Made by a program: the position numbers and the translations under genes. A stretch of DNA of 64,000 bases from assembly GCA_944392175.1 (NCBI GenBank), contig CALXVT010000004.1, positions 10,016 through 74,015 of the forward strand. The letters run 5' to 3'. The stretch is from an uncultured Clostridia bacterium (GTDB taxonomy: Bacteria > Bacillota > Clostridia > TANB77 > CAG-508). Below the pieces are notes generated by a model, which was not told where the DNA came from, ran no database searches, and worked only from the letters and a program-made list of their open reading frames with translations. Shown here in pieces: positions 1-64,000 of this stretch; position 1 is the stretch's first letter; every line of letters begins with the position of its first letter.

Positions 1-854
1 TCTTCATTAGAAAAAGTATTGTTTATAAAATTGGTTCTTAAATATTCGATTTTCGAATAATAGTATTTCTTATCATTAATTAATTTGTGAATTTCTATAA
101 AATTTACATAATTATCATTATATAATCTACATAGTTTTATAGCTTCAGATAATATTTGCTCTGCTTTATCTAGCCAAAAGGATTCACTGTTATTGGGAGA
201 AATTAGTGTAAGAATTGTTTTTAATCTATTTGCCAAAACTAGTGAATTTAAATTAGGCTTATCCAATGGATTATAAGTTTTATTAGAATTTAAACCGATA
301 ATAATTAAATCTTTTAAACGATTAAATTGTTTGGCATAATTATAAATTTGTTTATAAAAATTACCTTTAACATCTAAACACAAAATTCCTAGTTTTTCTG
401 AATTTAAATTATTTTTGTAATTTATAAGTTGTTTTGAAAAGGGATAAATTGCAGAACTTGTTTTACCACTACCAATTGTACCAGTAATTAAAATGTTTTG
501 ATAAAGAGATTTTTCTGGAATACATACATCATGATTTTCGTTAATATTATGACCAATTAACAAATATAATCCGTTTGGATTACTAGTAATTATTGTTTTT
601 GTATTTTTAACAGGTGTGCTAAAACAAGAAACAATTAAAAAGGAAACAGTAAAACTTGATATAACACATAATACAACATATATAATTTTAAAATATAACC
701 AAAAACTAGGGTATTTAGTACTAATATTAAAAGGATTAACCACAAATGAAATTACAATATTATTTGAAGTGAAAATTGGATAAAAAATTATTACATTAAA
801 AAAAATTAATAATAAAGAAATACAAAAAATGAAAAAAATTAGTTTTTTTGACAT
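1..854 (-). CDS. VirD4/TraG-like type IV coupling ATPase, 3' end truncated by the window edge
   Basis: Translated by hand (not in ORF track): GGAGG SD then ATG at 854, open to position 1. Two N-terminal hydrophobic segments, then QNILITGTIGSGKTSS (Walker A), LCLDVKG, YNPL and ESFWLDKA, all typical of the VirD4/TraG family. Confidence 0.8.
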   Translation of the reverse strand, partial: MSKKLIFFIFCISLLLIFFNVIIFYPIFTSNNIVISFVVNPFNISTKYPSFWLYFKIIYVVLCVISSFTVSFLIVSCFSTPVKNTKTIITSNPNGLYLLIGHNINENHDVCIPEKSLYQNILITGTIGSGKTSSAIYPFSKQLINYKNNLNSEKLGILCLDVKGNFYKQIYNYAKQFNRLKDLIIIGLNSNKTYNPLDKPNLNSLVLANRLKTILTLISPNNSESFWLDKAEQILSEAIKLCRLYNDNYVNFIEIHKLINDKKYYYSKIEYLRTNFINNTFSNE

Positions 855-867
855 AAAACCTCCATTG

Positions 868-1017
868 CTAATTTTCAAGTTTCTTTTTTAGTTTATGTCC
901 TTGGATATCTTGAGTTAATATAAAAGAAAAAACTGAATAAATAGAATAAAAAGTAATAAAAAAGTTAATAATAAATGAAATAAAAAATAAATTGATTAAT
1001 TGATTAATACAAATCAC
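868..1017 (-). CDS. possible small hydrophobic protein (49 aa) upstream of the VirD4-like gene
   Basis: GTG-start open frame VICINQLINLFFISFIINFF...KLKKKLEN ending just before the SD of the next gene. Could be chance in AT-rich DNA. Confidence 0.3.
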   Translation of the reverse strand: MICINQLINLFFISFIINFFITFYSIYSVFSFILTQDIQGHKLKKKLEN

Positions 1018-1116
1018 CTACCATATTTTGCATTCTACTATAAATTATTTGGAATGTCTATACTTTTTAAAGAAAATGTGATAAAATAATTTCACAAAAA
1101 TTTAGGAGGGAAGAAA

Positions 1117-1302
1117 ATGAATATAGAGAAAACAACTAAAATCGGAGAATTATTAGATACAAATCCAGAAAAAGCAGAATTATTATTAAGTGTAGGAATG
1201 CACTGCTTAGGTTGTCCTGCATCAAGAGAAGAAACTTTAGAAGAAGCATGTATGGTACATGGTATAGATGTAGAAGAATTATTAAAAGAGTTAAACAAGT
1301 AA
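1117..1302 (+). CDS. DUF1858 domain protein (hybrid-cluster-associated redox/disulfide domain)
   Basis: GMHCLGCPAS-x-ETLEEAC-x-VHG signature; AGGAGG SD. Confidence 0.9.
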   Translation: MNIEKTTKIGELLDTNPEKAELLLSVGMHCLGCPASREETLEEACMVHGIDVEELLKELNK

Positions 1303-1368
1303 AAAACAGCTAATTATTTTCTATATATTAAAAATTATAAAAAATTTTAAAAAAAATTAAAAAATGTG

Positions 1369-1397
1369 TTGACAAATGAAAAAAAACATAGTAATAT
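1369..1397 (+). promoter_or_regulatory. sigma-A promoter of the tRNA operon
   Basis: TTGACA-N17-TAATAT about 30 nt upstream of tRNA-Lys. Confidence 0.7.
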
Positions 1398-1426
1398 ATA
1401 AGAGCACTGCGGATGCAGTGCAATAT

Positions 1427-1502
1427 GGGCTATTAGCTCAGGTGGTAGAGCACTTGACTTTTAATCAAGTTGTCCCGCGTTCGAGTCGCGGATAGCTCAC
1501 CA
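1427..1502 (+). tRNA. tRNA-Lys (anticodon UUU)
   Basis: GGGCTAT/ATAGCTC acceptor stem, TAGCTCAG D-arm, CTTTTAA anticodon loop, GTTCGAG T-loop, encoded CCA; 76 nt. Confidence 0.97.
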
Positions 1503-1542
1503 AATGAATACTAAATTAAATTTAGTATTCATTTATATTTAT

Positions 1543-1617
1543 GGCCCGTTGGTCAAGCGGTTAAGACATCGCCCTTTCACGGCGGAGACATGGGTTCGAT
1601 TCCCGTACGGGTCACCA
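1543..1617 (+). tRNA. tRNA-Glu (anticodon UUC)
   Basis: GGCCCGT...ACGGGTC-A-CCA, CTTTCAC anticodon loop, GTTCGAT T-loop. Confidence 0.97.
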
Positions 1618-1628
1618 TAACGACAAAT

Positions 1629-1704
<76 letters not shown>

Positions 1705-1711
1705 TATACTT

Positions 1712-1745
1712 AAACCTAGGCTTTCAGAAGATTGTCTAGGTTTTT
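1712..1745 (+). terminator. intrinsic terminator after the tRNA operon
   Basis: AAACCTAGG...TCTAGGTTT stem followed by a T-run. Confidence 0.65.
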
Positions 1746-1886
1746 GTTTTATACAAAAGGAAAGTTTGTATAAAAATTGTTTCGTTCAAGTAGTTGTACA
1801 TAAATTTACGGTCATCCAAAGAAAATTGATAAAGTTAGTACAAATATTATTGTTACTAGTTAAAATTAATTGAAGAAGGTGAAGAT

Positions 1887-2618
1887 GTGAATAAAGTAAT
1901 ATTGATAACAGGTGCAGCCAGAGGAATAGGCAGAGATATAGCTGAAACATTGGCTAAGAATCCTGATAATATTATAATCGCTAATTATAATAAATCTGAG
2001 GAACAAGCAAAAGAAATGCAATTAAAGCTAAAAAAAGAAAATATTAATATAGAAATAATTAAGGCAGATGTTTCAAAAAGAGACGAAGTCAAAAAAATGA
2101 TAGAAGAAGTACTAAATAAATATAAAAAGATTGACGTATTAATTAATAATGCTGGGATATCACAATATAAATTGTTTAATGATATAACAGATGATGATTG
2201 GGATAATATAATTAATATTAATTTAAAATCAGCATTTATAGTATCACAAGAAGTTGTAAGAAATATGATTCAAAATAAAAGTGGTTGCATCATTAATATT
2301 TCTTCTATTTGGGGAGTAATAGGTGCTTCAATGGAAGTTGCATATTCTACATCAAAAGCTGGAGTTATAGGACTTACAAAGAGTTTGGCAAAAGAATTAG
2401 GCCCTTCGAATATTAGAGTAAATGCAATTGCACCAGGTATTATAGATACAGGAATGAATGCAAGATTTTCTGAAGATGAAATAAATAGTATTAAGGAAGA
2501 GATTCCATTAGAAAAAATTGGAAAGACTGCAGATGTTACTAGATGTGTGCAATGGCTAATAAATGATGAGTATACAACAGGCCAAGTTATTTCTATAAAT
2601 GGAGGCTGGGATATATAA
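1887..2618 (+). CDS. short-chain dehydrogenase/reductase, FabG/YmfI (EF-P 5-aminopentanone reductase)-like
   Basis: TGAARGIG, NNAG, YxxSK and NAIAPG motifs. The GASMEVAYS segment resembles YmfI-type members; FabG versus YmfI is not resolvable by eye. Confidence 0.9.
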   Translation: MNKVILITGAARGIGRDIAETLAKNPDNIIIANYNKSEEQAKEMQLKLKKENINIEIIKADVSKRDEVKKMIEEVLNKYKKIDVLINNAGISQYKLFNDITDDDWDNIININLKSAFIVSQEVVRNMIQNKSGCIINISSIWGVIGASMEVAYSTSKAGVIGLTKSLAKELGPSNIRVNAIAPGIIDTGMNARFSEDEINSIKEEIPLEKIGKTADVTRCVQWLINDEYTTGQVISINGGWDI

Positions 2619-2640
2619 TTACTAGAAATAAAGTTTTTTA

Positions 2641-2747
2641 TAAGAAAAATGGCTTTATCACATGTGCAGATTGCTTCGCAATCGCACAAATATTGGCAAC
2701 TTAACTTTGTTGTATAGTAAAGATTTGGAGATTTTTACTATACAATA
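2641..2747 (-). repeat. 107-bp dispersed hairpin repeat, copy 1
   Basis: Reverse complement aligns without gaps to 6168-6274 at 88/107 identity (counted by hand). Confidence 0.9.
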
Positions 2748-2774
2748 ATAAAAAGACGACTTGCAAGTCGCCTC
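2746..2774 (-). terminator. intrinsic terminator of the CBM gene
   Basis: Minus strand reads GAGGCGACTTGCAAGTCGTCTTTTT. Confidence 0.7.
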
Positions 2775-2849
2775 AAAAGAAGGAATTTTATTTTATAAAA
2801 ATTGGTATTAACTATTTTTAAAGCACCATGTATAATCATGGTGCTAAAA

Positions 2850-3329
2850 TTATTTTATAGAGTTATCTTCTTCTACAGTAGATGTGCCAGTATTAAATGC
2901 AAATAATTTTGGTAAATATTTTATGGCAGCAATTACTGAATATTTAATTTTTTTCCAATAAAAATATGTTTTACGTAATTTATGTGGTTTTGCTAAACTT
3001 GCTTCTTTAACAACAATTAAATCTTTTGGTAAAGGTGCAAGTTCAAAAATATAATTTTTACCACCATTATTATCCCATTCATTATTAGAATTTTTAAAAC
3101 AGAAATTTAATGAATCATGTCCGTCTAAATATATTAAAGCTTGATATCCCAAGTCTGTTTTTTCCATTTTTATTTCATTAACATTTTCCCATAATAAACC
3201 AAATCCATAATGGATATATAAATCTGTATTTGAACCATCTTGGAAAAACTTACCTGTATACGAAATCTTTACAACAGAATTTTCTATTAATTTATCTGTA
3301 TTAAAGAAAATATTTTTAACTAATTCCAT
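2850..3329 (-). CDS. starch/glycogen-binding module protein (CBM25/CBM53-like)
   Basis: YIHYGFG..WEN...M......LNFCFKN...WDNN.G.NY pattern of starch-binding domains. Preceded by TTGAAT-N17-TATAAT (3397-3369). Confidence 0.75.
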   Translation of the reverse strand: MELVKNIFFNTDKLIENSVVKISYTGKFFQDGSNTDLYIHYGFGLLWENVNEIKMEKTDLGYQALIYLDGHDSLNFCFKNSNNEWDNNGGKNYIFELAPLPKDLIVVKEASLAKPHKLRKTYFYWKKIKYSVIAAIKYLPKLFAFNTGTSTVEEDNSIK

Positions 3330-3422
3330 ATCGCATTTCTCCTCATTTATCTTTTGATTATCACAACTATTATATTATTAAGTTTTACAATATTCAATAG
3401 TTTTTTACAAAAAAATGTAAAT

Positions 3423-3998
3423 TTATTGTATAATTTTTCCTATTATATAAAATTTATCTTTATCTGTAATTTTTATACTTTCGTATTTAGGATTATCTGC
3501 ATGTAAAAATAGATATTTACCATGATATAAGAAGAGTCTTCTTATTAAAATTTTACCATTAAAATAAAATAGACCAACATCGTCAAAATCAATTGGTGTA
3601 CCAATATCTACAAAAACATATGTGTCTTTATCAAAAGTTTGATTCATTGAATCATCTGTTATAAGCAATCCAAAAGATGCTGAAGTTAATCCAGAAGGAC
3701 ATTTCATAAAATGTAAATCATTAATATCATCTACCAATAAAATTCGATCATCAGATTTGTATTTTAAGTAATTGTATTTTTCTTGATCTTTATTTAATTC
3801 TCTTCCTAAAACAGAAAGAACATTTTGGTAAGGAACATCAAGATAATCACATAAATCTAATAAAAGTTTAAGACTTGGAGTCCTTTCAGCTTTTTCTATA
3901 TGTGTTAAGTATCCTGGATCAATTTTTAAAGCTTTTGCTATTTTTTTCTTTGTTAATTTTCTGCTTTCTCGCATGTGTTTTAAATATTTTCCTAACAT
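3423..3998 (-). CDS. XRE-family HTH regulator with C-terminal S24 (LexA/CI-like) domain
   Basis: N-terminal HTH (YLTHIEKAERTPS); C-terminal DDSM...D.G.F...LHADNPKY pattern. Confidence 0.85.
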   Translation of the reverse strand: MLGKYLKHMRESRKLTKKKIAKALKIDPGYLTHIEKAERTPSLKLLLDLCDYLDVPYQNVLSVLGRELNKDQEKYNYLKYKSDDRILLVDDINDLHFMKCPSGLTSASFGLLITDDSMNQTFDKDTYVFVDIGTPIDFDDVGLFYFNGKILIRRLFLYHGKYLFLHADNPKYESIKITDKDKFYIIGKIIQ

Positions 3999-4126
3999 AT
4001 AATCTACCTCAATTAGATTATATAGAACTATAAAAAAAAAGTCTACTATTGACGAAATAAATATTGAAAATAAAGTTATATTGTGGTATATCTGTATATA
4101 TATATTATTATTAAGGGGAGTATAAT

Positions 4127-5938
4127 ATGTTAAAACTTAAAGAGGAAAAAAATAAGATAGAAGAAAAGGAATCAAAAGATATTCCTAAAAAATCTAGCAA
4201 GAAAAAAGTAGTAATAATTGCAATTATAATTATACTATTAATTTTAGCAATTTGCAGTACAGTATTTGGCTTAGCAAATATGAATAGTGACAAAATTGCG
4301 CAAGGAATATCAATTGGTAACGTAGATGTTTCTGGAAAGACCAAAGCTGAAGCAAAAGCTTTGTTGGAGCAAAAAACTGAAACTAAGAAAACGGAAGATT
4401 TAAAAATAAAAACTAATGTAAAAACAGAAGAAGATAAAGATTTTTCAGGAAATATTAGTTTTGAACAATTAAAACTAGATTACAATATAGATGAATCAAT
4501 AGAAAAAGCATTTCAAATTGGTAGGGATAGTAATGTAGTTGTAAACAATTTTAATGTGCTAAAAACATTTTTCCAAAAAAATAATAGCGACATAGTTTAT
4601 AATTATGATCAAGAAGAACTAGAAAATCAAATTGAAAGTATTAATGGAAAAATTCCTGGTGCTGTTAAGGAAAGTAGTTACTATGTTGATAAAGATGAAA
4701 AAGAATTAGTAATTACAAGAGGAGAAAAAGGAATTAGAATAAATCCAGATATTGTTAAAGAAGAAGTGGAAAATGAAATAAAAAATGTGGATACTAGTGA
4801 AAAAGAAATAGATTTATCAACAGAAGAAAAGGAACCAGAACCAATAGATTTAGACAAAGTTTATTCTGAAGTACATACTGAACCAAAAGATGCATATTAT
4901 ACAAAAGATCCGTTTACATTATATCCACATGTGGATGGAATAGATTTTGATATTTCTATGGAAGAAGCTAAAAAATTATTAGAAGAAAATAAAGAAGAAT
5001 ATGTAATCCCATTAAAAATTACAAAACCAGATATTACTACAGATGAAATAGGATCTGAAGGATTTCCGGATTTGTTGGGAACATATAAAACATATTATAA
5101 TTCTTCTAATAAAGATAGAACAACAAACTTAAGACTTGCATCAAATAAAATTGATGGAACAGTTTTAATGCCAGGAGAAACATTTTCATATAACAAAGTT
5201 GTAGGAGAAAGAACAATTGCTGCTGGATACAAGGAAGCTCCAATCTATGCTGGAGGAAAAGTTGTTGATGGAATAGGTGGAGGAATTTGCCAAGTTTCAT
5301 CTACATTATATAACGCAGTTATTTTTGCAAATTTAGATATTGTAAGTAGAACAAATCACCGTTTTGTTCCATCATATGTAACAGCTGGAAGAGATGCTAC
5401 AGTTGTATATGGTTCAATAGATTTTAAATTTAAAAATACTAGAAAATATCCTATAAAAATAGAAAGTTCTGTAAGTGGTGGAGTGGCTAAAGTATCTATT
5501 TATGGAATGAAAGAAGAAAAGGAATATGATGTAAAAATAGAAACAAAAATTACTGGAAGCATTCCAACAAAAACAGTTTATGAAGAAGACAGTACTCTAG
5601 CTGCAGGAAAGGAAAAAGTAGTTCAAAAAGGACATAAAGGAACTTATAGTGAAGCGTATAAAGTTGTTTATTATAACGGAAAAGTTGTTTCTAGAACATT
5701 ACTTTCTAAAGATAAATACAGCGCTATGGAAACAATTATAAAAAAGGGAACTAAAAATAAGAAAGAAGAGAACAAAGATACTAATAAAGATAAAGAAGAA
5801 AATAAAAAACCAACTAAACCTTCTACAGATAATAAAGATGACGAAAAAGAAGATAATAAAAAACCGGCAGACAATAAACCAAGCGAAGGTGAAGAACCAA
5901 CAAAGAATGAAGTTAAAACAGAAGAGCCAAAAGCTTAA
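4127..5938 (+). CDS. VanW-family cell-wall protein with G5 domain and charged tail
   Basis: N-terminal TM; FSYNKVVGERT..GY, GGGICQVSSTLYNA and GRDATV VanW motifs; G5-like VVQKGHKG; K/E/D-rich tail. Confidence 0.9.
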   Translation: MLKLKEEKNKIEEKESKDIPKKSSKKKVVIIAIIIILLILAICSTVFGLANMNSDKIAQGISIGNVDVSGKTKAEAKALLEQKTETKKTEDLKIKTNVKTEEDKDFSGNISFEQLKLDYNIDESIEKAFQIGRDSNVVVNNFNVLKTFFQKNNSDIVYNYDQEELENQIESINGKIPGAVKESSYYVDKDEKELVITRGEKGIRINPDIVKEEVENEIKNVDTSEKEIDLSTEEKEPEPIDLDKVYSEVHTEPKDAYYTKDPFTLYPHVDGIDFDISMEEAKKLLEENKEEYVIPLKITKPDITTDEIGSEGFPDLLGTYKTYYNSSNKDRTTNLRLASNKIDGTVLMPGETFSYNKVVGERTIAAGYKEAPIYAGGKVVDGIGGGICQVSSTLYNAVIFANLDIVSRTNHRFVPSYVTAGRDATVVYGSIDFKFKNTRKYPIKIESSVSGGVAKVSIYGMKEEKEYDVKIETKITGSIPTKTVYEEDSTLAAGKEKVVQKGHKGTYSEAYKVVYYNGKVVSRTLLSKDKYSAMETIIKKGTKNKKEENKDTNKDKEENKKPTKPSTDNKDDEKEDNKKPADNKPSEGEEPTKNEVKTEEPKA

Positions 5939-5963
5939 ATTAATAAGAAAATAATGATAAAAA

Positions 5964-5997
5964 ACTCCTTTAAATAAAATTAAGGGAGCTTTTTTAT
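5964..5997 (+). terminator. intrinsic terminator after the vanW-like gene
   Basis: CTCCTTT...AAGGGAG stem plus T-run. Confidence 0.65.
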
Positions 5998-6007
5998 TGT
6001 TAAAGTA

Positions 6008-6037
6008 TTGACAAAAAGCGAATTACAGTATTATACT
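6008..6037 (+). promoter_or_regulatory. sigma-A promoter of tRNA-Lys(CUU)
   Basis: TTGACA-N18-TATACT. Confidence 0.65.
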
Positions 6038-6053
6038 ATTTAAGTAACTTAAT

Positions 6054-6129
6054 GCACCACTAGCTCAGCTGGTAGAGCAGCTGACTCTTAATCAGAAGGT
6101 CCAGGGTTCGACTCCCTGGTGGTGCACCA
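6054..6129 (+). tRNA. tRNA-Lys (anticodon CUU)
   Basis: GCACCAC/GTGGTGC acceptor stem, CTCTTAA anticodon loop, GTTCGAC T-loop, encoded CCA; 76 nt. Confidence 0.97.
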
Positions 6130-6133
6130 AACT

Positions 6134-6168
6134 AAAAGTAGGCAATTCTTTGAAATGCCTACTTTTTT
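6134..6168 (+). terminator. intrinsic terminator after tRNA-Lys(CUU)
   Basis: AAAAGTAGGCA...TGCCTACTTTTTT. Confidence 0.8.
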
Positions 6169-6274
6169 ATTGTATAGGAAAAATCGCCAGATTTTTCCTA
6201 TACAACAAGTTTAAGTTACATATGATAGTTCGATTGCGAAGCAATCTGTACATGTGGCGAAGCCACTTTTCTTA
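6168..6274 (+). repeat. 107-bp dispersed hairpin repeat, copy 2
   Basis: Perfect 16-bp stem (6170-6205) plus GATTGC-GAA-GCAATC and GTGGC-GAA-GCCAC hairpins; homologous to 2641-2747. Confidence 0.9.
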
Positions 6275-6318
6275 TTGCTTATATATTTATTAAATATTTT
6301 AAACATTTTTAATAGGTT

Positions 6319-6340
6319 AGTGTGTCAAAAAGTGTGTCAA
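6319..6340 (+). repeat. tandem 10-bp direct repeat AGTGTGTCAA x2 (possible integrase arm-type sites)
   Basis: AGTGTGTCAA at 6319 and 6331. The function is inference. Confidence 0.5.
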
Positions 6341-6488
6341 GATTTTAGTAAATTATTTAATTTTTCAGTGGAATTTTTTTATGTTACTAAAAAAACTAGA
6401 CCAGTCTTAAAAACTAATCTAGTTTCTCTCCTTTTAGGACAATAAATGCGATTTTTTATTAATATATATTATATGCTTTTAAGAAAAA

Positions 6489-6881
6489 TTAGTCAATACC
6501 TAATCTTTCTTTTAAAGCTTCTTGCAATACTTGTGAAAAATTAATATTATTTTTTTCAGCTAAATGATTTAACCATTCTGGTATAGTTAATGTCTTTTTA
6601 ATAGCTTTGTTATTAAATTTTTTACGATATTCATCCATATCAATGCTTACCAATGAAATAAATTGATTTTTTTCTAAAGTAATGTTTGAAAAATCTAATG
6701 TTGGTTTAGGAAAATTAGTTAAATCATCTAAATATAGTCCCATAGCATCCTGAGCCATTAAATAAGCATTTTGAATACTGCCCCCAAAAGTTGAACATCC
6801 ATTTAAATCAATAAAGTCAACATTATAACATTTACCATCGTAAGTAAATATTGCTGGAAAGACAGTTAGTTGATTTTTCAT
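6489..6881 (-). CDS. hicB: HicB-family antitoxin
   Basis: FPAIF...Y.V.F.DL.GC.T.G....A..MA.DAMGL and a C-terminal KKTLTIP.WL...AE..N.NFSQ.LQEAL DNA-binding segment. Confidence 0.92.
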   Translation of the reverse strand: MKNQLTVFPAIFTYDGKCYNVDFIDLNGCSTFGGSIQNAYLMAQDAMGLYLDDLTNFPKPTLDFSNITLEKNQFISLVSIDMDEYRKKFNNKAIKKTLTIPEWLNHLAEKNNINFSQVLQEALKERLGID

Positions 6882-7009
6882 TATTATACCTCCAAATTAA
6901 TAATAATATAGAAAGGAGAAAAATTTGCATAGCAAATAAGCCTATTAATAAATTTTATAAAATTAAAGCATCCTCCTCAAAAAGCTAAAATTTTATTTGG
7001 AAGGGCTAA

Positions 7010-7187
7010 TTACTTTAGCCCTGTCCTTTTAAGAATTGCTTCAGCTGTTCCGATTGGAAGCTCCTTATTATGTATAGGAATTATCTCAATTTGATTCCCG
7101 TTTTCTCATCTTTAAATGAGAACCTTTTTGAGATACTTCTCGCCAACCATTTTGCTTTAGCAATTTGATTAGCTTTTTGCTACGCAT
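7010..7187 (-). pseudogene. hicA: HicA-family toxin with a +1 frameshift
   Basis: AGGAGG SD, then MRSKKLIKLLKQNGWREVSQKGSHLKMRK. One extra base near 7100-7104 gives a premature TGA (7086-7088); the shifted frame continues GNQIEIIPIHNKELPIGTAEAILKRTGLK*. Span is 178 nt = 177 + 1. Confidence 0.88.
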
Positions 7188-7211
7188 TTATTGTCCTCCT
7201 TTCTGTAAATT

Positions 7212-7240
7212 ATTATACCACGTATTAATACGTATGTAAA
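7212..7240 (-). promoter_or_regulatory. hicAB promoter with palindromic operator
   Basis: TTTACA-N17-TATAAT with the perfect palindrome ACGTATTAATACGT (7220-7233) in the spacer. Confidence 0.75.
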
Positions 7241-7320
7241 TGCTTTTTTTAAAATTATCAACAATTAAAAAAATAATAAATTAGTAAGAATGAAAAACAA
7301 TAAGTATGTAAAATTAAATA

Positions 7321-7358
7321 ACTCTTAATTAGAATGTTCAGGTTTCGATTCATTAGTG
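7321..7358 (+). repeat. degenerate duplicate of the tRNA-Lys(CUU) 3' half (att-site remnant)
   Basis: ACTCTTAATTAGAATGTTCAGGTTTCGATTCATTAGTG versus tRNA 6084-6121: 30/38 identical without gaps, starting at the anticodon loop. Confidence 0.8.
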
Positions 7359-7360
7359 AC

Positions 7361-7392
7361 AAAAAAGCAAGAATAAAAATTCTTGCTTTTTT
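7361..7392. terminator. bidirectional intrinsic terminator
   Basis: AAAAAAGCAAGAAT-N4-ATTCTTGCTTTTTT. Confidence 0.8.
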
Positions 7393-7460
7393 GTTGTTCT
7401 CTTAATTTGAAAATATCACTGGCAATTATAGTTCTGCCAATAAACCGTTTATAGAAAATA

Positions 7461-8933
7461 TTATCTTCCATTTTTTCTTTCTAAATTTTCTGTAGTTACT
7501 CTTTTTATATTGCCATTTCTATCAATTGTAGTTCCTCTGCCGTCAGGCAAATAAATAGAAGCATTTTTTATATTAATGTTTGAAAAAGCTGTAATACCTC
7601 CTAAAATTTGTTCGTCAGAAACATTGTATTTTTTAGTTAAAAATGAAACATCTCTTTCAGAAAGCTTTATTCTTATAGATGGAAATCTGTCATTTAATTT
7701 AAAATCTGGAATCTTACTTAATAATTCATTTTGTAACATAAATTCAGTATATGTTCTAAAAGAATACATATAGTAATCATAATCTGCTCCATCTTCAATC
7801 AAACCAGAAACTTCTTTTAATATAGCTGGAGTAATATTATGTGATAATTTTTGTGTTTTTGAAAAAATGTTAGCCAATGTTTTATTTGATTCAGATTTTT
7901 GTGGAAGATCTGTAAAACCAGAATCTTTAGAATACATATCTTGAGCTGTATGAATAACTTCAGAAGTTGCATCTTCTAAAGATAGACTATCACTAGTTAA
8001 AGTAAAGCCAGAAGCACCAAAATGTCCACCACCTTTGTATTGTGAAGCAAGATCAAATACATTTAAATTACCATATGTTGAAGAATTTCTAAGTTCAAAT
8101 GCATATGAGTTTTTTTCATTTTCAGCAACCATACAAGTAAGACAACATCCTTCTATATCTGCCATCTTAAAAATCTTTTTTTGAGGATTACGTATTCCAT
8201 AACGCGAAAGTAAATTTTGTGCTGAATCATTGCTAATAGAAAGTACAAGGCCAAAAGAATCTCCAATTTGCACCTTTTTAGTACGTAAAAGTACTTTAGC
8301 TATTGCAACCTCATCTTTTAATTTACTTTTCCTATTACTTATAGAAGAAATTTGTTTATAATCTGCGCCCATTTCTATTAATTTAGCTAAATTATCTAAA
8401 GTATGTGGTTTAATAAATTTTAATTTAGCAGTGTCTGATAAAAGACCTAATGTAAGTCTATTTGCTATTTCAGGTTTTACATTTTCACGATTAAATTCTG
8501 AAACTAAAATTTCACAAGTAGAGCTTGAACCAGGCTCTCTAATAACATTTTCTTTTGGAAGATTTAATTCGTCTTCTATACAAGGTGTATCTTCATCCTT
8601 TTTATGGTGATCTATGACATATGTATCCTCTGGAGAGGAACTTTTAAATAAATCATTTTCAGCATATGACAAAGTACTTGTATCTACTATTAATGAAATA
8701 TTTCCAGAAGGTATATCAGAAGTTGTTGGAATTTCCCCAACTATGTTTTGAAAAAGTCTTACTTGTGAAGATACAACATATTTAGCATCAATACCTTGTG
8801 ATTTAAAATATTCTGCTAAAGCAGTTGAAGATGTAACTGCATCACCATCAGGATATTTATGTGCAAATATATATACTGATTTGTTCTCTGTTTTGGCTTT
8901 ATTTATTATTTCATCTATCATTTTATTCTCCAT
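7461..8933 (-). CDS. DHH/DHHA1-family phosphoesterase (NrnA/Pde2-like) with C-terminal extension
   Basis: H.YPDGDA, IVDTS, IDHH, LLSDT and GGGH motifs. Confidence 0.88.
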   Translation of the reverse strand: MENKMIDEIINKAKTENKSVYIFAHKYPDGDAVTSSTALAEYFKSQGIDAKYVVSSQVRLFQNIVGEIPTTSDIPSGNISLIVDTSTLSYAENDLFKSSSPEDTYVIDHHKKDEDTPCIEDELNLPKENVIREPGSSSTCEILVSEFNRENVKPEIANRLTLGLLSDTAKLKFIKPHTLDNLAKLIEMGADYKQISSISNRKSKLKDEVAIAKVLLRTKKVQIGDSFGLVLSISNDSAQNLLSRYGIRNPQKKIFKMADIEGCCLTCMVAENEKNSYAFELRNSSTYGNLNVFDLASQYKGGGHFGASGFTLTSDSLSLEDATSEVIHTAQDMYSKDSGFTDLPQKSESNKTLANIFSKTQKLSHNITPAILKEVSGLIEDGADYDYYMYSFRTYTEFMLQNELLSKIPDFKLNDRFPSIRIKLSERDVSFLTKKYNVSDEQILGGITAFSNINIKNASIYLPDGRGTTIDRNGNIKRVTTENLERKNGR

Positions 8934-9504
8934 TCGATATTGTTAATTTTTTATTTCTAAATTTATCAGCTAACCTTGCGAAAAAACCTTTATGTTTTTC
9001 GTTTAAAAGTAAATTTTTATTTTCGTTTTTTAATTCGGCATTTTCTTTAAGTAATTTTTGATATTCTGAATACAAAGAAGAATTAATAAGAATATTATAT
9101 TCTTTTTGCTGTTCTTCAAAAATGGAACTATCTTTTAACTGTAATTCTTTTATTAATTCATCCTTTTGAAGTCTTTCATCCTTATATAATTCTACAAATT
9201 CTTCTTGTTCGGCAAGAATACCATCTTGAATATCAGAAAGATAATTTGCAATTTCTTTTGCTATTGTATAATCATAATAAAGTTCTTGTAAATCAGTATT
9301 GGGATTGTCAATATAAGTTTTATCAATTGCAATAATCTTTCCACCTAAAATATTTAGTTGACAAACCTCATATTTTTTAATAGGTTCTTCTATTAAATTA
9401 TCTTTTTTATGGCTAGTTTCTATATTATGCAAATATACATTATAAAAATCTTCTTCTGAATAATCATTTTTTAGCTTTAGTTCACTAAATTCAATTTTTC
9501 TCAT
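8923..9504 (-). CDS. hypothetical coiled-coil protein
   Basis: 193-aa ORF with GAGGT SD; E/K/L heptads and a terminal KGFFARL amphipathic segment; overlaps the DHH gene start. Confidence 0.7.
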   Translation of the reverse strand: MRKIEFSELKLKNDYSEEDFYNVYLHNIETSHKKDNLIEEPIKKYEVCQLNILGGKIIAIDKTYIDNPNTDLQELYYDYTIAKEIANYLSDIQDGILAEQEEFVELYKDERLQKDELIKELQLKDSSIFEEQQKEYNILINSSLYSEYQKLLKENAELKNENKNLLLNEKHKGFFARLADKFRNKKLTISNGE

Positions 9505-9636
9505 AAGCTACCTCTTATTATTTTTTATCAGTATAATTATATAAATATTTATTTAAAAACACAATAGTAAAATAAATAGATTTACAATAATCGAAAGTTG
9601 TGATAATATTATGGCAAAAGGATAGGGTGAAAAAGA

Positions 9637-9891
9637 ATGACATTAGAATTTGTTGATAATTATTTAAATTCAAAATTAGCACAGAATAAGGAAATCATTA
9701 GATTTTCTTTTTATGAGGTTAGAATGAAACTAAATTTATCAGAAGAAGACTCTATACTTTTTTTGCAATTAATAGCTCAAAAACTTATGAATACAGGATA
9801 TTTAGTATATAAAACAGGAGAAGAGTATACATACAATGGTCAAAAATATACAATACAAGATAATGAATTACTAGTTGCAATAAAAAAATGA
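9637..9891 (+). CDS. hypothetical protein (84 aa)
   Basis: ORF with a plausible SD (AGGGTG) and coding-like composition. Confidence 0.65.
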   Translation: MTLEFVDNYLNSKLAQNKEIIRFSFYEVRMKLNLSEEDSILFLQLIAQKLMNTGYLVYKTGEEYTYNGQKYTIQDNELLVAIKK

Positions 9892-9947
9892 GATTCACAT
9901 TTTTAGTATAATAAGCATAAAATACAAAAGAATATTGGAGGTTTATT

Positions 9948-11186
9948 ATGAAAAAAATGTTAAAGAGAACATTTATACTTTTTATAACAATAACCATAAT
10001 AATTACAAATATAGCATTTGCTGTTTCAAAAAAGGATTCAACAGATTTACAAAATAAAATAAATCAAGCGAAAGATAATTTAAAAGATGTAAACAATGAT
10101 AAAAACGATGCAGAAAATGAAGTAGATAAATTACAGGATGAAATTGATGAATATCAAGGCTCAATAGATACATTAAATGATAAGTTAGATGATTTAAATA
10201 ATTCAATAAATGAAAATGAAAAGAAACTGAAAGAAAAACAAAAAGAATATAATGAAAATTCGGATTTATTAGACGAACGTCTAGTTACAATATATGAAGC
10301 CGGAACGGTTTCATACTTAGATGTGTTATTATCATCTGATAGTTTGGTAGATTTTATATCAAACTATTATTTGATAACAGAATTAACTTCTTATGATTTA
10401 GACTTATTAGAACAAATGCAAAAAGAAAAACAAGAGATAGAAGATACAAAAAAACAATTGGAAGATGATAAAAAAGAAGTAGAGAATTTAAAAGGAGAAA
10501 AAGAACAAAAAACAAAGGAATTAAATTCAGCCAAAAAAGAAAAAGAAAGTTACATAGATGAATTAAGTGGAGAAGCAAAACAATTACAAGAAGACATTGC
10601 TCAATTTGAAAAAGATAAAGCTGCAATAGATAAAAGACTTGAGGAGATAGCAAATTCATATAAACCTAGCACACCATCTGGAGGTTCTGGTAGTTCAAGT
10701 GGCTCAGGAAGTTCTGGAAGTTCAAGTAGTTATGGATATATTTGCCCAATACCTGGATTAAGTAAAGCAAATATAACATGCGGATTTTATGGATATTCAG
10801 GACATGGTGGAGTGGATTTTGGAGGTAACTATGGTAAGCCAGTAGTTGCAGCAAAAAGTGGAACAGTAGTAATATCAGAAACTTTAACAGGAGATATTCC
10901 AAATTATGATTCAAATGGAAATAAAATTGGAAGTTATAGAAGTTATGGAGAATATATAGCAATTTTACATGATGATGGAGCAATAACATTATATGCACAC
11001 GGAAAACCAGGAAGTAGAAAAGTAAGTGTGGGTCAAAAAGTAAAACAGGGACAACAAATTATGAATGTAGGAAATACAGGAAATGTTCAACCAAGACCAA
11101 CACCAAGTAATCCAAAAGGAGGAGCACATCTTCATTTTGAAATAAGAATTAATGGAGTAAGAGTAAACCCGGCAAAATATTTATAA
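9948..11186 (+). CDS. M23-family peptidase with coiled-coil N-terminus (murein hydrolase activator-like)
   Basis: Signal peptide, long coiled coil, Ser/Gly linker, H.GVD, YAH and HLHFE motifs. Confidence 0.92.
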   Translation: MKKMLKRTFILFITITIIITNIAFAVSKKDSTDLQNKINQAKDNLKDVNNDKNDAENEVDKLQDEIDEYQGSIDTLNDKLDDLNNSINENEKKLKEKQKEYNENSDLLDERLVTIYEAGTVSYLDVLLSSDSLVDFISNYYLITELTSYDLDLLEQMQKEKQEIEDTKKQLEDDKKEVENLKGEKEQKTKELNSAKKEKESYIDELSGEAKQLQEDIAQFEKDKAAIDKRLEEIANSYKPSTPSGGSGSSSGSGSSGSSSSYGYICPIPGLSKANITCGFYGYSGHGGVDFGGNYGKPVVAAKSGTVVISETLTGDIPNYDSNGNKIGSYRSYGEYIAILHDDGAITLYAHGKPGSRKVSVGQKVKQGQQIMNVGNTGNVQPRPTPSNPKGGAHLHFEIRINGVRVNPAKYL

Positions 11187-11197
11187 TTTAAAATATT

Positions 11198-11233
11198 AAA
11201 AAAACTAAGTACAATACAGTACTTAGTTTTTTT
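11198..11233 (+). terminator. intrinsic terminator
   Basis: AAAAAAACTAAGTAC-N6-GTACTTAGTTTTTTT. Confidence 0.8.
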
Positions 11234-11318
11234 GTGCTTTATAATAATCCACGAAAACCTATATGCGTAAGGAAAAGTACAAAATGCGACTAAAAAGTAA
11301 ATAAAAACTTAAACAAAA

Positions 11319-11422
11319 TGTAATAAAATTCCCCAAATGTAACTTCCGTAGTGCATTATGTGAATTTTTGTATTTTTGGCGTTTTTATATATATTGAAGG
11401 GAAATAAAAACACTGCTATAGT
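11319..11422 (+). promoter_or_regulatory. shared adhesin-locus motif (11319-11350) and sigma-A promoter (11394-11422)
   Basis: TGTAATAAAA and TAAAA..AAATGTAACTTCCGTA; TTGAAG-N17-TATAGT with an extended-10 TG. Confidence 0.55.
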
Positions 11423-11463
11423 TTTATATAGTTATAAATATATTCATGCAGGAGGTTTTTTCT

Positions 11464-14400
11464 ATGAAGGAACAAAGGGGAATAATAAGACAAAAACTAA
11501 TAACGTCATTGGTATTAGTAGCTCTAATTTTGTCTAGTTATGGAACTTTTTTATCAGAAGCAGTTGCAGTAGCAATTAATTATGAAAATCAAAAAATAGC
11601 AACTAGTGATAAAAAGGTTTCTTTTGATGCATATTTTGCAAATGGAGATACTAAAACACATAATGTTATAGCAGATACAAAGGATGAAAATGAATTAACA
11701 TTAGATATTAAATTGGAAGAAGGTGTAATGCAAAATACTAAAATTACATTTAATTATCCTAATTTCCAAATTGATTTTGAAAAATTAAAAGAAAATCAAT
11801 TAGTAAAAAATGTTAATGAAGCTGAAAATAGTATAGAGTTAAATCAAATAATGGAAAATACTACAATTCCAGTAACTATAAGATATAAAAATGAAGACGA
11901 AATTAGCATTGATGATTTCTCTAAAAATACAGATATCTTATTAACATCTACTTATACTAGTTCAGATGATACAGATAAAGAAATAAATGGAAGTATTTCA
12001 TTAAATGTAGGTTGGACATCTACTATAGAAGGAAAATTAGAAAGTAGTATTAGTAATTATTCAGAAATATCTGGAAAATCAGTATTAATAGCAAATTATA
12101 AAAGCACAATGAATAATACTACATTACCAATGGAATATACTAATTTAGAAATTAATGTTCCAGAAGTAAAAGGCGAAATTCCTGCTGAAGTTAAAGTTAT
12201 AGAAAACGGAAAAGAACTAAGTGAAGATCAATATATTTATGATTCAGAAAATAAAAGGGTTAATATAGCTAAAACAAATTCTATAAATGAAGAGAATAAA
12301 GTATCATCAATAACAGGAAACTTAGATTATACTGTAATTTATACTTATAATAAGGAATTTAAATTAGATAAAGTAAATACAACTTTAGAGTCAAACTTAA
12401 GACTTAAAGCATATACTTTAGATGAAGTTATATTAAGTAATTCTCAAGAATTAGAGAAAGAAAAAAATAATGTAACAACTAAGCTAAAAATAAATACAGA
12501 TTCTAAAATAAGTAAAGGTTATTTATATAATTCAAATTATGAAATGCCTTATAAAGTTAATTTATCAGCTCAAATACAATTTATTATTCCTGGAAGTGAT
12601 ATAGAATTTGTAGAAAATGGAGAAACATTCTTAGGAGATAATGTTAAATTAAATGCTTCTACAATGACAGAATATAAAAATACAACAATTAATAAAGAAG
12701 AATTAAATACAATACTTGGTGAAAAAGGAACATTAAGTATTATAAATGCAGATACAAATGAAATTATTGCTAAACTTAATAGTGAATCAAAAACTGATGA
12801 TAATGGTAATATTACAATTAAATATGATGGAGTTAATAGAATTAGAATTTTAATTCAAAATCCAGAGCAAATAGGAACAATTAATATTAATAGTAATAAA
12901 AAAATAATAAAAAATCGTAATATTTCAACAGATACATTAAAAGCAATAAATAAATATAGAATAAGTTTTGATAATAAAAATATTGCAGTAACAGATACTG
13001 TAAATAAAGATATTGATTTATATGATACAGTTACAAAATCTACAATGGAAGTAAGTAAAACAGAATTTTCCACATTAGATAACAATGTTAATATGAATAT
13101 TAAATTAAACTTATTAACAAATAGTATGGATTACGATTTATATCAAAATCCAAGATTATCATTAACATTTCCAAGTGAATTTGAAAACATTACTATAAAT
13201 TCGGTAGGAATTTCATTTGAAAATGGATTATCAATTGCAAATAAAAGAGTTACAACAAATTCTGACGGAACAAAAACATTATATATAGATTTAAGTGGTA
13301 ACCAACAAACATATTTAGCAAATAATGATATAACAGCTAATCCACAAATAGTTGTAGATGCAAATGTTAAAATAAATAGAACAACAACTACAAGAGAAGT
13401 AGATCTTACATATAATTATAGTAATGAAAAAGCTATTAAATATGAAGATGAAGGAAAACAAGTAGCAAAAATAAAAATAACTGCTCCATATGGACTTATA
13501 ATGTCAACAAATGTAGATGGAACAGAAGGAAATACAAAAGAGATACCAGAACATGAAATACAAGCTAGAAGTGAAGAACAAGTTGTTCATGTAGAAGAAA
13601 ATATAGTTAATAACTATAGTAGTGATGTAAATAATTTTGAAATAACAGGTGTTATTCCACTAAAAGATAAACAATATACTTTAGGTGATAATACAATTGA
13701 ATCAAATTATTCTGCAAACATAACTGGAAATATTGAAATTAACAGAAATGATGCAACAATAGAATTTTCTGAAGACAATGAAAACTGGAGTACAACAAGA
13801 ACAAAAAATACAGATTTATTTAGAATTAAATTTAAAGATTCTACATTAAAACAAGGAGATTTAATTACATTATCTTACAACTTAAAGATTCCTGAAAATG
13901 TAAGTTATTCAAAAGATGGATATGTAGCATTTATAACAGCAGGACAAAATGAAAATGTTAATGTAAATGCATGGTCAGGAGCAAAATTAAGTACAGAAGA
14001 TGCTGTAATGGGAGAAACTACTCCAGAAGTTTCTACTGTAGAAGATGGAGAAATAAAAACAGAAATTTCTGTTATGCAAGGTAATCAGTCATTAGAAGAA
14101 GGACAAGTTGTATATGATGAACAAATTCTTAAATATATAGTTAAATTAACTAATACTACAAATTCAACAATTAATAATGTTAAAGTTACAGCTAAAAATA
14201 CAAATGCAGTATTTTATGAATGGACAATTGAACAAATAGACGAAGTTCAATCTAATCATATTTTTAAAGAAAATCCTGACAAAGAACAGGAAGAACTAAA
14301 TGTTGGTGAATTGAAAGCAGGAGAAACAAAAGAAGTAAGTTATCAAGTTGTAGTTAAAAAAGATGGAGATGATAGTACAACTAAAGCAGATATTTCTGTT

Positions 14401-16395
14401 TCAGGTGATAACATTGAAACAAAAAATCTATCTTCTATAGAAAATAGTGTTGTTGATGCAAAATTAAAAATAGTATCAGATCCAGGTGTTACAATTGGTT
14501 ATCCAGATGAGGTAAGAGAAGGCGGACCAGCATATGTAGTTGCAAAAATAACAAATTTAACTGACGATAAATTAAATAATATTAAATTAAATCAATACTT
14601 TGGAAATTATCTAAATACAACTATAGATGGTGTAAGTATAAATTCAGGTGATGAAGAAACAACAGAAAAAATTGTAGATATGAAAATGGAAAATCAAACA
14701 TTATCATATACAATTACAGAATTAGATCCTTCAGAAACAATATCTGTATCAATTTATGGAACATTAAAAACTGTAGATCAAGATACAACATTCTATACTT
14801 ATGCAATAGCTGATTATGGCGATGAAAATTATATTTCTAACCAAACTGAATATAAAGTAAATAAATATTTTTCAGATTTGGAAATGAACCTAACTTCAAA
14901 TATATCAGCTGACACTGAGTTAAAAGATGGTGATAACTTAATTTATACAGCAACAATTAAAAACATTGGTCAATTTAGTCAAAATATAAGTTTATCAGAT
15001 AATGTTCCAATTATGGCTGAAATTAACAGTGTATATTACGAAAAAAATGGACAAAAAGTAGATGTTGATTTTGACTATGATAATAGTTTCTCATTCTTCA
15101 CAGATCTTGGTGTAAATGAAAGTTTAACAATAGTTATTGATACAACAGTTTATGTTTATAGAGGACAAGAAGGAGAGATAGAAAATTATATTTCTGCAAC
15201 TGCAACAAACTTGGATAGCATGAAAAGTTCTAATACTTTAAAACATAATATATATAGAGAAATTGATTTTGTAGATCCAGAAGAGCCAACTGATCCAGAA
15301 GAACCAACTGATCCAGAAGAACCAACTGATCCTGATGAACCAGATAATCCATCTGAACCAGAAGATCCGGATAATCCAGATAATCCATCTGATCCAGATG
15401 AACCAAGCAATCCTGAAGATCCAAATACTCCAAGTGAAAAAGATACATATAGCATTAGTGGTAAGGTTTGGTTAGATGAAGATAAAGATGGTATAAAAGA
15501 TGATAATGAAGGTGCAGTATCAGGAGTTAAATTAAGATTACTAAATTCTAATGGAGTTGAATTAAAAAATGCTACAAGTACTTCTAATGGAACATATACA
15601 TTTTCTAATGTAGAAAACGGAAGTTATAGAATTTTGTTAGAGTATGATAAAAAAACTTACGGATTAAGTACATATCAAAAAGATGGTGTAAGTTCAAATA
15701 AAGATTCAGATTTTATAAAATCAAATGTTTTAGAAAATGGAGAACAAAAAGAAGTTGCAGCAACTGAGACTATAACCGTATCTAACAATGATATTACTAA
15801 TATTGATGCAGGTCTTATAAGATATGGAAAACACGAATTAGTTATTACAAAAACTTTAGGAGAGGTTACAGTAGAAACTAATAAATCAACTAAGACTTAT
15901 GATTTAAGTGGAAAACAAATAGGAAAGGTTGAAATTGCATCAAAAGAAATGCCTAATGCAGAAATAACAGTTGAATATATTATTAATATTCAAAATAATG
16001 GAGATATGGATGAGTTTATTACTAATATTAGAGATATTCCTTCAGAGGGAGAATTAGCAGATAAAGATGGTAATTGGAGTATCGAAGGAGAGGCACTAAT
16101 AAACAGTGAATTAAGTAATAATCCAATAAAAGCAGGAGAAAGTAAACAAATTAAATTAAAATTAAAAACAACTGTAGATAGTGACGGTACAGCAAAAACA
16201 ATAAACAATAAAGTTGATGTAACAGAAAATACTAATGAAGATAATGTTACAAATATAAATACCGATAAAGCGAGTGCACAATTACTTATAGGAATAAAAA
16301 CAGGTGGAGTTTATATTGCAATTTCAGTAATAGCATTAATTGCAATATTAATAAGTGTAGCTATACTTATTCAAAGAAAGAGAGGAGGAAAATAG
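11464..16395 (+). CDS. giant surface protein A (DUF11-like Ig repeats, SdrD-B-like domain, C-terminal anchor)
   Basis: GGAGG at 11451 favours ATG 11464 over 11446. Signal peptide; GD.LIYT.TIKN.G repeats; Pro/Asp/Glu linker; YSISGKVWLDEDKDG; IGIKTG followed by TM and a basic tail. Confidence 0.85.
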   Translation: MKEQRGIIRQKLITSLVLVALILSSYGTFLSEAVAVAINYENQKIATSDKKVSFDAYFANGDTKTHNVIADTKDENELTLDIKLEEGVMQNTKITFNYPNFQIDFEKLKENQLVKNVNEAENSIELNQIMENTTIPVTIRYKNEDEISIDDFSKNTDILLTSTYTSSDDTDKEINGSISLNVGWTSTIEGKLESSISNYSEISGKSVLIANYKSTMNNTTLPMEYTNLEINVPEVKGEIPAEVKVIENGKELSEDQYIYDSENKRVNIAKTNSINEENKVSSITGNLDYTVIYTYNKEFKLDKVNTTLESNLRLKAYTLDEVILSNSQELEKEKNNVTTKLKINTDSKISKGYLYNSNYEMPYKVNLSAQIQFIIPGSDIEFVENGETFLGDNVKLNASTMTEYKNTTINKEELNTILGEKGTLSIINADTNEIIAKLNSESKTDDNGNITIKYDGVNRIRILIQNPEQIGTININSNKKIIKNRNISTDTLKAINKYRISFDNKNIAVTDTVNKDIDLYDTVTKSTMEVSKTEFSTLDNNVNMNIKLNLLTNSMDYDLYQNPRLSLTFPSEFENITINSVGISFENGLSIANKRVTTNSDGTKTLYIDLSGNQQTYLANNDITANPQIVVDANVKINRTTTTREVDLTYNYSNEKAIKYEDEGKQVAKIKITAPYGLIMSTNVDGTEGNTKEIPEHEIQARSEEQVVHVEENIVNNYSSDVNNFEITGVIPLKDKQYTLGDNTIESNYSANITGNIEINRNDATIEFSEDNENWSTTRTKNTDLFRIKFKDSTLKQGDLITLSYNLKIPENVSYSKDGYVAFITAGQNENVNVNAWSGAKLSTEDAVMGETTPEVSTVEDGEIKTEISVMQGNQSLEEGQVVYDEQILKYIVKLTNTTNSTINNVKVTAKNTNAVFYEWTIEQIDEVQSNHIFKENPDKEQEELNVGELKAGETKEVSYQVVVKKDGDDSTTKADISVSGDNIETKNLSSIENSVVDAKLKIVSDPGVTIGYPDEVREGGPAYVVAKITNLTDDKLNNIKLNQYFGNYLNTTIDGVSINSGDEETTEKIVDMKMENQTLSYTITELDPSETISVSIYGTLKTVDQDTTFYTYAIADYGDENYISNQTEYKVNKYFSDLEMNLTSNISADTELKDGDNLIYTATIKNIGQFSQNISLSDNVPIMAEINSVYYEKNGQKVDVDFDYDNSFSFFTDLGVNESLTIVIDTTVYVYRGQEGEIENYISATATNLDSMKSSNTLKHNIYREIDFVDPEEPTDPEEPTDPEEPTDPDEPDNPSEPEDPDNPDNPSDPDEPSNPEDPNTPSEKDTYSISGKVWLDEDKDGIKDDNEGAVSGVKLRLLNSNGVELKNATSTSNGTYTFSNVENGSYRILLEYDKKTYGLSTYQKDGVSSNKDSDFIKSNVLENGEQKEVAATETITVSNNDITNIDAGLIRYGKHELVITKTLGEVTVETNKSTKTYDLSGKQIGKVEIASKEMPNAEITVEYIINIQNNGDMDEFITNIRDIPSEGELADKDGNWSIEGEALINSELSNNPIKAGESKQIKLKLKTTVDSDGTAKTINNKVDVTENTNEDNVTNINTDKASAQLLIGIKTGGVYIAISVIALIAILISVAILIQRKRGGK
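15274..15432 (+). repeat. coding tandem repeat (DPEEPT x3, then D/P/N/S variants)
   Basis: 18-bp GATCCAGAAGA(G/A)CCAACT units visible in the DNA. Confidence 0.85.
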
Positions 16396-16399
16396 TATT

Positions 16400-19300
16400 A
16401 TGCAAAATAAAAGCAAAAAAATAATAATTATTAATATTATATTAGCTTTAATAGTTTTTTTGTTGGGAAATCTTTTATATAATGTAAATGCAGTAACAGT
16501 AGTTACAGATAAAGCTTTAGCACTCTTGGCAGAAAACAATACTGATACCTTTCTTTCACGAGATATTTATGCTACACATGGAAGTACAATAAAGTTGTAT
16601 GGTGGAACCAGTGATTCTGACAGTACTATAAGAGTAGTAACTGCAGCCTGTGTTGATGAGACACATGCATATCAAGGAGATGGTAGCTATACAGCGAAAG
16701 TTATTATGGATATAGATAACTCAACAGGATATACTGCTTCAGATGGTAGCCATAGTGGTTTGGTTATACGACAAGCTAATGGAACAACAACAAGAATTAC
16801 AGATTCTGATTTAGTAAAAAGAGCAAGGTTTATTGCAAGAATTGCATATTATATTCAACATGAAAGTGGTTGTGTAACTGGTAGCTCTCAAGGACCAGGT
16901 GTTACTCAAGGTAAATTAGATGGATTTTTCGAGGTAAATGTAATATGTTTAGCTAATCATTTAAGACCATATTTAGATGACTTTACAGGATCATATGATG
17001 ATCAAGAACCACCAACAGGTACAGGATGGCAAAGAGCAACTGCAGGAGGTGTAGACTATAGAACAACAACAGGAATATTTAATACTGCAGAAAGTTATTC
17101 AAGTAGTGCAAAAGCAAGTGGATTAAGTAATAAATCTGTAGGAGATGCAGAATATGAATATACAGACACAGAAACTATTATGGGACCATATAGAATTGCA
17201 AAAGAAGGAGATGCTAAAGTAACAAGTATTAAAGTAAAAGAAAAAGGCGGTTCTACATATGATGCAGTTGCTTTAGATGCAAATAAAAAACAAATCTCAT
17301 TAGACAACATTCCAAATAATTCAGACTTTTATATTAAAGTAAATAGAATAATTCCAGAGGTTGAAACTATTACTGTTAATGGAACAGGATCTGGAATTGT
17401 AGAAGCAAGATTAATAATGACAGAGGGTGACGGACAACAAAGATTAAGTATATTTGGTTCAAAAATGGGAGGTGGACAAATTTCATTTACACTTACACCA
17501 CCACCAGCAAGACCAATTTTAAAACAATATAAATATATAAAATCTATAAGTAGAAAACAAAATGATGGCACATATAAAACATTATTTACATTACCAGATT
17601 CAGAAATACCTCAAGTAACTGTTAAGAACAAAGGAAGAAATGATGCTGATGTTTCAAGTGTAATTTATCCAGATTATAGTAAATATACAGAAGTAGATGA
17701 ATCAGGAAGACCTATAGTATATGATGGAGACAAAATAGAATATAAATGGGTGGTTTATAATATAGGTCCAGGTAATAGTGCACCGGGAACTTCGGTTGCA
17801 TTTACAGATAAAGCTGATAAGGGACTGGTATTAGATGAAACCAATACAAATGGTTGGACAGAATCAGGCTCTACTAATACACAAAATGTATATAAGAAAA
17901 CAATTAAAATTGCAAAATCACTTACAGGATTTAGAGGTACTGCTGAAACGCCAACATCATATTATGGTTCAGATACATCAATATACTTTGAAGTTGTATT
18001 AGAAAATGTTGTAGATGCTAATAAAGAACCACAAGTACTAAGTAATAACAGTAGTAATCCAGTAAGGTTTAAAGAGCCAAAATATGTAGCTTACAAATAC
18101 ATTAAATCAATACAAAGAAGAGAAAAAGATGGCTCATATAGTACATTATTTGATGTAGATGATAGTGATAAGCCAACTATAACAGTTGCAAATGCAGGAA
18201 GAAACGATGCTTATGTAACAAATGTTACATATCCAGATTATGCTAAATATATAAACGATAAAGATGAAGAAAAAGAATTAGATAATGGTGTACCAGTTGT
18301 ATATGATGGTGATAAAGTAGAGTATAGATGGGTAATATACAACATAGGACCAGGACCAAGCAAACCTGGAGACACATATACTTTAATAGATAAACCAGAA
18401 ACAGGACTAGATATTGATAATGCAAATGGATGGACTGAAAATAATGATGGTAACTTTGAAAAAACAATAACATTACAAAATTCTTTACCAGGCTTAACAA
18501 GTGCAAATAATTCTCCTTCATTCCATATGGGAGATCATACATCAATTTACTTTATAGTAAATGGCAGAGATAAGATTGATAATGCATCAGATGATGATGA
18601 AATTTATAACAATGATGTGCCAGTATTTATAAAATTAAGATTAGCCGGAATGTTATTCTATGATCAAACAACAGATAAAGCAAATGAAGAAAATGGTTAC
18701 TTTGATACAGAATCTGGAGATTATTATCTAGAAGACTATAATGTATATTTATATAAAGATGGTCAAAGAGTTGCAGAAACACAAACAGATGCATCTGGAT
18801 ATTATGAATTTGAGAACTTAGATATATATAGTATATATTATGTAAGTTTCGAATATAATGGACAACTTTATGAACCAACAACATATGATTGCCAAGCAAC
18901 AACAGATATAACAAGAAAATCATATGGAACAGATGGTGTAGAAAACAGACAAAACTTTAATAAGAAGTTTGAAAATGTAAATGGTAACAGCAACTTCCCA
19001 GACAGAGATGATGTAAATAATCCAGAATTTATAATATATGCTTATACAGGACCAGATGGTCAAGGAAGTAGAACATATAACAGTAAAGATACAACAGAAA
19101 CTTTGGAAAACATTAACTTTGGTATTAAGGGAAGAGAGCAATTCGACTTTAACTTAAGAAAAGATTTAGACAATGTAGAATTAAGAATTAATGGAAAAAC
19201 ACATACATATGACTATCCAGGGGGAGATTTACCTCTAGATGTAGATGTAAGAGGTACAGATGTTGGAATTTATGAAAGAATGATAAGAAAAGAAGATTTA

Positions 19301-21691
19301 TCATATAGAGGAAATGACAGACTAGAAATATATATAACATATTTACTTCAAATACAAAATGAATCTGTTGGTGAAATAACAGGTTATGTAACAGATTTAA
19401 ATGATTACTATGACTCTTCATATGTTTATGTTGATTCATGGGATGAAAATAATACAGCTATAAACTGGTCTCAAAGCGGAACAGTTTCAGGAAATGGAGT
19501 AACATATAATAAAATGCATACAACCGATTTGGCAGATGATGGTATAACAAACCTAAAATATGTATATGTAAGATTCAGAGTAACAAATGAAACAATTGAG
19601 CAATTAGCTGAAACAGAAAACATGACGACAGAAGAGAATTTAGCAGAGATTGCTGCATATAGAAATACATATACAAATGATAGATATGATAAGAATGGCA
19701 AGAAAATAACAAATGCTGGTGAAGTTGCAGGATTATTAGATGTAGACTCTGTACCAGATAACATGGATCCAGTTAGCTCAACAGTTCAAGACTTCTTAGA
19801 TGAAATTAAAACAGATGAATATCAAAACTTATCTGGAAAAGAAAAAACATCAAGAAGTAGAGCAGTATTCGAAGATGATGCTGACTCAGCTCCACCATTA
19901 AGACTTATACCAGGAGAACCAAGAACTATAAGTGGTGTAGTATTTGAAGATTCACCATTAGCTGAAAAATTACAAGAAAATGAAAGAATTGGTGATGGGG
20001 AATATCAAGATGATGAATTTAAAGTAAACGAAGTAAATGTTGAATTAATTGAAATCGGAGATAATGATGATGATGTAAATAATTATTATCCAAGTGATGA
20101 TAATGTGGGAGCAGATGGAAATCACATATCAGATGTAAGTGTACGTACAAATGCTAACGGAGAATACACAATTACAGGATATATCCCAGGAGATTACATT
20201 TTAAGATTTACTTATGGTGATAATGAATGTTTAGTAGCAGATCAAGCAAATACAGGAGAAATGTATACTGGTCAAGATTTTAAATCTACATTATATACTA
20301 GAGAAAATTATGAAGGTGAAAATAATTACTGGTATGCAGAAACTTCACCTAGAAGCAATGATGCTACAGATAATCAAGACAGAAGAGAAGAAGTAAATTC
20401 ATACAGTAGAACATTACAATATAGTAATGCAGTTGTATTAGATCAAAACAAAGATTCAAGCAATCTTGCTGAATTAGCTGATAAAACACATATGTTTGCA
20501 GATACTGCAACAATGTATATGGAAATTGAATATACTGGCGATGAAAATCAAGAATATAATGTAACAAATGTTGACTTTGGTATTATAGAAAGACCAAGAA
20601 CAAAAGTAATATTACAAAAGAATGTGGATTTAGTTAAATTATCAGCTACAGATGGAAGTACTATATTTAACGCATCAGATACAGCTCCAGAATTAACATG
20701 GAATGAAAATAAATATAATAATAATAGAGAATTAGTAACAAGAGGTATAATAGAAGGTACAGTTGATGAAAACTTATTATATGGTGCAACAGCACAAGTA
20801 AGCTATACATTTAAAATTATAAATGATAGTGAAATAGATTATAATGATTTAGATTACTACGAAAAAGGTATTAAACCTGATGATAGTAAATTAAATAAAA
20901 TAAATGTAAATAAAATAATAGATTATATACCAAATATATTCTATTATGATGAAACATTAACTAAAGCAAATGGTGAACTTATAATTAATGAAAATTCAGC
21001 AATACCAGAAGATGCAACAGGTACGACAAAACCTGCAGATGCAAGTGTATGGGAAGTTAAAAAATCAAGAATTGAAAATATACCAGCATTAAATTCTGCA
21101 GAATATAGAACAAGTGGAAGCGAATTATTAGCAGAAGATGTATTTAACTCAATAAATACTAATATTGATACAGTTGTACAATTCCCAGGTAGCAACTATC
21201 CATCAGAGATGACAAGCTTAATAGATTCTGATCCTACAAAATCTAAAGGTTTATTAGCACCTGATGGAGAAGTAAAACTAAAGAATGTATTAACATTAAC
21301 AAGAGTAATTGCAAGTAACGAAGACTTTGAAAGAACAAATGCACCAGTAGAAAATGTTGCAGAAATTATACAATTAACAATTGATAATGGTAGAAGACCA
21401 TATTATGAATCAACAAGAGATGCTACAACTGGAGAAGTAATAGGTGATAATGGAGAAAACGGATCTGGTGGTCCAACAATTACAACATTAGTTACAGAAA
21501 CACCAGGTAATGCAAATCCAATGGATCCTACAACATGGTTTGAAGTTGATACAGCAGTATCAGAAGAAGTTCACTTTATAGTACCATTTGGACAAAATAG
21601 ACAAGTTACATTAATTATTGTTTTAATTGTTGCACTTGGACTATTAGTTACAGGTATATATGTTATTAAGAAAAAAGTTTTATTAAAATAA
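16400..21691 (+). CDS. giant surface protein B (putative thioester domain, internal duplicated Ig domain, SdrD-B-like domains, C-terminal anchor)
   Basis: Signal peptide; ACVDE...GQQRL; two copies of YKYIKSI...VYDGDK.EY.WV.YNIGPG; RTISG.VFED; IVPFG followed by TM and KKKVLLK. Confidence 0.85.
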   Translation: MQNKSKKIIIINIILALIVFLLGNLLYNVNAVTVVTDKALALLAENNTDTFLSRDIYATHGSTIKLYGGTSDSDSTIRVVTAACVDETHAYQGDGSYTAKVIMDIDNSTGYTASDGSHSGLVIRQANGTTTRITDSDLVKRARFIARIAYYIQHESGCVTGSSQGPGVTQGKLDGFFEVNVICLANHLRPYLDDFTGSYDDQEPPTGTGWQRATAGGVDYRTTTGIFNTAESYSSSAKASGLSNKSVGDAEYEYTDTETIMGPYRIAKEGDAKVTSIKVKEKGGSTYDAVALDANKKQISLDNIPNNSDFYIKVNRIIPEVETITVNGTGSGIVEARLIMTEGDGQQRLSIFGSKMGGGQISFTLTPPPARPILKQYKYIKSISRKQNDGTYKTLFTLPDSEIPQVTVKNKGRNDADVSSVIYPDYSKYTEVDESGRPIVYDGDKIEYKWVVYNIGPGNSAPGTSVAFTDKADKGLVLDETNTNGWTESGSTNTQNVYKKTIKIAKSLTGFRGTAETPTSYYGSDTSIYFEVVLENVVDANKEPQVLSNNSSNPVRFKEPKYVAYKYIKSIQRREKDGSYSTLFDVDDSDKPTITVANAGRNDAYVTNVTYPDYAKYINDKDEEKELDNGVPVVYDGDKVEYRWVIYNIGPGPSKPGDTYTLIDKPETGLDIDNANGWTENNDGNFEKTITLQNSLPGLTSANNSPSFHMGDHTSIYFIVNGRDKIDNASDDDEIYNNDVPVFIKLRLAGMLFYDQTTDKANEENGYFDTESGDYYLEDYNVYLYKDGQRVAETQTDASGYYEFENLDIYSIYYVSFEYNGQLYEPTTYDCQATTDITRKSYGTDGVENRQNFNKKFENVNGNSNFPDRDDVNNPEFIIYAYTGPDGQGSRTYNSKDTTETLENINFGIKGREQFDFNLRKDLDNVELRINGKTHTYDYPGGDLPLDVDVRGTDVGIYERMIRKEDLSYRGNDRLEIYITYLLQIQNESVGEITGYVTDLNDYYDSSYVYVDSWDENNTAINWSQSGTVSGNGVTYNKMHTTDLADDGITNLKYVYVRFRVTNETIEQLAETENMTTEENLAEIAAYRNTYTNDRYDKNGKKITNAGEVAGLLDVDSVPDNMDPVSSTVQDFLDEIKTDEYQNLSGKEKTSRSRAVFEDDADSAPPLRLIPGEPRTISGVVFEDSPLAEKLQENERIGDGEYQDDEFKVNEVNVELIEIGDNDDDVNNYYPSDDNVGADGNHISDVSVRTNANGEYTITGYIPGDYILRFTYGDNECLVADQANTGEMYTGQDFKSTLYTRENYEGENNYWYAETSPRSNDATDNQDRREEVNSYSRTLQYSNAVVLDQNKDSSNLAELADKTHMFADTATMYMEIEYTGDENQEYNVTNVDFGIIERPRTKVILQKNVDLVKLSATDGSTIFNASDTAPELTWNENKYNNNRELVTRGIIEGTVDENLLYGATAQVSYTFKIINDSEIDYNDLDYYEKGIKPDDSKLNKINVNKIIDYIPNIFYYDETLTKANGELIINENSAIPEDATGTTKPADASVWEVKKSRIENIPALNSAEYRTSGSELLAEDVFNSINTNIDTVVQFPGSNYPSEMTSLIDSDPTKSKGLLAPDGEVKLKNVLTLTRVIASNEDFERTNAPVENVAEIIQLTIDNGRRPYYESTRDATTGEVIGDNGENGSGGPTITTLVTETPGNANPMDPTTWFEVDTAVSEEVHFIVPFGQNRQVTLIIVLIVALGLLVTGIYVIKKKVLLK

Positions 21692-21701
21692 TAAAATTTA
21701 A

Positions 21702-21732
21702 AAGAGGATGACCTAGTTTAGGACATCCTCTT
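21702..21732 (+). terminator. hairpin after gene B (probable terminator, weak U-tract)
   Basis: AAGAGGATG...CATCCTCTT. Confidence 0.55.
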
Positions 21733-21823
21733 AAAATATATTAGAAAGCTACAAACCTACGGAAAATCCGGCTTTTAGGATTAAAATTTTAAAATAATTT
21801 AATGCTAAAAAAATAAACAAAAA

Positions 21824-21865
21824 TGTAATAAAAAAATAATAAAAGCGCCAAAAATAACATCCGTA
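21824..21865 (+). promoter_or_regulatory. shared adhesin-locus motif
   Basis: TGTAATAAAA (21824) and TAAAAGCGCCAAAAATAACATCCGTA (21840-21865). Confidence 0.5.
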
Positions 21866-21961
21866 AAGACATAAAAAACATACCTAAATACAGCTATTTA
21901 CTAGACAAAAATAAATTTGTAAAATAATAAAAGGTAAAAATGGATATAAGGAGAGTAAAGC

Positions 21962-24900
21962 GTGTTGAAAAGAATAATATCTAATAAGGTAATAGCATTT
22001 TTAATTTTATTATTAATAATATTGGCAGAAGTATTAGTAATACCTGTTAAGGCATATGCTACTAATGATGAGTTTAATAAACAAAATAACAATACAAATA
22101 ACAGCAATGTAAAATTTGATACTTTTTTTACAGAAGGTGATGTTAATACACGTAATATCACTGTTACTAATAATGCATTAATTAATTTTAATTTTGAAGT
22201 CCAAAAAGGCTATTTAACAAATGTAAAAGTACAAATACAAAATCCAAATTTTAATTTAAACAATTCAAATAATGTTGATATAATTGGGATTACTGATAAT
22301 ATTATAACTTTTAAAGATATTAATGGTATAAGCAATATCCAAATTCCAATAGAAATGCCAATAAAAGATAAAATGAAATTAGAAGATATAGAAAAGGAAA
22401 CTACTGTCTTATTTCAAGCAACATATATAAACAATAATGGTAGAGAAATTAATATAAAAAAGGAATTAAATTTAAAACTTAAATGGAATTTAAATACAGA
22501 ATTTAATCTATCAGGAGAATTAATTAGCTTTATTGCAAATGGAGAAAAAACATTATTAGGTCAAAAAATAAACTTAAGTCCAAAAGATAGAAAAAATCCT
22601 ATTAAAGAAACAAAAATTGCAGTTAATGTACCACAAATTGGAGACTATCTACCAGAAGAAGTAAGAGTTTCTGCAAATTCTACAAAAGCAACTAATGGAG
22701 ATACATATGGAGTTAATTTTGGAAATAATAATTATTCATATAATGCAGAATCAAAACAATTATTAATACAAGTACAAAATAATGCAAATGAAAATAGCGA
22801 AATTAGTTTTATAGCAGATAAAGATGAATATTTAATTACTTATGTATATAATAAACCAATTAATGAATTATTAAAAAGCGAAATAAATGTTTCATCAGAT
22901 GTAAGTTCGCAAATAACTACATATGGTTCTGAAACTATAATACAAAATAATGATAAAAAAGATTATATAATTAATAAACAGGTAGGAAGTAATATTTCAG
23001 CAGAGATATACTGTAATGACCAAATAAATAAAGGTTTCCTATATGATAATTATAATGAAACAACTTATAATTTATATTATAAAATTAATATAAATAATAA
23101 AGATGCTAATAATACAATAAATATTAACACAAATACTCCAATAATAAATTTAGGACAAAATGAGGGAACAACAGATAAAATATATTTTAAGCAATTAGCA
23201 ATAAAAGAAGATTTATTTAAAAAGATTTTAGGTGAAAATGGTTATATAAATATATTTGATAATAATAATAACCTTATAGGTAAAATAACTAAAGATACAG
23301 AAAAAAACAGTGCTGGTGAATTAGAAGTAACATACTCAGATTATCAAAAAAATATAAGAATAGAGATAAGTAAGCCACAAGTAGAAGGATATATTGAATT
23401 AAGAAATTATAAAGTAATAGACAAAAAATTAAATTATAATATTAATTTAGTTAAACAATTCGAATCAATAAAAGAAAGAATTAAAATTGATAAAAATTAT
23501 GAAAAAGACATTAAATTAAACGAAACATATACAAAAGTTGATTTAACTATGGATAATACTAATTTTACTCCATATGTAGATAATAATGTTAATATGACAT
23601 TAAACCTTGTAACAAATAGTAATAAATATGATTTGTTTAAAAATCCAGAGATAAAAATCGTATTTCCAGAAGAGATAGAAAAAATAGATATTAAAGAAAT
23701 ATCACTATTATATAATACAGAATTAAAATTAGAATCTGCAGATTTAAATAATAGAGAGCTTACAATAAAACTATCTGGAGAAGAAACTAATTATAAACTA
23801 GGAATACAAGAGGGAACAAAAATATTAATTCCAGCAGTTATTAGATTAAAAAATACAGTATCTACTAAAGAAACTAATCTAAAAATGACATATTCAAATG
23901 ACTTGGCAGAAAATACAGAATATAGTGTTCAAAATAAAGATTGCATAAATGTTCCATTTAATATTAATGCAAAATCTGGATTAATTACTGTTTCTTCTTT
24001 AAGTGGATATAATGAAAAAGAGACACAACTTGCTTTAGATGAAAATACAGTTAAAGCTCAATTGGAGCTAAACTCTACAGCAAAAACAGCTAATGTAAAT
24101 ACTACAATTGTAAACAATTATGAAAGTGAAATAAGTAATGTAAGAATTATAGGAAAAATACCTTTTGTAGGAAATACAAACTTAAATGGTGAGGACTTTG
24201 GAAGTACATTTGATGCAAAATTAAAACAAGAATTAAACGCAAAGGGAATAAATGCTACAGTTTATTATTCTGAAAATAATGAAACAGATGAAAATAGTGC
24301 AAATTGGAAATCTGAAATAGAAAATATACAAAATGCTAAATCATATAAAATAGTTTTAAATAAAAATATAGCTAAGTCAGAAGAATTTAATTTTAATTTT
24401 GATTTTATGATTCCAGAGCAACTTACAGCAAATCAGAAAACATTTTTAACATATACTGTAAGATATGATTTAGGAGGACAAAATCTAGAGACATCACAAA
24501 CATTTTGTTTAGCTACTCCAGAAATTAAAAATGAAATTACAAATAATGTTACAACTGGAGAAGTTGGTTCATTAGATATGAATGTAAAAGAAATTTTAGG
24601 TGATACAGAGCTAGAAAATAATAGTGATGTTTATGAAGGACAAGTATTAAGATTTGAAATAGAAGTAACTAATAATACAAGTTCTGATATTTCTAATATA
24701 TCTGTAGAAGCTAATATACCTGAAGATGCAGTTTATGTAAGTAGATATGATATTTATGAACCTATTAGTGAACAAGAACTATTAGATACATTTAAAGAGG
24801 AAGAGAGAGAAAATGTTTTATTTAATGTAGATACATTAAAAGTTAATGAAACTAAAAAAATGGTTTACGAAATAAAAATTGCTGAAACAGAGAATCAAAA

Positions 24901-26914
24901 ACTAACATCTATTATAGATTTAAAAGTGAATAATGAAACTTTTAAAGAAATAAAAATAGATAATAATATAAAAGATGCAAAGATTACTACAGAATTATTT
25001 GTCAAGAGAAGTAGTGCAGTTATAGAAAATACAAATTTTTCATATGTATATAAGGTGAAGAATAATACAAACGAAAGTATTTCAAATATAAAAGCTACAA
25101 TAGAAATACCTAAAAATATAGAAATATCAGAATATTATATTTTGGCTAGTGGATTGGAAGATGATATTAATAATACTGAAAATGCAACATTTGACGTAAA
25201 TAATAATATGGTAACATGTAATGTTAAAACTTTAGAGAGTGGACAAGAAGCAAGATTTGCGATTATAGGAAATATAAAATATATAGAATCTGTTGATCAA
25301 GAAATAACTACCTTTGCTAATACATATGTAGGAAATGAGACATATAAATCAAATTTAAGTATTATACCAATAAAAGGTGCGGATGTAACAATTACCAAGA
25401 GTTCACCAACAATGAACCAAGAAGTTACAAATGGAGATACAATAACTTATAATATTACTGTTACAAATAATAGCCAAGATGCAGAATCACAAGTGTATAT
25501 AATAGATAGATTACCAAAAGAAGTTACAGCAGAGCAAGTACATTTTAATCAATTTAATTATGCCTCAATTACAGAAGAAAACACATATTCAGAAGAAGAA
25601 AAAGATGTGGATTTAAGTGTCGTAATAGAGGAAACCAACGATACTTCAGATAATAGTAGAGTAATGGTTAATTATGATAAAGAACAGAATATTCTTACAA
25701 TTCCAAGTATGCTTCCAGCTGGCAAAACAATTAATATTTCAATAGAAGTAAAAGTTGATAAAGTTACAGAAGATAAAGAATTAATAAATATAGCAGAAGT
25801 AAATGGAGATTATGTTGTTTCTAAAACATCTAATGAGGTAAAACATTTTGCAAAATACTATTCAAATAATCCAAATAATCCTACAAATCCAAGCAATCCA
25901 GATGATCCAAATGATCCTAATCAACAAGATGGTAGATACAGCATTAATGGTTCTGTTTGGGTAGATGAAAATGAAAATGGAATAATGGATTCAGATGAAG
26001 GATTAGCTTATGGTAACGAAATTACTGTTGTAGATGCAGAAACTTCAGAAATTGCAGAAAATGCAGTAGGTCAAAAAATAGAAGCAAAATCTTCTGGAAC
26101 AGGATATACCTTAAGTGGATTAGAGCCAGGGAAATATATAGTTATATTTAAATATGATAGAAATAATTACAAAATAACGCAATATAAAAAAGAAGGCGCA
26201 AGTGAAGTATTAACTTCAAAAGCAATAGCTACAACTGCAAAAATTGATGGAAATACAGAATATGTTGGTATGACAGATGTAATAGAGATTACAAATAGTA
26301 ATGTAAGCTATATTAATATGGGGCTTGTAAGAACATCAACATTTGATATAGGTATAGATAAAGTATTATCAGGAATTCAAACAATTCAAAAAAATGGACA
26401 ACAAAAAACATACACATATGATAATGTAAAAATGGGAAAATTGGAAATTGCAGGAAAAAATATAGAAGGAACAACTGTTAATATAGAATATACAATTACA
26501 ATATCAAATAATGGACAGACAAAAGGATATATTCAGTCTATAATAGATGAATTACCTGATGGTTTAGAATTTAATCAATTATTAAATGATAACTGGTATG
26601 AAGAAAATGGTAGATTATATAATACCGAAATTACTGAATTAAATGCAGGAGAATCAAAACAAGTTAAATTAATTTTAACTAAATTATTAACACAGGAAAA
26701 TTTAGGAATATTTAACAATACAGCATTATTTGCAGCAACAAACGCAAATGATGCAATGGATAGTAATCAATCTAATAATCAATCTAGTGCTAGATTAATT
26801 ATTGGTACAAGTACAGGTAGAACAATATTTAATGTAGTGGTAATGATAATTTTATTAAGTATAATAGCAGGAGGAATTTATTTTATAAAAAGATTTAATA
26901 CAGAAAGGAGGTAG
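21962..26914 (+). CDS. giant surface protein A' (paralogue of A)
   Basis: Colinear with A: FDTFF/FDAYF, YDLF.NP, VY.GQ.L..., Pro/Asn linker, YSINGSVWVDEN, IGTSTG followed by TM and a basic tail; GTG start with GGAG SD. Confidence 0.85.
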   Translation: MLKRIISNKVIAFLILLLIILAEVLVIPVKAYATNDEFNKQNNNTNNSNVKFDTFFTEGDVNTRNITVTNNALINFNFEVQKGYLTNVKVQIQNPNFNLNNSNNVDIIGITDNIITFKDINGISNIQIPIEMPIKDKMKLEDIEKETTVLFQATYINNNGREINIKKELNLKLKWNLNTEFNLSGELISFIANGEKTLLGQKINLSPKDRKNPIKETKIAVNVPQIGDYLPEEVRVSANSTKATNGDTYGVNFGNNNYSYNAESKQLLIQVQNNANENSEISFIADKDEYLITYVYNKPINELLKSEINVSSDVSSQITTYGSETIIQNNDKKDYIINKQVGSNISAEIYCNDQINKGFLYDNYNETTYNLYYKININNKDANNTININTNTPIINLGQNEGTTDKIYFKQLAIKEDLFKKILGENGYINIFDNNNNLIGKITKDTEKNSAGELEVTYSDYQKNIRIEISKPQVEGYIELRNYKVIDKKLNYNINLVKQFESIKERIKIDKNYEKDIKLNETYTKVDLTMDNTNFTPYVDNNVNMTLNLVTNSNKYDLFKNPEIKIVFPEEIEKIDIKEISLLYNTELKLESADLNNRELTIKLSGEETNYKLGIQEGTKILIPAVIRLKNTVSTKETNLKMTYSNDLAENTEYSVQNKDCINVPFNINAKSGLITVSSLSGYNEKETQLALDENTVKAQLELNSTAKTANVNTTIVNNYESEISNVRIIGKIPFVGNTNLNGEDFGSTFDAKLKQELNAKGINATVYYSENNETDENSANWKSEIENIQNAKSYKIVLNKNIAKSEEFNFNFDFMIPEQLTANQKTFLTYTVRYDLGGQNLETSQTFCLATPEIKNEITNNVTTGEVGSLDMNVKEILGDTELENNSDVYEGQVLRFEIEVTNNTSSDISNISVEANIPEDAVYVSRYDIYEPISEQELLDTFKEEERENVLFNVDTLKVNETKKMVYEIKIAETENQKLTSIIDLKVNNETFKEIKIDNNIKDAKITTELFVKRSSAVIENTNFSYVYKVKNNTNESISNIKATIEIPKNIEISEYYILASGLEDDINNTENATFDVNNNMVTCNVKTLESGQEARFAIIGNIKYIESVDQEITTFANTYVGNETYKSNLSIIPIKGADVTITKSSPTMNQEVTNGDTITYNITVTNNSQDAESQVYIIDRLPKEVTAEQVHFNQFNYASITEENTYSEEEKDVDLSVVIEETNDTSDNSRVMVNYDKEQNILTIPSMLPAGKTINISIEVKVDKVTEDKELINIAEVNGDYVVSKTSNEVKHFAKYYSNNPNNPTNPSNPDDPNDPNQQDGRYSINGSVWVDENENGIMDSDEGLAYGNEITVVDAETSEIAENAVGQKIEAKSSGTGYTLSGLEPGKYIVIFKYDRNNYKITQYKKEGASEVLTSKAIATTAKIDGNTEYVGMTDVIEITNSNVSYINMGLVRTSTFDIGIDKVLSGIQTIQKNGQQKTYTYDNVKMGKLEIAGKNIEGTTVNIEYTITISNNGQTKGYIQSIIDELPDGLEFNQLLNDNWYEENGRLYNTEITELNAGESKQVKLILTKLLTQENLGIFNNTALFAATNANDAMDSNQSNNQSSARLIIGTSTGRTIFNVVVMIILLSIIAGGIYFIKRFNTERR

Positions 26915-26917
26915 GAA

Positions 26918-29900
26918 ATGAGATTAATTAGAAGAATTTTGTTAATTTTTCTATTTTTATCAATAGGATATTTAATCTTTAACTGTAATAAGGTTAATGC
27001 AGCTTTAGCTCAAGTTCCAGGTCCTAAATATGATGGGGATGTTGCATATAGTACATCGCCACATTTAAGTCCAAACTCTACCGGAATAGATATAGATTTT
27101 ATGGATTTAGTAGAATATAATGATGGAAAAGGAACTCCTAAGCCATATGGTTGTATAGATAGAAAAGTGTTGGCACAATGTGGATATGCATCTCATTACT
27201 ATAGTGTAACAAGTGTTATCGGCATCGGAAGTGTAGAAATAACAGGAGAGGCACCATGGATAAATTCTGCAACAGGTACAGTTAAATGGTCAAAATATAG
27301 TGATACAGTTTATAAAGTTGGCCCATATAAAGTTAATTTCTCTGGAAGTATATCTAGTATAGTTATTGATACTGATGGAGAAGATGCAACATTAAGTAAT
27401 GGACAGAAGAATGGAAACTTAGGTGTTGATACAATTACAAGTGGTACTGATTTTTATATTTATATTAGAAAAGGAATAGGAATTAAAAAAGTAAATGGAG
27501 TAAAAGTAAGTGTTGAATCTAAAGTAACAAGCAAGCAATTAAAACAGTATATTTTAGAATGCTATGCTGTTTCTCCAGTAGGTTATGGTCATGATAACCG
27601 TGATTGTGCAAATGGACCAACACATGTGCAAAGAGTTGAACATTATCAATATGACTCATCTATAACAACTGCAAGCGATTCTGTAGATCTTCCAGGTGCA
27701 CTAGGTGTAATCCAATTACAAATTGTAAAACACGATAAATACAGACCAGATATATTAGTACAAGGAGCAAAGTACGAATTATGGAGTGGAGGAAAACTAC
27801 AATATTCTGGGACAACAGGTGCTAATGGTATTGCAAATATTGCAGATGTTTTAATTGGAGATTATACAATTAAAGAAGTAGCAGTTCCATATAATTATGA
27901 ATTAAAAGGTTATGCAACATGGAATGGTACAACATATAATGATGTAACAAATATGAATGGAAGTTTAGAAGATGATACTAGAATAGATGTGTATAATGAA
28001 AGTTATATGGATCTGGGAGGTAAGGTCTTTATAGATAAGCCTTCTAAAAAAGACAAAAAAGAAAACGGATATTATAATAGTGATGGAGATCCACCAGATT
28101 CACCTTTGGAAGGAATAACAGTAACATTATATAGTTCAGAGCCAAACTCACAGCCAGAAACAATGTTTACTGATAAAGATGGAAATTATAAATTTTTACA
28201 CAAGTCTAAAGCATATGAATATTATATTAAATTCACATATAATGGACAAATTTATGAGCCTACAACATATAATGTTGGACTAAATTCGGATAGTCCAGAT
28301 AGAAAACTAAGGTCATATGCAACAGAAACACCATCAGAAAGAGATAATTTTAATAATAAATTTGCACCTGTAGATAGTTCACACCAAGCACCTTTATGGA
28401 CAGACAAAACTAATAGTGAATTCTTAATAGATGCATATACAGGAGATAGTGGTTTAGACAATTTATTAAAATTTGATAAAGATAGTACATCAGATGAATT
28501 ATTAAATATTAACTTAGGTTTATTAGAAAGAGAAAAATTTGATTTAAACTTAAGAAAAGATTTAGTAAATGTAGAACTTAAAATAAATGGAAAAGAACAT
28601 ACATATGAATATCCAGGTGGAGAACTACCATTAGATGTAGAAATAAGAGGTACTGATGTTAAAAGATATGAAAGAGAAATAGCAAGATCTGATTTAGGAT
28701 ATTCAGGACATGACAAACTAGAAGTATATATAACATATGTAATACAAATTCAAAATGAATCACAAGGACAAATAACAGGATATGTTACAGATTTAAACGA
28801 TTATTATGATATGTCATATTTAAAAATAGAATCTTGGGATGAGAACAATCAAACAATTAATTGGACAACAGTTGGTACAGTTTCAGAAAATGGAAAAGAA
28901 TATAATAAAATGCACACAACTGATTTGGCAAATGTTGGTATAACTGATAAAAAATATATTTATATAAGGTATCAATTAGAAGATGAAACTATAAGAGAAT
29001 TGTTTGATTCAAATACAGAATCTACAGAAGAAAATCTTGCAGAGATTGCAGGATATAGAAATACTTATACAGTAGCAAAACAAGATTTAAATGGTAGAAC
29101 AATGACAAATGCTGGAGAAGTAGCAGGTTTAATAGATATTGATTCAACACCTGATAATTTAAATCCTGTAAGTTCAGAAGTTCAAGATTTTATAGAAAAA
29201 TCTAAAACAGATGAATATCAAAATTTAAGTTCAGAAGAAAAATCTAATCAAAGTAGAGAAATTTTTGAAGATGATGCAGATTATGCACCAGGTTTAAGAA
29301 TTATTCCTACAGGACCAAGAACAATTTCTGGAACAGTATTTGAGGATTCACCAATTGCAGATAAATTAGATGAAAATGAAAGAATTGGTGATGGAGAATT
29401 AACAGGAGATGATACTAGAAGAATAAATCAGGTACATGTAGAATTAATAGCTGTTAAAGAAAATACTGCTGGAGAATGGGAAGTAGACGAAGATGTAATG
29501 AATTATTACGAAAGTAGTGATGGAAACTTAGTTTCTGATGTTGATGTAAGAACAAATACAAATGGAGAATATATTGTTTCTGGATACATACCAGGAGATT
29601 ATATAATTAGATTTACATATGGAGATCAAGAATGTTTAATTAATCCACAAAATGATGACGAAATGTACACAGGGCAAGATTATAAATCTACTTTATGGTT
29701 TAGCGAAAATTATGAAGGAGAAAATAATGATTGGTATAAAGATGAAACACCAAGAACAAATGATGCAACAGACAATCAAGATAGAAGAGAAGATGTAAAT
29801 TCATATAGTAGAACATTACAATATAGTAATGCAATAATACTTGATTCAGATAAGGATTCATCAAATGTAGCAGAACTTGCAGATAAAACATATATGTATG

Positions 29901-31156
29901 CCGATACAGCCTTAATGTCTATGCAAATAGAATATTTAGGTGAAGAAGAAGAGGATTATGATGTAAATAATGTTGATTTTGGTATAATAGAAAGACCAAG
30001 AACAAAGATTACTTTGGTAAAAAATGTAGAACGTGTTAAATTAAGTGCAGTAGATGGAAGTACAATATTTGATGCAAATGATACAGCTCCAGGTTTAACA
30101 TGGCAGAAAAATAAATATAATACAAATTCTAGAGAATTAGAAGCAAAAGGATTTGTGCAAGGAACTGTTGATGAAAACTTACTATATGGTTCTACAGCTC
30201 AGGTTACATATACATTTACAATAATAAATGATAGTGAAATTGATTATAATGATTTAGGTTATTATGAAAGAGGCGAAAAGCCAGAAGATGAAAAATTAAA
30301 TAAAATAAATACAAATAAAATGATTGACTACATTCCAAATACTTTTAAATATATAAAAGAAACATCTGATGCTCAAGGAGAGATTATAATAAGTGAATAT
30401 TCTGAAATACCTGATAATGCAGTTGGAATAACAAAACCACAAGATGAAACTTTATGGCAGGTAAAAAAGAATATTGTAGAAGGAATAACTCTAGACGCAA
30501 ACGAATACAGAATTAGTGGAAATGAATTATTAAAACAAAAAGTATTTGAAGATGTAAATAATAATATAGATACAGTAATTCAATTCCCAGGAACGAGTAA
30601 TTATCCGTCAGAAATTACAAGTTTAATAAATTCTGATCCAACACAATCAAAAGGATTGATAGCTCCAAATGGAGAAATAAAACTTAAAAATGCATTAACA
30701 ATTACTAGAGTAATTTCAAAAGATGGAGATTTAGAGGTAAAAGAAGGAGAACCAGAACAAAATGTTGCAGAAATAATTCAATTTACAATAGATAATGGTA
30801 GAAGACCATATTACGAATCAGAAAAAGACATAGATGATATTACAGGAGATACAGAATCTGGTGGTGGAAGCGGAGATAGCGAAGATGAAGATGATCCAAC
30901 AAAATTTGATAGTGTACATACTGTTACTACAGAGACAGGAGAAATCATACCAGTAGTTACAGAAACACCAGGTAATGCAAATCCAATGGATCCAAAGACA
31001 TGGTTTGAAATAGATACAGCTATTTCTGAAGAGGTACAATTTATACCGCCATTTGGTAATAATAAAAAAGCTGAGTTAATAATTATAATAGTTATAGCAC
31101 TTGGTGTTTTGGGAATAGGTATATATATTATTAAGAAAAAAGTTTTATTAAAATAA
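26918..31156 (+). CDS. giant surface protein B' (paralogue of B, with a SpaA-like domain)
   Basis: C-terminal ~1000 aa colinear with B (FDLNLRKDL..VEL.INGK.HTY.YPGG.LPLDV, ETPGNANPMDP.TWFE.DTA.SEEV); N-terminus differs; IPPFG followed by TM and KKKVLLK. Confidence 0.85.
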   Translation: MRLIRRILLIFLFLSIGYLIFNCNKVNAALAQVPGPKYDGDVAYSTSPHLSPNSTGIDIDFMDLVEYNDGKGTPKPYGCIDRKVLAQCGYASHYYSVTSVIGIGSVEITGEAPWINSATGTVKWSKYSDTVYKVGPYKVNFSGSISSIVIDTDGEDATLSNGQKNGNLGVDTITSGTDFYIYIRKGIGIKKVNGVKVSVESKVTSKQLKQYILECYAVSPVGYGHDNRDCANGPTHVQRVEHYQYDSSITTASDSVDLPGALGVIQLQIVKHDKYRPDILVQGAKYELWSGGKLQYSGTTGANGIANIADVLIGDYTIKEVAVPYNYELKGYATWNGTTYNDVTNMNGSLEDDTRIDVYNESYMDLGGKVFIDKPSKKDKKENGYYNSDGDPPDSPLEGITVTLYSSEPNSQPETMFTDKDGNYKFLHKSKAYEYYIKFTYNGQIYEPTTYNVGLNSDSPDRKLRSYATETPSERDNFNNKFAPVDSSHQAPLWTDKTNSEFLIDAYTGDSGLDNLLKFDKDSTSDELLNINLGLLEREKFDLNLRKDLVNVELKINGKEHTYEYPGGELPLDVEIRGTDVKRYEREIARSDLGYSGHDKLEVYITYVIQIQNESQGQITGYVTDLNDYYDMSYLKIESWDENNQTINWTTVGTVSENGKEYNKMHTTDLANVGITDKKYIYIRYQLEDETIRELFDSNTESTEENLAEIAGYRNTYTVAKQDLNGRTMTNAGEVAGLIDIDSTPDNLNPVSSEVQDFIEKSKTDEYQNLSSEEKSNQSREIFEDDADYAPGLRIIPTGPRTISGTVFEDSPIADKLDENERIGDGELTGDDTRRINQVHVELIAVKENTAGEWEVDEDVMNYYESSDGNLVSDVDVRTNTNGEYIVSGYIPGDYIIRFTYGDQECLINPQNDDEMYTGQDYKSTLWFSENYEGENNDWYKDETPRTNDATDNQDRREDVNSYSRTLQYSNAIILDSDKDSSNVAELADKTYMYADTALMSMQIEYLGEEEEDYDVNNVDFGIIERPRTKITLVKNVERVKLSAVDGSTIFDANDTAPGLTWQKNKYNTNSRELEAKGFVQGTVDENLLYGSTAQVTYTFTIINDSEIDYNDLGYYERGEKPEDEKLNKINTNKMIDYIPNTFKYIKETSDAQGEIIISEYSEIPDNAVGITKPQDETLWQVKKNIVEGITLDANEYRISGNELLKQKVFEDVNNNIDTVIQFPGTSNYPSEITSLINSDPTQSKGLIAPNGEIKLKNALTITRVISKDGDLEVKEGEPEQNVAEIIQFTIDNGRRPYYESEKDIDDITGDTESGGGSGDSEDEDDPTKFDSVHTVTTETGEIIPVVTETPGNANPMDPKTWFEIDTAISEEVQFIPPFGNNKKAELIIIIVIALGVLGIGIYIIKKKVLLK

Positions 31157-31162
31157 TAAAAC

Positions 31163-31191
31163 TTGACAAAAGATAAAATTATATGTAAACT
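31163..31191 (+). promoter_or_regulatory. sigma-A promoter upstream of corA
   Basis: TTGACA-N17-TAAACT. Confidence 0.55.
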
Positions 31192-31203
31192 AAATATAGT
31201 CAG

Positions 31204-31235
31204 ATAAATAGGAGCAAAAATTGGCTCCTATTTAT
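31204..31235 (+). terminator. terminator-like hairpin between B' and corA
   Basis: ATAAATAGGAGC-N8-GCTCCTATTTAT. Confidence 0.65.
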
Positions 31236-31311
31236 TGATTGTTTTCAGTAAAATACATTTGTGAACTTAAACGGAACACAGTATAAATCAAAAAAAAGGG
31301 GGATTTATAAT

Positions 31312-32265
31312 ATGATAAGGCTATATAATACAGATATAAAAACAAATAAGCTTGAAAGTGTAAGCACATATGAACGTGGTACTTGGATACATATGGTAGA
31401 TCCTTCGGAAGATGAAATAAAAGAAGTTTGCAAAAATGTAAATATTAAAGATGAATTTATTAGATATTCACTAGATAATGAGGAAAAGGCCAGAATTGAC
31501 GTAGAAGATGAAGATAATACAATATTATTTATTATAGATATACCAGTTACAGAAAAGACTCAAAATGGTGGATACATGTATGCAACAATGCCAATCGGTA
31601 TGATTGTAGTAAGAGATGACTTCTTTATAACAGTTTCTTTAAGAGAATGTAGTTTAATAAAAAAGTTTGAAACTGGTAAAGTCAAAGGCTTTTGTACATA
31701 TAAGAAGAGCAGATTTATATTGCAGATGATGTATAATAATTCATCAGAATATTTGGATTACTTAAAGAAGATCAATAAAGAAACAGAAATTGCAGAAAAT
31801 GTATTAAAAAATTCAATGAAAAACAGAGAATTGTTAAAATTACTTAGTTTAGAGAAATCTTTGGTATATATAACTACATCATTAAGATCAAATGAAGCAG
31901 TTATGGAGAGAACTTTAAAAATTAAAAATATTAAATTATATGATGAGGATGAAGATATATTAGAAGATGCTATTATAGAAAATAAGCAAGCTATAGAAAT
32001 GAGTAAAGTTTATAGTGACATTTTAAATGGAACAATGGATGCATATGCTTCAATTATTTCTAATAATCTAAATGGAGTAATGAAATCATTAACTTCAATT
32101 ACAATAATTATTGCAGTACCTACAATGATTGCAAGTTTTTGGGGAATGAATGTAAAGCTACCATTTGAAGGAAATCCACTGGGATTTTGGATAATGATTT
32201 TTATAGCAACATTACTTACAATCATTTCTGTAATATGGTTAAAAAGAAAAGATATGTTAAATTAA
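31312..32265 (+). CDS. corA: CorA-family Mg2+/Co2+ transporter
   Basis: PT.IASFWGMNV (GMN motif) with two C-terminal TMs. The GGGGG SD favours ATG 31312 over GTG 31261. Confidence 0.92.
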   Translation: MIRLYNTDIKTNKLESVSTYERGTWIHMVDPSEDEIKEVCKNVNIKDEFIRYSLDNEEKARIDVEDEDNTILFIIDIPVTEKTQNGGYMYATMPIGMIVVRDDFFITVSLRECSLIKKFETGKVKGFCTYKKSRFILQMMYNNSSEYLDYLKKINKETEIAENVLKNSMKNRELLKLLSLEKSLVYITTSLRSNEAVMERTLKIKNIKLYDEDEDILEDAIIENKQAIEMSKVYSDILNGTMDAYASIISNNLNGVMKSLTSITIIIAVPTMIASFWGMNVKLPFEGNPLGFWIMIFIATLLTIISVIWLKRKDMLN

Positions 32266-32325
32266 GCCTGACTATGTATATAATTATTTATTTTGTAAAT
32301 AATTATATTAATTAGGAGGCGGGCT

Positions 32326-32523
32326 ATGAAAATTATAGATGTAATAGCAATTATACTTATAGTCATAGGTGCAATTAATTGGGGACTAATTGGATTTTTT
32401 AATTTCAATTTAGTAGATACATTATTTGGAACTATGAGTGTAATAAGTAGAATTATTTATGCTTTAGTAGGAATTTCCGGATTATGGGGAATTAGACTAA
32501 TAGCAAAACAAGTTCAAGAATAA
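32326..32523 (+). CDS. DUF378 small membrane protein
   Basis: IGAINWGLIG.F.FNLV..LFG...SRIIY.LVG.SG signature. Confidence 0.92.
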   Translation: MKIIDVIAIILIVIGAINWGLIGFFNFNLVDTLFGTMSVISRIIYALVGISGLWGIRLIAKQVQE

Positions 32524-32536
32524 AATTAAAAATTTT

Positions 32537-32566
32537 AGGCGAGTTCTTTTTAGAATTCGCCTTTTT
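32537..32566 (+). terminator. intrinsic terminator
   Basis: AGGCGAGTTCT...AGAATTCGCCTTTTT. Confidence 0.75.
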
Positions 32567-32713
32567 GCATAATAGAAAAGTTAGGAGAACTTTCCTATTA
32601 TATAAATTAATTTCAATAGGTAAAATAGTAGTTTGAACTTGGAAAACATTGAGGTTGTAAAAAACTAAAAAATAGTATATAATGATGCAAGCTAAAAAAA
32701 GGGAGGAGAATAT

Positions 32714-34297
32714 ATGTTATCTGTAAATGGTGTAACTGTACGTTTTGGAAAAAGAGTTTTATTCGAAGATGTAAATATTAAATTTGGAAAAGGAAATTGC
32801 TATGGAATAATAGGAGCAAATGGTGCAGGTAAATCTACATTTTTAAAAGTTCTTTCTGGAGAGCTAGAGCCAAGCAAAGGAGATGTAACAATAGATAAAG
32901 GAGAGAGAATATCTATTTTAAAACAAGATCACTTTGCATATGATGAATATAATGTATTAGATGCAGTTATAATGGGAAATCAAGAGCTTTATGGAATAAT
33001 GAAAGAAAAAGATGAGATATATGCAAAAGAGGATTTTACAGAAGAGGACGGAATGAAAGCTGCAGCATTAGAAGAAAGATTTGCAGAACTTGATGGATGG
33101 AATGCAGAATCAGATGCAGCAACATTATTAAATGATTTAGGAATTTCACCTGACAATCATTATAAAAAAATGAAAGAGATTGATGATAGGGAAAAAGTAA
33201 AAGTATTACTAGCACAAAGTTTATTTGGAAATCCAGATATATTATTACTAGACGAACCTACAAATGATTTAGATTTAAAAACAATTCAATGGTTAGAAGA
33301 TTTCTTAATGAATTTTGAAAATACAGTATTAGTTGTATCACATGATAGATATTTTTTAAATAAGGTTTGTACACATATTGCAGATGTTGATTTTGGAAAA
33401 ATAAAAGTTTATCCAGGTAATTATGATTTCTGGTATGAATCTAGTCAGCTTGCATTAAAACAAATGAAAGATGCAAATAAAAAGAAAGAAGAAAAAATTA
33501 AAGAATTGCAAGAATTTATTGCACGTTTTAGTGCAAATGCATCAAAATCAAAACAAGCAACATCAAGAAAGAAATCATTAGAAAAAATACAATTAGATGA
33601 AATAAAGCCATCTAATAGAAAATATCCATATATAGATTTTAAACCAGATAGAGATGTGGGGAATGATATATTAACTGTAAAAAATCTTAGCAAAACAATA
33701 GAAGGAGAAAAGGTTCTAGATAATATATCTTTTACAGTAAAAGCTAATAATAAAATTGCAGTTTTAGCAGATAATGAAAATACAAAAACAGTTTTATTCC
33801 AAATTCTAGCTGGAGAATTAGAACCAGATGAAGGAACAGTAACTTGGGGAACTACAATTACACATTCTTATTTCCCTAAAGATAATAGTTATTTATTTAC
33901 ACAGGATTTAAGTATAACAGACTGGCTTAGACAATATTCTAAAGATCCAGATGAAACATATGTAAGAAGCTTTTTAGGAAGAATGCTATTTTCAGGAGAT
34001 GAAGCTTTAAAAAATGTAAAAGTTTTATCTGGAGGAGAAAAAGTTAGATGTGTATTATCAAAAATAATGTTATCTGGTGCAAACTTTTTAATATTTGATG
34101 AGCCAACAAACCATTTAGATATGGAAAGTATTACTGCTTTAAATGAAGGAATGAGTAAATTTAAAGGAGATATGATATTTTCTTCACATGACCATCAATT
34201 AGTTCAAACTGTTGCAAATAGAATATTGGATATAAAAGCAGACGGAAGAGTAATAGATAAAGAATGTACTTATAATGAATATTTAGGACTTGATTAA
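32714..34297 (+). CDS. ABC-F family ATPase (YbiT/YkpA-like)
   Basis: Tandem ABC domains without TMs: GANGAGKST, LDEPTN, LSGGE, DEPTNHLD. Confidence 0.93.
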   Translation: MLSVNGVTVRFGKRVLFEDVNIKFGKGNCYGIIGANGAGKSTFLKVLSGELEPSKGDVTIDKGERISILKQDHFAYDEYNVLDAVIMGNQELYGIMKEKDEIYAKEDFTEEDGMKAAALEERFAELDGWNAESDAATLLNDLGISPDNHYKKMKEIDDREKVKVLLAQSLFGNPDILLLDEPTNDLDLKTIQWLEDFLMNFENTVLVVSHDRYFLNKVCTHIADVDFGKIKVYPGNYDFWYESSQLALKQMKDANKKKEEKIKELQEFIARFSANASKSKQATSRKKSLEKIQLDEIKPSNRKYPYIDFKPDRDVGNDILTVKNLSKTIEGEKVLDNISFTVKANNKIAVLADNENTKTVLFQILAGELEPDEGTVTWGTTITHSYFPKDNSYLFTQDLSITDWLRQYSKDPDETYVRSFLGRMLFSGDEALKNVKVLSGGEKVRCVLSKIMLSGANFLIFDEPTNHLDMESITALNEGMSKFKGDMIFSSHDHQLVQTVANRILDIKADGRVIDKECTYNEYLGLD

Positions 34298-34398
34298 TAT
34301 AAAGGCAAAAATGAAAATGTATCCAAAAATTATTAATGAAGTATATGAATAAAATTACTAAAGAAATAGATATTTCGAGGAAGGAAAATGAGTTTAGA

Positions 34399-36552
34399 AT
34401 GAAAAAAATAGAGCAAATTATTGCAGATGAATTAAACATTAAACTAAATCAAGTTGAAAATACAATTAAATTAATTGATGAAGGTAATACAATACCTTTT
34501 ATAGCTAGATATAGAAAAGAGGTCACAGGTGGACTTTCTGATGAAACATTAAGAACATTTAGTGAAAGATTAAATTATTTAAGAAATCTAGAAAAAAGAA
34601 AAGAAGAAGTTACAAAATCTATAGATGAACAAGGTAAATTAACAGAGGAAATTGTAAAGGATTTAGAGAATGCGGTAACTTTAGCAGAAGTAGAAGATAT
34701 ATATAGACCTTATAAACAAAAGAAAAAGACAAGAGCAACAGTGGCAAAAGCAAAAGGATTAGAACCATTAGCAGAGATAATATTTGAACAAAAAGAAACA
34801 AAGAATTTAAAAGAAATTGCAAAAGAGTACATAAATGAGGAGAAGAAAGTAAAAACTGCAGAAGAGGCAATACAAGGTGCTCTAGATATTATTGCAGAAA
34901 ATATTTCGGATAATCCAGAATACAGAAAGATTATAAAGAAAATTGTATATACAGAAGGAATGCTAGAGACAAAAGCAAGTAAGCCAGATGAAAGATCAGC
35001 ATATGAAATGTATTACGAATTTAGTGAAAAGGTTAATAAATTACCAAGTCATAGAATATTGGCAATTAATAGAGGAGAAAAAGAAGATTTCTTAAAAGTT
35101 AAAATAGAAAAAAATGAAGAAAAAATATTAGAAATAATTCAAAAAGATATTATAAAAGGTGAAACACAATTTACTCAATTATTAATAGATACTATATCAG
35201 ATAGTTTTAAAAGATTGATTGAACCATCAATAGATAGAGAAATAAGATCAGATTTAACAGAAAAGGCAGAAGAACAAGCTATTAAAGTATTTGGAAAAAA
35301 TGCAAAACAATTATTACTTGGAGCACCTCTTAAAGGAATTACTGTTATGGGATTTGATCCCGCATATAGAACAGGTTGTAAAATTGCTATAATTGATGAA
35401 ACAGGTAAAGTATTAGATTATACAACAGTATATCCAACAGAACCACAAAATGATGTAGAAGGGGCAGAAAAAGAGTTGGTAAAATTAATTAATAAAGATA
35501 AAGTAGATATGATTGCAATAGGAAATGGAACTGCATCAAGAGAATCTGAAATGTTTGTTTCAGAGATGATAAAAAAATGTGATCATAAAGTACTTTATAC
35601 AATAGTAAGTGAAGCAGGAGCATCTGTATATTCTGCATCTAAACTTGCAACAGAAGAATATCCAGATATAAATGTCTCTATAAGAGGTGCTATATCAATA
35701 GCAAGACGTTTGCAAGATCCACTTGCAGAATTCGTAAAAATAGATCCAAAATCAATTGGTGTAGGACAATATCAACATGATGTAAATCAAAAGAAACTTG
35801 AAGAAAGTCTAGCAGGAGTAGTAGAAGATAGTGTTAATAAAGTTGGAGTTGATGTAAATACTGCAACACCATCACTTCTTTCATATGTTTCTGGAATAAA
35901 TAAGACTATAGCTAAAAATATTGTTAAATATAGAGATGAAAATGGAAAATTAACAGAAAGAAAACAATTATTAAAGGTTCCAAAATTAGGAAAAGTGGCA
36001 TATGAACAATGTGCAGGATTTATTAGAATTCCAGACGGTAAAAATGCACTAGAAAATACTGCAGTTCATCCAGAAAGTTATGAGAGTGCTGAAAAACTTT
36101 TAAATAATTTAGGATATAAAGTTGAAGATTTAAAAGATAAAGATAAGATTAAGGAAATTAGAGGAAAACTTTCTGATGTAAATGTAAAAGAAACAGCAAA
36201 ACAATTAGAAATTGGAGAATTAACTTTAAAAGATATAATTGACGAATTATCTAAGCCAGGAAGAGATCCTAGAGAAGATATGCCAAAACCAATATTAAGG
36301 CAAGATGTGTTAAAATTTGAAGATTTAAAAGAAGGAATGATATTAACAGGAACAGTTAGAAATGTTATAGATTTTGGAGCATTTGTGGATATTGGTGTAA
36401 AACATGATGGACTTGTCCACATATCAGAAATGAGTGAAAAATTTGTTAAAAATCCATCAGATATTGTTTCTGTTGGAGATATTGTAAAAGTAAAAGTTAT
36501 TGGAATTGATAATGAAAGACAAAAAGTAAAATTATCTATGAAAATAGGTTAA
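34399..36552 (+). CDS. tex: Tex-family RNA-binding transcription accessory protein (S1 domain)
   Basis: TIPFIARYRKE, GFDPAYRTGCK, IGVGQYQHD and a C-terminal S1 domain (NVIDFGAFVDIG). Homology favours the start at 34399. Confidence 0.95.
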   Translation: MKKIEQIIADELNIKLNQVENTIKLIDEGNTIPFIARYRKEVTGGLSDETLRTFSERLNYLRNLEKRKEEVTKSIDEQGKLTEEIVKDLENAVTLAEVEDIYRPYKQKKKTRATVAKAKGLEPLAEIIFEQKETKNLKEIAKEYINEEKKVKTAEEAIQGALDIIAENISDNPEYRKIIKKIVYTEGMLETKASKPDERSAYEMYYEFSEKVNKLPSHRILAINRGEKEDFLKVKIEKNEEKILEIIQKDIIKGETQFTQLLIDTISDSFKRLIEPSIDREIRSDLTEKAEEQAIKVFGKNAKQLLLGAPLKGITVMGFDPAYRTGCKIAIIDETGKVLDYTTVYPTEPQNDVEGAEKELVKLINKDKVDMIAIGNGTASRESEMFVSEMIKKCDHKVLYTIVSEAGASVYSASKLATEEYPDINVSIRGAISIARRLQDPLAEFVKIDPKSIGVGQYQHDVNQKKLEESLAGVVEDSVNKVGVDVNTATPSLLSYVSGINKTIAKNIVKYRDENGKLTERKQLLKVPKLGKVAYEQCAGFIRIPDGKNALENTAVHPESYESAEKLLNNLGYKVEDLKDKDKIKEIRGKLSDVNVKETAKQLEIGELTLKDIIDELSKPGRDPREDMPKPILRQDVLKFEDLKEGMILTGTVRNVIDFGAFVDIGVKHDGLVHISEMSEKFVKNPSDIVSVGDIVKVKVIGIDNERQKVKLSMKIG

Positions 36553-36580
36553 AAAAAAGCTTCTTATGAAGCTTTTTTTT
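36551..36580. terminator. bidirectional terminator between tex and the DUF975 gene
   Basis: A8-GCTTC-TTAT-GAAGC-T8. Confidence 0.85.
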
Positions 36581-36598
36581 ACATAGAATTTGCCAATA

Positions 36599-37531
36599 TT
36601 AATTATTTTCATCATCTGGCTTTTTTTGTAATTCTGGTATATCTACTATTTCAGCTGTAACATCTTGAGAACCAGATTTTTCTTGAATTGTATTTCCTTT
36701 TGATGCTTCTGATGTTGATACATTTCCTTCAGTCTCTACTGTTTGTGAAGTAGAAACTCCAGCTACATGTTCATAGAATACAACAAGTGCTACATCAACA
36801 TATGGCAACAAGAAAATTTCTGCAACATAGATTGTAACAATATATAAGAAATCAATTCCTATACCTGCAAATATTGCTGGTAAGATTGAAGCTAATAATA
36901 CCCATCCGATAAAAGAAAGTCCTAAACAGAATAATTTACCAGAATTTCCATTCATAAGTTCGCCACTTTTGTTTACGCATTCAAGAGCAGGCATATTAGG
37001 ATTATCTACAGCAATATAAATTGATAATGCATATTTTAAACCTAATACAATAAAGAATCCTGCTGCAACAGCAACTAATATAATTGCTATAATTAAAAAG
37101 AATACTGATGCGCCTGTTACTGATGAACTTAATGAAACTAATCCAACTGCAGAAGTAAATACTGAAATTCCAATTACAATTAGTGCTACTATGTAAAGAA
37201 TTATTGGAACAATCATTTTAAGTAATAATCTTCCAGTAATGCACCAAGATCTACTGAAATTTTCAAAACCTTCTTTTAAGAAATCAACATATCCTACTTC
37301 TTGACCTCTTTTTATTTTCATAAATGTCATAGTAAGACCATATGTTATTGGTGGCATTATTACAAGTTCTCCTATAGATACTAATAAGCCTAATAAAGGT
37401 ATTGCAGTAAATATTCCTATTACAAAGATAATTGCTACATATATTAAAAGTATTAAAGCAGCTTTTCCCCAATTACCTTTTAATGCTTCACGAGCCTTTC
37501 TTCTGGCTTCTGATGCTGTTAAAGTAACCAT
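36599..37531 (-). CDS. DUF975-family membrane protein
   Basis: A..ALKG.WG, F..G...F...., S..LM.G...KLF.L.LSFIGW and PY......FY patterns. Confidence 0.88.
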   Translation of the reverse strand: MVTLTASEARRKAREALKGNWGKAALILLIYVAIIFVIGIFTAIPLLGLLVSIGELVIMPPITYGLTMTFMKIKRGQEVGYVDFLKEGFENFSRSWCITGRLLLKMIVPIILYIVALIVIGISVFTSAVGLVSLSSSVTGASVFFLIIAIILVAVAAGFFIVLGLKYALSIYIAVDNPNMPALECVNKSGELMNGNSGKLFCLGLSFIGWVLLASILPAIFAGIGIDFLYIVTIYVAEIFLLPYVDVALVVFYEHVAGVSTSQTVETEGNVSTSEASKGNTIQEKSGSQDVTAEIVDIPELQKKPDDENN

Positions 37532-37599
37532 ATAAAATTCCCCTCCTTAATAAAATATATAAATATATATGAAAAGTATGACTTTTCATTATATACAAA

Positions 37600-38628
37600 T
37601 TAAAATTTTTTTTGAATTGCTTCTATAGATGAAAAATCTTTATCTATTATGTCTAAAAATGCAATTCCGATTTCTGGATCAAATTGAGATCCTAAATTTT
37701 TTAATAATTCATCTTTTACAATATTCATATCTAAAGAGTCTCTATAACTTCTTTTAGATGTCATTGCATCAAAGCTGTCACAAACTGCTACAATTCGTGC
37801 AAGATAAGGAATATTATTTCCTGACATTTTATCCGGATAACCATTTCCATCAAATCTTTCATGATGATGTTTTACTATATCTAAAATATTTTTAAACATT
37901 GAAGCATGCTCCAAAATATTATAACCGATTACCGGATGTTCTTTTATTTTATTATATTCTTCATCAGTTAGTTTACCTTCTTTTAAAAGTATACTATCAG
38001 GGATTCCTATTTTTCCAATATCGTGAAATAGTCCGCCAACTCGTAAAGTATCAATATCTTCGTCAGGTAAATTTAATTTTTTACCAAGTAAAACAGAATA
38101 TTCAGAAACTCTGTCAGAATGTCCTTTTGTATATGGATCTTTTGCTTCAACAGTATGACGTAAAATCTCTATACTTTCTAAATAAGCATTTTCTAGTTCA
38201 TGGTTTATATCATTTATTGTTTTCATTTGTTCAACTGATTTTAAACCAGATTCTATTAATAAAAGTAATTGGTCAAATTTATCGCTTTTTTCACAATATC
38301 CTTGAATATCTAGTTTATGAATTGTTTCTAATGGTGGAGCTAAATCTTTATGACCTGTAAGTAATAAAATATACAAATCTTTATTAAATTTACGAATTTC
38401 TTCTACTACTTTATCTCCATGAATAGGTTCCATTATAAAGTCTAATACCATTAAATCAAAATGTTCTTGCTTAACTCTTTCTATAGCTTCTAAAGGAGAA
38501 GTTATTCCAACAAAATCATAACCAGATCGTTTCATAAAAATAGATAAGGAATCTAGAATACCTTGTTCGTCATCTACGGCAATTACTTTAAAACCGGATT
38601 TTTGTGCAGAAACCATATTCTTTCTCAT
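37600..38628 (-). CDS. response regulator with HD-GYP (cyclic-dinucleotide phosphodiesterase) output domain
   Basis: REC domain (VDDE, LD, LTG, EK); HDIGKIG, HHER.DG.GYP and DSFDAMTS.R.YR. GAGG SD favours ATG 38628; the longer track ORF start is implausible. Confidence 0.92.
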   Translation of the reverse strand: MRKNMVSAQKSGFKVIAVDDEQGILDSLSIFMKRSGYDFVGITSPLEAIERVKQEHFDLMVLDFIMEPIHGDKVVEEIRKFNKDLYILLLTGHKDLAPPLETIHKLDIQGYCEKSDKFDQLLLLIESGLKSVEQMKTINDINHELENAYLESIEILRHTVEAKDPYTKGHSDRVSEYSVLLGKKLNLPDEDIDTLRVGGLFHDIGKIGIPDSILLKEGKLTDEEYNKIKEHPVIGYNILEHASMFKNILDIVKHHHERFDGNGYPDKMSGNNIPYLARIVAVCDSFDAMTSKRSYRDSLDMNIVKDELLKNLGSQFDPEIGIAFLDIIDKDFSSIEAIQKKF

Positions 38629-38652
38629 AATAGCGACCTCCTTAATATAAAA

Positions 38653-38681
38653 ATTATATAAATAAAAAAATATAAAAGCAA
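38653..38681 (-). promoter_or_regulatory. sigma-A promoter of the REC/HD-GYP gene
   Basis: TTGCTT-N17-TATAAT on the minus strand. Confidence 0.65.
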
Positions 38682-38721
38682 TAAAAATACTAAAAAAGTA
38701 ATAAAAATGTAAAATACAATT

Positions 38722-38750
38722 AAAAAATCGTAAAATCTGACGATTTTTCC
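38722..38750 (-). terminator. terminator-like hairpin after the histidine kinase, partly homologous to the dispersed repeat
   Basis: Minus strand AAAAATCGT-CAGATTTT-ACGATTTTTT; GGAAAAATCGTCAGATTTT matches 6177-6195 at 18/19. Confidence 0.55.
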
Positions 38751-38776
38751 ATATATAAAAAGAAAGCAGATAAGTT

Positions 38777-40789
38777 TTACTTATCTGTTTTAGGTAAATC
38801 TTTAGGTAATGGAATTGAAATTGTAAATGTAGTTCCATTATTATTAGATTCACATGTTATATTTCCATTAAAGTGAGCTTTTATTGTTGAGTATGATATA
38901 AATAGTCCAAGTCCTGTTCCGTTTTTTCCTTTTGTTGTAATCATTTCTTTAAATAGTTTATCCTGAACTTCTTTACTCATACCTGGTCCATAATCTTTAA
39001 TTTCTATTAGTACATTATTATCTTTAGTTTTTAATGTTAAATCAATTGCTTGATTAGGATTTCCTTCATATGCTTGAATTGAATTTGAAATCATGTTATT
39101 TACAACTTGTACTAAACTATTAACATCACCATTTAGATATACATTTGAAGGGACGTAATTATTAATATTAAGTGTTACTAATGCATTTTTTAATTCATGT
39201 TTCATTAATATATTAATACTTTTTAATAATTCATCCATATAAAAATGTATATTATTATTAGATGAAAAGTTTACAGCTTGTCCTTTAACTGCTGTTATAA
39301 CATCTGACATATATTCTGTATAATTTTTAATTTTTTCTATCCAATCTGTCATATCTTTTGCAATATCATGATGATCTTGTTCTGTTACATCTTTATCTCC
39401 AATAGATGTATCATATTCTTTAACTAGGTCTGATAATCCTTCTGCCGCACCAGAAATTGACATTATAGGTGTTTTTAAATTGTGTGCAATTCCTCCAATT
39501 AATTGACCAAGTGATGCTAAACGCTCTCTTTCCATTAATGTTTCTTGGTTAGATTTAATTGTTTGAATATATTCTTTTGTTTTATCTTGGACTTTATTAA
39601 AAGCAATTGTTAAATCACCAAATTCATCATTTGAGATAACAGGTAATTTTTCGATATATCCTAATTTTGAATTATTATAAATATAGTTTAAACCATTAGT
39701 AACTCTGTTAATATCTGTTGTAATAGAAGTTGAAAAATAATGTAATAATAATCCAACAATTACTAATAAAATACCACAGGTAATTCCTAAAAAGTATATA
39801 GTTTCTATAGAAGAAATGCTATATGAAATTCCAACATAGCAAATTCCTTCTGTAGAATTTAATTTTATAGTGGCACCTTGTGTATCTATTCCATAACTAT
39901 CATAAGTTCTGCCATTGTAATTAGAAGATAATTCTCTAGTATATGCTACTAAAAAATTACTTGGTGCATCACCAGAAACAGTTATAACTTTATCTTCAAA
40001 GATAATAAATCTGGAACTATCTGAACTATATAGTTCTATATTAGATAAAATATCTTTAATTTCATCAACTTCGTATGTTTCGTTAATATCAAAATTATTA
40101 TTTAAACTTGCATTATATAAAGTAAAGAATATATCTTCTTTTTCTTTTACACTTCTAGAATATCCCATAAAAGAAGTAAGAAGAAGGACACTTACAAATA
40201 AAGGCATTATTTGTAAAACTATTTTTTTTCTTAAATTTACACGTATTCCTAAATCAGAACCTTCTTTATATGTACTAGCAAGTATTTCAGCATATATATT
40301 TTTAGAAAATATATATGTGAATGTTGCAAGCAAAAATGCAAGTGAAAGTGTAAGTACAAATATTTTTAATACCATAATTCCATGATGACTACCAGTAAGG
40401 AGAACTACTCCAAGGATTCCTAATGTAGGAAGAAATAATTCGATTATATAAATGATATAAGGTATATTAAAACATTTTTTCCTTATCTTTTCTATAGTAT
40501 TTTTTTCTTTTCTTTTATCTTTATTAGTATACCAATTATCTACATCACGAAGACATAATTTAGTTGATATAAATATAATTAATAATATTACAAAACCAAT
40601 AATGGTTAACTGTTGTGCATAAGAGATATAAGACATTTTTATGTCAAATGGTGTATTAATTGAACCAGGTGCATAATTTAATAATGTTGGTATTAATACT
40701 GCACAAACAAGCAAAAATATAAATGCAATAAAACAATATCTTAATACTATTCTTGACGTAGGTTTTTTAAAAATAAATCTTTTTTTCAT
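38777..40789 (-). CDS. membrane sensor histidine kinase (about 6 TM, HAMP, HisKA, HATPase)
   Basis: Five N-terminal hydrophobic segments, a ~110-aa loop, a sixth TM, DEFGDL..AFN (HAMP), IAHNLKTP (H-box), N-box, D.GPG and GTGLGL. Confidence 0.92.
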   Translation of the reverse strand: MKKRFIFKKPTSRIVLRYCFIAFIFLLVCAVLIPTLLNYAPGSINTPFDIKMSYISYAQQLTIIGFVILLIIFISTKLCLRDVDNWYTNKDKRKEKNTIEKIRKKCFNIPYIIYIIELFLPTLGILGVVLLTGSHHGIMVLKIFVLTLSLAFLLATFTYIFSKNIYAEILASTYKEGSDLGIRVNLRKKIVLQIMPLFVSVLLLTSFMGYSRSVKEKEDIFFTLYNASLNNNFDINETYEVDEIKDILSNIELYSSDSSRFIIFEDKVITVSGDAPSNFLVAYTRELSSNYNGRTYDSYGIDTQGATIKLNSTEGICYVGISYSISSIETIYFLGITCGILLVIVGLLLHYFSTSITTDINRVTNGLNYIYNNSKLGYIEKLPVISNDEFGDLTIAFNKVQDKTKEYIQTIKSNQETLMERERLASLGQLIGGIAHNLKTPIMSISGAAEGLSDLVKEYDTSIGDKDVTEQDHHDIAKDMTDWIEKIKNYTEYMSDVITAVKGQAVNFSSNNNIHFYMDELLKSINILMKHELKNALVTLNINNYVPSNVYLNGDVNSLVQVVNNMISNSIQAYEGNPNQAIDLTLKTKDNNVLIEIKDYGPGMSKEVQDKLFKEMITTKGKNGTGLGLFISYSTIKAHFNGNITCESNNNGTTFTISIPLPKDLPKTDK

Positions 40790-40808
40790 ATAAATTACAT
40801 CCTTTGTA

Positions 40809-43800
40809 CTATATAAATTTTACTTTTTTCATATATTTAAATATTTTAGTTAAATAATCTTTATCTAATTCTGGCCATTTAAAATCTAAAAGATTTAAAT
40901 ATTTTTTTGTAAATTCTGAAGATATATCAACAGAGAAATTATAGTTTAATACTTCGTCAGAATTATCAAAAGATATATCATTAATTATTCCTTTTAATTG
41001 ATTAGAATTTTCACTGCTATTTGCTACTTTTAAAATGTATTCTTTAAAAGTTTCGTCATCCATAGGAGTTATATTATAATTAAAGTCTTTTAAAACATTT
41101 ATAATATCTTTTATATTCACTAAATTATCATTATACAAATGGAATACTTTATTTTCAGCAGTTTGAGTCTCTGCTAATAAAACAATTGCTTTAGCACATA
41201 AATCCACTGGTGTGAATTCTATATGCTGTTCTAAATTTGTATATGATAAATGTTTTAATTCTATTAAAGATTTAATTCTACTATAAAAAGCATTTGCTGT
41301 TATATTCTTTTGGAAAACTCCATCAGAATATCTTCCTGATAAAATTCCTATTCTTAAAACTTCTGCAGTTAAGCCTTTTTCCATAAAAGAGTAAACAACT
41401 TTTTCAGCATCAAATTTACTATTTACATAAACATTTTTTGTATAATGTTGACCAATATATAAATCATTTTCAGTAAATGCTACATTATGGTTATCTTGTT
41501 TTACAAGATAATTACCTGAAACACTGATAGAAGATATATGTATTAAGCGTTTTTTATTTGCATATGCAAAACTTGCGATTCTTCTTGTACCATCAATATT
41601 TGAGTCCTTAAATTGTTCAAAATCACCATAATGTTTAACAATTGCTGCTGTATGAATAATAGTTTTTGTATTAGAAGTTATCATGTCTAGATCTTCTTGT
41701 GACAAATTAAAATTATCATATATAATTTCTCCATTAAAAACATAAATTCTGTCATTAAAATATTCTGAAATATCCTTATTAAAGTAGAATTCGTAACTTT
41801 CTTTTAATCTAGAAAGTGCATGTACTTTACTTGTACCTCTTACAAAACAATAAATCTTTATATTAGTTGTTTCCAAAAGTTCATGTAAAACATGAACTCC
41901 AATAAATCCATTAGCTCCTGTAAGTAAAACATTACCCAAAGTTTTTTGATCTGTACATACTTTAATATTATCTATTTCAGTTTCTGTATGTTTAAATGAT
42001 TCTGGAATTTGGAAATTCATCTCTGTATAATATTCTTCGTGAGTATCGATTCTTTTAGCAAGTCTTTTTATTGTAGGATATCTATAAAAAGTTTGAGTAG
42101 TTAAATTTAAGTTATAGTGCAATAAAGATGTTTGAAGTTCTATTATTCCAAGAGAATCAATTCCCAAAGATAAAAACGGAGTATTAATGTCCAAATTATC
42201 TGTTTTTAAGATTTTTTCTAGTATAGAAGAAATCAATTTTTCAGTATTAGTTTGTGCAAGTTCTATATTAGTATTTGTATTTTCGTCTATTGGAGGTAAT
42301 GCTTTTCTGTTAATTTTTCCATTAGGAGTTAATGGAATTTTATCAATCCTTTTAAAATAAGCAGGAATCATATAATTAGGTAAATATTTAAGTAAAAAAG
42401 ATATTAATTTTGAAGGATTAATTTGTTCATCTGCAACATAATAGCAATATAAATATTTATTGTTTTTATTTGGAATAACGACAGTATGTTTTATTCCTGG
42501 AAAACGAATAATTTTATTTTCTATTTCTTCAACTTCAATTCTATAACCACGGATTTTTACTTGAAAATCTGTTCTTCCTAAATGCACAATATCTCCATCA
42601 GGAGTATAATATGCTAAATCATTTGTATTATATATTTTTTCATTTCCTTTAAATGGTGAAGGAATAAACTTTTCTTCAGTTAAATCCTCTCTTCCTAAAT
42701 AACCATTTGTAACTCCATCTCCACCTATATATAGTTCTCCAGGACAGTAATATGGTAATGGTTTTAAATTTTTATCTAAAATATAACACTGTGTATTTGC
42801 AATAGGTTTACCAACAGAAATAAGATTAGTATTTGTTAAATCTTTTAAAGTTGACCATATTGTAGTTTCTGTTGGCCCATATACATTTATAATGGTAGCA
42901 TTTGAAAGTTCTTTGAATTTTGCAAGTAAGTTTTTAGGTAAAGATTCACCACCAACCAAGATATCTGTTATATTATTTAAAAATTCTAAATTAGTTTCTT
43001 TGCTAAGTAATGCAGAATAACGAGAAGGTGTAGTTTGAATAATATTAACATTATTTTCTAAACAAAGTTTATTTAAAGAAACTACATCATTTTGTTCTTC
43101 TTCATCTGCTAAAACTAGAGTTAATCCATAACATAAAGAACACCATAATTCTAATCCAAAAATATCAAAACAAATAGTTGTTAGAGATACACATACTTTA
43201 TTTGGATTAAAATCAATTGCTTGCTTCATACCTAAAATAAAATTGTGTAAGTTTCTATGTGTAATCATTACACCTTTAGGATTACCAGTAGAACCTGATG
43301 TATAAATAAGATATACTAAAGACTTTGGAGAAATATTCACATTTAAATTTTCTGTATCTCTTATATCTAATTTATAAGTACTATTAAATAAATCTATATT
43401 TATATGGTCATGTTTTACAGGAATATATTCTTCTGTAAGATTATTGGTAACTACTACTTTAGTTTTACTATTTTCTAACATGTAAGTAATTCGTTCTTGT
43501 GGATATTCTGGATCAATAGGCATATAGTTTGCACCACACTTTAGTATAGCAAGTATTGCAATAATTAAATTTGAAGAACGATTTAATATAATTCCAATAG
43601 TATCATTAGGTTTTACATTATGCTTATTCTTTAAGAAATTGGCAAAAATATTTGCAGAACTATTTAATTCTTTATATGTTAAAGATTTCCCATTACTAAC
43701 TAAAGCAATTTTATCAGGTGTATTTTTTACTTGTTTTTCAAATAGACTTATTACATTTGAATTTATGTCATATTCTAAATCAGTTTTATTAAAATCTATT

Positions 43801-45125
43801 AATATTTTTTCTTTTTCTTCAGGTGTAAGAATTTCTATATCTTTTAATAATAAAGCAGAATTATTTAATACTTGATTTATTATATAAATAATTCTATTAT
43901 GCATAAAATTAATATCAGATGATTGATACATATCTGTTTGATAATCATATGCAATATTTAGATTTCCAGTATCATTTAAATCAAATAATTGAATATTCAA
44001 AGGATCTGAACAATTTCCATTAAAAGACCATGTTGTATTATAATTAATGCCTTCTTCATTAGATTGAGTGTTAGTTATTTGATAAGAAATTAGTACATTA
44101 TATAAATTTGGGATTTCTGTATCATTTTCCCTTAAATAATCCAATATTTTAGAATAAGGATATTGCTGATGTCTAAGCATTGATAAAGAATTTTTTCCAA
44201 TTATGCTACAAAATTCAGCAAAAGAAATATTATTATTAATTTCAAATCTAAATGGAGCAGTACTTATGAACATACCACAAGTACGTTTTGCATTAAAATT
44301 ATTTCTATTTAAAATAGGTGTACCAACTACAAAATCTTCAGTTTTACATACTCTACTTAAATAAAGACCAAAGACTGCCATAAAGAAATTAAATTCTGAA
44401 ACTTTGTTATTCTTACAAAAATTACGAATATCATTTATTAATGATTTATCTACAGTAAAAACTATTCTATTAGCTTTGCTAGAGTTTGTTATATTTGTAT
44501 TATTAATTGATTTAGGAATAGTTATAGGTTCTGGTAAAGTCTTAAATAAATTTTCCCAATATTCTTTATCTTTAGTAAATCTATTACTTTCCATATAAGA
44601 TTGTTCAGAATTAATATAATCTAAATAAGTATTCTCATAAGATAATAATGGTAAATTTCTTTTTAGATTAGAATAATTCTTGATTATTTCATTGCAAACA
44701 AGACCCAATGTCCAAGAATCAGAAATTAAGTGATGTATAATTAAAGTAAAAGCTGAAAAACCATTAGGAAACCTAAAAATATAGAAATTAAATAAATTTT
44801 TGTTATAAATATCAAAAGGGATACTAATTTTGTTATTTATATATTCGGAATATTCTTCCTTAGAATTAACATCAACTATAGGTACATCATACTCCATTAC
44901 TTTATAATATTGTTTTGGTTCGTTTTTTTCTAAAGTGATTTTTAAATGAAAACTATAATTATTATTTACTATGTGACAGATAGACTCTTTTAGTAAAGAA
45001 AAATCTGTAACTTCATTTACAAAAGCTGTGCCACAAATAGTATTTAAAGAAGAGTTGTTATAAAACTTTTCCAAATACCAAATATTTTTTTGTGGGTTTG
45101 TCAAATTTAGTAATTTTTCTTCCAT
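40809..45125 (-). CDS. single-module NRPS: condensation - adenylation (Gly code) - PCP - terminal reductase
   Basis: HHLISD (C domain); YTSGSTGNPKG, YGPTE, TGD-like TND, NGK (A domain); GIDSL (PCP serine); TGANGFIG and Y..SK (SDR-type reductase). Confidence 0.92.
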   Translation of the reverse strand: MEEKLLNLTNPQKNIWYLEKFYNNSSLNTICGTAFVNEVTDFSLLKESICHIVNNNYSFHLKITLEKNEPKQYYKVMEYDVPIVDVNSKEEYSEYINNKISIPFDIYNKNLFNFYIFRFPNGFSAFTLIIHHLISDSWTLGLVCNEIIKNYSNLKRNLPLLSYENTYLDYINSEQSYMESNRFTKDKEYWENLFKTLPEPITIPKSINNTNITNSSKANRIVFTVDKSLINDIRNFCKNNKVSEFNFFMAVFGLYLSRVCKTEDFVVGTPILNRNNFNAKRTCGMFISTAPFRFEINNNISFAEFCSIIGKNSLSMLRHQQYPYSKILDYLRENDTEIPNLYNVLISYQITNTQSNEEGINYNTTWSFNGNCSDPLNIQLFDLNDTGNLNIAYDYQTDMYQSSDINFMHNRIIYIINQVLNNSALLLKDIEILTPEEKEKILIDFNKTDLEYDINSNVISLFEKQVKNTPDKIALVSNGKSLTYKELNSSANIFANFLKNKHNVKPNDTIGIILNRSSNLIIAILAILKCGANYMPIDPEYPQERITYMLENSKTKVVVTNNLTEEYIPVKHDHINIDLFNSTYKLDIRDTENLNVNISPKSLVYLIYTSGSTGNPKGVMITHRNLHNFILGMKQAIDFNPNKVCVSLTTICFDIFGLELWCSLCYGLTLVLADEEEQNDVVSLNKLCLENNVNIIQTTPSRYSALLSKETNLEFLNNITDILVGGESLPKNLLAKFKELSNATIINVYGPTETTIWSTLKDLTNTNLISVGKPIANTQCYILDKNLKPLPYYCPGELYIGGDGVTNGYLGREDLTEEKFIPSPFKGNEKIYNTNDLAYYTPDGDIVHLGRTDFQVKIRGYRIEVEEIENKIIRFPGIKHTVVIPNKNNKYLYCYYVADEQINPSKLISFLLKYLPNYMIPAYFKRIDKIPLTPNGKINRKALPPIDENTNTNIELAQTNTEKLISSILEKILKTDNLDINTPFLSLGIDSLGIIELQTSLLHYNLNLTTQTFYRYPTIKRLAKRIDTHEEYYTEMNFQIPESFKHTETEIDNIKVCTDQKTLGNVLLTGANGFIGVHVLHELLETTNIKIYCFVRGTSKVHALSRLKESYEFYFNKDISEYFNDRIYVFNGEIIYDNFNLSQEDLDMITSNTKTIIHTAAIVKHYGDFEQFKDSNIDGTRRIASFAYANKKRLIHISSISVSGNYLVKQDNHNVAFTENDLYIGQHYTKNVYVNSKFDAEKVVYSFMEKGLTAEVLRIGILSGRYSDGVFQKNITANAFYSRIKSLIELKHLSYTNLEQHIEFTPVDLCAKAIVLLAETQTAENKVFHLYNDNLVNIKDIINVLKDFNYNITPMDDETFKEYILKVANSSENSNQLKGIINDISFDNSDEVLNYNFSVDISSEFTKKYLNLLDFKWPELDKDYLTKIFKYMKKVKFI

Positions 45126-45311
45126 GACTGTAATCTCCTTTTATTTTAAAACTATAGTTATTTTTACCTATCTAATTTAGCCTAATTATATATATAAAAT
45201 ATTAAAAATTTCAATAGAAATAAAAAAATAGTTAAGGATAATATGAATAAATGATTAAAAAATCCTCTTTTGGAAAATATAAGAATATAGAGTTTCCAAA
45301 GGAGGTTTTTT

Positions 45312-46439
45312 ATGCATCATTATCACAAAATTAAAGAGAAACATACAAAAAGAAATTTGTTTATTGCATTTTTAATTATCATAACAATAATATTGGTAGC
45401 ATCACTTATAAGATTGTATAATAGAATAGATATTTCAAAAACTAATGAAGAAGTAAAAGTAGAAAGAACTGGAACAAGTGTAACTAGTGTAGAAGAAAAG
45501 GACGAAACCATAGAGAAAATTATAGAAGAAACAAATCATTGTGTAGTAGGAATTTCTAAAATAGAAGAGGTTGGAGATTCAATTTTTTCTGAAGATGCAA
45601 TAGAAAAATTAGGACTTGGAACAGGAATTATAGTCTCAAGTAAAGGATATATAGCAACAAATATGCATGTATCTGGTGATAAATATAGTAATTGCTATGT
45701 AACATTGGAAAATGGAAATACTTATAAAGCAGATGTAGTATGGGCAAATAATACATTAGATTTAAGTATTATCAAAATTAATTTGGAAGGATTAAATTAT
45801 ATTAAATTAGGAGATTCAAGTAACGTTAAAACCGGTCAAACAGTTTATGCAATAGGAAATCCAATAGGATATGAATTTCAAAGAACTGTAACTTCTGGAA
45901 TTATAAGTGCAGAAAGTAGAACATTAAAATTTAAAGAAAATAATAAAGAAGTCTTAATGACAGATTTAATTCAAACAGATGCCACTATAAATCCAGGAAA
46001 TAGTGGAGGACCACTAATAAATACAGATGGAGAAGTAATTGGAATAAATTCTTTAAAGATAGATTCAGCAGAAGGAATTGGATTTGCTGTTCCTATAAAT
46101 ATTATTAAACCAATTATAGAAAAATTTGATAAAACGGGAAAATTTGAAGAACCAACAATTGGAGTTTCTGGGTATGATAAAAATGTTATTCCATATATAG
46201 ATAAAGAGATATCTATAAATAGTGGAGTATATGTAGAAAACATAACCAAAGGTAGTCCGGCAGAACAAAATGGAATAATAAAAGGTGATATAATAATGAA
46301 AATGGATGAAAAAGAAATTAATACAATGAATGAATTAATAGAAAATGTATATTCAAAGAATCCAGATGATGAAATAAGTTTAACAATTAATAGAAGTGGT
46401 TTAACAAAAGTTATAAAATTGAAATTGGGAAGGAAATGA
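45312..46439 (+). CDS. htrA: HtrA/DegP-family serine protease with PDZ domain
   Basis: N-terminal TM, TNMHV, DLSIIK, QTDATINPGNSGGPL, C-terminal PDZ. Confidence 0.92.
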   Translation: MHHYHKIKEKHTKRNLFIAFLIIITIILVASLIRLYNRIDISKTNEEVKVERTGTSVTSVEEKDETIEKIIEETNHCVVGISKIEEVGDSIFSEDAIEKLGLGTGIIVSSKGYIATNMHVSGDKYSNCYVTLENGNTYKADVVWANNTLDLSIIKINLEGLNYIKLGDSSNVKTGQTVYAIGNPIGYEFQRTVTSGIISAESRTLKFKENNKEVLMTDLIQTDATINPGNSGGPLINTDGEVIGINSLKIDSAEGIGFAVPINIIKPIIEKFDKTGKFEEPTIGVSGYDKNVIPYIDKEISINSGVYVENITKGSPAEQNGIIKGDIIMKMDEKEINTMNELIENVYSKNPDDEISLTINRSGLTKVIKLKLGRK

Positions 46440-46456
46440 TGTCGAAAAATGACGAA
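46440..46456 (+). promoter_or_regulatory. two tandem Spo0A-box matches (TGNCGAA)
   Basis: TGTCGAA at 46440 and TGACGAA at 46450, 10 bp apart, intergenic. Confidence 0.45.
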
Positions 46457-46542
46457 TTATATCGAGTTAATATTCTTGTAAAAACATGGCAAATGTGTTT
46501 TAATAAAGCAGATATCAAAATCTAAAAAAAGGACGAAGAAAA

Positions 46543-46989
46543 ATGAAAAATAATAAAATATGTTTACTAAGTAATTTTTTACAAAATAATTTAGAAATTA
46601 CTAAAGATATTTTTAGGAAAATATTAAATAAAGATATTGATGATATACAAATTAATGATTGTGATAATACCAAACAATTAGATGTACTAAATTTAAAAAT
46701 TAATAATAATGATAATATTTTAATATCAATTTGCAATAAAAAAGAAGCCACAGAATTTGCATACAAATTTTGGACATATTACTATTTGAAAAAAGTTAAT
46801 AAGAATGAAATAGATTTATTTGCAAAATTAAATATGGAAGCACATAGTTTAAAAAAACATCATGACATATTAAATATATCTGATGAAAATAAAAAAACAG
46901 AAATAAAGATACATTATGTGGAAGTGCCAGAGCTAGAAGAGGAAGGACTAATATCAAAAGACGATTTATTAGTTTTGTTAGAGGATTAA
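46543..46989 (+). CDS. short degenerate Rpn/PD-(D/E)XK-like protein
   Basis: F.KIL...I.DI, QLDV, FW..YY and IHYVEVP echo Rpn-family motifs; the IE(I/M)Q motif is missing. Confidence 0.45.
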   Translation: MKNNKICLLSNFLQNNLEITKDIFRKILNKDIDDIQINDCDNTKQLDVLNLKINNNDNILISICNKKEATEFAYKFWTYYYLKKVNKNEIDLFAKLNMEAHSLKKHHDILNISDENKKTEIKIHYVEVPELEEEGLISKDDLLVLLED

Positions 46990-48488
46990 AGTTTTAAATC
47001 CTCTTTACTAATAAAATTAAACATAAAAGAAAATAAAAAATAGAATACAGCAAATACTAATCCATCTAGTACTAGAAAAAATATAGAATAAGTTTCAAAT
47101 TTAAATATATTTGTTAGAATTATGGAAAATAAGAGTACTAAGATTGGTCTTAACAGCAATTTCTTATAGTCAAATCTGATTTTTACAGAATGTAATAAAA
47201 TAAAAATGCTTAAAGATGCATTTAGTATTTCACTTATAAAGAGTACAATTAAATATCCTATAATTCCATAAATGGGTAGTAAGATACAAATAAATATGAT
47301 ACTACTTATTAAATCTATAATATTTATAATCATAACGGCTACTTGTTTGTCTAAGCCTTTTAATATTCCATCAACAATATTATCCAAATACATGAAAATG
47401 ATAATAGGAGCTAAAATTTTAATATATTTTGATAATTCTATATTTTTATAAATTATTACACTTAAATTATCCGAAAAACAATAAAAAAATCCAACAACGA
47501 AAAATGAAAAAAACATTGTATATTTAAAAATTTTTTCTATAGATTTTTTTATTCTTATATTTTCATTTCTAACATTAAAACTAGAAAATTCAGGAATTAG
47601 TAATCCGCTAAAAGAATTTAAGAAAGTACTTGGGAATAATATTATTGGCATTACCATTCCATTAATTATTCCATATTGAGATAAAGAAGCAGAACAACTA
47701 AGGCCAAAGCTTTCTAATTTTAAAGGTACAAGGACTTGTTTTAATGTAGATAGGCCAGATCTAATGTATGATGTAAAAGAAATGGGCAAAGAAATCCTTA
47801 AAATATTCTTTACCGGAAAAGAAGTGTTATGTTTTACATATTTTTTGTTTTCAAATAAAAACAGTACAAAAGTACATATGCAAGTTAATGCTTCGGAAAG
47901 AGTACTTCCAAAAACTATAGCCAAACATGCAGAATTTATTGAAGGTGTAAATACATAATTAAGTAGATAAGTTACTACAAATATTCTGAAAAATTGTTCA
48001 ACGATTTGTAATAAAGATGATTTTATTACATGTCTAACTGCTGAAAAATAACCATTAATGCATGAGCAAATAGATACAAAAGGTAAGGCTAGTGCCATTA
48101 TACATATTGTTTTTGGTTCTATTTTGCTATGTAAAATATTAGATGCAATAAGAGAAGAAGATATACTTAATACCAAGAAAGATAGTAATCCAAAAATTAA
48201 GCTATAAAATAAACATTTTTTCATAGCTCCCTTTACATTGCCTAAAGAATCTTTTGCTAATTCTTCTGAAATTATTCTCATACATGTTAGATTGATTCCA
48301 GATAATGCTAAAGTTACTCCAAATGAATATACTGACATCAATAATTGGTATAATCCAACAGCTTCTTGCCCAATTCTATTTGAAATATAAACTCCAAAAG
48401 AAACACCTATAAATTGCAAGAAAATAGATGTAAATGTTAAAATAGTACCATTTATTATAAATACTTTTAATCTTCTCAAAAAAATCAC
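46986..48488 (-). CDS. spoVB: SpoVB-like polysaccharide/lipid II flippase (MOP superfamily)
   Basis: YISNRIG.E.VGLYQL..SVY, S...GYF.A, EQ..RI, MYLD..VDGILKGL..Q; about 14 TMs. Confidence 0.8.
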   Translation of the reverse strand: MIFLRRLKVFIINGTILTFTSIFLQFIGVSFGVYISNRIGQEAVGLYQLLMSVYSFGVTLALSGINLTCMRIISEELAKDSLGNVKGAMKKCLFYSLIFGLLSFLVLSISSSLIASNILHSKIEPKTICIMALALPFVSICSCINGYFSAVRHVIKSSLLQIVEQFFRIFVVTYLLNYVFTPSINSACLAIVFGSTLSEALTCICTFVLFLFENKKYVKHNTSFPVKNILRISLPISFTSYIRSGLSTLKQVLVPLKLESFGLSCSASLSQYGIINGMVMPIILFPSTFLNSFSGLLIPEFSSFNVRNENIRIKKSIEKIFKYTMFFSFFVVGFFYCFSDNLSVIIYKNIELSKYIKILAPIIIFMYLDNIVDGILKGLDKQVAVMIINIIDLISSIIFICILLPIYGIIGYLIVLFISEILNASLSIFILLHSVKIRFDYKKLLLRPILVLLFSIILTNIFKFETYSIFFLVLDGLVFAVFYFLFSFMFNFISKEDLKL

Positions 48489-48573
48489 CTATTCAAATAT
48501 ATTATGAATAGATGATTTTAATACTAGAAGTTATTTTCATTTCAAAAGAATTTAATTGTTTTTTTCCATATTC

Positions 48574-49404
48574 TTAGTTCTCTTTTTTTATAAATTGATA
48601 TGTTCCAGGGCTAGGAGAAAATTGTGTTGCAATATATCCGTCAAATAAAGAGTTATTTTGTTCTTCTGTAAGAATAGGTTTATTTATATAACAGATAAAT
48701 TCTTCGTCTTTATTATTTATGATGTGTATTTGAAAGCTCATAGTAAAAACTAGATCTTCTAAAGTTATATTTGCTTGTTTTAATATAGAGCCATCCAAAG
48801 CAACAGCAGAATTAGAATTAACTGAAACATTAGTTGCAATATTTTTATTAATATATCCTAAAGATATTGGATTTGAGCAATCTTGATAAAAAGAAGGATT
48901 ATTGTAAGAACTTTCTTTGTTATCTTTATTAGTAGAAATTATGTTAAAATCAATTCTGTTATTTTCTGGTGCTTCAATACCTTTGTATTTCGCAAAATAT
49001 AAAGGATTTTTATATCCTATAATTCTTTCTCCTTTATCAGAATTACTTGTTATTTTAATATTATCTATATAAAGCTGTTTAACCGTATTTTCATCTGTTA
49101 ATTCTTCCGAAGAATTGTGGTTATTTATATAAATTGCTATATCTGTATATTGGCCTATATCGATATCTTGTAAATTTTGATCTTTACTATTATCTGTTAC
49201 AAAAGCATTGCTATAAAATATGATGTTTTCGATTGTAAAGATAGGAGCAGAGTAATTTGAATAAGTTTTAATTGTTTCTTTTGCAAAAATATTATTACGT
49301 ACAGCTAAAGTAATATTTACAAAATAAATAGGTATCATAGCAACTATTAAAATAACTAATATCAAAATAATGATAAGGTCTTTTCGCATATGAATTTTTT
49401 TCAT
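48574..49404 (-). CDS. hypothetical membrane-anchored protein
   Basis: 276-aa ORF with GAGGAG SD and an N-terminal TM. Confidence 0.75.
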   Translation of the reverse strand: MKKIHMRKDLIIILILVILIVAMIPIYFVNITLAVRNNIFAKETIKTYSNYSAPIFTIENIIFYSNAFVTDNSKDQNLQDIDIGQYTDIAIYINNHNSSEELTDENTVKQLYIDNIKITSNSDKGERIIGYKNPLYFAKYKGIEAPENNRIDFNIISTNKDNKESSYNNPSFYQDCSNPISLGYINKNIATNVSVNSNSAVALDGSILKQANITLEDLVFTMSFQIHIINNKDEEFICYINKPILTEEQNNSLFDGYIATQFSPSPGTYQFIKKEN

Positions 49405-49496
49405 TTGAATCTCCTCACTAGGGAAATAAGGATGTTTTATTTTTCCCTGATTTATAAAATTTTATTAAAAAGGGATTTTAGGATGTACCAAAATCC

Positions 49497-50930
49497 CTAT
49501 AGTTTATCATAGAAATATGTCATGTAAGAAAATACTTTTGTACACCAGTTTGGATCTGTAGAATATTTGTTATTAATTCCCGTTAATGTAGGACTAGTGT
49601 AGAATGTTCCTGTTGCAGTTTCACCATCTGCAATTGAAGTTCCTTTTGGATTTAAATATGTTTTTGCTAACATTTTTGCTACAAAATCTATGCTTTCTGC
49701 ATAGGTATCATATGTGTATGCTGAATTATATGCATCATTATCATATGCTCCATATCCAAATAAATTCTTTTTATCCTGAGCAATTGCTGATGTTCCCCAT
49801 CCGCTTTCATGGATTGCCATAGCAACAAGAAGTAATCCGTTTACATTGTATTTTTGCTCTGCATTATAAAATGCTTCTGCATTGTCTTGAATAATTTTAT
49901 ATTTATCTTTAGATTCACCAGATAATATTCGTTTATAGTCTGATAAAGATAATCCACTCTTTACATTTAATTGCATATTAAAGTTTAATCTAGATACAAT
50001 TCTTTGTACTTTATTTTGTGAAACAATATCAGGTGTTGCAGATTCAGATGTAAGAGATGATGCAAGTACATATCCTTCTTGGCCATCAAATGAAATTTTA
50101 CACCATTTACCAATTACTTCTAATAAAGTAACATCCATATATCTTGTTATTTTACATATTTCACTTCCATTGCTCATAGAATCCATTAATGAAGTTGTTG
50201 CAATAATATACATAGTGTCTCCTATATGTACATTATAATTTACTAAGAAATCAGAAGTTCCAACTTCTATTATTTCTTCTACAGGAGCTTTTAAAATATT
50301 TATACTTGAAGTAGATTCATCTATTAAATCTTCACCTTCATAAGTTCTTACAATATTTACTCTTTCTAATCCAGGAACACCTTGTTGGATTACATTTTTT
50401 TCATCTTTTGGAAGAGCATTATTTTCTATAAATTTTGTAGAATATGGAATTTCCTTATCACGGAAAGTATTTTCCTTGGTTTTTATTGTTTCAGTGTTAG
50501 TTAGTAATATTTGACTGATATTAAATGGTGTTGAATTTTTTTCGTATTTAGCAAATTCGCCATATGGATTTTCGAGTTTATTACTATTAACAATATATAT
50601 AATTATACCCACAATTAGTCCAATAATAACTATAAAATATATAGAAGTAACTATTACGAATTGTTTAAATTTCTTTTTATTACTTCTTAATATTTTAAAT
50701 TTATTTTTTATTTTAACAAAATGCTCTTTTTTAGGCTTCTTTTGCTTTGGAGTTTTAACGGGTTTAATTTTTTGATAATTATTTTTCTTCTTTTTGGGAT
50801 TATTTTTTGTAGGTTTATTAATATTATTATTCACTGTGTTTGAAGTAGAATTACGAGATTGCTGTAATTCTTTAAAAACTTCAGATAAGTTTCTTTCATT
50901 ATTATTCCCATCTTTTGTGTTATTTTGCAT
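49497..50930 (-). CDS. cell-wall hydrolase: TM, G5, SH3 and GH73 glucosaminidase domains
   Basis: IQQGVPG...PVEEIIEVGT (G5), KWCKISFDGQEGYV (SH3), AIHESGWGTS...NLFG and YSTDPNW (GH73). Confidence 0.85.
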   Translation of the reverse strand: MQNNTKDGNNNERNLSEVFKELQQSRNSTSNTVNNNINKPTKNNPKKKKNNYQKIKPVKTPKQKKPKKEHFVKIKNKFKILRSNKKKFKQFVIVTSIYFIVIIGLIVGIIIYIVNSNKLENPYGEFAKYEKNSTPFNISQILLTNTETIKTKENTFRDKEIPYSTKFIENNALPKDEKNVIQQGVPGLERVNIVRTYEGEDLIDESTSSINILKAPVEEIIEVGTSDFLVNYNVHIGDTMYIIATTSLMDSMSNGSEICKITRYMDVTLLEVIGKWCKISFDGQEGYVLASSLTSESATPDIVSQNKVQRIVSRLNFNMQLNVKSGLSLSDYKRILSGESKDKYKIIQDNAEAFYNAEQKYNVNGLLLVAMAIHESGWGTSAIAQDKKNLFGYGAYDNDAYNSAYTYDTYAESIDFVAKMLAKTYLNPKGTSIADGETATGTFYTSPTLTGINNKYSTDPNWCTKVFSYMTYFYDKL

Positions 50931-51032
50931 ATTACCACCTTAATTTAAAAATTTGCTTGACGTTAAATCATTTTAAGTATAACATAATAATAACAAAAAA
51001 ACTATCAAAAGAAAATAAAATGGAGGATACTA

Positions 51033-51965
51033 ATGAAAAAAGTTTTTATAAAATTTTTAATAGTGCTTATTACCGTAGTATTATTAGGAATGCAAAATGT
51101 TTATGCAGATAATATTATTACACCAGATAATGTAGAAGAAAATTTAGAAAGTAATATAATTACAACACAAAATAATTTAGAAAAAGCGTTAGAAGATAAT
51201 ATAATTACAAAGGATAATTTAAAAAATGCTTTAAAGGAATATATTTGTAATGGTAAGACGGTTTCTGTTACTATAGATAATCAAACAATAACTGTAGGAA
51301 CAACAGAAAAATTACCAGAAGAACAATTACAAGTTACAGAAGATACTATAACGGTAATGCTAAAATCAGAGCAAAGTGGATTAGATACAGATTTAAGTTT
51401 TGTATACAATTATACTATAGAAAATAATCAAATAGCATTTTCTTCAGTTTTACAAAGTACGGATCAAACAATGTTGGCAGAAGAATTTGTAATAAGTACA
51501 TCTTTTTTGCCAATGTTATATTTATCTGTAACAGATTGCTATGGAATTGACAGTGAAAAAGCATTATACTATTTTATAACAGAAGGATCACTTACATCAG
51601 AGGAAAATCAAACAGAAGCGACAGTAAACACAGAAGTATATTCATTTAGATTAACAAGCTCTACAATTAATTTAACAGTTAACTTAGATAAATTATCAAT
51701 AATTGAAACAATAAATCCTTCAGATAATAATCAAAATAGTAGTAATAATGAAAACAATAATAGTGGAAGTAATAATTCAAATAATAATGAAGACGACAGA
51801 GGAACTACAACTAATAGAGGAGATGTAGATAGAAAAGATAATACAGAAGCAGAAGGTAAATTGCCTTATACGGGAACACATATTGGAATAGCGGTGATAG
51901 CAATTGTTTCAATAATGTTAATAGTCGGAATTATTAATAAGAGGAAATATAAAGATATAAAATAA
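51033..51965 (+). CDS. LPXTG-anchored surface protein
   Basis: Signal peptide, Asn/Ser-rich linker, LPYTG followed by TM and a basic tail. Confidence 0.85.
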   Translation: MKKVFIKFLIVLITVVLLGMQNVYADNIITPDNVEENLESNIITTQNNLEKALEDNIITKDNLKNALKEYICNGKTVSVTIDNQTITVGTTEKLPEEQLQVTEDTITVMLKSEQSGLDTDLSFVYNYTIENNQIAFSSVLQSTDQTMLAEEFVISTSFLPMLYLSVTDCYGIDSEKALYYFITEGSLTSEENQTEATVNTEVYSFRLTSSTINLTVNLDKLSIIETINPSDNNQNSSNNENNNSGSNNSNNNEDDRGTTTNRGDVDRKDNTEAEGKLPYTGTHIGIAVIAIVSIMLIVGIINKRKYKDIK

Positions 51966-51970
51966 GTATG

Positions 51971-52004
51971 AAAAAGATGCTAAAATTGAATTAGCATCTT
52001 TTTT
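51971..52004 (+). terminator. intrinsic terminator
   Basis: AAAAAGATGCTAA...TTAGCATCTTTTTT. Confidence 0.8.
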
Positions 52005-52081
52005 GTGGCATGTATTTCGTTTGATAATTTCATTTAATACTACGGAGAGTGAAAAAAATAGGAAAAGTTATCCCAAAATTA

Positions 52082-52111
52082 TTGACAAATATTACATAAA
52101 TATGCTATGAT
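52082..52111 (+). promoter_or_regulatory. sigma-A promoter of rpoBC
   Basis: TTGACA-N18-TATGAT with an extended-10 TG. Confidence 0.65.
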
Positions 52112-52434
52112 ACGTGTGGTAATTTAAACGCAAAAGGTGATTAAAATAATAAATACTATATATATAAAGTAGTAATTAAAGACAAGGTAGGTTGGCAAAA
52201 GATAAAAAATTCTAATAGAAAAAGAAAGTTGCCAGCATGCCTTTTTGTTGCCTAAAAACGCCAGATTATATTAAGTTGAAAAGAGGAATTGATTTAAGCC
52301 CAAATGCTAGGGAAATAAGTTTTAAGCAGGAATTTAAAGTAGCTTGCAAACTAAGCTTAAAGCCAAGAAGGACTTTTCAATATTCATATATATTTTTTTC
52401 AAACTGCTTACATTTTATTTTAGAGGTGATTTAA

Positions 52435-55400
52435 TTGTTAAAAGAAATTAAGCATGAGAAAAGCTCAAGAAAAGACTTTGCAAAAGTTGGCGATTACATC
52501 GATATGCCTAATTTAATCAAAGTGCAAAGAGATTCTTATGAGTGGTTTGTCGAAGAAGGATTGGGAGAAGTTTTAAGAGATATTTCACCAATCATTGACT
52601 ATTCAGGAAATTTAGTTCTAGAATTTTTCGATTATTACATGGAAGACAAAACAAAATATTCTTTAGAAGAAGCTAAAGAAAGAGATGCAACTTATTCTAC
52701 ACGTTTACACGTAAAAGTAAGATTAATAAATCGTGAAACAGGAGAAATAAAAGAGCAAGAAATTTATTTAGGTGATTTCCCATTAATGACAGATAGTGGA
52801 ACATTTATAATAAATGGTGCAGAAAGAGTTGTAGTTAGCCAATTAGTACGTTCACCAGGATGTTACTATGAATTTTCATATGATAAAACAGGTAAAAGAC
52901 TATATACATCAACAGTAATGCCAATTAGAGGTGCTTGGATTGAATATGAAACAGATAGTAATGATGTATTTTATGCACGTGTAGATAGAACTAGAAAAAT
53001 TCCTGTAACAACACTATTAAGAGCTTTAGGTCTTGCAACAGATGACCAAATACTTGACTTCTTTGGAAATGAAGAAAAATTAAAAGTAACATTAGAAAAA
53101 GATCCAATAAAAACACAAGATGAAGCATTAATAGAAATATATAAGAAATTAAGACCAGGAGAACTTCCAACAGTAGATGCAGCAAGAAATCTATTTAACG
53201 GATTATTCTTTGATGCAAGAAGATATGATTTAGCAAAAGTAGGAAGATATAAATATAATAAAAAACTAAGTTTAGCTACAAGAATTGCTGGAAAGATAGC
53301 AGCAACAGACATTGTAAATCCAGAAACTGGAGAAGTATTTGTAGAAAAAGATGAAGTTATTTCAAAAGAAGTAGCAGAAGATATTCAAAATTCTGGAATA
53401 AATGTAGTAGAAGTAAAAGTAGATGATAAACCAGTAAAAGTAATAGGTAATGGAACAGTAAATATTCATAACTTTGTTACTAATGTAGATATTTCAGATT
53501 TACATTTTAAAGAAATGGTTAATTATGAAGTATTAAAAAATATATTAGATAATACAGAGGAAAAAGATTTACATGATGCAATTAAAGCAAGATATGATGA
53601 ATTAGTTCCAAAACATGTTACAACAGAAGATATTTTAGCATCAGTTAACTATTTATTAAACTTAGACCATAAATTAGGAGAAATTGATGATATTGATCAT
53701 TTAGGAAACAGACGTATTCGTTGTGTTGGTGAATTATTACAAAACCAATTTAGAATTGGTTTAACAAGACTTGAAAGAGTTGTTCGTGAAAGAATGACAA
53801 TTCAAGACTTAGATGTTGTAACACCACAAACATTAATTAATACAAAACCAATAACATCAGCAATAAGAGAATTCTTCGGTAGTTCACAATTATCACAATT
53901 CATGGATCAAACAAATCCATTATCAGAACTTACACATAAAAGAAGAATTTCTGCATTAGGACCAGGAGGACTTTCTAGAGAAAGAGCAGGTTTCGAAGTT
54001 CGTGATATTCACTATACACATTATGGAAGACTATGCCCAATAGAATCTCCAGAAGGACCAAACATAGGATTAATTTCAGCACTTTCTTCATTTGCTCAAA
54101 TTAATGAATATGGATTTATCGAAACACCATATAGATTAGTAGATCCAGAAACTCATAGAGTTACAGATAAAGTAGAATATATGAGTGCAGATGTAGAAGA
54201 TGGAAACTATATAGCAGAAGCAGAAGAACCATTAAACGAAGATGGATCATTTGTAAATAAACGTGTAAAAGTTAGATATAGAAACGATATTATAGAAGTA
54301 GACAATACAATGGTAACAGGAATGGATGTATCACCTAAACAATTAGTTTCAATTGGTGCAGCCATGATACCATTCTTAGAGCATGATGATGCAAAACGTG
54401 CTTTAATGGGTGCAAACATGCAACGTCAAGCAGTTCCATTAATAATGCCAGAAGCTCCAATAGTAGGAACAGGTATGGAATATAGAGCAGCAAAAGATTC
54501 AGGAATACTTATTTTGGCAGAAGACGATGGTGTTATAGAAAAAGTTACAGGAGACGCAATCACTGTTAAATATAATAATGGAACAACTAAAACACATAAA
54601 TTAAACAAATTTAAAAGAACAAATGGTGGAACTTGTATTAACCAAAGACCTATTGTTGTAAAAGGTGAAAAGGTTAAGAAAGGTGATGCAATAGCAGATG
54701 GACCAGCAACTAAAAATGGAGAAATGTCACTTGGTAGAAATGTATTAGTAGCATTCTCTACATGGGAAGGATACAACTATGAAGATGCTATTCTTTTAAA
54801 TGAAAGATTAGTAAAAGAAGATGTATTTACTTCAATTCATATAGAAGAATATGACTGCGAATGTCGTGATACAAAATTAGGACCAGAAGAAATTACAAGA
54901 GACATTCCAAATGTTGGTGAAGACAGCTTAAAAGACTTAGACGAAAATGGTATTATAAGAATTGGTGCAGAAGTAAGACCAGGAGATATATTAGTTGGAA
55001 AAGTTACACCAAAAGGTGAAACAGAACTAACAGCAGAAGAAAGATTACTTCGTGCAATCTTTGGAGAAAAAGCTCGTGAAGTAAGAGATACATCTCTTAA
55101 AGTACCACATGGAGAAGCTGGAACAATAGTAGATGTAAAAATATTTACAAGGGATAATTCAGATGAATTAGGACCTGGTGTAAATCAAATTATAAGATGT
55201 TATATAGCAACAAAAAGAAAAATATCAGTTGGAGATAAAATGGCTGGACGTCATGGTAATAAAGGTACAATTTCTAGAATATTACCAGAAGAAGATATGC
55301 CATTTATGCCAGATGGTACACCAGTAGATATTTTACTTAATCCATTAGGTGTTCCTTCTCGTATGAACTTAGGTCAAGTTTTAGAAGTACATTTAGGTTT

Positions 55401-56166
55401 AGCTGCAAAAGAATTAGGATGGAATGTTGCAACACCAGTTTTTGATGGTGCAACATCAGAAGAAATAGAAGAATTATTAATTAAATCTGGAAATACTCCA
55501 GATGGAAAAACAATTCTTTATGATGGAAGAACAGGAGATCCATTTGCAGAACCAATTACAGTAGGAGTTATGTATATGCTTAAATTACACCACTTAGTAG
55601 ATGACAAAATACATGCTCGTTCAACTGGACCATACTCATTAGTTACACAACAACCACTTGGAGGTAAAGCTCAATTTGGTGGACAACGTTTTGGAGAAAT
55701 GGAAGTTTGGGCACTAGAGGCATATGGTGCAGCTCATACGCTACAAGAAATGTTAACAGTTAAATCAGACGATGTTGTAGGAAGAGTTAAAACATATGAA
55801 GCAATAGTTAAAGGAGAAAATATTCCTGAACCAGGTGTTCCAGAAACATTTAAGGTATTAATAAAAGAACTTCAATCACTAGGATTAGATATGAGGTTAT
55901 ATACTAAAGACAATAAAGAAGTAGAACTTAAAGAAGATATAGATGACGGTATAGACTATAACGAAGCAAAACAAAAAGAAGAACAAGTATTAAATGAAAA
56001 TGAATTAGAAAATTCTTATATAGAAGCAGAAGAAGATAATGATGAAAATCCTGTAGAATTAAATGAAGATAATGACAGTATTTTCGAAGAAGATGGAATT
56101 CTAGATGATGAAGACATATATGGAAATGACTTATCAGAAGACAATCTTGATGAAGATAAGAATTAG
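52435..56166 (+). CDS. rpoB: RNA polymerase beta subunit
   Basis: [48 protein letters not shown]; TTG start with GAGGTG SD. Confidence 0.99.
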
Positions 56167-56253
56167 ACATAAATTATTGCAGAAAAACTTATACTTAAGG
56201 TGTTTTGCACTTTAAGTATAAGTACCTAAAAAAATAAATCAAGGGGGCAAAAT

Positions 56254-59200
56254 ATGGACGAATTAGAAGTCTTTGATAAAATAAAAATTGGTTTAGCTTC
56301 TGATGAAAAAATAAGAGAATGGTCAAAAGGTGAAGTTAAAAAACCAGAAACTATAAACTACAGAACACTAAAACCAGAAAAAGATGGTTTGTTCTGCGAA
56401 AGAATATTTGGACCAGTAAAAGACTGGGAATGCCATTGTGGTAAATATAAAAGAGTTAGATATAAAGGAATAGTTTGTGATAGATGTGGTGTAGAAGTAA
56501 CAAAATCTAAAGTAAGAAGAGAAAGAATGGGACATATCGAGCTTGCAGCACCAATTGCACATATTTGGTTCTTTAAAGGAATACCAAGTAGAATTGCTTT
56601 AATGTTAGATGTTTCTCCTCGAAATCTAGAAAGAGTTATTTATTTTGCATCATATATCGTAACAGATAAAGGAACATCTGGATTAATGGAAGCTCAAGTT
56701 TTAAATGAAAGAGAATACCATGAAGCAGAAGAAAAATATGGTAAAGGTTCATTTAAAGCAGAAATGGGTGCAGGAGCATTAAGAAAACTATTAGAAAAAA
56801 TAGATTTAGAGAAATTATCTGCAAAACTTAAAAAAGAAATATCTAAAGCAAGTGAACAAAAGAAAGTTAAACTTGTAAAAAGATTAGATACAGTAGAAGC
56901 ATTTAGACTATCTGGAAATAGACCAGAATGGATGGTAATGAATGTTATACCTGTTATTCCACCAGATTTAAGACCTATGGTTCAATTAGATGGTGGTAGA
57001 TTTGCAACATCAGATTTAAATGATTTATATAGAAGAGTTATAAACAGAAATAACAGATTAAAAAGATTATTAGAATTAGGTGCACCAGAAATAATTGTAA
57101 GAAACGAAAAGAGAATGTTACAAGAATCTGTAGATGCATTAATAGATAATGGTAGACGTGGAAGACCTGTTACAGGAGCTGGAAACAGACCATTAAAATC
57201 ATTATCAGATTTATTAAAAGGAAAACAAGGAAGATTCCGTCAAAACTTATTAGGAAAAAGAGTTGACTACTCTGGTCGTTCAGTTATAGTTGTAGGACCA
57301 GAACTTAAAATATATCAATGTGGTCTTCCAAAAGAAATGGCAGTAGAATTATTCAAACCATTTGTTATGAAAGAATTAGTTTCTAGAGGAATTGCACATA
57401 ATATTAAAAATGCAAAAAGAATGGTAGAAAAATTAAGCCCAGAAGTATGGGAAATACTAGAAGATGTTATTAAAGATCATCCAGTTATGCTTAACCGTGC
57501 GCCTACACTACATAGACTTGGTATTCAAGCATTTGAACCAGTTTTAGTAGAAGGTAGAGCAATCAAACTACATCCATTAGTTTGTACACCATTCAATGCT
57601 GACTTCGACGGTGACCAAATGGCTATTCACTTACCATTATCACCAGAAGCACAAGCAGAAGCAAGATTCTTAATGTTATCTGTAAATAACTTATTAAAAC
57701 CACAAGATGGTAAACCAGTTACAGTACCAACACTAGATATGGTTCTTGGAAGTTATTACCTAACAATGGCCTTAGATGGCGAAAAAGGTGAAGGTATGTA
57801 CTTTAAAGATAAAGATGAAGCTATAATGGCTTATGAAAATCATGATGTTGGAATACATGCTAAAGTATATGTAAGATTTAGCAAAGAAATTGATGGAGAA
57901 ATAAAAACTAAAAAAGTACAAACAACAGTTGGTAGAATTATATATAATGAAGGAATACCACAAGATTTAGGATATGTAGATAGAAGTAATCCAGAAAATG
58001 CATTTGAATTAGAAATTAATTTCCCAGTTATAAAGAAAAACTTAGGAGATATAGTAAAAAGATGTATTGATAAACATGGTTTAACAGAATCTGCAGAAGT
58101 ATTAGATTATATTAAAGCCATAGGATTTAAATATTCTACACTTGCAGGTGTTACATTCTCTGCAGCAGATGTTAAAGTGCCAGCAGCTAAAAAAGATATT
58201 TTAGCAAATGCGGAAAACCAAGTTGAAGAAATTAGAAAGAAATATAAACGTGGTTTGATAACAGACGAGGAAAGATATAATGCAGTTATCAATGTTTGGG
58301 ATAAGGCAACAAATGAAGTTACAGAAGCAATGAAAGAAAACTTTGATGACTTAAATCCTATCTATATGATGGTTCAATCTGGAGCCCGTGGTAATATGAA
58401 CCAATTAAGACAAATAGCAGGTATGAGAGGTCTTATGGCAAGTACTACTGGTAGAGCAGTTGAAATTCCAATTAAATCATCATTTGCTGAAGGACTTGAT
58501 GCATTGGAATACTTTATTTCAGCACATGGTGCTAGAAAAGGACTTTCTGATACAGCTTTAAGAACAGCTGACTCAGGATACTTAACAAGAAGATTAGTTG
58601 ATGTTTCACAAGATATTATCGTAAGAGAAGAAGATTGTGGAAGTCATGATGGAATAGTATTATGTGATATTAAAGAAGGAAATCAAATAATAGAAACTTT
58701 AAGAGAAAGACTATTAGGAAGATTTGTTATAGAAGATCTTAAAGATCCAAAAACTGGAGAAATCTTAGTAGATACAAATACTATGATAACAGATGAAATA
58801 GCAGATAAAATAGTTGCAGCAGGAGTAGAAAAGGTTAAAGTTCGTTCTGTACTAGGATGTAGATCAAAACAAGGTGTATGTCGTAAATGTTATGGAATGG
58901 GATTAGCTAGAAAAGAATTAGTAAATATCGGTGAAGCTGTTGGTGTTATTGCAGCACAATCAATTGGTGAGCCTGGTACACAGCTTACAATGAGAACTAT
59001 CCACTCTGGTGGTGTTGCTGGTGTTGCAGATATCACACAAGGTCTTCCTAGAGTTGAAGAACTATTTGAAGCTAGAAAACCAAAGGGACTTGCAATTATG
59101 GCAGAAATCTCTGGTAAAGTTAAAGTAGTAGAAGATAAGAAAAAGAAAGAAGTTGTTATTACTTCTAAAGACAATTCTAAAACATATACAATACCATTTG

Positions 59201-59787
59201 GTGCTAAATTAAAAGTAATGGACGGAGATGAAATAGAAGCAGGAGATCCAATTACAACAGGTTCATTAAATCCAAATGATATTCTAAAAGTAAAAGGACC
59301 AGAAGGAGTTTATACTTATTTAGTACAAGAAGTACAAAAAGTTTATAGAAACCAAGGTGTTGATATAAACGATAAACATATTGAAGTTATCGGAAGACAA
59401 ATGATTAAGAAAGTTAAAGTTGAAGATAATGGAGATACAGATTTATTCCCTGGATCTTTAGTAAATATGTATGACTTTGAGGAAGTAAATAATCAAGCAA
59501 TAGCTGAAGGAAAACGTCCTGCAACAGGAAAACGTGTTCTATTAGGAATTACAAAAGCTTCACTTGCAACAGAAAGTTTCTTATCTGCAGCATCATTCCA
59601 AGAAACAACAAGAGTATTAACAGAAGCTGCAATAAAAGGAAAAGTAGACGAACTAGTAGGATTAAAAGAAAATGTTATGATTGGTAAATTAATACCAGCA
59701 GGAACAGGAATGGACAGATATAAGAATTTAAACATAAAAGTTGAAGGACAGGAAGAAGAAAAAGAAGAAGAACCTCAAGAAGCATAA
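56254..59787 (+). CDS. rpoC: RNA polymerase beta' subunit
   Basis: NADFDGDQM, zinc-binding CERIFGP...[19 protein letters not shown]. Confidence 0.99.
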
Positions 59788-59789
59788 TG

Positions 59790-59825
59790 AAAAAACCAAG
59801 TATATTTTTATATACTTGGTTTTTC
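59790..59825 (+). terminator. rpoC terminator
   Basis: AAAAAACCAAGTATA...TATACTTGGTTTTTT. Confidence 0.85.
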
Positions 59826-59864
59826 TAATGTAAGTATTATTTTTTACAAAAAGGTTAAAAACTA

Positions 59865-59919
59865 TTGCTAAATTTAAAAAAAGAGGTTATAATATAACTT
59901 ATAAGTTATATTATAACCT
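59865..59919 (+). promoter_or_regulatory. TAC promoter with a 36-bp perfect palindromic operator
   Basis: TTGCTA-N17-TATAAT; AGGTTATAATATAACTTATAAGTTATATTATAACCT (59884-59919) equals its own reverse complement. Confidence 0.85.
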
Positions 59920-59932
59920 TGAAAGGAAACTA

Positions 59933-60349
59933 ATGGGAAAAGATACTGAAATTCTTAGGTTAATTCAATACTTACAAAATGAAGGAATATTTGCTACAGA
60001 AGAGTTTGTAAAAGATTTACAGAAATTAATACAAACAGATGTGGAAAAATTTGCTGCACAGTTTTTTAAAGATTTTTCAAGAAAGGATTTTGAAAACTAT
60101 AATAGATTCGAAAAATTGAAATTAACAAAAAAACAAAAGCAAATTTTAGAAGGTAATATTTTATGGAGGTATGAGTATAGGAATGCCTCGAATTTTAGAT
60201 GCATATTCATAGTGCAAAGGGATAATAATACTAATATTCCTATTTTGTTATGTGCTTTTAATGAAAATGGAGGAAAAAAAAGAAGTGATGGCTCATATAA
60301 TCATAATATAAAAAGAGCATTGGATATTATTAAGAAATATAGTTCATAG
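59933..60349 (+). CDS. RelE/HigB-superfamily-like toxin
   Basis: EKL...LWRYEYR...FRCIF...ILLCAF.E...Y...I.RA pattern; precedes an HTH antitoxin. Confidence 0.65.
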   Translation: MGKDTEILRLIQYLQNEGIFATEEFVKDLQKLIQTDVEKFAAQFFKDFSRKDFENYNRFEKLKLTKKQKQILEGNILWRYEYRNASNFRCIFIVQRDNNTNIPILLCAFNENGGKKRSDGSYNHNIKRALDIIKKYSS

Positions 60350-60361
60350 GAGGATAATTTA

Positions 60362-60847
60362 ATGAAAATTAATTTGAATAATTTGTTAAATGCAAATCAA
60401 GTGGAAATTAAAGATGATGTTTCAAATATAGATGCTGTTTTAGATTATGAAGAGGTATTATTAAATATTTCAAAATCTATTATTAAATACAGAAAAGAAA
60501 ATAATTTAACACAAAAAGAACTTGCAACAAAGCTAAATATTAACCAAGTAATGATTTCTAAATTAGAAAGAGGTAATTACAATCCATCAATTAAACTATT
60601 ATATAGTATATCAATAAAATTGACACAATCTTCAGATTTTTTTATAAATATGTTAAAAAATATAATCACAAGTTTATATAAAAGTAAAAATATAGAATAT
60701 AAAATGTATCTAAAAAAATATGAAACATATAAATGCAGAAATAATAATAATATTACTTATTTAGTAAGCAATTATAAAAATAATGATTATGGAGGAATGG
60801 TTTATGGGGAAATCAGTAGTAGAAATGGATTTTCAGCTAATAGATAA
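60362..60847 (+). CDS. HigA-like XRE antitoxin with C-terminal chaperone-addiction-like extension
   Basis: LTQKELA.KL.INQ.MISKLERG.YNPS HTH, then about 60 aa of Tyr/Asn-rich tail. Confidence 0.8.
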   Translation: MKINLNNLLNANQVEIKDDVSNIDAVLDYEEVLLNISKSIIKYRKENNLTQKELATKLNINQVMISKLERGNYNPSIKLLYSISIKLTQSSDFFINMLKNIITSLYKSKNIEYKMYLKKYETYKCRNNNNITYLVSNYKNNDYGGMVYGEISSRNGFSANR

Positions 60848-61253
60848 TTATATAAGTGAATTTTCTTTAACAGTGTTTAATAAAATTCAAAATAATAGTG
60901 ATTTAGAAATAGAAGCTAATGTGGGGTTTAGAATAATAAATATAAATGAGAAAGATATGATAGGGCAAATTGAATTAAAGTACGATGTGGATATTGTGGA
61001 CGAAGTAAAGAATGTAGGAAAAATAATTCTTATTATGAATGCACTATTTAAAGGTAAAGAAAGTTTAAAGAAAGAACAATTTGAGGAAAAGTTGAAAATA
61101 GATGGTGCTACAATAGTATCTCATTTATGTAGAGCATATATTAATTCAGCTACTGCATTAAGTGGTATGCCAACTATAAATATGCCATTAATTAATTTTA
61201 ACCAATTTTTTGAAGAAGCTGTTGAAGAAAGTAACGTAAATACTACTAAATAA
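60804..61253 (+). CDS. SecB-like chaperone
   Basis: Beta-rich N-terminus and C-terminal HLCRAYINSATALSGMPTINMPLINF, matching the SecB-like R..I...T...G.P.I.LP.IN pattern. GGAGG SD favours ATG 60804. Confidence 0.8.
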   Translation: MGKSVVEMDFQLIDNYISEFSLTVFNKIQNNSDLEIEANVGFRIININEKDMIGQIELKYDVDIVDEVKNVGKIILIMNALFKGKESLKKEQFEEKLKIDGATIVSHLCRAYINSATALSGMPTINMPLINFNQFFEEAVEESNVNTTK

Positions 61254-61324
61254 AATATTGCAAAGGACACTAAATGTGAAAAACAAAATGTGACCTTTGC
61301 ATTTTCTTTGAGTAAAAAGCAAAT

Positions 61325-61453
61325 TGTAACAAAAAAGTAATATTCAATTAAAAAGCTCGAAAAGCTACTTCCGTAAGCTTTTAAAGTAGATATCTTTATA
61401 CTCAAAATTGTAATAAAAATAAATATTGACTTTAAGATATATTTATATATAAT
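61325..61453 (+). promoter_or_regulatory. shared adhesin-locus motif (61349-61375) and sigma-A promoter (61426-61453)
   Basis: TGTAACAAAA (61325), TAAAAAGCTCGAAAAGCTACTTCCGTA, TGTAATAAAA (61409); TTGACT-N16-TATAAT. Confidence 0.55.
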
Positions 61454-61496
61454 AAAATAAATATATTAATGAGAAATAGAAGGATTTGATGTGATT

Positions 61497-64000
61497 ATGA
61501 ATTTAAAAACAGTAAAGGCAAAATATTTAATAGCATTAATTTTTATGGCAATATTTGTGCTTGTAGGATTATTGCCAAATGAAGTAAATGCTGCAACAAG
61601 AACTTATGGACTTGAAGAATATAGGCAAGCAGATAGTAATGGAAACCAACATGGTTACATGAGAAGTAACAAAATGGTTTGGAAAATTGTAACTATAAAT
61701 GGTAGTGCAATAGACTATAGCAGAACGTTATATTGTCTTAAAGCAGAACAAGGATTTTATACAGCAACACCAGGAGTAATGCAAGAAACATATGACGAAA
61801 CATATAATTTTAAAAATAAAGCTTCAATGAATCCATTACCAGTACCAAGTGAATATTATAATTCAATTGTTTGGATATTAAACCATTCATATATTCCAAG
61901 TGCATCTACTGCACAAGAGGATAAAGCAACACTATTAGCAGATGCAGGAATAACAGAAAATAATGGATTAACAGATGATGATATAGATGTAGTACAACAA
62001 TTAGCAATTTGGTATTACACAAATTATGATGATCCAATCTATCATTCAAATCAATCAGGAATTGGACCTTCAATGCAATCTGTATGGGAATCTGTAAAAG
62101 ATTCAAGTGGTTCTGAATCAGAATATCAATCAATAAATGATAAAAACATGTATAGATATGATGATATGGAAAGACTATTTAGATATTTTATAGAAAATGC
62201 AGACAAAGCAGGAGATGAAGTAGTACAAGATGTTGTACCAGTAACTTTTACTGCAAATGGTTTAAATGCAACAATAGAAGGAGATAGCTATATAGCTGGA
62301 CCATATTTATTTACAGAAAATACAACAAATCCATACAATATAAGTTTTAGTGTAACAAGCCAATCTGGTGCTAACTTAGATGGAAAATATAAAGTATTAA
62401 ATTCAAGTAAGCAAGAGACAAATAAAAAAATTGCAGATATGATGGGACAAACATTCTATATAAAAATACCATTAAGTACAGTAACATCAGAAAATATAAC
62501 ATCAGTTAAAGTTGGAATGAATGGTAGTTATACAGTTACAAATGCAACATATTGGACAAAACAAGGAAATAACAGTGTTCAGCCAATAGTAGAGGTAACA
62601 AGAGAACCAAAAACATTTAATGATGAAAAAGAAGTACCATTACCACAACTAGGAAATTATATTTTAAAATTAATAAAAGTTGATCAAAATAATCCTTCTA
62701 CAAAGTTAGCAGGAGCAGAATTTAAAATTACATCTCCAAATGGAGAAGAAACTTTAACAACAAATTCAAATGGAGAAATAACATTAAGTGCAATTCAAGT
62801 TAGTGGAACAGGAACAGACACAATCACAATAGAAGAAACAAAAGCTCCAGATGGATATGAAAAAATAATTACAGCTCCAATAGTAGTTCAAGTAACAAAA
62901 GCATTATCAGGAAATACATATGGAATGCAAAATGCTACAATTACAAATCAACAAAGTGGAGCAAGTATAAATGTTGCTGGAAATGTAATTACAGTAACAG
63001 TAGAAAATAAATTAATTCCTAAAGATAGTGAATATAATTTAAAACTTGTTAAAGTAGAACAAGGAAATAATACAAACAAATTAGAAGGAGCAGAGTTTAA
63101 AATAAATTCACCAAAAGGTGAAGTAACACAAACAACAAATGCGAATGGAGAAATAAACATTGGTCCAATTGATGTAACAGGAACAGGGACAGATACAATT
63201 ACAATAGAAGAAACAAAGGCTCCAGATGGATATGAGAAAATAATTACAGCTCCAATCCAAGTGGAAGTAACAAAAGTATTTGAAGATAATACATATAAAA
63301 TGTCAGATGCAAAAATAACAAATGCACAAACTGGTTCAAGCATAAGTTTATCTGGCAATACAATAACAGTAACAGTTGAAAACAAATTAATTCCAAAAAA
63401 TAGTGACTATAATTTGAAATTAATAAAAGTAGAAGAAGGAACAAGTAAAAAATTAGAAGGAGCAGAATTTAAAATTACATCACCAAATGGTGAAGTAACA
63501 CAAACAACAAATGCAAGTGGAGAAATAAATATAGGACCAATTGCTGTAACTGCAGAAGGAAAAGATACAATAACAATAGAAGAAACAAAAGCTCCAGTAG
63601 GATATGAAAAAATAATTACAGATCCAATTCAAGTAGAAGTAACAAAAGTATTTGCAAACAATACATATTCTATGTCAGATGCTAAAATAGTAAATGCACA
63701 AACAGGAGCAAGTATTAGCTTATCTGGCAACACAATAACAGTAACTGTTGAAAATAGAGGAAAATACTTTGATTTAGCACTTAGAAAATATATAACACAA
63801 GTAAATGGAGAAAATGTTGAAAATACAAGAGTTCCAAATATAGATACAAGTACAATTTCAAGTAATATGACAGCTACATATAAACATAGAAAAGATCCAG
63901 TTAAAGTAGCAACAGGAGATAAAGTAATATATAATATTACAATTTACAATGAAGGACAAAAAGATGGAAGAGCAACTAAAATACAAGATCAATTACCAAC
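61497..64000 (+). CDS. thioester-domain (TED/TQXA-like) adhesin with SpaA-like repeats, truncated by the window edge
   Basis: Translated by hand (not in ORF track): signal peptide MNLKTVKAKYLIALIF..., LYCLKAEQG, VQQLAIW, VQPIV, three SpaA-like units, FDLALRKYIT, GDKVIYNITIYNEG. Open to 64000; alternative GTG start at 61491. Confidence 0.88.
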   Translation, partial: MNLKTVKAKYLIALIFMAIFVLVGLLPNEVNAATRTYGLEEYRQADSNGNQHGYMRSNKMVWKIVTINGSAIDYSRTLYCLKAEQGFYTATPGVMQETYDETYNFKNKASMNPLPVPSEYYNSIVWILNHSYIPSASTAQEDKATLLADAGITENNGLTDDDIDVVQQLAIWYYTNYDDPIYHSNQSGIGPSMQSVWESVKDSSGSESEYQSINDKNMYRYDDMERLFRYFIENADKAGDEVVQDVVPVTFTANGLNATIEGDSYIAGPYLFTENTTNPYNISFSVTSQSGANLDGKYKVLNSSKQETNKKIADMMGQTFYIKIPLSTVTSENITSVKVGMNGSYTVTNATYWTKQGNNSVQPIVEVTREPKTFNDEKEVPLPQLGNYILKLIKVDQNNPSTKLAGAEFKITSPNGEETLTTNSNGEITLSAIQVSGTGTDTITIEETKAPDGYEKIITAPIVVQVTKALSGNTYGMQNATITNQQSGASINVAGNVITVTVENKLIPKDSEYNLKLVKVEQGNNTNKLEGAEFKINSPKGEVTQTTNANGEINIGPIDVTGTGTDTITIEETKAPDGYEKIITAPIQVEVTKVFEDNTYKMSDAKITNAQTGSSISLSGNTITVTVENKLIPKNSDYNLKLIKVEEGTSKKLEGAEFKITSPNGEVTQTTNASGEINIGPIAVTAEGKDTITIEETKAPVGYEKIITDPIQVEVTKVFANNTYSMSDAKIVNAQTGASISLSGNTITVTVENRGKYFDLALRKYITQVNGENVENTRVPNIDTSTISSNMTATYKHRKDPVKVATGDKVIYNITIYNEGQKDGRATKIQDQLP
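62655..63756 (+). repeat. three 375-bp coding repeats (SpaA/prealbumin-like Ig domains)
   Basis: Units start at 62655, 63030 and 63405, each Y.LKL.KV...KL.GAEFKI.SP.G...TTN..GEI...EETKAP.GYEK. Confidence 0.9.

Follow-up and report, generated by a model that had tools for sequence, protein, structure and literature searches.

In the Rpf/DSF system of Xanthomonas (RpfF-RpfC-RpfG), a lipid-type signal synthase and a multi-transmembrane (multi-TM) sensor kinase are joined to a REC/HD-GYP output protein; cassette polymorphism is, to our knowledge, not known for this system. The alpha-hydroxyketone signalling systems of Vibrio (CqsA/CqsS) and Legionella (LqsA/LqsS) have an adjacent synthase and kinase of about six TM helices, and CqsA/LqsA-type signals, which combine an amino acid-derived unit with a fatty acyl group, are membrane-permeant. 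In ComQXPA pherotypes, ComQ, ComX and the N-terminus of ComP are variable, whereas the cytoplasmic domain of ComP and ComA are conserved (PMC4008528, PMC4408185). Peptide aldehydes made by NRPSs of gut Clostridia have been described as inhibitors of proteases (Guo et al. 2017, as summarised in PMC8210680), and N-acyl tails can stabilise the aldehyde of such products (PMC8210680).

The locus described here lies in the window, the whole stretch of 64,000 nucleotides that was analysed, which comes from an uncultured gut Clostridium. Its closest formal analogue is found in the ComQXPA/agr pherotype systems rather than in Rpf. As in ComQXPA/agr, the gene of a (here putative) signal-making enzyme stands beside that of a multi-TM sensor kinase; synthase and sensor are polymorphic together, transmitter and regulator are conserved, and several alleles occur per species-level background. 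In ComQXPA/agr a ribosomal peptide serves as signal (isoprenylated ComX, thiolactone AIP) and a DNA-binding regulator as output (ComA, AgrA), whereas here these roles would fall to an NRPS product and an HD-GYP protein. No sequence homology was detected between the window sensor and ComQXPA/agr sensors. With an NRPS as synthase, and a cassette that holds no gene for a precursor peptide or for processing, the locus is an analogue of pherotype quorum sensing in logic and not a member of it.

The preliminary description had seen in these genes the logic of Rpf. This held for the regulator, which shares the REC + HD-GYP architecture of RpfG. It did not hold for the other two components: RpfF belongs to the crotonase family and the window synthase to the NRPSs, and RpfC has the hybrid order HisKA-HATPase-REC-HPt whereas the window kinase has only HisKA and HATPase_c and ends 8 aa past the catalytic domain. 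CqsA, a PLP-dependent acyl-CoA transferase, is likewise unlike the NRPS, and CqsS differs from the window kinase in being a hybrid kinase that feeds a phosphorelay to LuxO and in having no extracytoplasmic domain.

Like the window NRPS, the peptide-aldehyde/pyrazinone NRPSs of gut Clostridia and AusA of Staphylococcus aureus are short and reductase-terminated, and the AusA model is its best NCBIfam match, over the A-T-R part. The family of Guo et al. has two modules plus R, gives dipeptide aldehydes and is interpreted as making host-protease inhibitors, whereas the window NRPS has one module with a glycine code. Two-module relatives of our locus (L066, L067, L084 and others; C-A-T-C-A-T-R) fit that family by architecture. 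MxcG, the myxochelin synthetase, has the same C-A-T-R order as the window NRPS, and its NCBIfam model aligns over aa 5-1378 at 514 bits, far under the family cut-off of 2300 bits. However, MxcG activates lysine and, as part of a siderophore cluster, is supplied with aryl donors by partner carrier proteins, of which none are present here. The literature search returned no report of a dedicated kinase/HD-GYP partner or of allelic cassettes for peptide-aldehyde NRPSs, and no publication describing an NRPS/kinase-sensor cassette system.

Organization of the locus

The features of the locus are collected in Table 1. The NRPS, histidine kinase and REC/HD-GYP regulator genes are adjacent and co-oriented on the minus strand, as the preliminary description had it, and their catalytic motifs are all intact. 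The NRPS gene lies upstream of the kinase gene, and the gap of 19 nt that had been claimed between them is exact and carries a ribosome-binding site; the two genes are probably co-transcribed. No resistance gene was found at the locus, and no exporter, tailoring enzyme or PPTase gene within 10 kb on either side, which agrees with the earlier claim that exporter, tailoring and resistance genes are lacking. The annotated ORFs of the window include no PPTase, and neither a FadD-like gene nor an exporter was found in the window. The flanking genes vary among relatives: the HtrA-like protease gene was seen in 20 of 53 loci of the genome survey, and the DUF975 gene follows the regulator in five of the 53 and in several metagenome loci.

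Table 1. Features of the NRPS/kinase/regulator locus, in window positions.
Feature	Position	Strand	Details
DUF975 membrane protein	36599..37531	-	Downstream of regulator; context, inconsistent neighbour
Response regulator, REC + HD-GYP, 342 aa	37600..38628	-	REC 38257-38586; HD-GYP 37669-38163; Pfam Response_reg + HD_5
Promoter-like TTGCTT-17-TATAAT before regulator gene	38653..38681	-	-35 matches 3/6, weak by consensus
Terminator-like hairpin 2	38722..38749	-	10-bp stem, then T-run
Terminator-like hairpin 1	38767..38787	-	Overlaps kinase stop codon, then T-rich tail
Sensor histidine kinase, 670 aa	38777..40789	-	HisKA + HATPase_c (Pfam), hydropathy, AlphaFold
Conserved transmitter half, aa ~405-670	38780..39577	-	DHp with His436 + catalytic ATP-binding domain
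Exchanged cassette	39603..45263	.	NRPS promoter, NRPS, kinase codons 1-~395; comparison with L012
Variable sensor half, aa 1-380	39650..40789	-	5 TM helices, extracytoplasmic domain, TM6, HAMP-like linker; hydropathy, AlphaFold
Extracytoplasmic alpha/beta (PAS/PDC-like) domain, aa 211-329	39803..40159	-	Conserved YNGRTYDSYGxDTQG; AlphaFold
NRPS-kinase spacer	40790..40808	-	19 nt, AAGGATG ribosome-binding site, no terminator
NRPS, single-module C-A-T-R, 1438 aa	40809..45125	-	Pfam + NCBIfam
Terminal thioester reductase (R), aa 1065-1438	40812..41933	-	TGANGFIG, Y1233xxxK1237; NAD_binding_4
Carrier (T/PCP) domain, aa 965-1026	42048..42233	-	Ser991; Pfam PP-binding
Adenylation (A) domain, aa 462-943	42297..43742	-	Code DILQLGVIWK; Pfam AMP-binding 462-810 + AMP-binding_C
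Condensation (C) domain, aa 5-442	43800..45113	-	HHLISD at 131-136; Pfam Condensation
Promoter-like TTGAAA-18-TATAAT, best site upstream of NRPS	45185..45214	-	11/12 consensus matches; putative function
HtrA-like serine protease (Trypsin_2 + PDZ)	45312..46439	+	Divergent from NRPS; left border of variable slot

The NRPS and its predicted product

The HHxxxD, P-loop, A10 Lys, carrier Ser, GxxGxxG and YxxxK motifs are kept across 64 NRPS orthologues. Among the aligned residues of these orthologues the second His and the Asp of HHxxxD are invariant, the few exceptions being gaps, as are the D990-S991 pair of the carrier domain and G1070, G1073, G1076, Y1233 and K1237 of the R domain; TSGSTGxPKG and K937 of the A domain are conserved. 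The A domain scores 399 bits against TIGR01733 (cut-off 317 bits), and the R domain 144 bits against NAD_binding_4 and 199 bits against TIGR01746, slightly below the cut-off of 213 bits. Against the C-A-T of the first module in two-module relatives, the C-A-T region shows 43-52% identity.

A code near-identical to that of the window A domain, DILQLGMIWK, is reported for Gly-activating domains (PMC12283262), which predicts a glycine-type specificity for the window NRPS. Its product is therefore likely to be N-acyl-glycinal or N-acyl-ethanolamine. The N-terminal C domain is presumed to be an N-acylating starter C domain with a putative acyl donor. Starter C domains are not preferred among its PDB matches; the FadD-like acyl-CoA ligase gene that adjoins the NRPS gene in 13 relatives fits an acyl starter.

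Sensor kinase and regulator

The kinase had been described as a 6-TM protein, and six segments were indeed obtained both from hydropathy and from the AlphaFold model, in which the sensor half has a pLDDT of 86.7 and a pTM of 0.80. The sensor is more than a bare TM bundle, the form in which it had been pictured: an extracytoplasmic PAS-like alpha/beta domain of about 115 aa sits between TM5 and TM6. The sensor half has no significant fold match in the PDB, and Foldseek matches of the extracytoplasmic domain are only weak and fall on CpxA/CzcS periplasmic sensor domains. The sensor family comprises about 220 clusters at 50% identity. The transmitter half is 58-78% identical among relatives, even where the sensor of the locus is unrelated.

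In the regulator, D19, D20, D63, T91 and K114, together with H202-D203 and H255-H256-E257...G263-Y264-P265 (HD...HHExxDGxGYP), are invariant in 20 orthologues. Its PDB matches include 4mcw (PmGH; 2.6e-39), to which the HD and HHExxDGxGYP motifs align, and 5z7c (7.4e-39). Substrates differ between these two closest structural relatives, and for the HD-GYP domain either c-di-GMP or 3'3'-cGAMP may be the substrate; hydrolysis of a cyclic dinucleotide is the presumed output of the circuit. Since Pfam finds no DNA-binding domain in the regulator, no autoinduction loop is visible. A GTG at 38853 was considered as the regulator start and rejected in favour of the ATG at 38628.

Pairing of NRPS and sensor types in relatives

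The relatives surveyed were all MAGs or metagenome contigs. Species-level kinase loci numbered 53, and 37 of them had sufficient flank on both sides to be evaluated. Rare synteny had been named in the preliminary description as a sign against a common circuit. A full-length NRPS gene adjoins the kinase gene in every evaluable locus (37/37) and in 49 of the 53 overall, across two gene orders and several chromosomal contexts, and down to identities of 34% for the NRPS and ~21-26% for the sensor. Two kinase loci (L036 and L045) are truly without an NRPS. The regulator gene is adjacent in about two thirds of species-level loci and not in about one third.

The two partners also match in type. One-module NRPSs are paired only with the 6TM sensor and two-module NRPSs only with HisKA_7TM+PAS, with no discordant case among 41 complete loci, and A-domain codes vary by cassette type. 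The regulator (63-84% identical) and the transmitter are orthologous across both pairings.

Co-phylogeny and cassette exchange

The co-phylogeny of sensor and NRPS that had been suggested as a further check was borne out, independently of the host background as represented by Tex, a neighbouring housekeeping gene. NRPS and sensor distances are correlated with r=0.91 (n=53) and 0.95 (n=21), and the partial correlation controlling for Tex is 0.95 (p=5e-4), whereas NRPS and sensor each correlate with Tex at r=0.15. The transmitter and the regulator (RR) follow Tex at 0.79 and 0.72, and each other at 0.49 given Tex. This is seen in individual loci as well. L013 and L069-L079 stand at the same distance from the window (Tex 89-90%, RR 82-83%, transmitter 76-78%), yet the NRPS and sensor are 83% and 72% identical to those of the window in L013 and 34% and 26-30% identical in L069-type loci.

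The exchanged tract shared with L012 spans 5,661 bp with 9 mismatches (99.8% identity), whereas its flanks are 75-92% identical; the promoter-like site upstream of the NRPS falls inside it. L022 and L052 form a second mosaic case. Reverse cases also occur, in which flanks of 94.7-97.4% DNA identity enclose cassettes that are unalignable, with the break at kinase aa ~389-408. The identity switch within the kinase (aa 376-421), the two or three cassette types in each group with at least 96% identical Tex, and the transfer between backgrounds are further points of likeness to ComQXPA/agr. The cassette patterns recur in many independent samples.

Joint transfer of the NRPS and sensor is partly expected from linkage alone because they are contiguous DNA; the argument is carried by the break that recurs within the kinase gene and by the exclusive pairing of types. 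As judged from genomic sequence, these comparisons show that the NRPS and kinase aa 1-~395 form one polymorphic cassette, which is inherited, diversifies and moves horizontally as a unit, and that the transmitter half and the REC/HD-GYP regulator go with the host background.

Candidate signalling circuit and alternative explanations

We consider it probable that the locus encodes a quorum-sensing-like cassette of signal and receptor, which is polymorphic and feeds into a two-component output that is conserved. Read from the genomes compared, the cassette pattern is the genetic signature of strain-specific chemical communication of a kind not yet described, and we infer that the kinase senses the NRPS product. 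The C domain would take a short or fatty acyl group from acyl-CoA or acyl-ACP and transfer it to the nitrogen of glycine held on the carrier domain, and the R domain would release N-acyl-glycinal, or N-acyl-ethanolamine after a second reduction. The product would exit the cell without a dedicated exporter and be recognised by the matching sensor, with its 5-TM bundle and extracytoplasmic PAS-like domain. Recognition would alter how His436 is autophosphorylated and how phosphate is passed on to Asp63 of the regulator, and the HD-GYP domain would then alter hydrolysis of c-di-GMP (or 3'3'-cGAMP). Cassettes with other amino acids, or with two modules and a 7TM-PAS sensor, would represent distinct 'pherotypes' of one circuit. 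The chances are about even that in abundant uncultured gut Clostridia of humans and animals short reductase-terminated NRPSs are autoinducer synthases, co-inherited with a type-matched sensor that leads to a cyclic-dinucleotide output; one-module cassettes would give an N-acyl amino aldehyde or alcohol, and two-module cassettes an N-acyl dipeptide aldehyde.

Aldehydes are what terminal R domains release, and a reactive compound of this kind, an N-acyl amino aldehyde, could instead serve antagonism or kin discrimination by inhibiting proteases or harming competitors or host enzymes. The matched sensor would detect its own or a rival compound and trigger a protective c-di-GMP response, with polymorphism as in toxin/immunity pairs. 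Such a role is consistent with the protease inhibition ascribed to gut Clostridia peptide aldehydes (Guo et al. 2017, as summarised in PMC8210680), with the C-A-T-C-A-T-R architecture that the two-module relatives share with peptide-aldehyde NRPSs, with the HtrA gene that borders the slot in many loci, and with within-species allelic cassettes, which are also typical of polymorphic toxin loci. However, a sensor kinase is no immunity protein, a resistance or export gene is absent, and HtrA is encoded beyond the limits of the exchanged tract and missing from many loci, and we regard antagonism as unlikely. It would still need the kinase to sense the NRPS product, and thus overlaps with the signal/receptor cassette preferred here.

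Two-component systems are common beside biosynthetic genes, and the kinase may sense a host, dietary or envelope cue unrelated to the NRPS product, being linked only because the two-component system governs production or use of the metabolite. An extracytoplasmic PAS-like domain is typical of sensors for external small molecules, and the regulator has its own conserved promoter-like element behind a terminator. Such cluster-situated regulation seems rather improbable, as the regulator is without DNA-binding output. It also leaves unexplained why sensor type and sequence shift together with the module number and amino-acid specificity of the NRPS against a constant background of transmitter, regulator and flanks, and why the NRPS and sensor half move as one tract. 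Highly improbable, in our view, is a role in envelope homeostasis, in which the NRPS product would be a lipid, an N-acyl amino alcohol or aldehyde, that stays in the membrane, and the kinase would monitor membrane composition, with feedback involving HtrA and DUF975. With a long acyl chain the predicted product would resemble a lipid, those 13 relatives have a FadD-like ligase alongside, both neighbours are envelope proteins, and there is no exporter at the locus. Structural lipids are not, however, expected to vary among strains in head-group amino acid and module number, and HtrA and DUF975 are inconsistent neighbours.

If the signal/receptor cassette is real, it would be the first non-ribosomal 'pherotype' system, and would show that 'dialects' particular to strains, described until now for pheromones that are ribosomal peptides, evolve for non-ribosomal small molecules too. 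NRPS-made N-acyl amino aldehydes or alcohols would be added to the chemical classes of autoinducers, and 5TM + PAS-like + TM kinases to the receptor families. The native role of at least part of the gut peptide-aldehyde NRPS family would then be cell-cell signalling, instead of or besides inhibition of host proteases. Short reductase-terminated NRPSs, common in gut metagenomes, would gain a testable native function and be tied to cyclic-dinucleotide lifestyle control in organisms that have never been cultured. Matched synthase/sensor alleles in near-identical backgrounds could be a resource for work on specificity and for orthogonal synthetic signalling channels. The predicted products of glycine-type cassettes include N-acyl-ethanolamines, which are host-active lipids.

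Transcription signals

Both terminator-like hairpins follow the kinase gene (fold z = -2.85). A hairpin and T-run are kept after the kinase gene in relatives, with differing sequences, and L012 has a compensatory pair. A hairpin and a separate TTGCTT-17-TATAAT promoter had been claimed to precede the regulator gene. The hairpin turned out to be two; the promoter is weak by consensus, and a consensus scan of the region gave 79 promoter-like matches against 74.8 in shuffles, which is no enrichment. The element itself is nonetheless conserved in seven of nine aligned relatives, amid an otherwise variable spacer.

Organization of the NRPS, kinase and regulator genes

The NRPS, the histidine kinase and the REC/HD-GYP response regulator are co-oriented minus-strand neighbors, as stated in the preliminary description, and the NRPS-kinase gap is exactly nineteen nucleotides, with an AAGGATG ribosome-binding site and without a terminator. 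The kinase-regulator spacer is 148 nt, the true start of the regulator being the ATG at 38628, as confirmed by gene calls on identical metagenome contigs. The hairpin and the TTGCTT-17-TATAAT element said to precede the regulator gene are both present. However, promoter-like matches to the consensus occur at chance level compared to shuffled sequences in this DNA (26% G+C); the scan alone proves nothing, and conservation in relatives was therefore used instead. In spacer alignments, the TTGCTT-N17-TATAAT block is kept in seven of nine relatives while the adjoining sequence is not conserved, and a hairpin with a T-run lies 3' of the kinase in each relative, with a different sequence each time. 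The hairpin of L012 (L-numbers denote related loci from MAGs or metagenome contigs) carries a compensatory CAG/CTG to CGG/CCG change. The hairpins and the conserved promoter block make it likely that the NRPS and kinase form one transcription unit and the regulator another. No exporter, tailoring enzyme, resistance gene or PPTase was found within 10 kb on either side of the trio, in agreement with the absence of the first three noted earlier.

Table. Features of the window (nucleotide positions in the window; domain positions in amino acids).
Feature	Position	Strand	Details
Single-module NRPS	40809-45125	minus	1438 aa; Condensation 5-442, AMP-binding 462-810 + AMP-binding_C
NRPS, C-terminal part		minus	PP-binding 965-1026; NAD_binding_4 / thioester reductase 1065-1438 (terminal)
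Histidine kinase	38777-40789	minus	670 aa
REC + HD-GYP response regulator	37600-38628	minus	342 aa
Two terminator-like hairpins, kinase-regulator spacer	38767-38787 and 38722-38749		fold z = -2.85
TTGCTT-17-TATAAT promoter-like element, same spacer	38653-38681		weak by consensus
Exchanged tract	39603-45263		5,661 bp; 9 differences vs L012, flanks 75-92% identical
LexA-like HTH + Peptidase_S24 repressor	3423-3998	minus
HicB-like antitoxin	6489-6881	minus
DHH/DHHA1-family protein	7461-8933	minus	490 aa
Four consecutive giant ORFs	11446-31156	plus	1649, 1763, 1650, 1412 aa
rpoB + rpoC	52435-59787	plus	rpoB by Pfam on identical contig, rpoC by position and size; 7 kb from trio
Four tRNA genes	1427-1701 and 6054-6126	plus
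IRE_II Rfam match	60858-60888		31 nt; E = 0.026, almost certainly chance

Association of the NRPS and kinase across relatives

Kinases of ~665 aa that share this sensor region (aa 1-420) make up a family that, in a set of 1.84 billion representative proteins, amounts to about 220 clusters at 50% identity. The sensor alignment was scanned against one genome per species, yielding 54 loci, nearly all from uncultured Clostridia/Bacillota MAGs of human, rumen, rabbit and mouse guts; 13 metagenome contigs, among them MAG GCA_949288815.1, also encode an identical NRPS. Wherever both flanks were long enough to judge (37 loci), the kinase is adjoined by a full-length C-A-T-R homologue (34-100% identity); the overall count is 49 of 53. 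The association of this NRPS with this kinase family thus passed the neighborhood check. L036 and L045 are real exceptions, having a kinase without an NRPS, and L025 and L047 are too short to evaluate. The NRPS usually precedes the kinase with a gap of 4-70 bp; the order is reversed in a deep Bacillota group ('OH_'). The regulator is a less constant third member, adjoining the pair in 31 of 49 evaluable loci by automatic count as well as in L051 and L054, but missing beside it in about one third of species. Other flanking genes vary by lineage (HtrA at 20 loci, Tex at 15, DUF975 at 5). HtrA and DUF975 were rejected as core parts because neither is inside the exchanged tract and neither is a consistent neighbor.

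A regulator-centered metagenome scan produced 80 loci, many from human gut, with regulators of 66-84% identity. All occupy one slot, HtrA / NRPS-kinase-regulator / (DUF975) Tex ABC-F. In one of the related loci, L091 (53-7830), the lack of an NRPS beside the kinase is explained by a mobile element, encoding a MobA/VirD2-type relaxase along with two serine recombinases, whose insertion site coincides exactly with the upstream end of the kinase gene. The element separates or replaces the NRPS, and homology to L087 begins at the kinase start codon.

Co-phylogeny of the NRPS and the sensor half

Pairwise distances of the NRPS and the kinase sensor half correlate strongly (r = 0.91 for 53 non-redundant loci; r = 0.95 for the 21 loci that also have the housekeeping neighbor Tex), and the correlation is unchanged when Tex is controlled (partial 0.95, p = 5e-4). 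NRPS and sensor are themselves each independent of Tex (both 0.15, not significant), and the proposed co-phylogeny of the two is thereby borne out. Tex is tracked by both the transmitter (0.79) and the regulator (0.72), which also correlate with each other beyond it (partial 0.49), as cognate phosphotransfer partners should; sensor and regulator show no correlation given Tex (-0.02). A-domain code classes match sensor clades. L051, a locus with two NRPS-kinase pairs, has each kinase grouping with the class of its own NRPS.

Exchange of NRPS-sensor cassettes

In their background, L013 and L069-L079 stand at the same distance from the window (Tex 89-90%, ABC-F 91%, regulator 82-83%, transmitter 76-78%). 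Compared to the window, the NRPS and sensor are 83% and 72% identical in L013, and 34% and 26-30% identical in the L069 group. Along the kinase, the HAMP/DHp junction (residues 376-421) marks a sharp rise in identity, with about 25-35% before it and 70-100% after. The tract exchanged between the window and L012 takes in the promoter region of the NRPS, the whole NRPS gene and the kinase gene as far as codon ~395. A second transfer is seen between L022 and L052, which are 95% identical in the NRPS and 87% in the sensor, compared to 79% in both transmitter and Tex. The converse is also observed: L072 and L075 have flanks 96-97% identical around 5.5 kb of unalignable NRPS and sensor, with the right breakpoint at kinase aa ~389; L096 and L100 carry different cassettes and reach 97.4% identity beyond kinase aa ~408; and L087 and L104 likewise differ in cassette within a background 94.7% identical. 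Groups with Tex at least 96% identical hold two or three cassette types each.

The comparative data are MAGs and metagenome contigs throughout, and assembly chimerism was considered as the source of these mosaics. Two observations make it unlikely: many independent samples show the same combinations of cassette and flank (L069, L070, L072, L074, L076 and L079 versus L071, L075 and L078), and a second transfer is seen. For the single window/L012 pair this is less firm.

NRPS architecture and sensor type

Within the regulator-centered scan, the gene after a one-module NRPS (1416-1449 aa) is in every case the 6-TM-type kinase, and two-module NRPSs (2451-2518 aa) always precede a kinase whose sensor is HisKA_7TM + PAS and whose transmitter is 58-71% identical to that of the window. 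None of the 41 complete loci is discordant. The two-module systems (C-A-T-C-A-T-R with the same REC/HD-GYP regulator; L066, L067 and many of L084-L147) share the window's slot and are common in human gut metagenomes, and the comparison of L096 with L100 shows that the two architectures are allelic in one background. A-domain codes vary widely by cassette type, including Gly, Asn-like DLTKIGEVGK, Thr DFWNIGMVHK, DSELTAEVCK, DVAYLGGICK, DIFQMAGIFK and many two-module combinations.

Predicted product

NRPS catalytic residues are invariant or nearly so among 64 single-module orthologues (C-domain HHxxxD, A-domain P-loop, A10 lysine, carrier serine, and reductase GxxGxxG and YxxxK). The A-domain code, DILQLGVIWK, was read by motif anchoring to what we take to be the GrsA numbering and is glycine-type. 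Gly-activating domains have been reported with the code DILQLGMIWK (PMC12283262). Given the N-terminal C domain and the absence of an upstream carrier protein, the most economical product would be an N-acyl-glycinal, which a second reduction would convert to an N-acyl-ethanolamine.

An acyl starter is supported by two features of the relatives. Thirteen loci (L014, L019, L022, L052, L054, L071, L075, L078, L088, L096, L099, L106 and L126) carry a FadD-like acyl-CoA ligase of ~567 aa, in one or the other orientation, between HtrA and the NRPS, and the window C-A-T region is 43-52% identical to the first module of the two-module relatives. The ligase is absent across the whole window, and it is part of the flank, not of the cassette, since it is 96% identical between L022 and L096 although their cassettes differ. 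N-acyl tails are reported for the gut-Clostridia peptide-aldehyde family in a summary of Guo et al. 2017 (PMC8210680). A PDB sequence search ranked elongation C domains (5u89, 2jgp) above starter C domains (4jn3) and is not decisive either way on lipo-initiation.

Kinase and regulator structure

The kinase retains His436 and the N, G1 and G2 boxes. It has six hydrophobic segments, and AlphaFold also predicts the six TM helices described earlier, but with an additional domain between TM5 and TM6: five N-terminal helices are followed by a ~115-aa alpha/beta domain (aa 211-329, pLDDT about 90), the sixth helix and a HAMP-like linker. This domain is probably extracytoplasmic if the positively charged N-terminus is taken as inside. 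Foldseek matches of the full kinase model were dominated by the transmitter. The sensor-only model (pLDDT 86.7, pTM 0.80) gave no significant structural relative in Foldseek (best E = 0.12), the best matches below significance being the periplasmic PAS-like sensor domains of CpxA and CzcS.

The regulator retains D19/D20/D63/T91/K114 and the HD...HHExxDGxGYP motifs. Its closest solved relatives are PmGH, a c-di-GMP phosphodiesterase (4mcw, 2.6e-39), and, next, the 3'3'-cGAMP-specific V-cGAP3 (5z7c, 7.4e-39); the substrate may accordingly be c-di-GMP or 3'3'-cGAMP.

Interpretation and comparison with known systems

The overall pattern is a variable synthase and sensor half joined to a conserved transmitter and regulator, with several cassette alleles per species and cassettes moving between backgrounds. 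The agr system shows the same pherotype pattern as ComQXPA. A variable synthase and sensor with a conserved transmitter and regulator is the defining pattern of pherotype quorum sensing in ComQXPA (PMC4008528, PMC4408185). On the best explanation, which we hold to be probable, the adjoining sensor has the NRPS product as its cognate ligand and the output is changed cyclic-dinucleotide hydrolysis. The product would be released and bound by the sensor, binding would alter kinase activity, the kinase would transfer phosphate to the regulator, and its HD-GYP domain would then alter cyclic-dinucleotide hydrolysis.

Linkage alone contributes to joint transfer of contiguous NRPS-sensor DNA; it leaves unexplained why the breakpoint recurs within the kinase gene and why each NRPS architecture is paired with one sensor family only. 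A role in antagonism or kin discrimination seems unlikely and would still require the kinase to sense the product. Less probable again is a kinase that regulates the NRPS in response to an external cue, and a function in envelope homeostasis appears very improbable.

A cognate ligand-sensor pair of this kind would share its polymorphism with ComQXPA and agr, its HD-GYP output with Rpf, and a lipid-like signal and multi-TM kinase with CqsA/CqsS. However, the trio is a member of none of these, because the synthase is an NRPS, no precursor peptide is present, the kinase is not hybrid and the sensor has its own fold. The likeness to Rpf drawn earlier thus holds for the output and fails for the synthase and kinase. 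Full-text literature searches returned no description of NRPS-kinase-HD-GYP cassettes or non-ribosomal pherotypes in Clostridia, consistent with the earlier remark that no NRPS-reductase version was known to have been described there. Polymorphic two-component quorum sensing is known; the signal class and receptor family would be new.

Other features of the window and of related loci

The last giant ORF has SpaA / SdrD_B / CarboxypepD_reg-type fold matches, suggesting that the four encode a battery of surface adhesin-like proteins. These could be c-di-GMP-controlled targets; Rfam over the whole window returned only the four tRNAs and one chance match, with no riboswitch and in particular no c-di-GMP riboswitch. 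The DHH/DHHA1 family includes nanoRNases and pGpG or cyclic-dinucleotide phosphodiesterases. The NRPS-kinase pair lies directly beside rpoB in L011, L023, L029 and L033.

DSELTAEVCK occurs in 15 NRPSs (e.g. L041-L044, L046, L050, L053-L056, L059, L060, L063 and L064); it has two acidic pocket residues and the VCK ending of Lys codes, and matched no known specificity. The double system of L051 (657-20526, Bacillota MAG) consists of a 3089-aa NRPS (Gly + Thr), kinase 1, a 502-aa regulator, kinase 2 and a one-module NRPS (DSELTAEVCK), and is the only case of a larger NRPS beside a 6-TM-type kinase. At L045 (114-6189), the kinase is preceded not by an NRPS but by a 574-aa protein (no Pfam match) and a ThiF-family enzyme, which may be a different kind of signal synthase, and a 500-aa REC/HD-GYP protein follows the kinase. 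In L042, L044, L050 and L056 of the 'OH_' group, 481-614-aa proteins with an HD-GYP-like region, about 3 kb downstream of the NRPS, replace the 342-aa regulator. L110 (3602-14608), with NRPS, kinase, Tex and ABC-F all split into many short ORFs, appears to reflect an assembly rich in frameshifts, not true pseudogenes. L020 (CAZHBQ010000130.1), a 3.6-kb contig with the NRPS end, kinase and regulator, has been binned, in all likelihood by mistake, with a MAG labelled Methanobacteriaceae archaeon.

Follow-up and report, generated by a model that had tools for sequence, protein, structure and literature searches.

Gene order and sequence across related loci suggest that a one-module nonribosomal peptide synthetase (NRPS) of uncultured gut Clostridia forms a three-gene cassette with two neighbors, a membrane histidine kinase and a response regulator of the REC-HD-GYP type, and we tentatively propose this cassette to be an autoinducer-type synthase/receptor pair with an N-acyl-glycinal as its signal. 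The chemistry of this model was drawn from domain logic and family precedent, and its biology from comparative genomics.

Organization of the NRPS Gene

The gene lies within the window, by which we mean the whole 64-kb stretch of DNA that was analyzed. It is a single ORF on the minus strand with the domain order condensation-adenylation-thiolation-reductase (C-A-T-R), and its features are as follows.

40809..45125, minus strand: NRPS gene, 1438 aa, C-A-T-R (ORF, Pfam, NCBIfam, dN/dS)
43800..45113, minus strand: condensation (C) domain, aa 5-442, HHLISDSW at aa 131-138 (PF00668, E = 9e-77)
42315..43742, minus strand: adenylation (A) domain, aa 462-937, code DILQLGVIWK, glycine-type (Pfam, alignment, PMC5466765, PMC12283262)
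42048..42233, minus strand: thiolation (T, PCP) domain, aa 965-1026, Ser991 in LGIDSLG (PF00550)
40812..41933, minus strand: terminal thioester reductase (R) domain, aa 1065-1438, TGANGFIG and YVNSK (PF07993, TIGR01746)
45185..45214, minus strand: promoter-like site TTGAAA-18-TATAAT upstream of the NRPS gene (consensus match only)

Pfam placed AMP-binding at aa 462-810 (E = 2e-84), AMP-binding_C at aa 867-937 and NAD_binding_4 at aa 1068-1314 (E = 5e-42), and the NCBIfam thioester reductase model TIGR01746 spans residues 1065-1438. The first-pass annotation had described a C-A-T-R enzyme with intact motifs, and all of those it listed were found (FDIFGLE, IIQTTPS, ILVGGE, NVYGPTETTIW, NGK, HHLISD, GIDSL, GANGFIG and YVNSK). 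The A domain core motifs A3, A5, A7, A8 and A10 are present (YTSGSTGNPKG, NVYGPTE, GRTDFQVKIRGYRIE and PNGKINR); the A7 motif reads YNTNDLA, an unusual form that retains its Asp and is invariant across the monomodular clade. The carrier and reductase motifs are intact, namely LGIDSLG (GxDS), kept in 23/23 relatives, LTGANGFIG (GxxGxxG) and YVNSK (YxxxK). In all four domains dN/dS was 0.05-0.135 against the 83%-identical ortholog at locus L002. An AAGGAG Shine-Dalgarno sequence stands 8 nt ahead of the ATG, and promoter-like matches in this AT-rich region occur at chance frequency. Every relative that we found belongs to an uncultured MAG, and the source MAGs came from the guts of human (Hadza), rabbit, goat and sheep.

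The specificity code was read by MAFFT alignment to GrsA-PheA, in which the GrsA control gave its reference code, DAWTIAAICK. Residues 654, 655, 658, 697, 723, 725, 748, 756, 757 and 937 of the NRPS spell DILQLGVIWK, the glycine code that had earlier been read by eye, and DILQ[LM]G[VML]IWK is present in all 23 monomodular relatives. Published precedents concur: the 8-residue code is identical to the DILQLGVI pocket reported for the Gly-specific NcmB of nocamycin (PMC5466765), and DILQLGMIWK is a recurrent Gly signature (PMC12283262). Glycine is the predicted substrate of the A domain. When every ORF of 110 aa or longer in the 64 kb was scanned with Pfam, neither a PPTase nor an acyl-CoA ligase nor an ACP was found, in agreement with the earlier statement that the window holds neither of the first two.

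The Condensation Domain and N-Acylation

The C domain begins at residue 5, at the extreme N-terminus, and no carrier or docking domain precedes it. Across 23 family members H132 and D136 do not vary, and the Gly of the HHxxxD(G) motif is Ser or Ala throughout the clade. With a dN/dS of 0.135 against the L002 ortholog, the domain is under purifying selection. It is 42-51% identical to the N-terminal C1 domain of dimodular gut relatives and ∼25% identical to their internal C domain, and is the ortholog of C1 of the gut Clostridia C-A-T-C-A-T-R peptide-aldehyde family. A C1 family profile scored 187 and 186 bits against the elongation-type solved C domains TycC6 and BacC, and 128, 120 and 73 bits against the starter (Cs) domains RzmA-Cs, SrfAA-Cs and CDA-C1, respectively; for comparison, the internal C2 profile scored 426 bits against TycC6 and 78 bits against RzmA-Cs. 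By these scores, C1 appears to be a divergent clade that is nearer Cs than C2 is, yet does not clearly fall within the Cs group.

Among the family members that have an N-terminal C domain, several reportedly yielded non-acylated pyrazinones in heterologous hosts. It is conceivable, if unlikely, that the C domain of this NRPS is non-acylating, at least in vivo, so that free glycinal (aminoacetaldehyde) would dimerise and oxidise to a pyrazine, or the module would run two rounds to Gly-Gly-H, from which a pyrazinone would form; a volatile heterocycle rather than an N-acyl lipid would then be the product and possible signal. Those heterologous products speak for this reading, as do a C domain that is not clearly of the canonical starter type and the absence of acyl donor genes from the surrounding 64 kb. 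Amino-aldehyde-releasing NRPSs yield pyrazines or pyrazinones, and one of them, AusA, is the best NCBIfam match of our NRPS (889 bits over A-T-R) and supplies its second-best solved R domain; pyrazine/pyrazinone autoinducers have been described in gut bacteria (PMC11480411). However, a dispensable C domain would decay, whereas here the catalytic His and Asp are kept in all relatives and dN/dS is 0.135. Moreover, A-T-R enzymes that release free amino aldehydes normally have no C domain, and single modules are seldom used iteratively. Members of the dimodular family are themselves reported to yield N-acylated dipeptide aldehydes (PMC8518294, PMC12282076).

Reductive Release of the Product

In a search of solved structures, the closest to the R domain were 6VTJ (Mru_0351 PCP-R; 201 bits) and AusA-R (144 bits), and MxaA-R scored 94 bits. 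The R domains are 59-67% identical among the monomodular group versus 35-41% to the dimodular group and form a separate clade; among R domains of known product the nearest is AusA-R, which releases an aldehyde. The product is predicted to be a small glycine-derived aldehyde, probably N-acylated, and formation of an N-acyl-Gly thioester followed by reductive release would be the most economical chemistry. An N-acyl-glycinal or an N-acylethanolamine had been proposed at first pass. The C-A-T-R order, the Gly code and the N-terminal C domain bear out the general scheme, but the N-acylethanolamine part of the proposal found no specific support, since acyl donor genes are absent nearby and both AusA-R and the dimodular family release aldehydes; we treat it as speculation.

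According to PMC8024701, it is unclear how NRPS R domains fix two- versus four-electron reduction, and the sequence here contains nothing that would bar a second reducing step. Alcohols are indeed released by some terminal R domains, among them that of MxcG, which matches the NRPS over its full length (NCBIfam, 514 bits), and MxaA-R (94 bits). A four-electron reduction would release a long-chain N-acylethanolamine, a mimic of host endocannabinoid-like lipids, and we think this very unlikely: aldehydes are what both AusA-R and the sister dimodular family release, ATRR, a glycine-betaine reductase, requires a second R domain to make the alcohol (PMC11050029), and the literature searched contained no link between an NRPS and N-acylethanolamine.

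The Kinase, the Regulator and Their Neighbors

On both sides of the NRPS gene we found the following features.

38777..40789, minus strand: histidine kinase, 670 aa, six predicted TM helices, HisKA and HATPase_c (Pfam, conserved linkage)
39602..40789, minus strand: sensor half of the kinase, aa 1-396 (co-variation and co-transfer with the NRPS)
37600..38628, minus strand: REC + HD-GYP response regulator (RpfG-type), 342 aa (HD, HHE and GYP motifs intact)
36599..37531, minus strand: DUF975 membrane protein, 3' of the regulator (Pfam)
45312..46439, plus strand: HtrA-like serine protease, divergent, Trypsin_2 + PDZ (conserved neighbor in gut lineages)

The kinase begins 19 nt past the NRPS stop, an operon-like spacing, and has an extracytoplasmic domain of 122 aa (aa 209-330); a model of the sensor gave no significant structural match pointing to a ligand class. 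For the regulator, the true start is not the GTG at 38853 but the ATG at 38628, which an AAGGAGG site precedes. The Pfam scan found no DNA-binding domain in the regulator, and REC-HD-GYP regulators are c-di-GMP phosphodiesterases controlled by cognate kinases (bioRxiv 10.1101/2021.11.05.467447). A strong hairpin terminator (36550-36581) follows the DUF975 gene. Membership of the DUF975 protein in the system is uncertain, as is that of the HtrA-like protease, which adjoins divergently in most gut lineages and not in every context.

Linkage and Co-variation of Synthetase and Sensor

In 29/29 informative related loci the gene directly downstream of the NRPS encodes a homolog of the kinase, and this holds in Dehalobacter, where outer synteny is gone. 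The kinase has six TM helices and sits within ∼20 nt of the NRPS (13-26 nt from NRPS stop to kinase start in most loci), and the REC-HD-GYP regulator is usually present too, being missing in one lineage (L042). Homologs of the sensor are scarce, with only 205 found among 5.8 billion proteins. When the comparison was started from the sensor, all four reciprocal picks (41-49% identity), each in a different genomic context, followed a C-A-T-R NRPS with a Gly code. An autoinducer cassette would be expected to keep its synthase, membrane kinase and regulator together as a unit, and 29/29 NRPS-first and 4/4 sensor-first loci do so, L042 being the one without the regulator.

The sensor half is 57-60% identical at loci with Gly-coded NRPSs versus 29-33% at loci with other codes, and it was undetectable behind the dimodular NRPSs of the related loci compared. 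The kinase half is 62-72% identical in all those loci, whatever the NRPS code. The sensor half tracks the A and R domains and not the kinase half; a partial Mantel test of sensor against A domain, given the kinase half, gave 0.94 (p = 0.0002). Co-variation of the sensor half with the synthase beside a conserved kinase half is likewise expected of an autoinducer cassette, and here the co-varying parts are contiguous DNA.

The same parts coincide with a tract shared with a second lineage.

39603..45263, no strand assigned: near-identical tract, 5,661 bp, 99.84% identical to a second lineage (L001, L032, L033; sequence comparison)

The 5.66-kb tract contains the promoter, the NRPS gene and kinase residues 1-396. 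Its 9 differences are all synonymous, it was found in three independent assemblies, and its flanks are ∼70-90% identical (about 80%) between the two lineages. It is a block of recent recombination or transfer. That synthase and sensor half are inherited and exchanged together suggests a signal-and-receptor pair, and the sensor kinase and HD-GYP regulator to which the NRPS is consistently coupled shift its likely role from a stand-alone lipid pathway to a signal with its receptor. Because A, T, R and the kinase sensor are contiguous DNA, recombination tracts alone could account for their shared history without functional coupling; the kinase could also respond to another cue, its tie to the NRPS being only one of regulation or co-regulation.

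Alternatively, the cell might secrete its product as an electrophile or a protease inhibitor like the gut peptide aldehydes, directed against host or competitor proteases, with the two-component system only sensing an environmental cue that times its production. The NRPS is clearly homologous to the dimodular family, which makes cathepsin-inhibiting aldehydes (PMC12282076, PMC8518294), and the HtrA-like protease gene, divergently adjacent in most gut lineages, could relate to self-protection. We nevertheless judge this reading rather unlikely. A single N-acyl-Gly aldehyde gives proteases little P1/P2 recognition, and HtrA is missing from Dehalobacter and from 3/4 independent contexts. Having no DNA-binding output, the regulator cannot directly switch NRPS transcription, and there would be no reason to expect co-variation with the A domain, or co-transfer with the synthase, of a sensor for an unrelated environmental cue.

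Discussion

In the synthase/receptor model that we favor, the A domain would load glycine onto the T domain, the N-terminal C domain would acylate the glycyl amine with an acyl-CoA or acyl-ACP from primary metabolism, and the R domain would reductively free N-acyl-glycinal. Further reduction to the N-acylethanolamine is possible, though unsupported. The small product would be sensed extracellularly by the neighboring 6-TM kinase, which would phosphorylate the RpfG-type regulator and so alter cyclic-di-GMP hydrolysis. Synthase and kinase sensor half would stay together and swap as one block, much as happens at pherotype loci such as comQXP and agr. The observations beneath this scheme are the domain content, the Gly-type code, the operon-like spacing, the conserved linkage, the co-variation and the near-identical tract; the donor of the acyl group, the released compound and its sensing are inferred.

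The gut Clostridia peptide-aldehyde NRPS family, which reportedly comprises 47 BGCs and is said to include the ruminopeptin synthetase RupA, shares habitat and host class with our NRPS. Identities to the dimodular relatives found here, as distinct from the 47 published clusters, were 42-51% for C1, up to 62% for A and 35-41% for R, and in those relatives a homologous kinase and REC-HD-GYP regulator also follow the NRPS. However, the dimodular enzymes (C-A-T-C-A-T-R, ∼2470 aa) are reported to make a dipeptide aldehyde, whereas the NRPS described here has one module in 1438 aa and a predicted single-residue product, and the sensor of its kinase is unrelated to that of the dimodular loci.

The same domain order occurs in NpsB (tilivalline), TomB (tomaymycin) and MxcG (myxochelin), which are single-module C-A-T-R enzymes that release N-acyl amino aldehydes; in them too an acyl or aryl group is condensed on one carrier-bound amino acid before reductive release. 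MxcG matches the NRPS full length, and the C domain of TomB is among its PDB matches. These systems have a dedicated A-T (aryl carrier) donor partner, which the present locus does not, activate Pro or Lys and not Gly, and are not known to be linked to a sensor kinase. AusA and PvfC share a terminal aldehyde-releasing R domain and a proposed signaling role; unlike our NRPS, they have no N-terminal C domain (A-T-C-A-T-R and A-T-R, respectively), their products are non-acylated heterocycles (pyrazinone/pyrazine), and no cognate kinase is known to adjoin the synthase. The closest solved T-R structure, Mru_0351 PCP-R (PDB 6VTJ/6VTZ; 201 bits over 375 residues), comes from Methanobrevibacter ruminantium, also a gut/rumen organism (PMC8024701), but Mru_0351 belongs to a four-module archaeal NRPS.

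As in the Rpf/DSF system of cell-cell signaling (synthase RpfF, sensor kinase RpfC, regulator RpfG), the gene for the putative signal synthase is clustered with those for a membrane kinase and an RpfG-family REC-HD-GYP regulator, and the Rpf/DSF output, cyclic-di-GMP turnover and not DNA binding (bioRxiv 10.1101/2021.11.05.467447), is predicted here too. Unlike in Rpf/DSF, the synthase is an NRPS and not a crotonase, the kinase is non-hybrid with a nonhomologous sensor, and the hosts are Gram-positive anaerobes. In the ComQXPA and agr pherotype cassettes of Firmicutes, variation in the signal gene goes along with variation in the N-terminal membrane sensor half of the kinase, and its cytoplasmic half is conserved (PMC4008528, PMC4408185). 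The same sensor/kinase split was found here, with a block of synthase and sensor half common to diverged lineages. In contrast to the modified ribosomal peptides of those systems, the putative signal would be a nonribosomal small molecule, and the regulator is an enzyme (HD-GYP) and not a transcription factor.

The most complete form of the proposal, a non-peptide quorum signal (an N-acyl-glycine-derived aldehyde or ethanolamide) with a dedicated 6-TM kinase, an HD-GYP c-di-GMP output and a pherotype block swapped between species, we regard as quite unlikely to hold in every part. The cassette nonetheless resembles a quorum-sensing "pherotype" cassette in which the synthase is an NRPS and the signal is predicted to be a glycine-derived small molecule. 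If the reduced form were a long-chain N-acylethanolamine, the signal would also mimic host endocannabinoid-like lipids.

Domain organization and glycine code of the NRPS

We analyzed the gene that the first-pass annotation had read as a C-A-T-R NRPS; its position and domains are listed below.

Features of the NRPS gene and protein
40809–45125 (−), NRPS ORF, C-A-T-R, 1438 aa, exactly one ORF at these coordinates
NRPS residues 5–442, Condensation domain (Pfam, E = 9e-77)
NRPS residues 462–810, AMP-binding domain (Pfam, E = 2e-84)
NRPS residues 867–937, AMP-binding_C (Pfam)
NRPS residues 965–1026, PP-binding domain (Pfam)
NRPS residues 1068–1314, NAD_binding_4 (Pfam, E = 5e-42)
NRPS residues 1065–1438, thioester-reductase domain TIGR01746 (NCBIfam)

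Pfam thus confirmed the domains, and all of the motifs quoted in that annotation were found in the ORF. According to NCBIfam, the C-A-T-R enzyme MxcG is similar to the NRPS over its full length and AusA to its A-T-R part. All A domains were aligned to GrsA-PheA, and the register of this alignment is valid because GrsA gave its canonical code, DAWTIAAICK. The query code was DILQLGVIWK (residues 654, 655, 658, 697, 723, 725, 748, 756, 757 and 937), so that the code previously assigned to glycine by eye was recovered. Literature precedent supports the predicted glycine specificity: the Gly-incorporating nocamycin enzyme NcmB has the pocket DILQLGVI (PMC5466765), and domains that activate Gly recurrently show the signature DILQLGMIWK (PMC12283262). 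Neither DILQLGVIWK nor DILQLGLIWK was matched exactly in full-text literature searches. Module 2 of LgrA also activates Gly. The 756-bit score of LgrA was nevertheless rejected as evidence for Gly, because the bits are summed over two A domains and the LgrA-A2 pocket differs in the alignment.

We compared the NRPS with an 83%-identical ortholog and obtained dN/dS values of 0.135 (C), 0.091 (A), 0.050 (T) and 0.107 (R), indicating purifying selection on all four domains, the C domain included. Conserved throughout the clade were the second His and the Asp of HHxxxD in the C domain, A3, A5, A8 and A10 in the A domain, GxDS in the T domain, and GxxGxxG and YxxxK in the R domain. The A7 motif was YNTNDLA (residues 832–838) in 23/23 monomodular (C-A-T-R) relatives, the canonical form being Y[RK]TGDL; the first His of HHxxxD was replaced by Asn (NHLIADSW, residues 131–138) in 7 of these 23, and the Gly of HHxxxDG by Ser or Ala in 20 of the 21 relatives tallied.

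Relatives of the NRPS

The query belongs to the reductase-terminated NRPS family of gut Clostridia. In secondary sources this family is described as 47 BGCs that are widespread in stool, some of them yielding peptide aldehydes (PMC12282076), and its products include N-acylated dipeptide aldehydes such as ruminopeptin (PMC8518294). All close relatives of the query were MAG or metagenome proteins from the guts of humans (Hadza), rabbit, goat, sheep and others, and homologs fell into two size classes, C-A-T-R enzymes of ~1438 aa and dimodular C-A-T-C-A-T-R enzymes of ~2470 aa. By domain-wise BLAST, the query C domain was 42–51% identical (~400 bits) to the N-terminal dimodular C1 and only ~25% identical (~110 bits) to the internal C2, and the query R domain was 59–67% identical within the monomodular group and 35–41% identical to dimodular R domains. 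The code DILQ[LM]G[VML]IWK was present in 23/23 monomodular relatives from the first search; more distant monomodular NRPSs had other codes, including DIFQMAGIFK, DAFFLGCTFK and DLTKIGEVGK. This glycine-coded branch was found only in uncultured lineages.

Condensation subtype, reductase and predicted product

Family profiles of C1 (23 sequences) and C2 (9 sequences) were compared with all PDB chains. The C2 profile scored 426 bits with TycC6, 303 with LgrA and 78 with RzmA-Cs, and the C1 profile 187 with TycC6, 186 with BacC, 128 with RzmA-Cs, 120 with SrfAA-Cs and 73 with CDA-C1. By these scores, C2 reads as a plain elongation type and C1 as a divergent clade that appears nearer to starter domains than C2 is but is not nested with them. 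N-acylation is the most economical reading of the NRPS C domain, given its position, its conservation and the family precedent. Formation of a non-acylated glycinal leading to a pyrazine, or of an iterative Gly-Gly-H leading to a pyrazinone, is unlikely in our judgment: that C1 is not clearly of the starter type speaks for it, and the purifying selection on the C domain speaks against it. The first-pass annotation had seen no PPTase or acyl-CoA ligase in the window, and this was borne out, Pfam scans of every window ORF of at least 110 aa having detected no PPTase, acyl-CoA ligase or ACP. Some arrangement outside those listed here, for example an acyl donor supplied in trans by another carrier protein, takes up the probability that the named readings leave.

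The closest solved structure to the R domain was the PCP-R didomain of Methanobrevibacter ruminantium Mru_0351 (6VTJ, 201 bits), followed by the aldehyde-forming AusA-R (144 bits) and the alcohol-forming MxaA-R (94 bits). How NRPS R domains set the extent of reduction is unclear according to the 6VTJ paper (PMC8024701), and aldehyde and alcohol are therefore not decidable from the R-domain sequence; the precedent set by the wider NRPS family is the aldehyde. The earlier suggestion of N-acyl-glycinal or N-acylethanolamine is reasonable but unproven as chemistry, and N-acylethanolamine is its least supported part. Although MxaA-R offers an example of an alcohol, we regard this four-electron product as very unlikely, and the literature searched contained no report linking an NRPS to N-acylethanolamine.

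Linkage of the NRPS to a histidine kinase

The genes and signals around the NRPS are listed below.

Features of the NRPS locus
45312–46439 (+), HtrA-like protease (Trypsin_2-PDZ), divergent, upstream of the NRPS
45214–45185 (−), promoter-like site upstream of the NRPS
Upstream of the NRPS (−), AAGGAG ribosome-binding site
38777–40789 (−), histidine kinase, 670 aa, beginning 19 nt past the NRPS stop
Start ATG 38628 (−), REC-HD-GYP response regulator, after a 148-nt spacer behind the kinase
Downstream of the regulator (−), DUF975 membrane protein, then a strong terminator

Called mechanically, the regulator ORF (37600–38853, −) begins at a GTG, overlapping the kinase gene; translation almost certainly starts instead from the ATG at 38628, which is preceded by AAGGAGG. 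A hairpin of 9 bp followed by a T-run is positioned exactly over the stop codon of the kinase (38767–38787) and could dampen read-through to the regulator gene. No c-di-GMP riboswitch or other RNA element was detected in the locus at Rfam gathering thresholds.

A homologous kinase lay directly downstream of the NRPS in 29/29 loci that reach past the NRPS. In relatives at 55–62% NRPS identity the order was HtrA, NRPS-HK-RR, Tex, and because Tex and ABC-F are likewise syntenic there, linkage in these relatives could be mere conserved gene order. The NRPS-kinase linkage was, however, kept without the outer synteny in Dehalobacter (L003 and L023), at three further loci (L006, L018 and L019) and behind dimodular NRPSs. 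A reciprocal search with the sensor half of the kinase (aa 1–400) returned only 205 homologs among 5.8 billion proteins. Four of these, at 41–49% identity and on long contigs, were picked, and all four lay 17–117 nt downstream of a C-A-T-R NRPS of ~1435 aa with the code DILQ[LM]G[MV][IV].K, in four different genomic contexts; the regulator was missing at one of them (L042). The invariant core is the NRPS-kinase pair, not the triad.

The NRPS-kinase pair of the L042/L043 lineage adjoins rpoB/rpoC, with no REC-HD-GYP gene downstream. In most gut lineages the HtrA-like protease gene and the NRPS are divergent neighbours (L025–L031 and L040 carry matching genes); the two are not adjacent in L042, L044, L046 and Dehalobacter.

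The window has a G+C content of ~26%; outside the NRPS locus it contains the following.

Other features of the window
1427–1701 and 6054–6126 (+), three-tRNA cluster and a fourth tRNA gene
3423–3998 (−), LexA-like HTH-S24 repressor
6489–6881 (−), HicB-like antitoxin
11446–31156 (+), four tandem giant ORFs of 1649, 1763, 1650 and 1412 aa
31261–32265, CorA gene, after the giant ORFs
52435–59787, rpoB and rpoC

Surroundings such as the tRNA genes and rpoB/rpoC place the NRPS in the core chromosome, with no obvious island. The giant ORFs carry SdrD_B, SpaA, DUF11, DUF7927 and CarboxypepD_reg-like domains and resemble clustered surface proteins of adhesin or pilin-like type. An Rfam match to IRE_II, a eukaryotic iron response element, at 60858–60888 (+) (32.3 bits against a gathering threshold of 30, E = 0.026) is almost certainly due to chance in AT-rich bacterial DNA.

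Kinase and regulator

Hydropathy and an AlphaFold model (pLDDT 84.7, pTM 0.77) gave the kinase six TM helices. TM5 and TM6 flank an extracytoplasmic alpha/beta domain of 122 aa, and conservation was high in the first outer loop. Foldseek found no PDB fold match to the sensor model at E ≤ 0.001. Above that threshold, a functionally uncharacterised B. subtilis domain ranked first (target-normalised TM-score 0.52), and PDC/PAS-like sensors matched weakly. The regulator, with intact HD, HHE and GYP motifs, is of the RpfG family. Proteins of this family act as c-di-GMP phosphodiesterases under kinase control, and it is this type that predominates in clostridia (bioRxiv 10.1101/2021.11.05.467447). 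Lacking a DNA-binding domain, the regulator is no simple transcriptional switch for the NRPS. Literature searches returned no relevant report of an NRPS together with HD-GYP.

Covariation and exchange of synthase and sensor

Nearly all gut loci had a kinase half 62–72% identical to that of the window. The sensor half was 57–60% identical where the NRPS was Gly-coded, 29–33% identical at monomodular loci with other codes, and undetectable behind dimodular NRPSs, where the kinase was also ~60 residues shorter. Dehalobacter had the most diverged kinase half (51%), yet its sensor half (37–40%) was closer than those of the non-Gly gut loci. Across 18 monomodular loci, sensor-half distance correlated with A-domain distance (r = 0.95) and R-domain distance (r = 0.92), and given the kinase half the partial correlations were 0.94 with A and 0.88 with R (partial Mantel p = 0.0002). 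It was the C domain that the kinase half followed (r = 0.84).

Nucleotide comparison of window 39603–45263 with L001, a locus of a second lineage from an uncultured Clostridia MAG, revealed 9 mismatches in 5,661 bp (99.84% identity), with flanks on both sides at only about 70–90% identity. The tract comprises the promoter region, the entire NRPS and kinase residues 1–396, and breaks off within the kinase gene at about codon 396, ahead of the HisKA domain. The NRPS and the sensor half were each 100% identical as protein, and all 9 mismatches are therefore synonymous or non-coding. An assembly chimera was rejected as the cause: the mosaic of L001 recurred in L032 and L033, so that it is present in one MAG and two independent single-run assemblies, which makes the tract a real exchange. 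The window's own flanks were present in seven other contigs (L034–L039).

These data are directly analogous to comQXP, where the membrane domain at the N-terminus of ComP covaries with the signal genes and greatly exceeds the cytoplasmic part in variability (PMC4008528, PMC4408185); here the exchanged tract comprises the NRPS and the sensor half. Because the regions for A, T, R and the sensor adjoin one another on the DNA, recombination history alone, with no functional coupling, would give correlations of the same sign. In another reading, which we consider distinctly improbable, the product is an electrophile or protease inhibitor that the cell secretes, and the two-component system serves only as an environmental timer.

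Proposed function and significance

We tentatively propose, as the most likely of the readings named here, that the NRPS makes N-acyl-glycinal and that this compound is recognized by the kinase encoded next to it, with the HD-GYP regulator as the output. Glycine would be loaded and then N-acylated by the C domain with a donor from primary metabolism, and the product would be released as N-acyl-glycinal; on binding this ligand, the neighbouring kinase would set c-di-GMP turnover through the regulator. The proposed logic would resemble that of Rpf/DSF, and the genetic structure is like that of a com/agr pherotype cassette. The enzyme class and wider family are already known; the literature searched contained no description of the monomodular Gly-coded branch, of the strict coupling of this branch to one narrow family of sensor kinases or of co-transfer of synthase and sensor.

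Few biosynthetic families are as widespread in human stool as this one, which has so far been regarded as producing dipeptide aldehydes that inhibit proteases. A sensor kinase plus a c-di-GMP phosphodiesterase are hard-wired partners of the monomodular branch and of the dimodular genes alike, and the shared 5.66-kb tract documents that a synthase-sensor unit has recently moved between gut lineages that are otherwise diverged. An enzyme and its putative receptor make a directly testable pair, which could be used to de-orphan a class of metabolites as well as a family of sensors from organisms not yet cultivable. If the kinase reads the NRPS product, such metabolites would be primarily bacterial signals.
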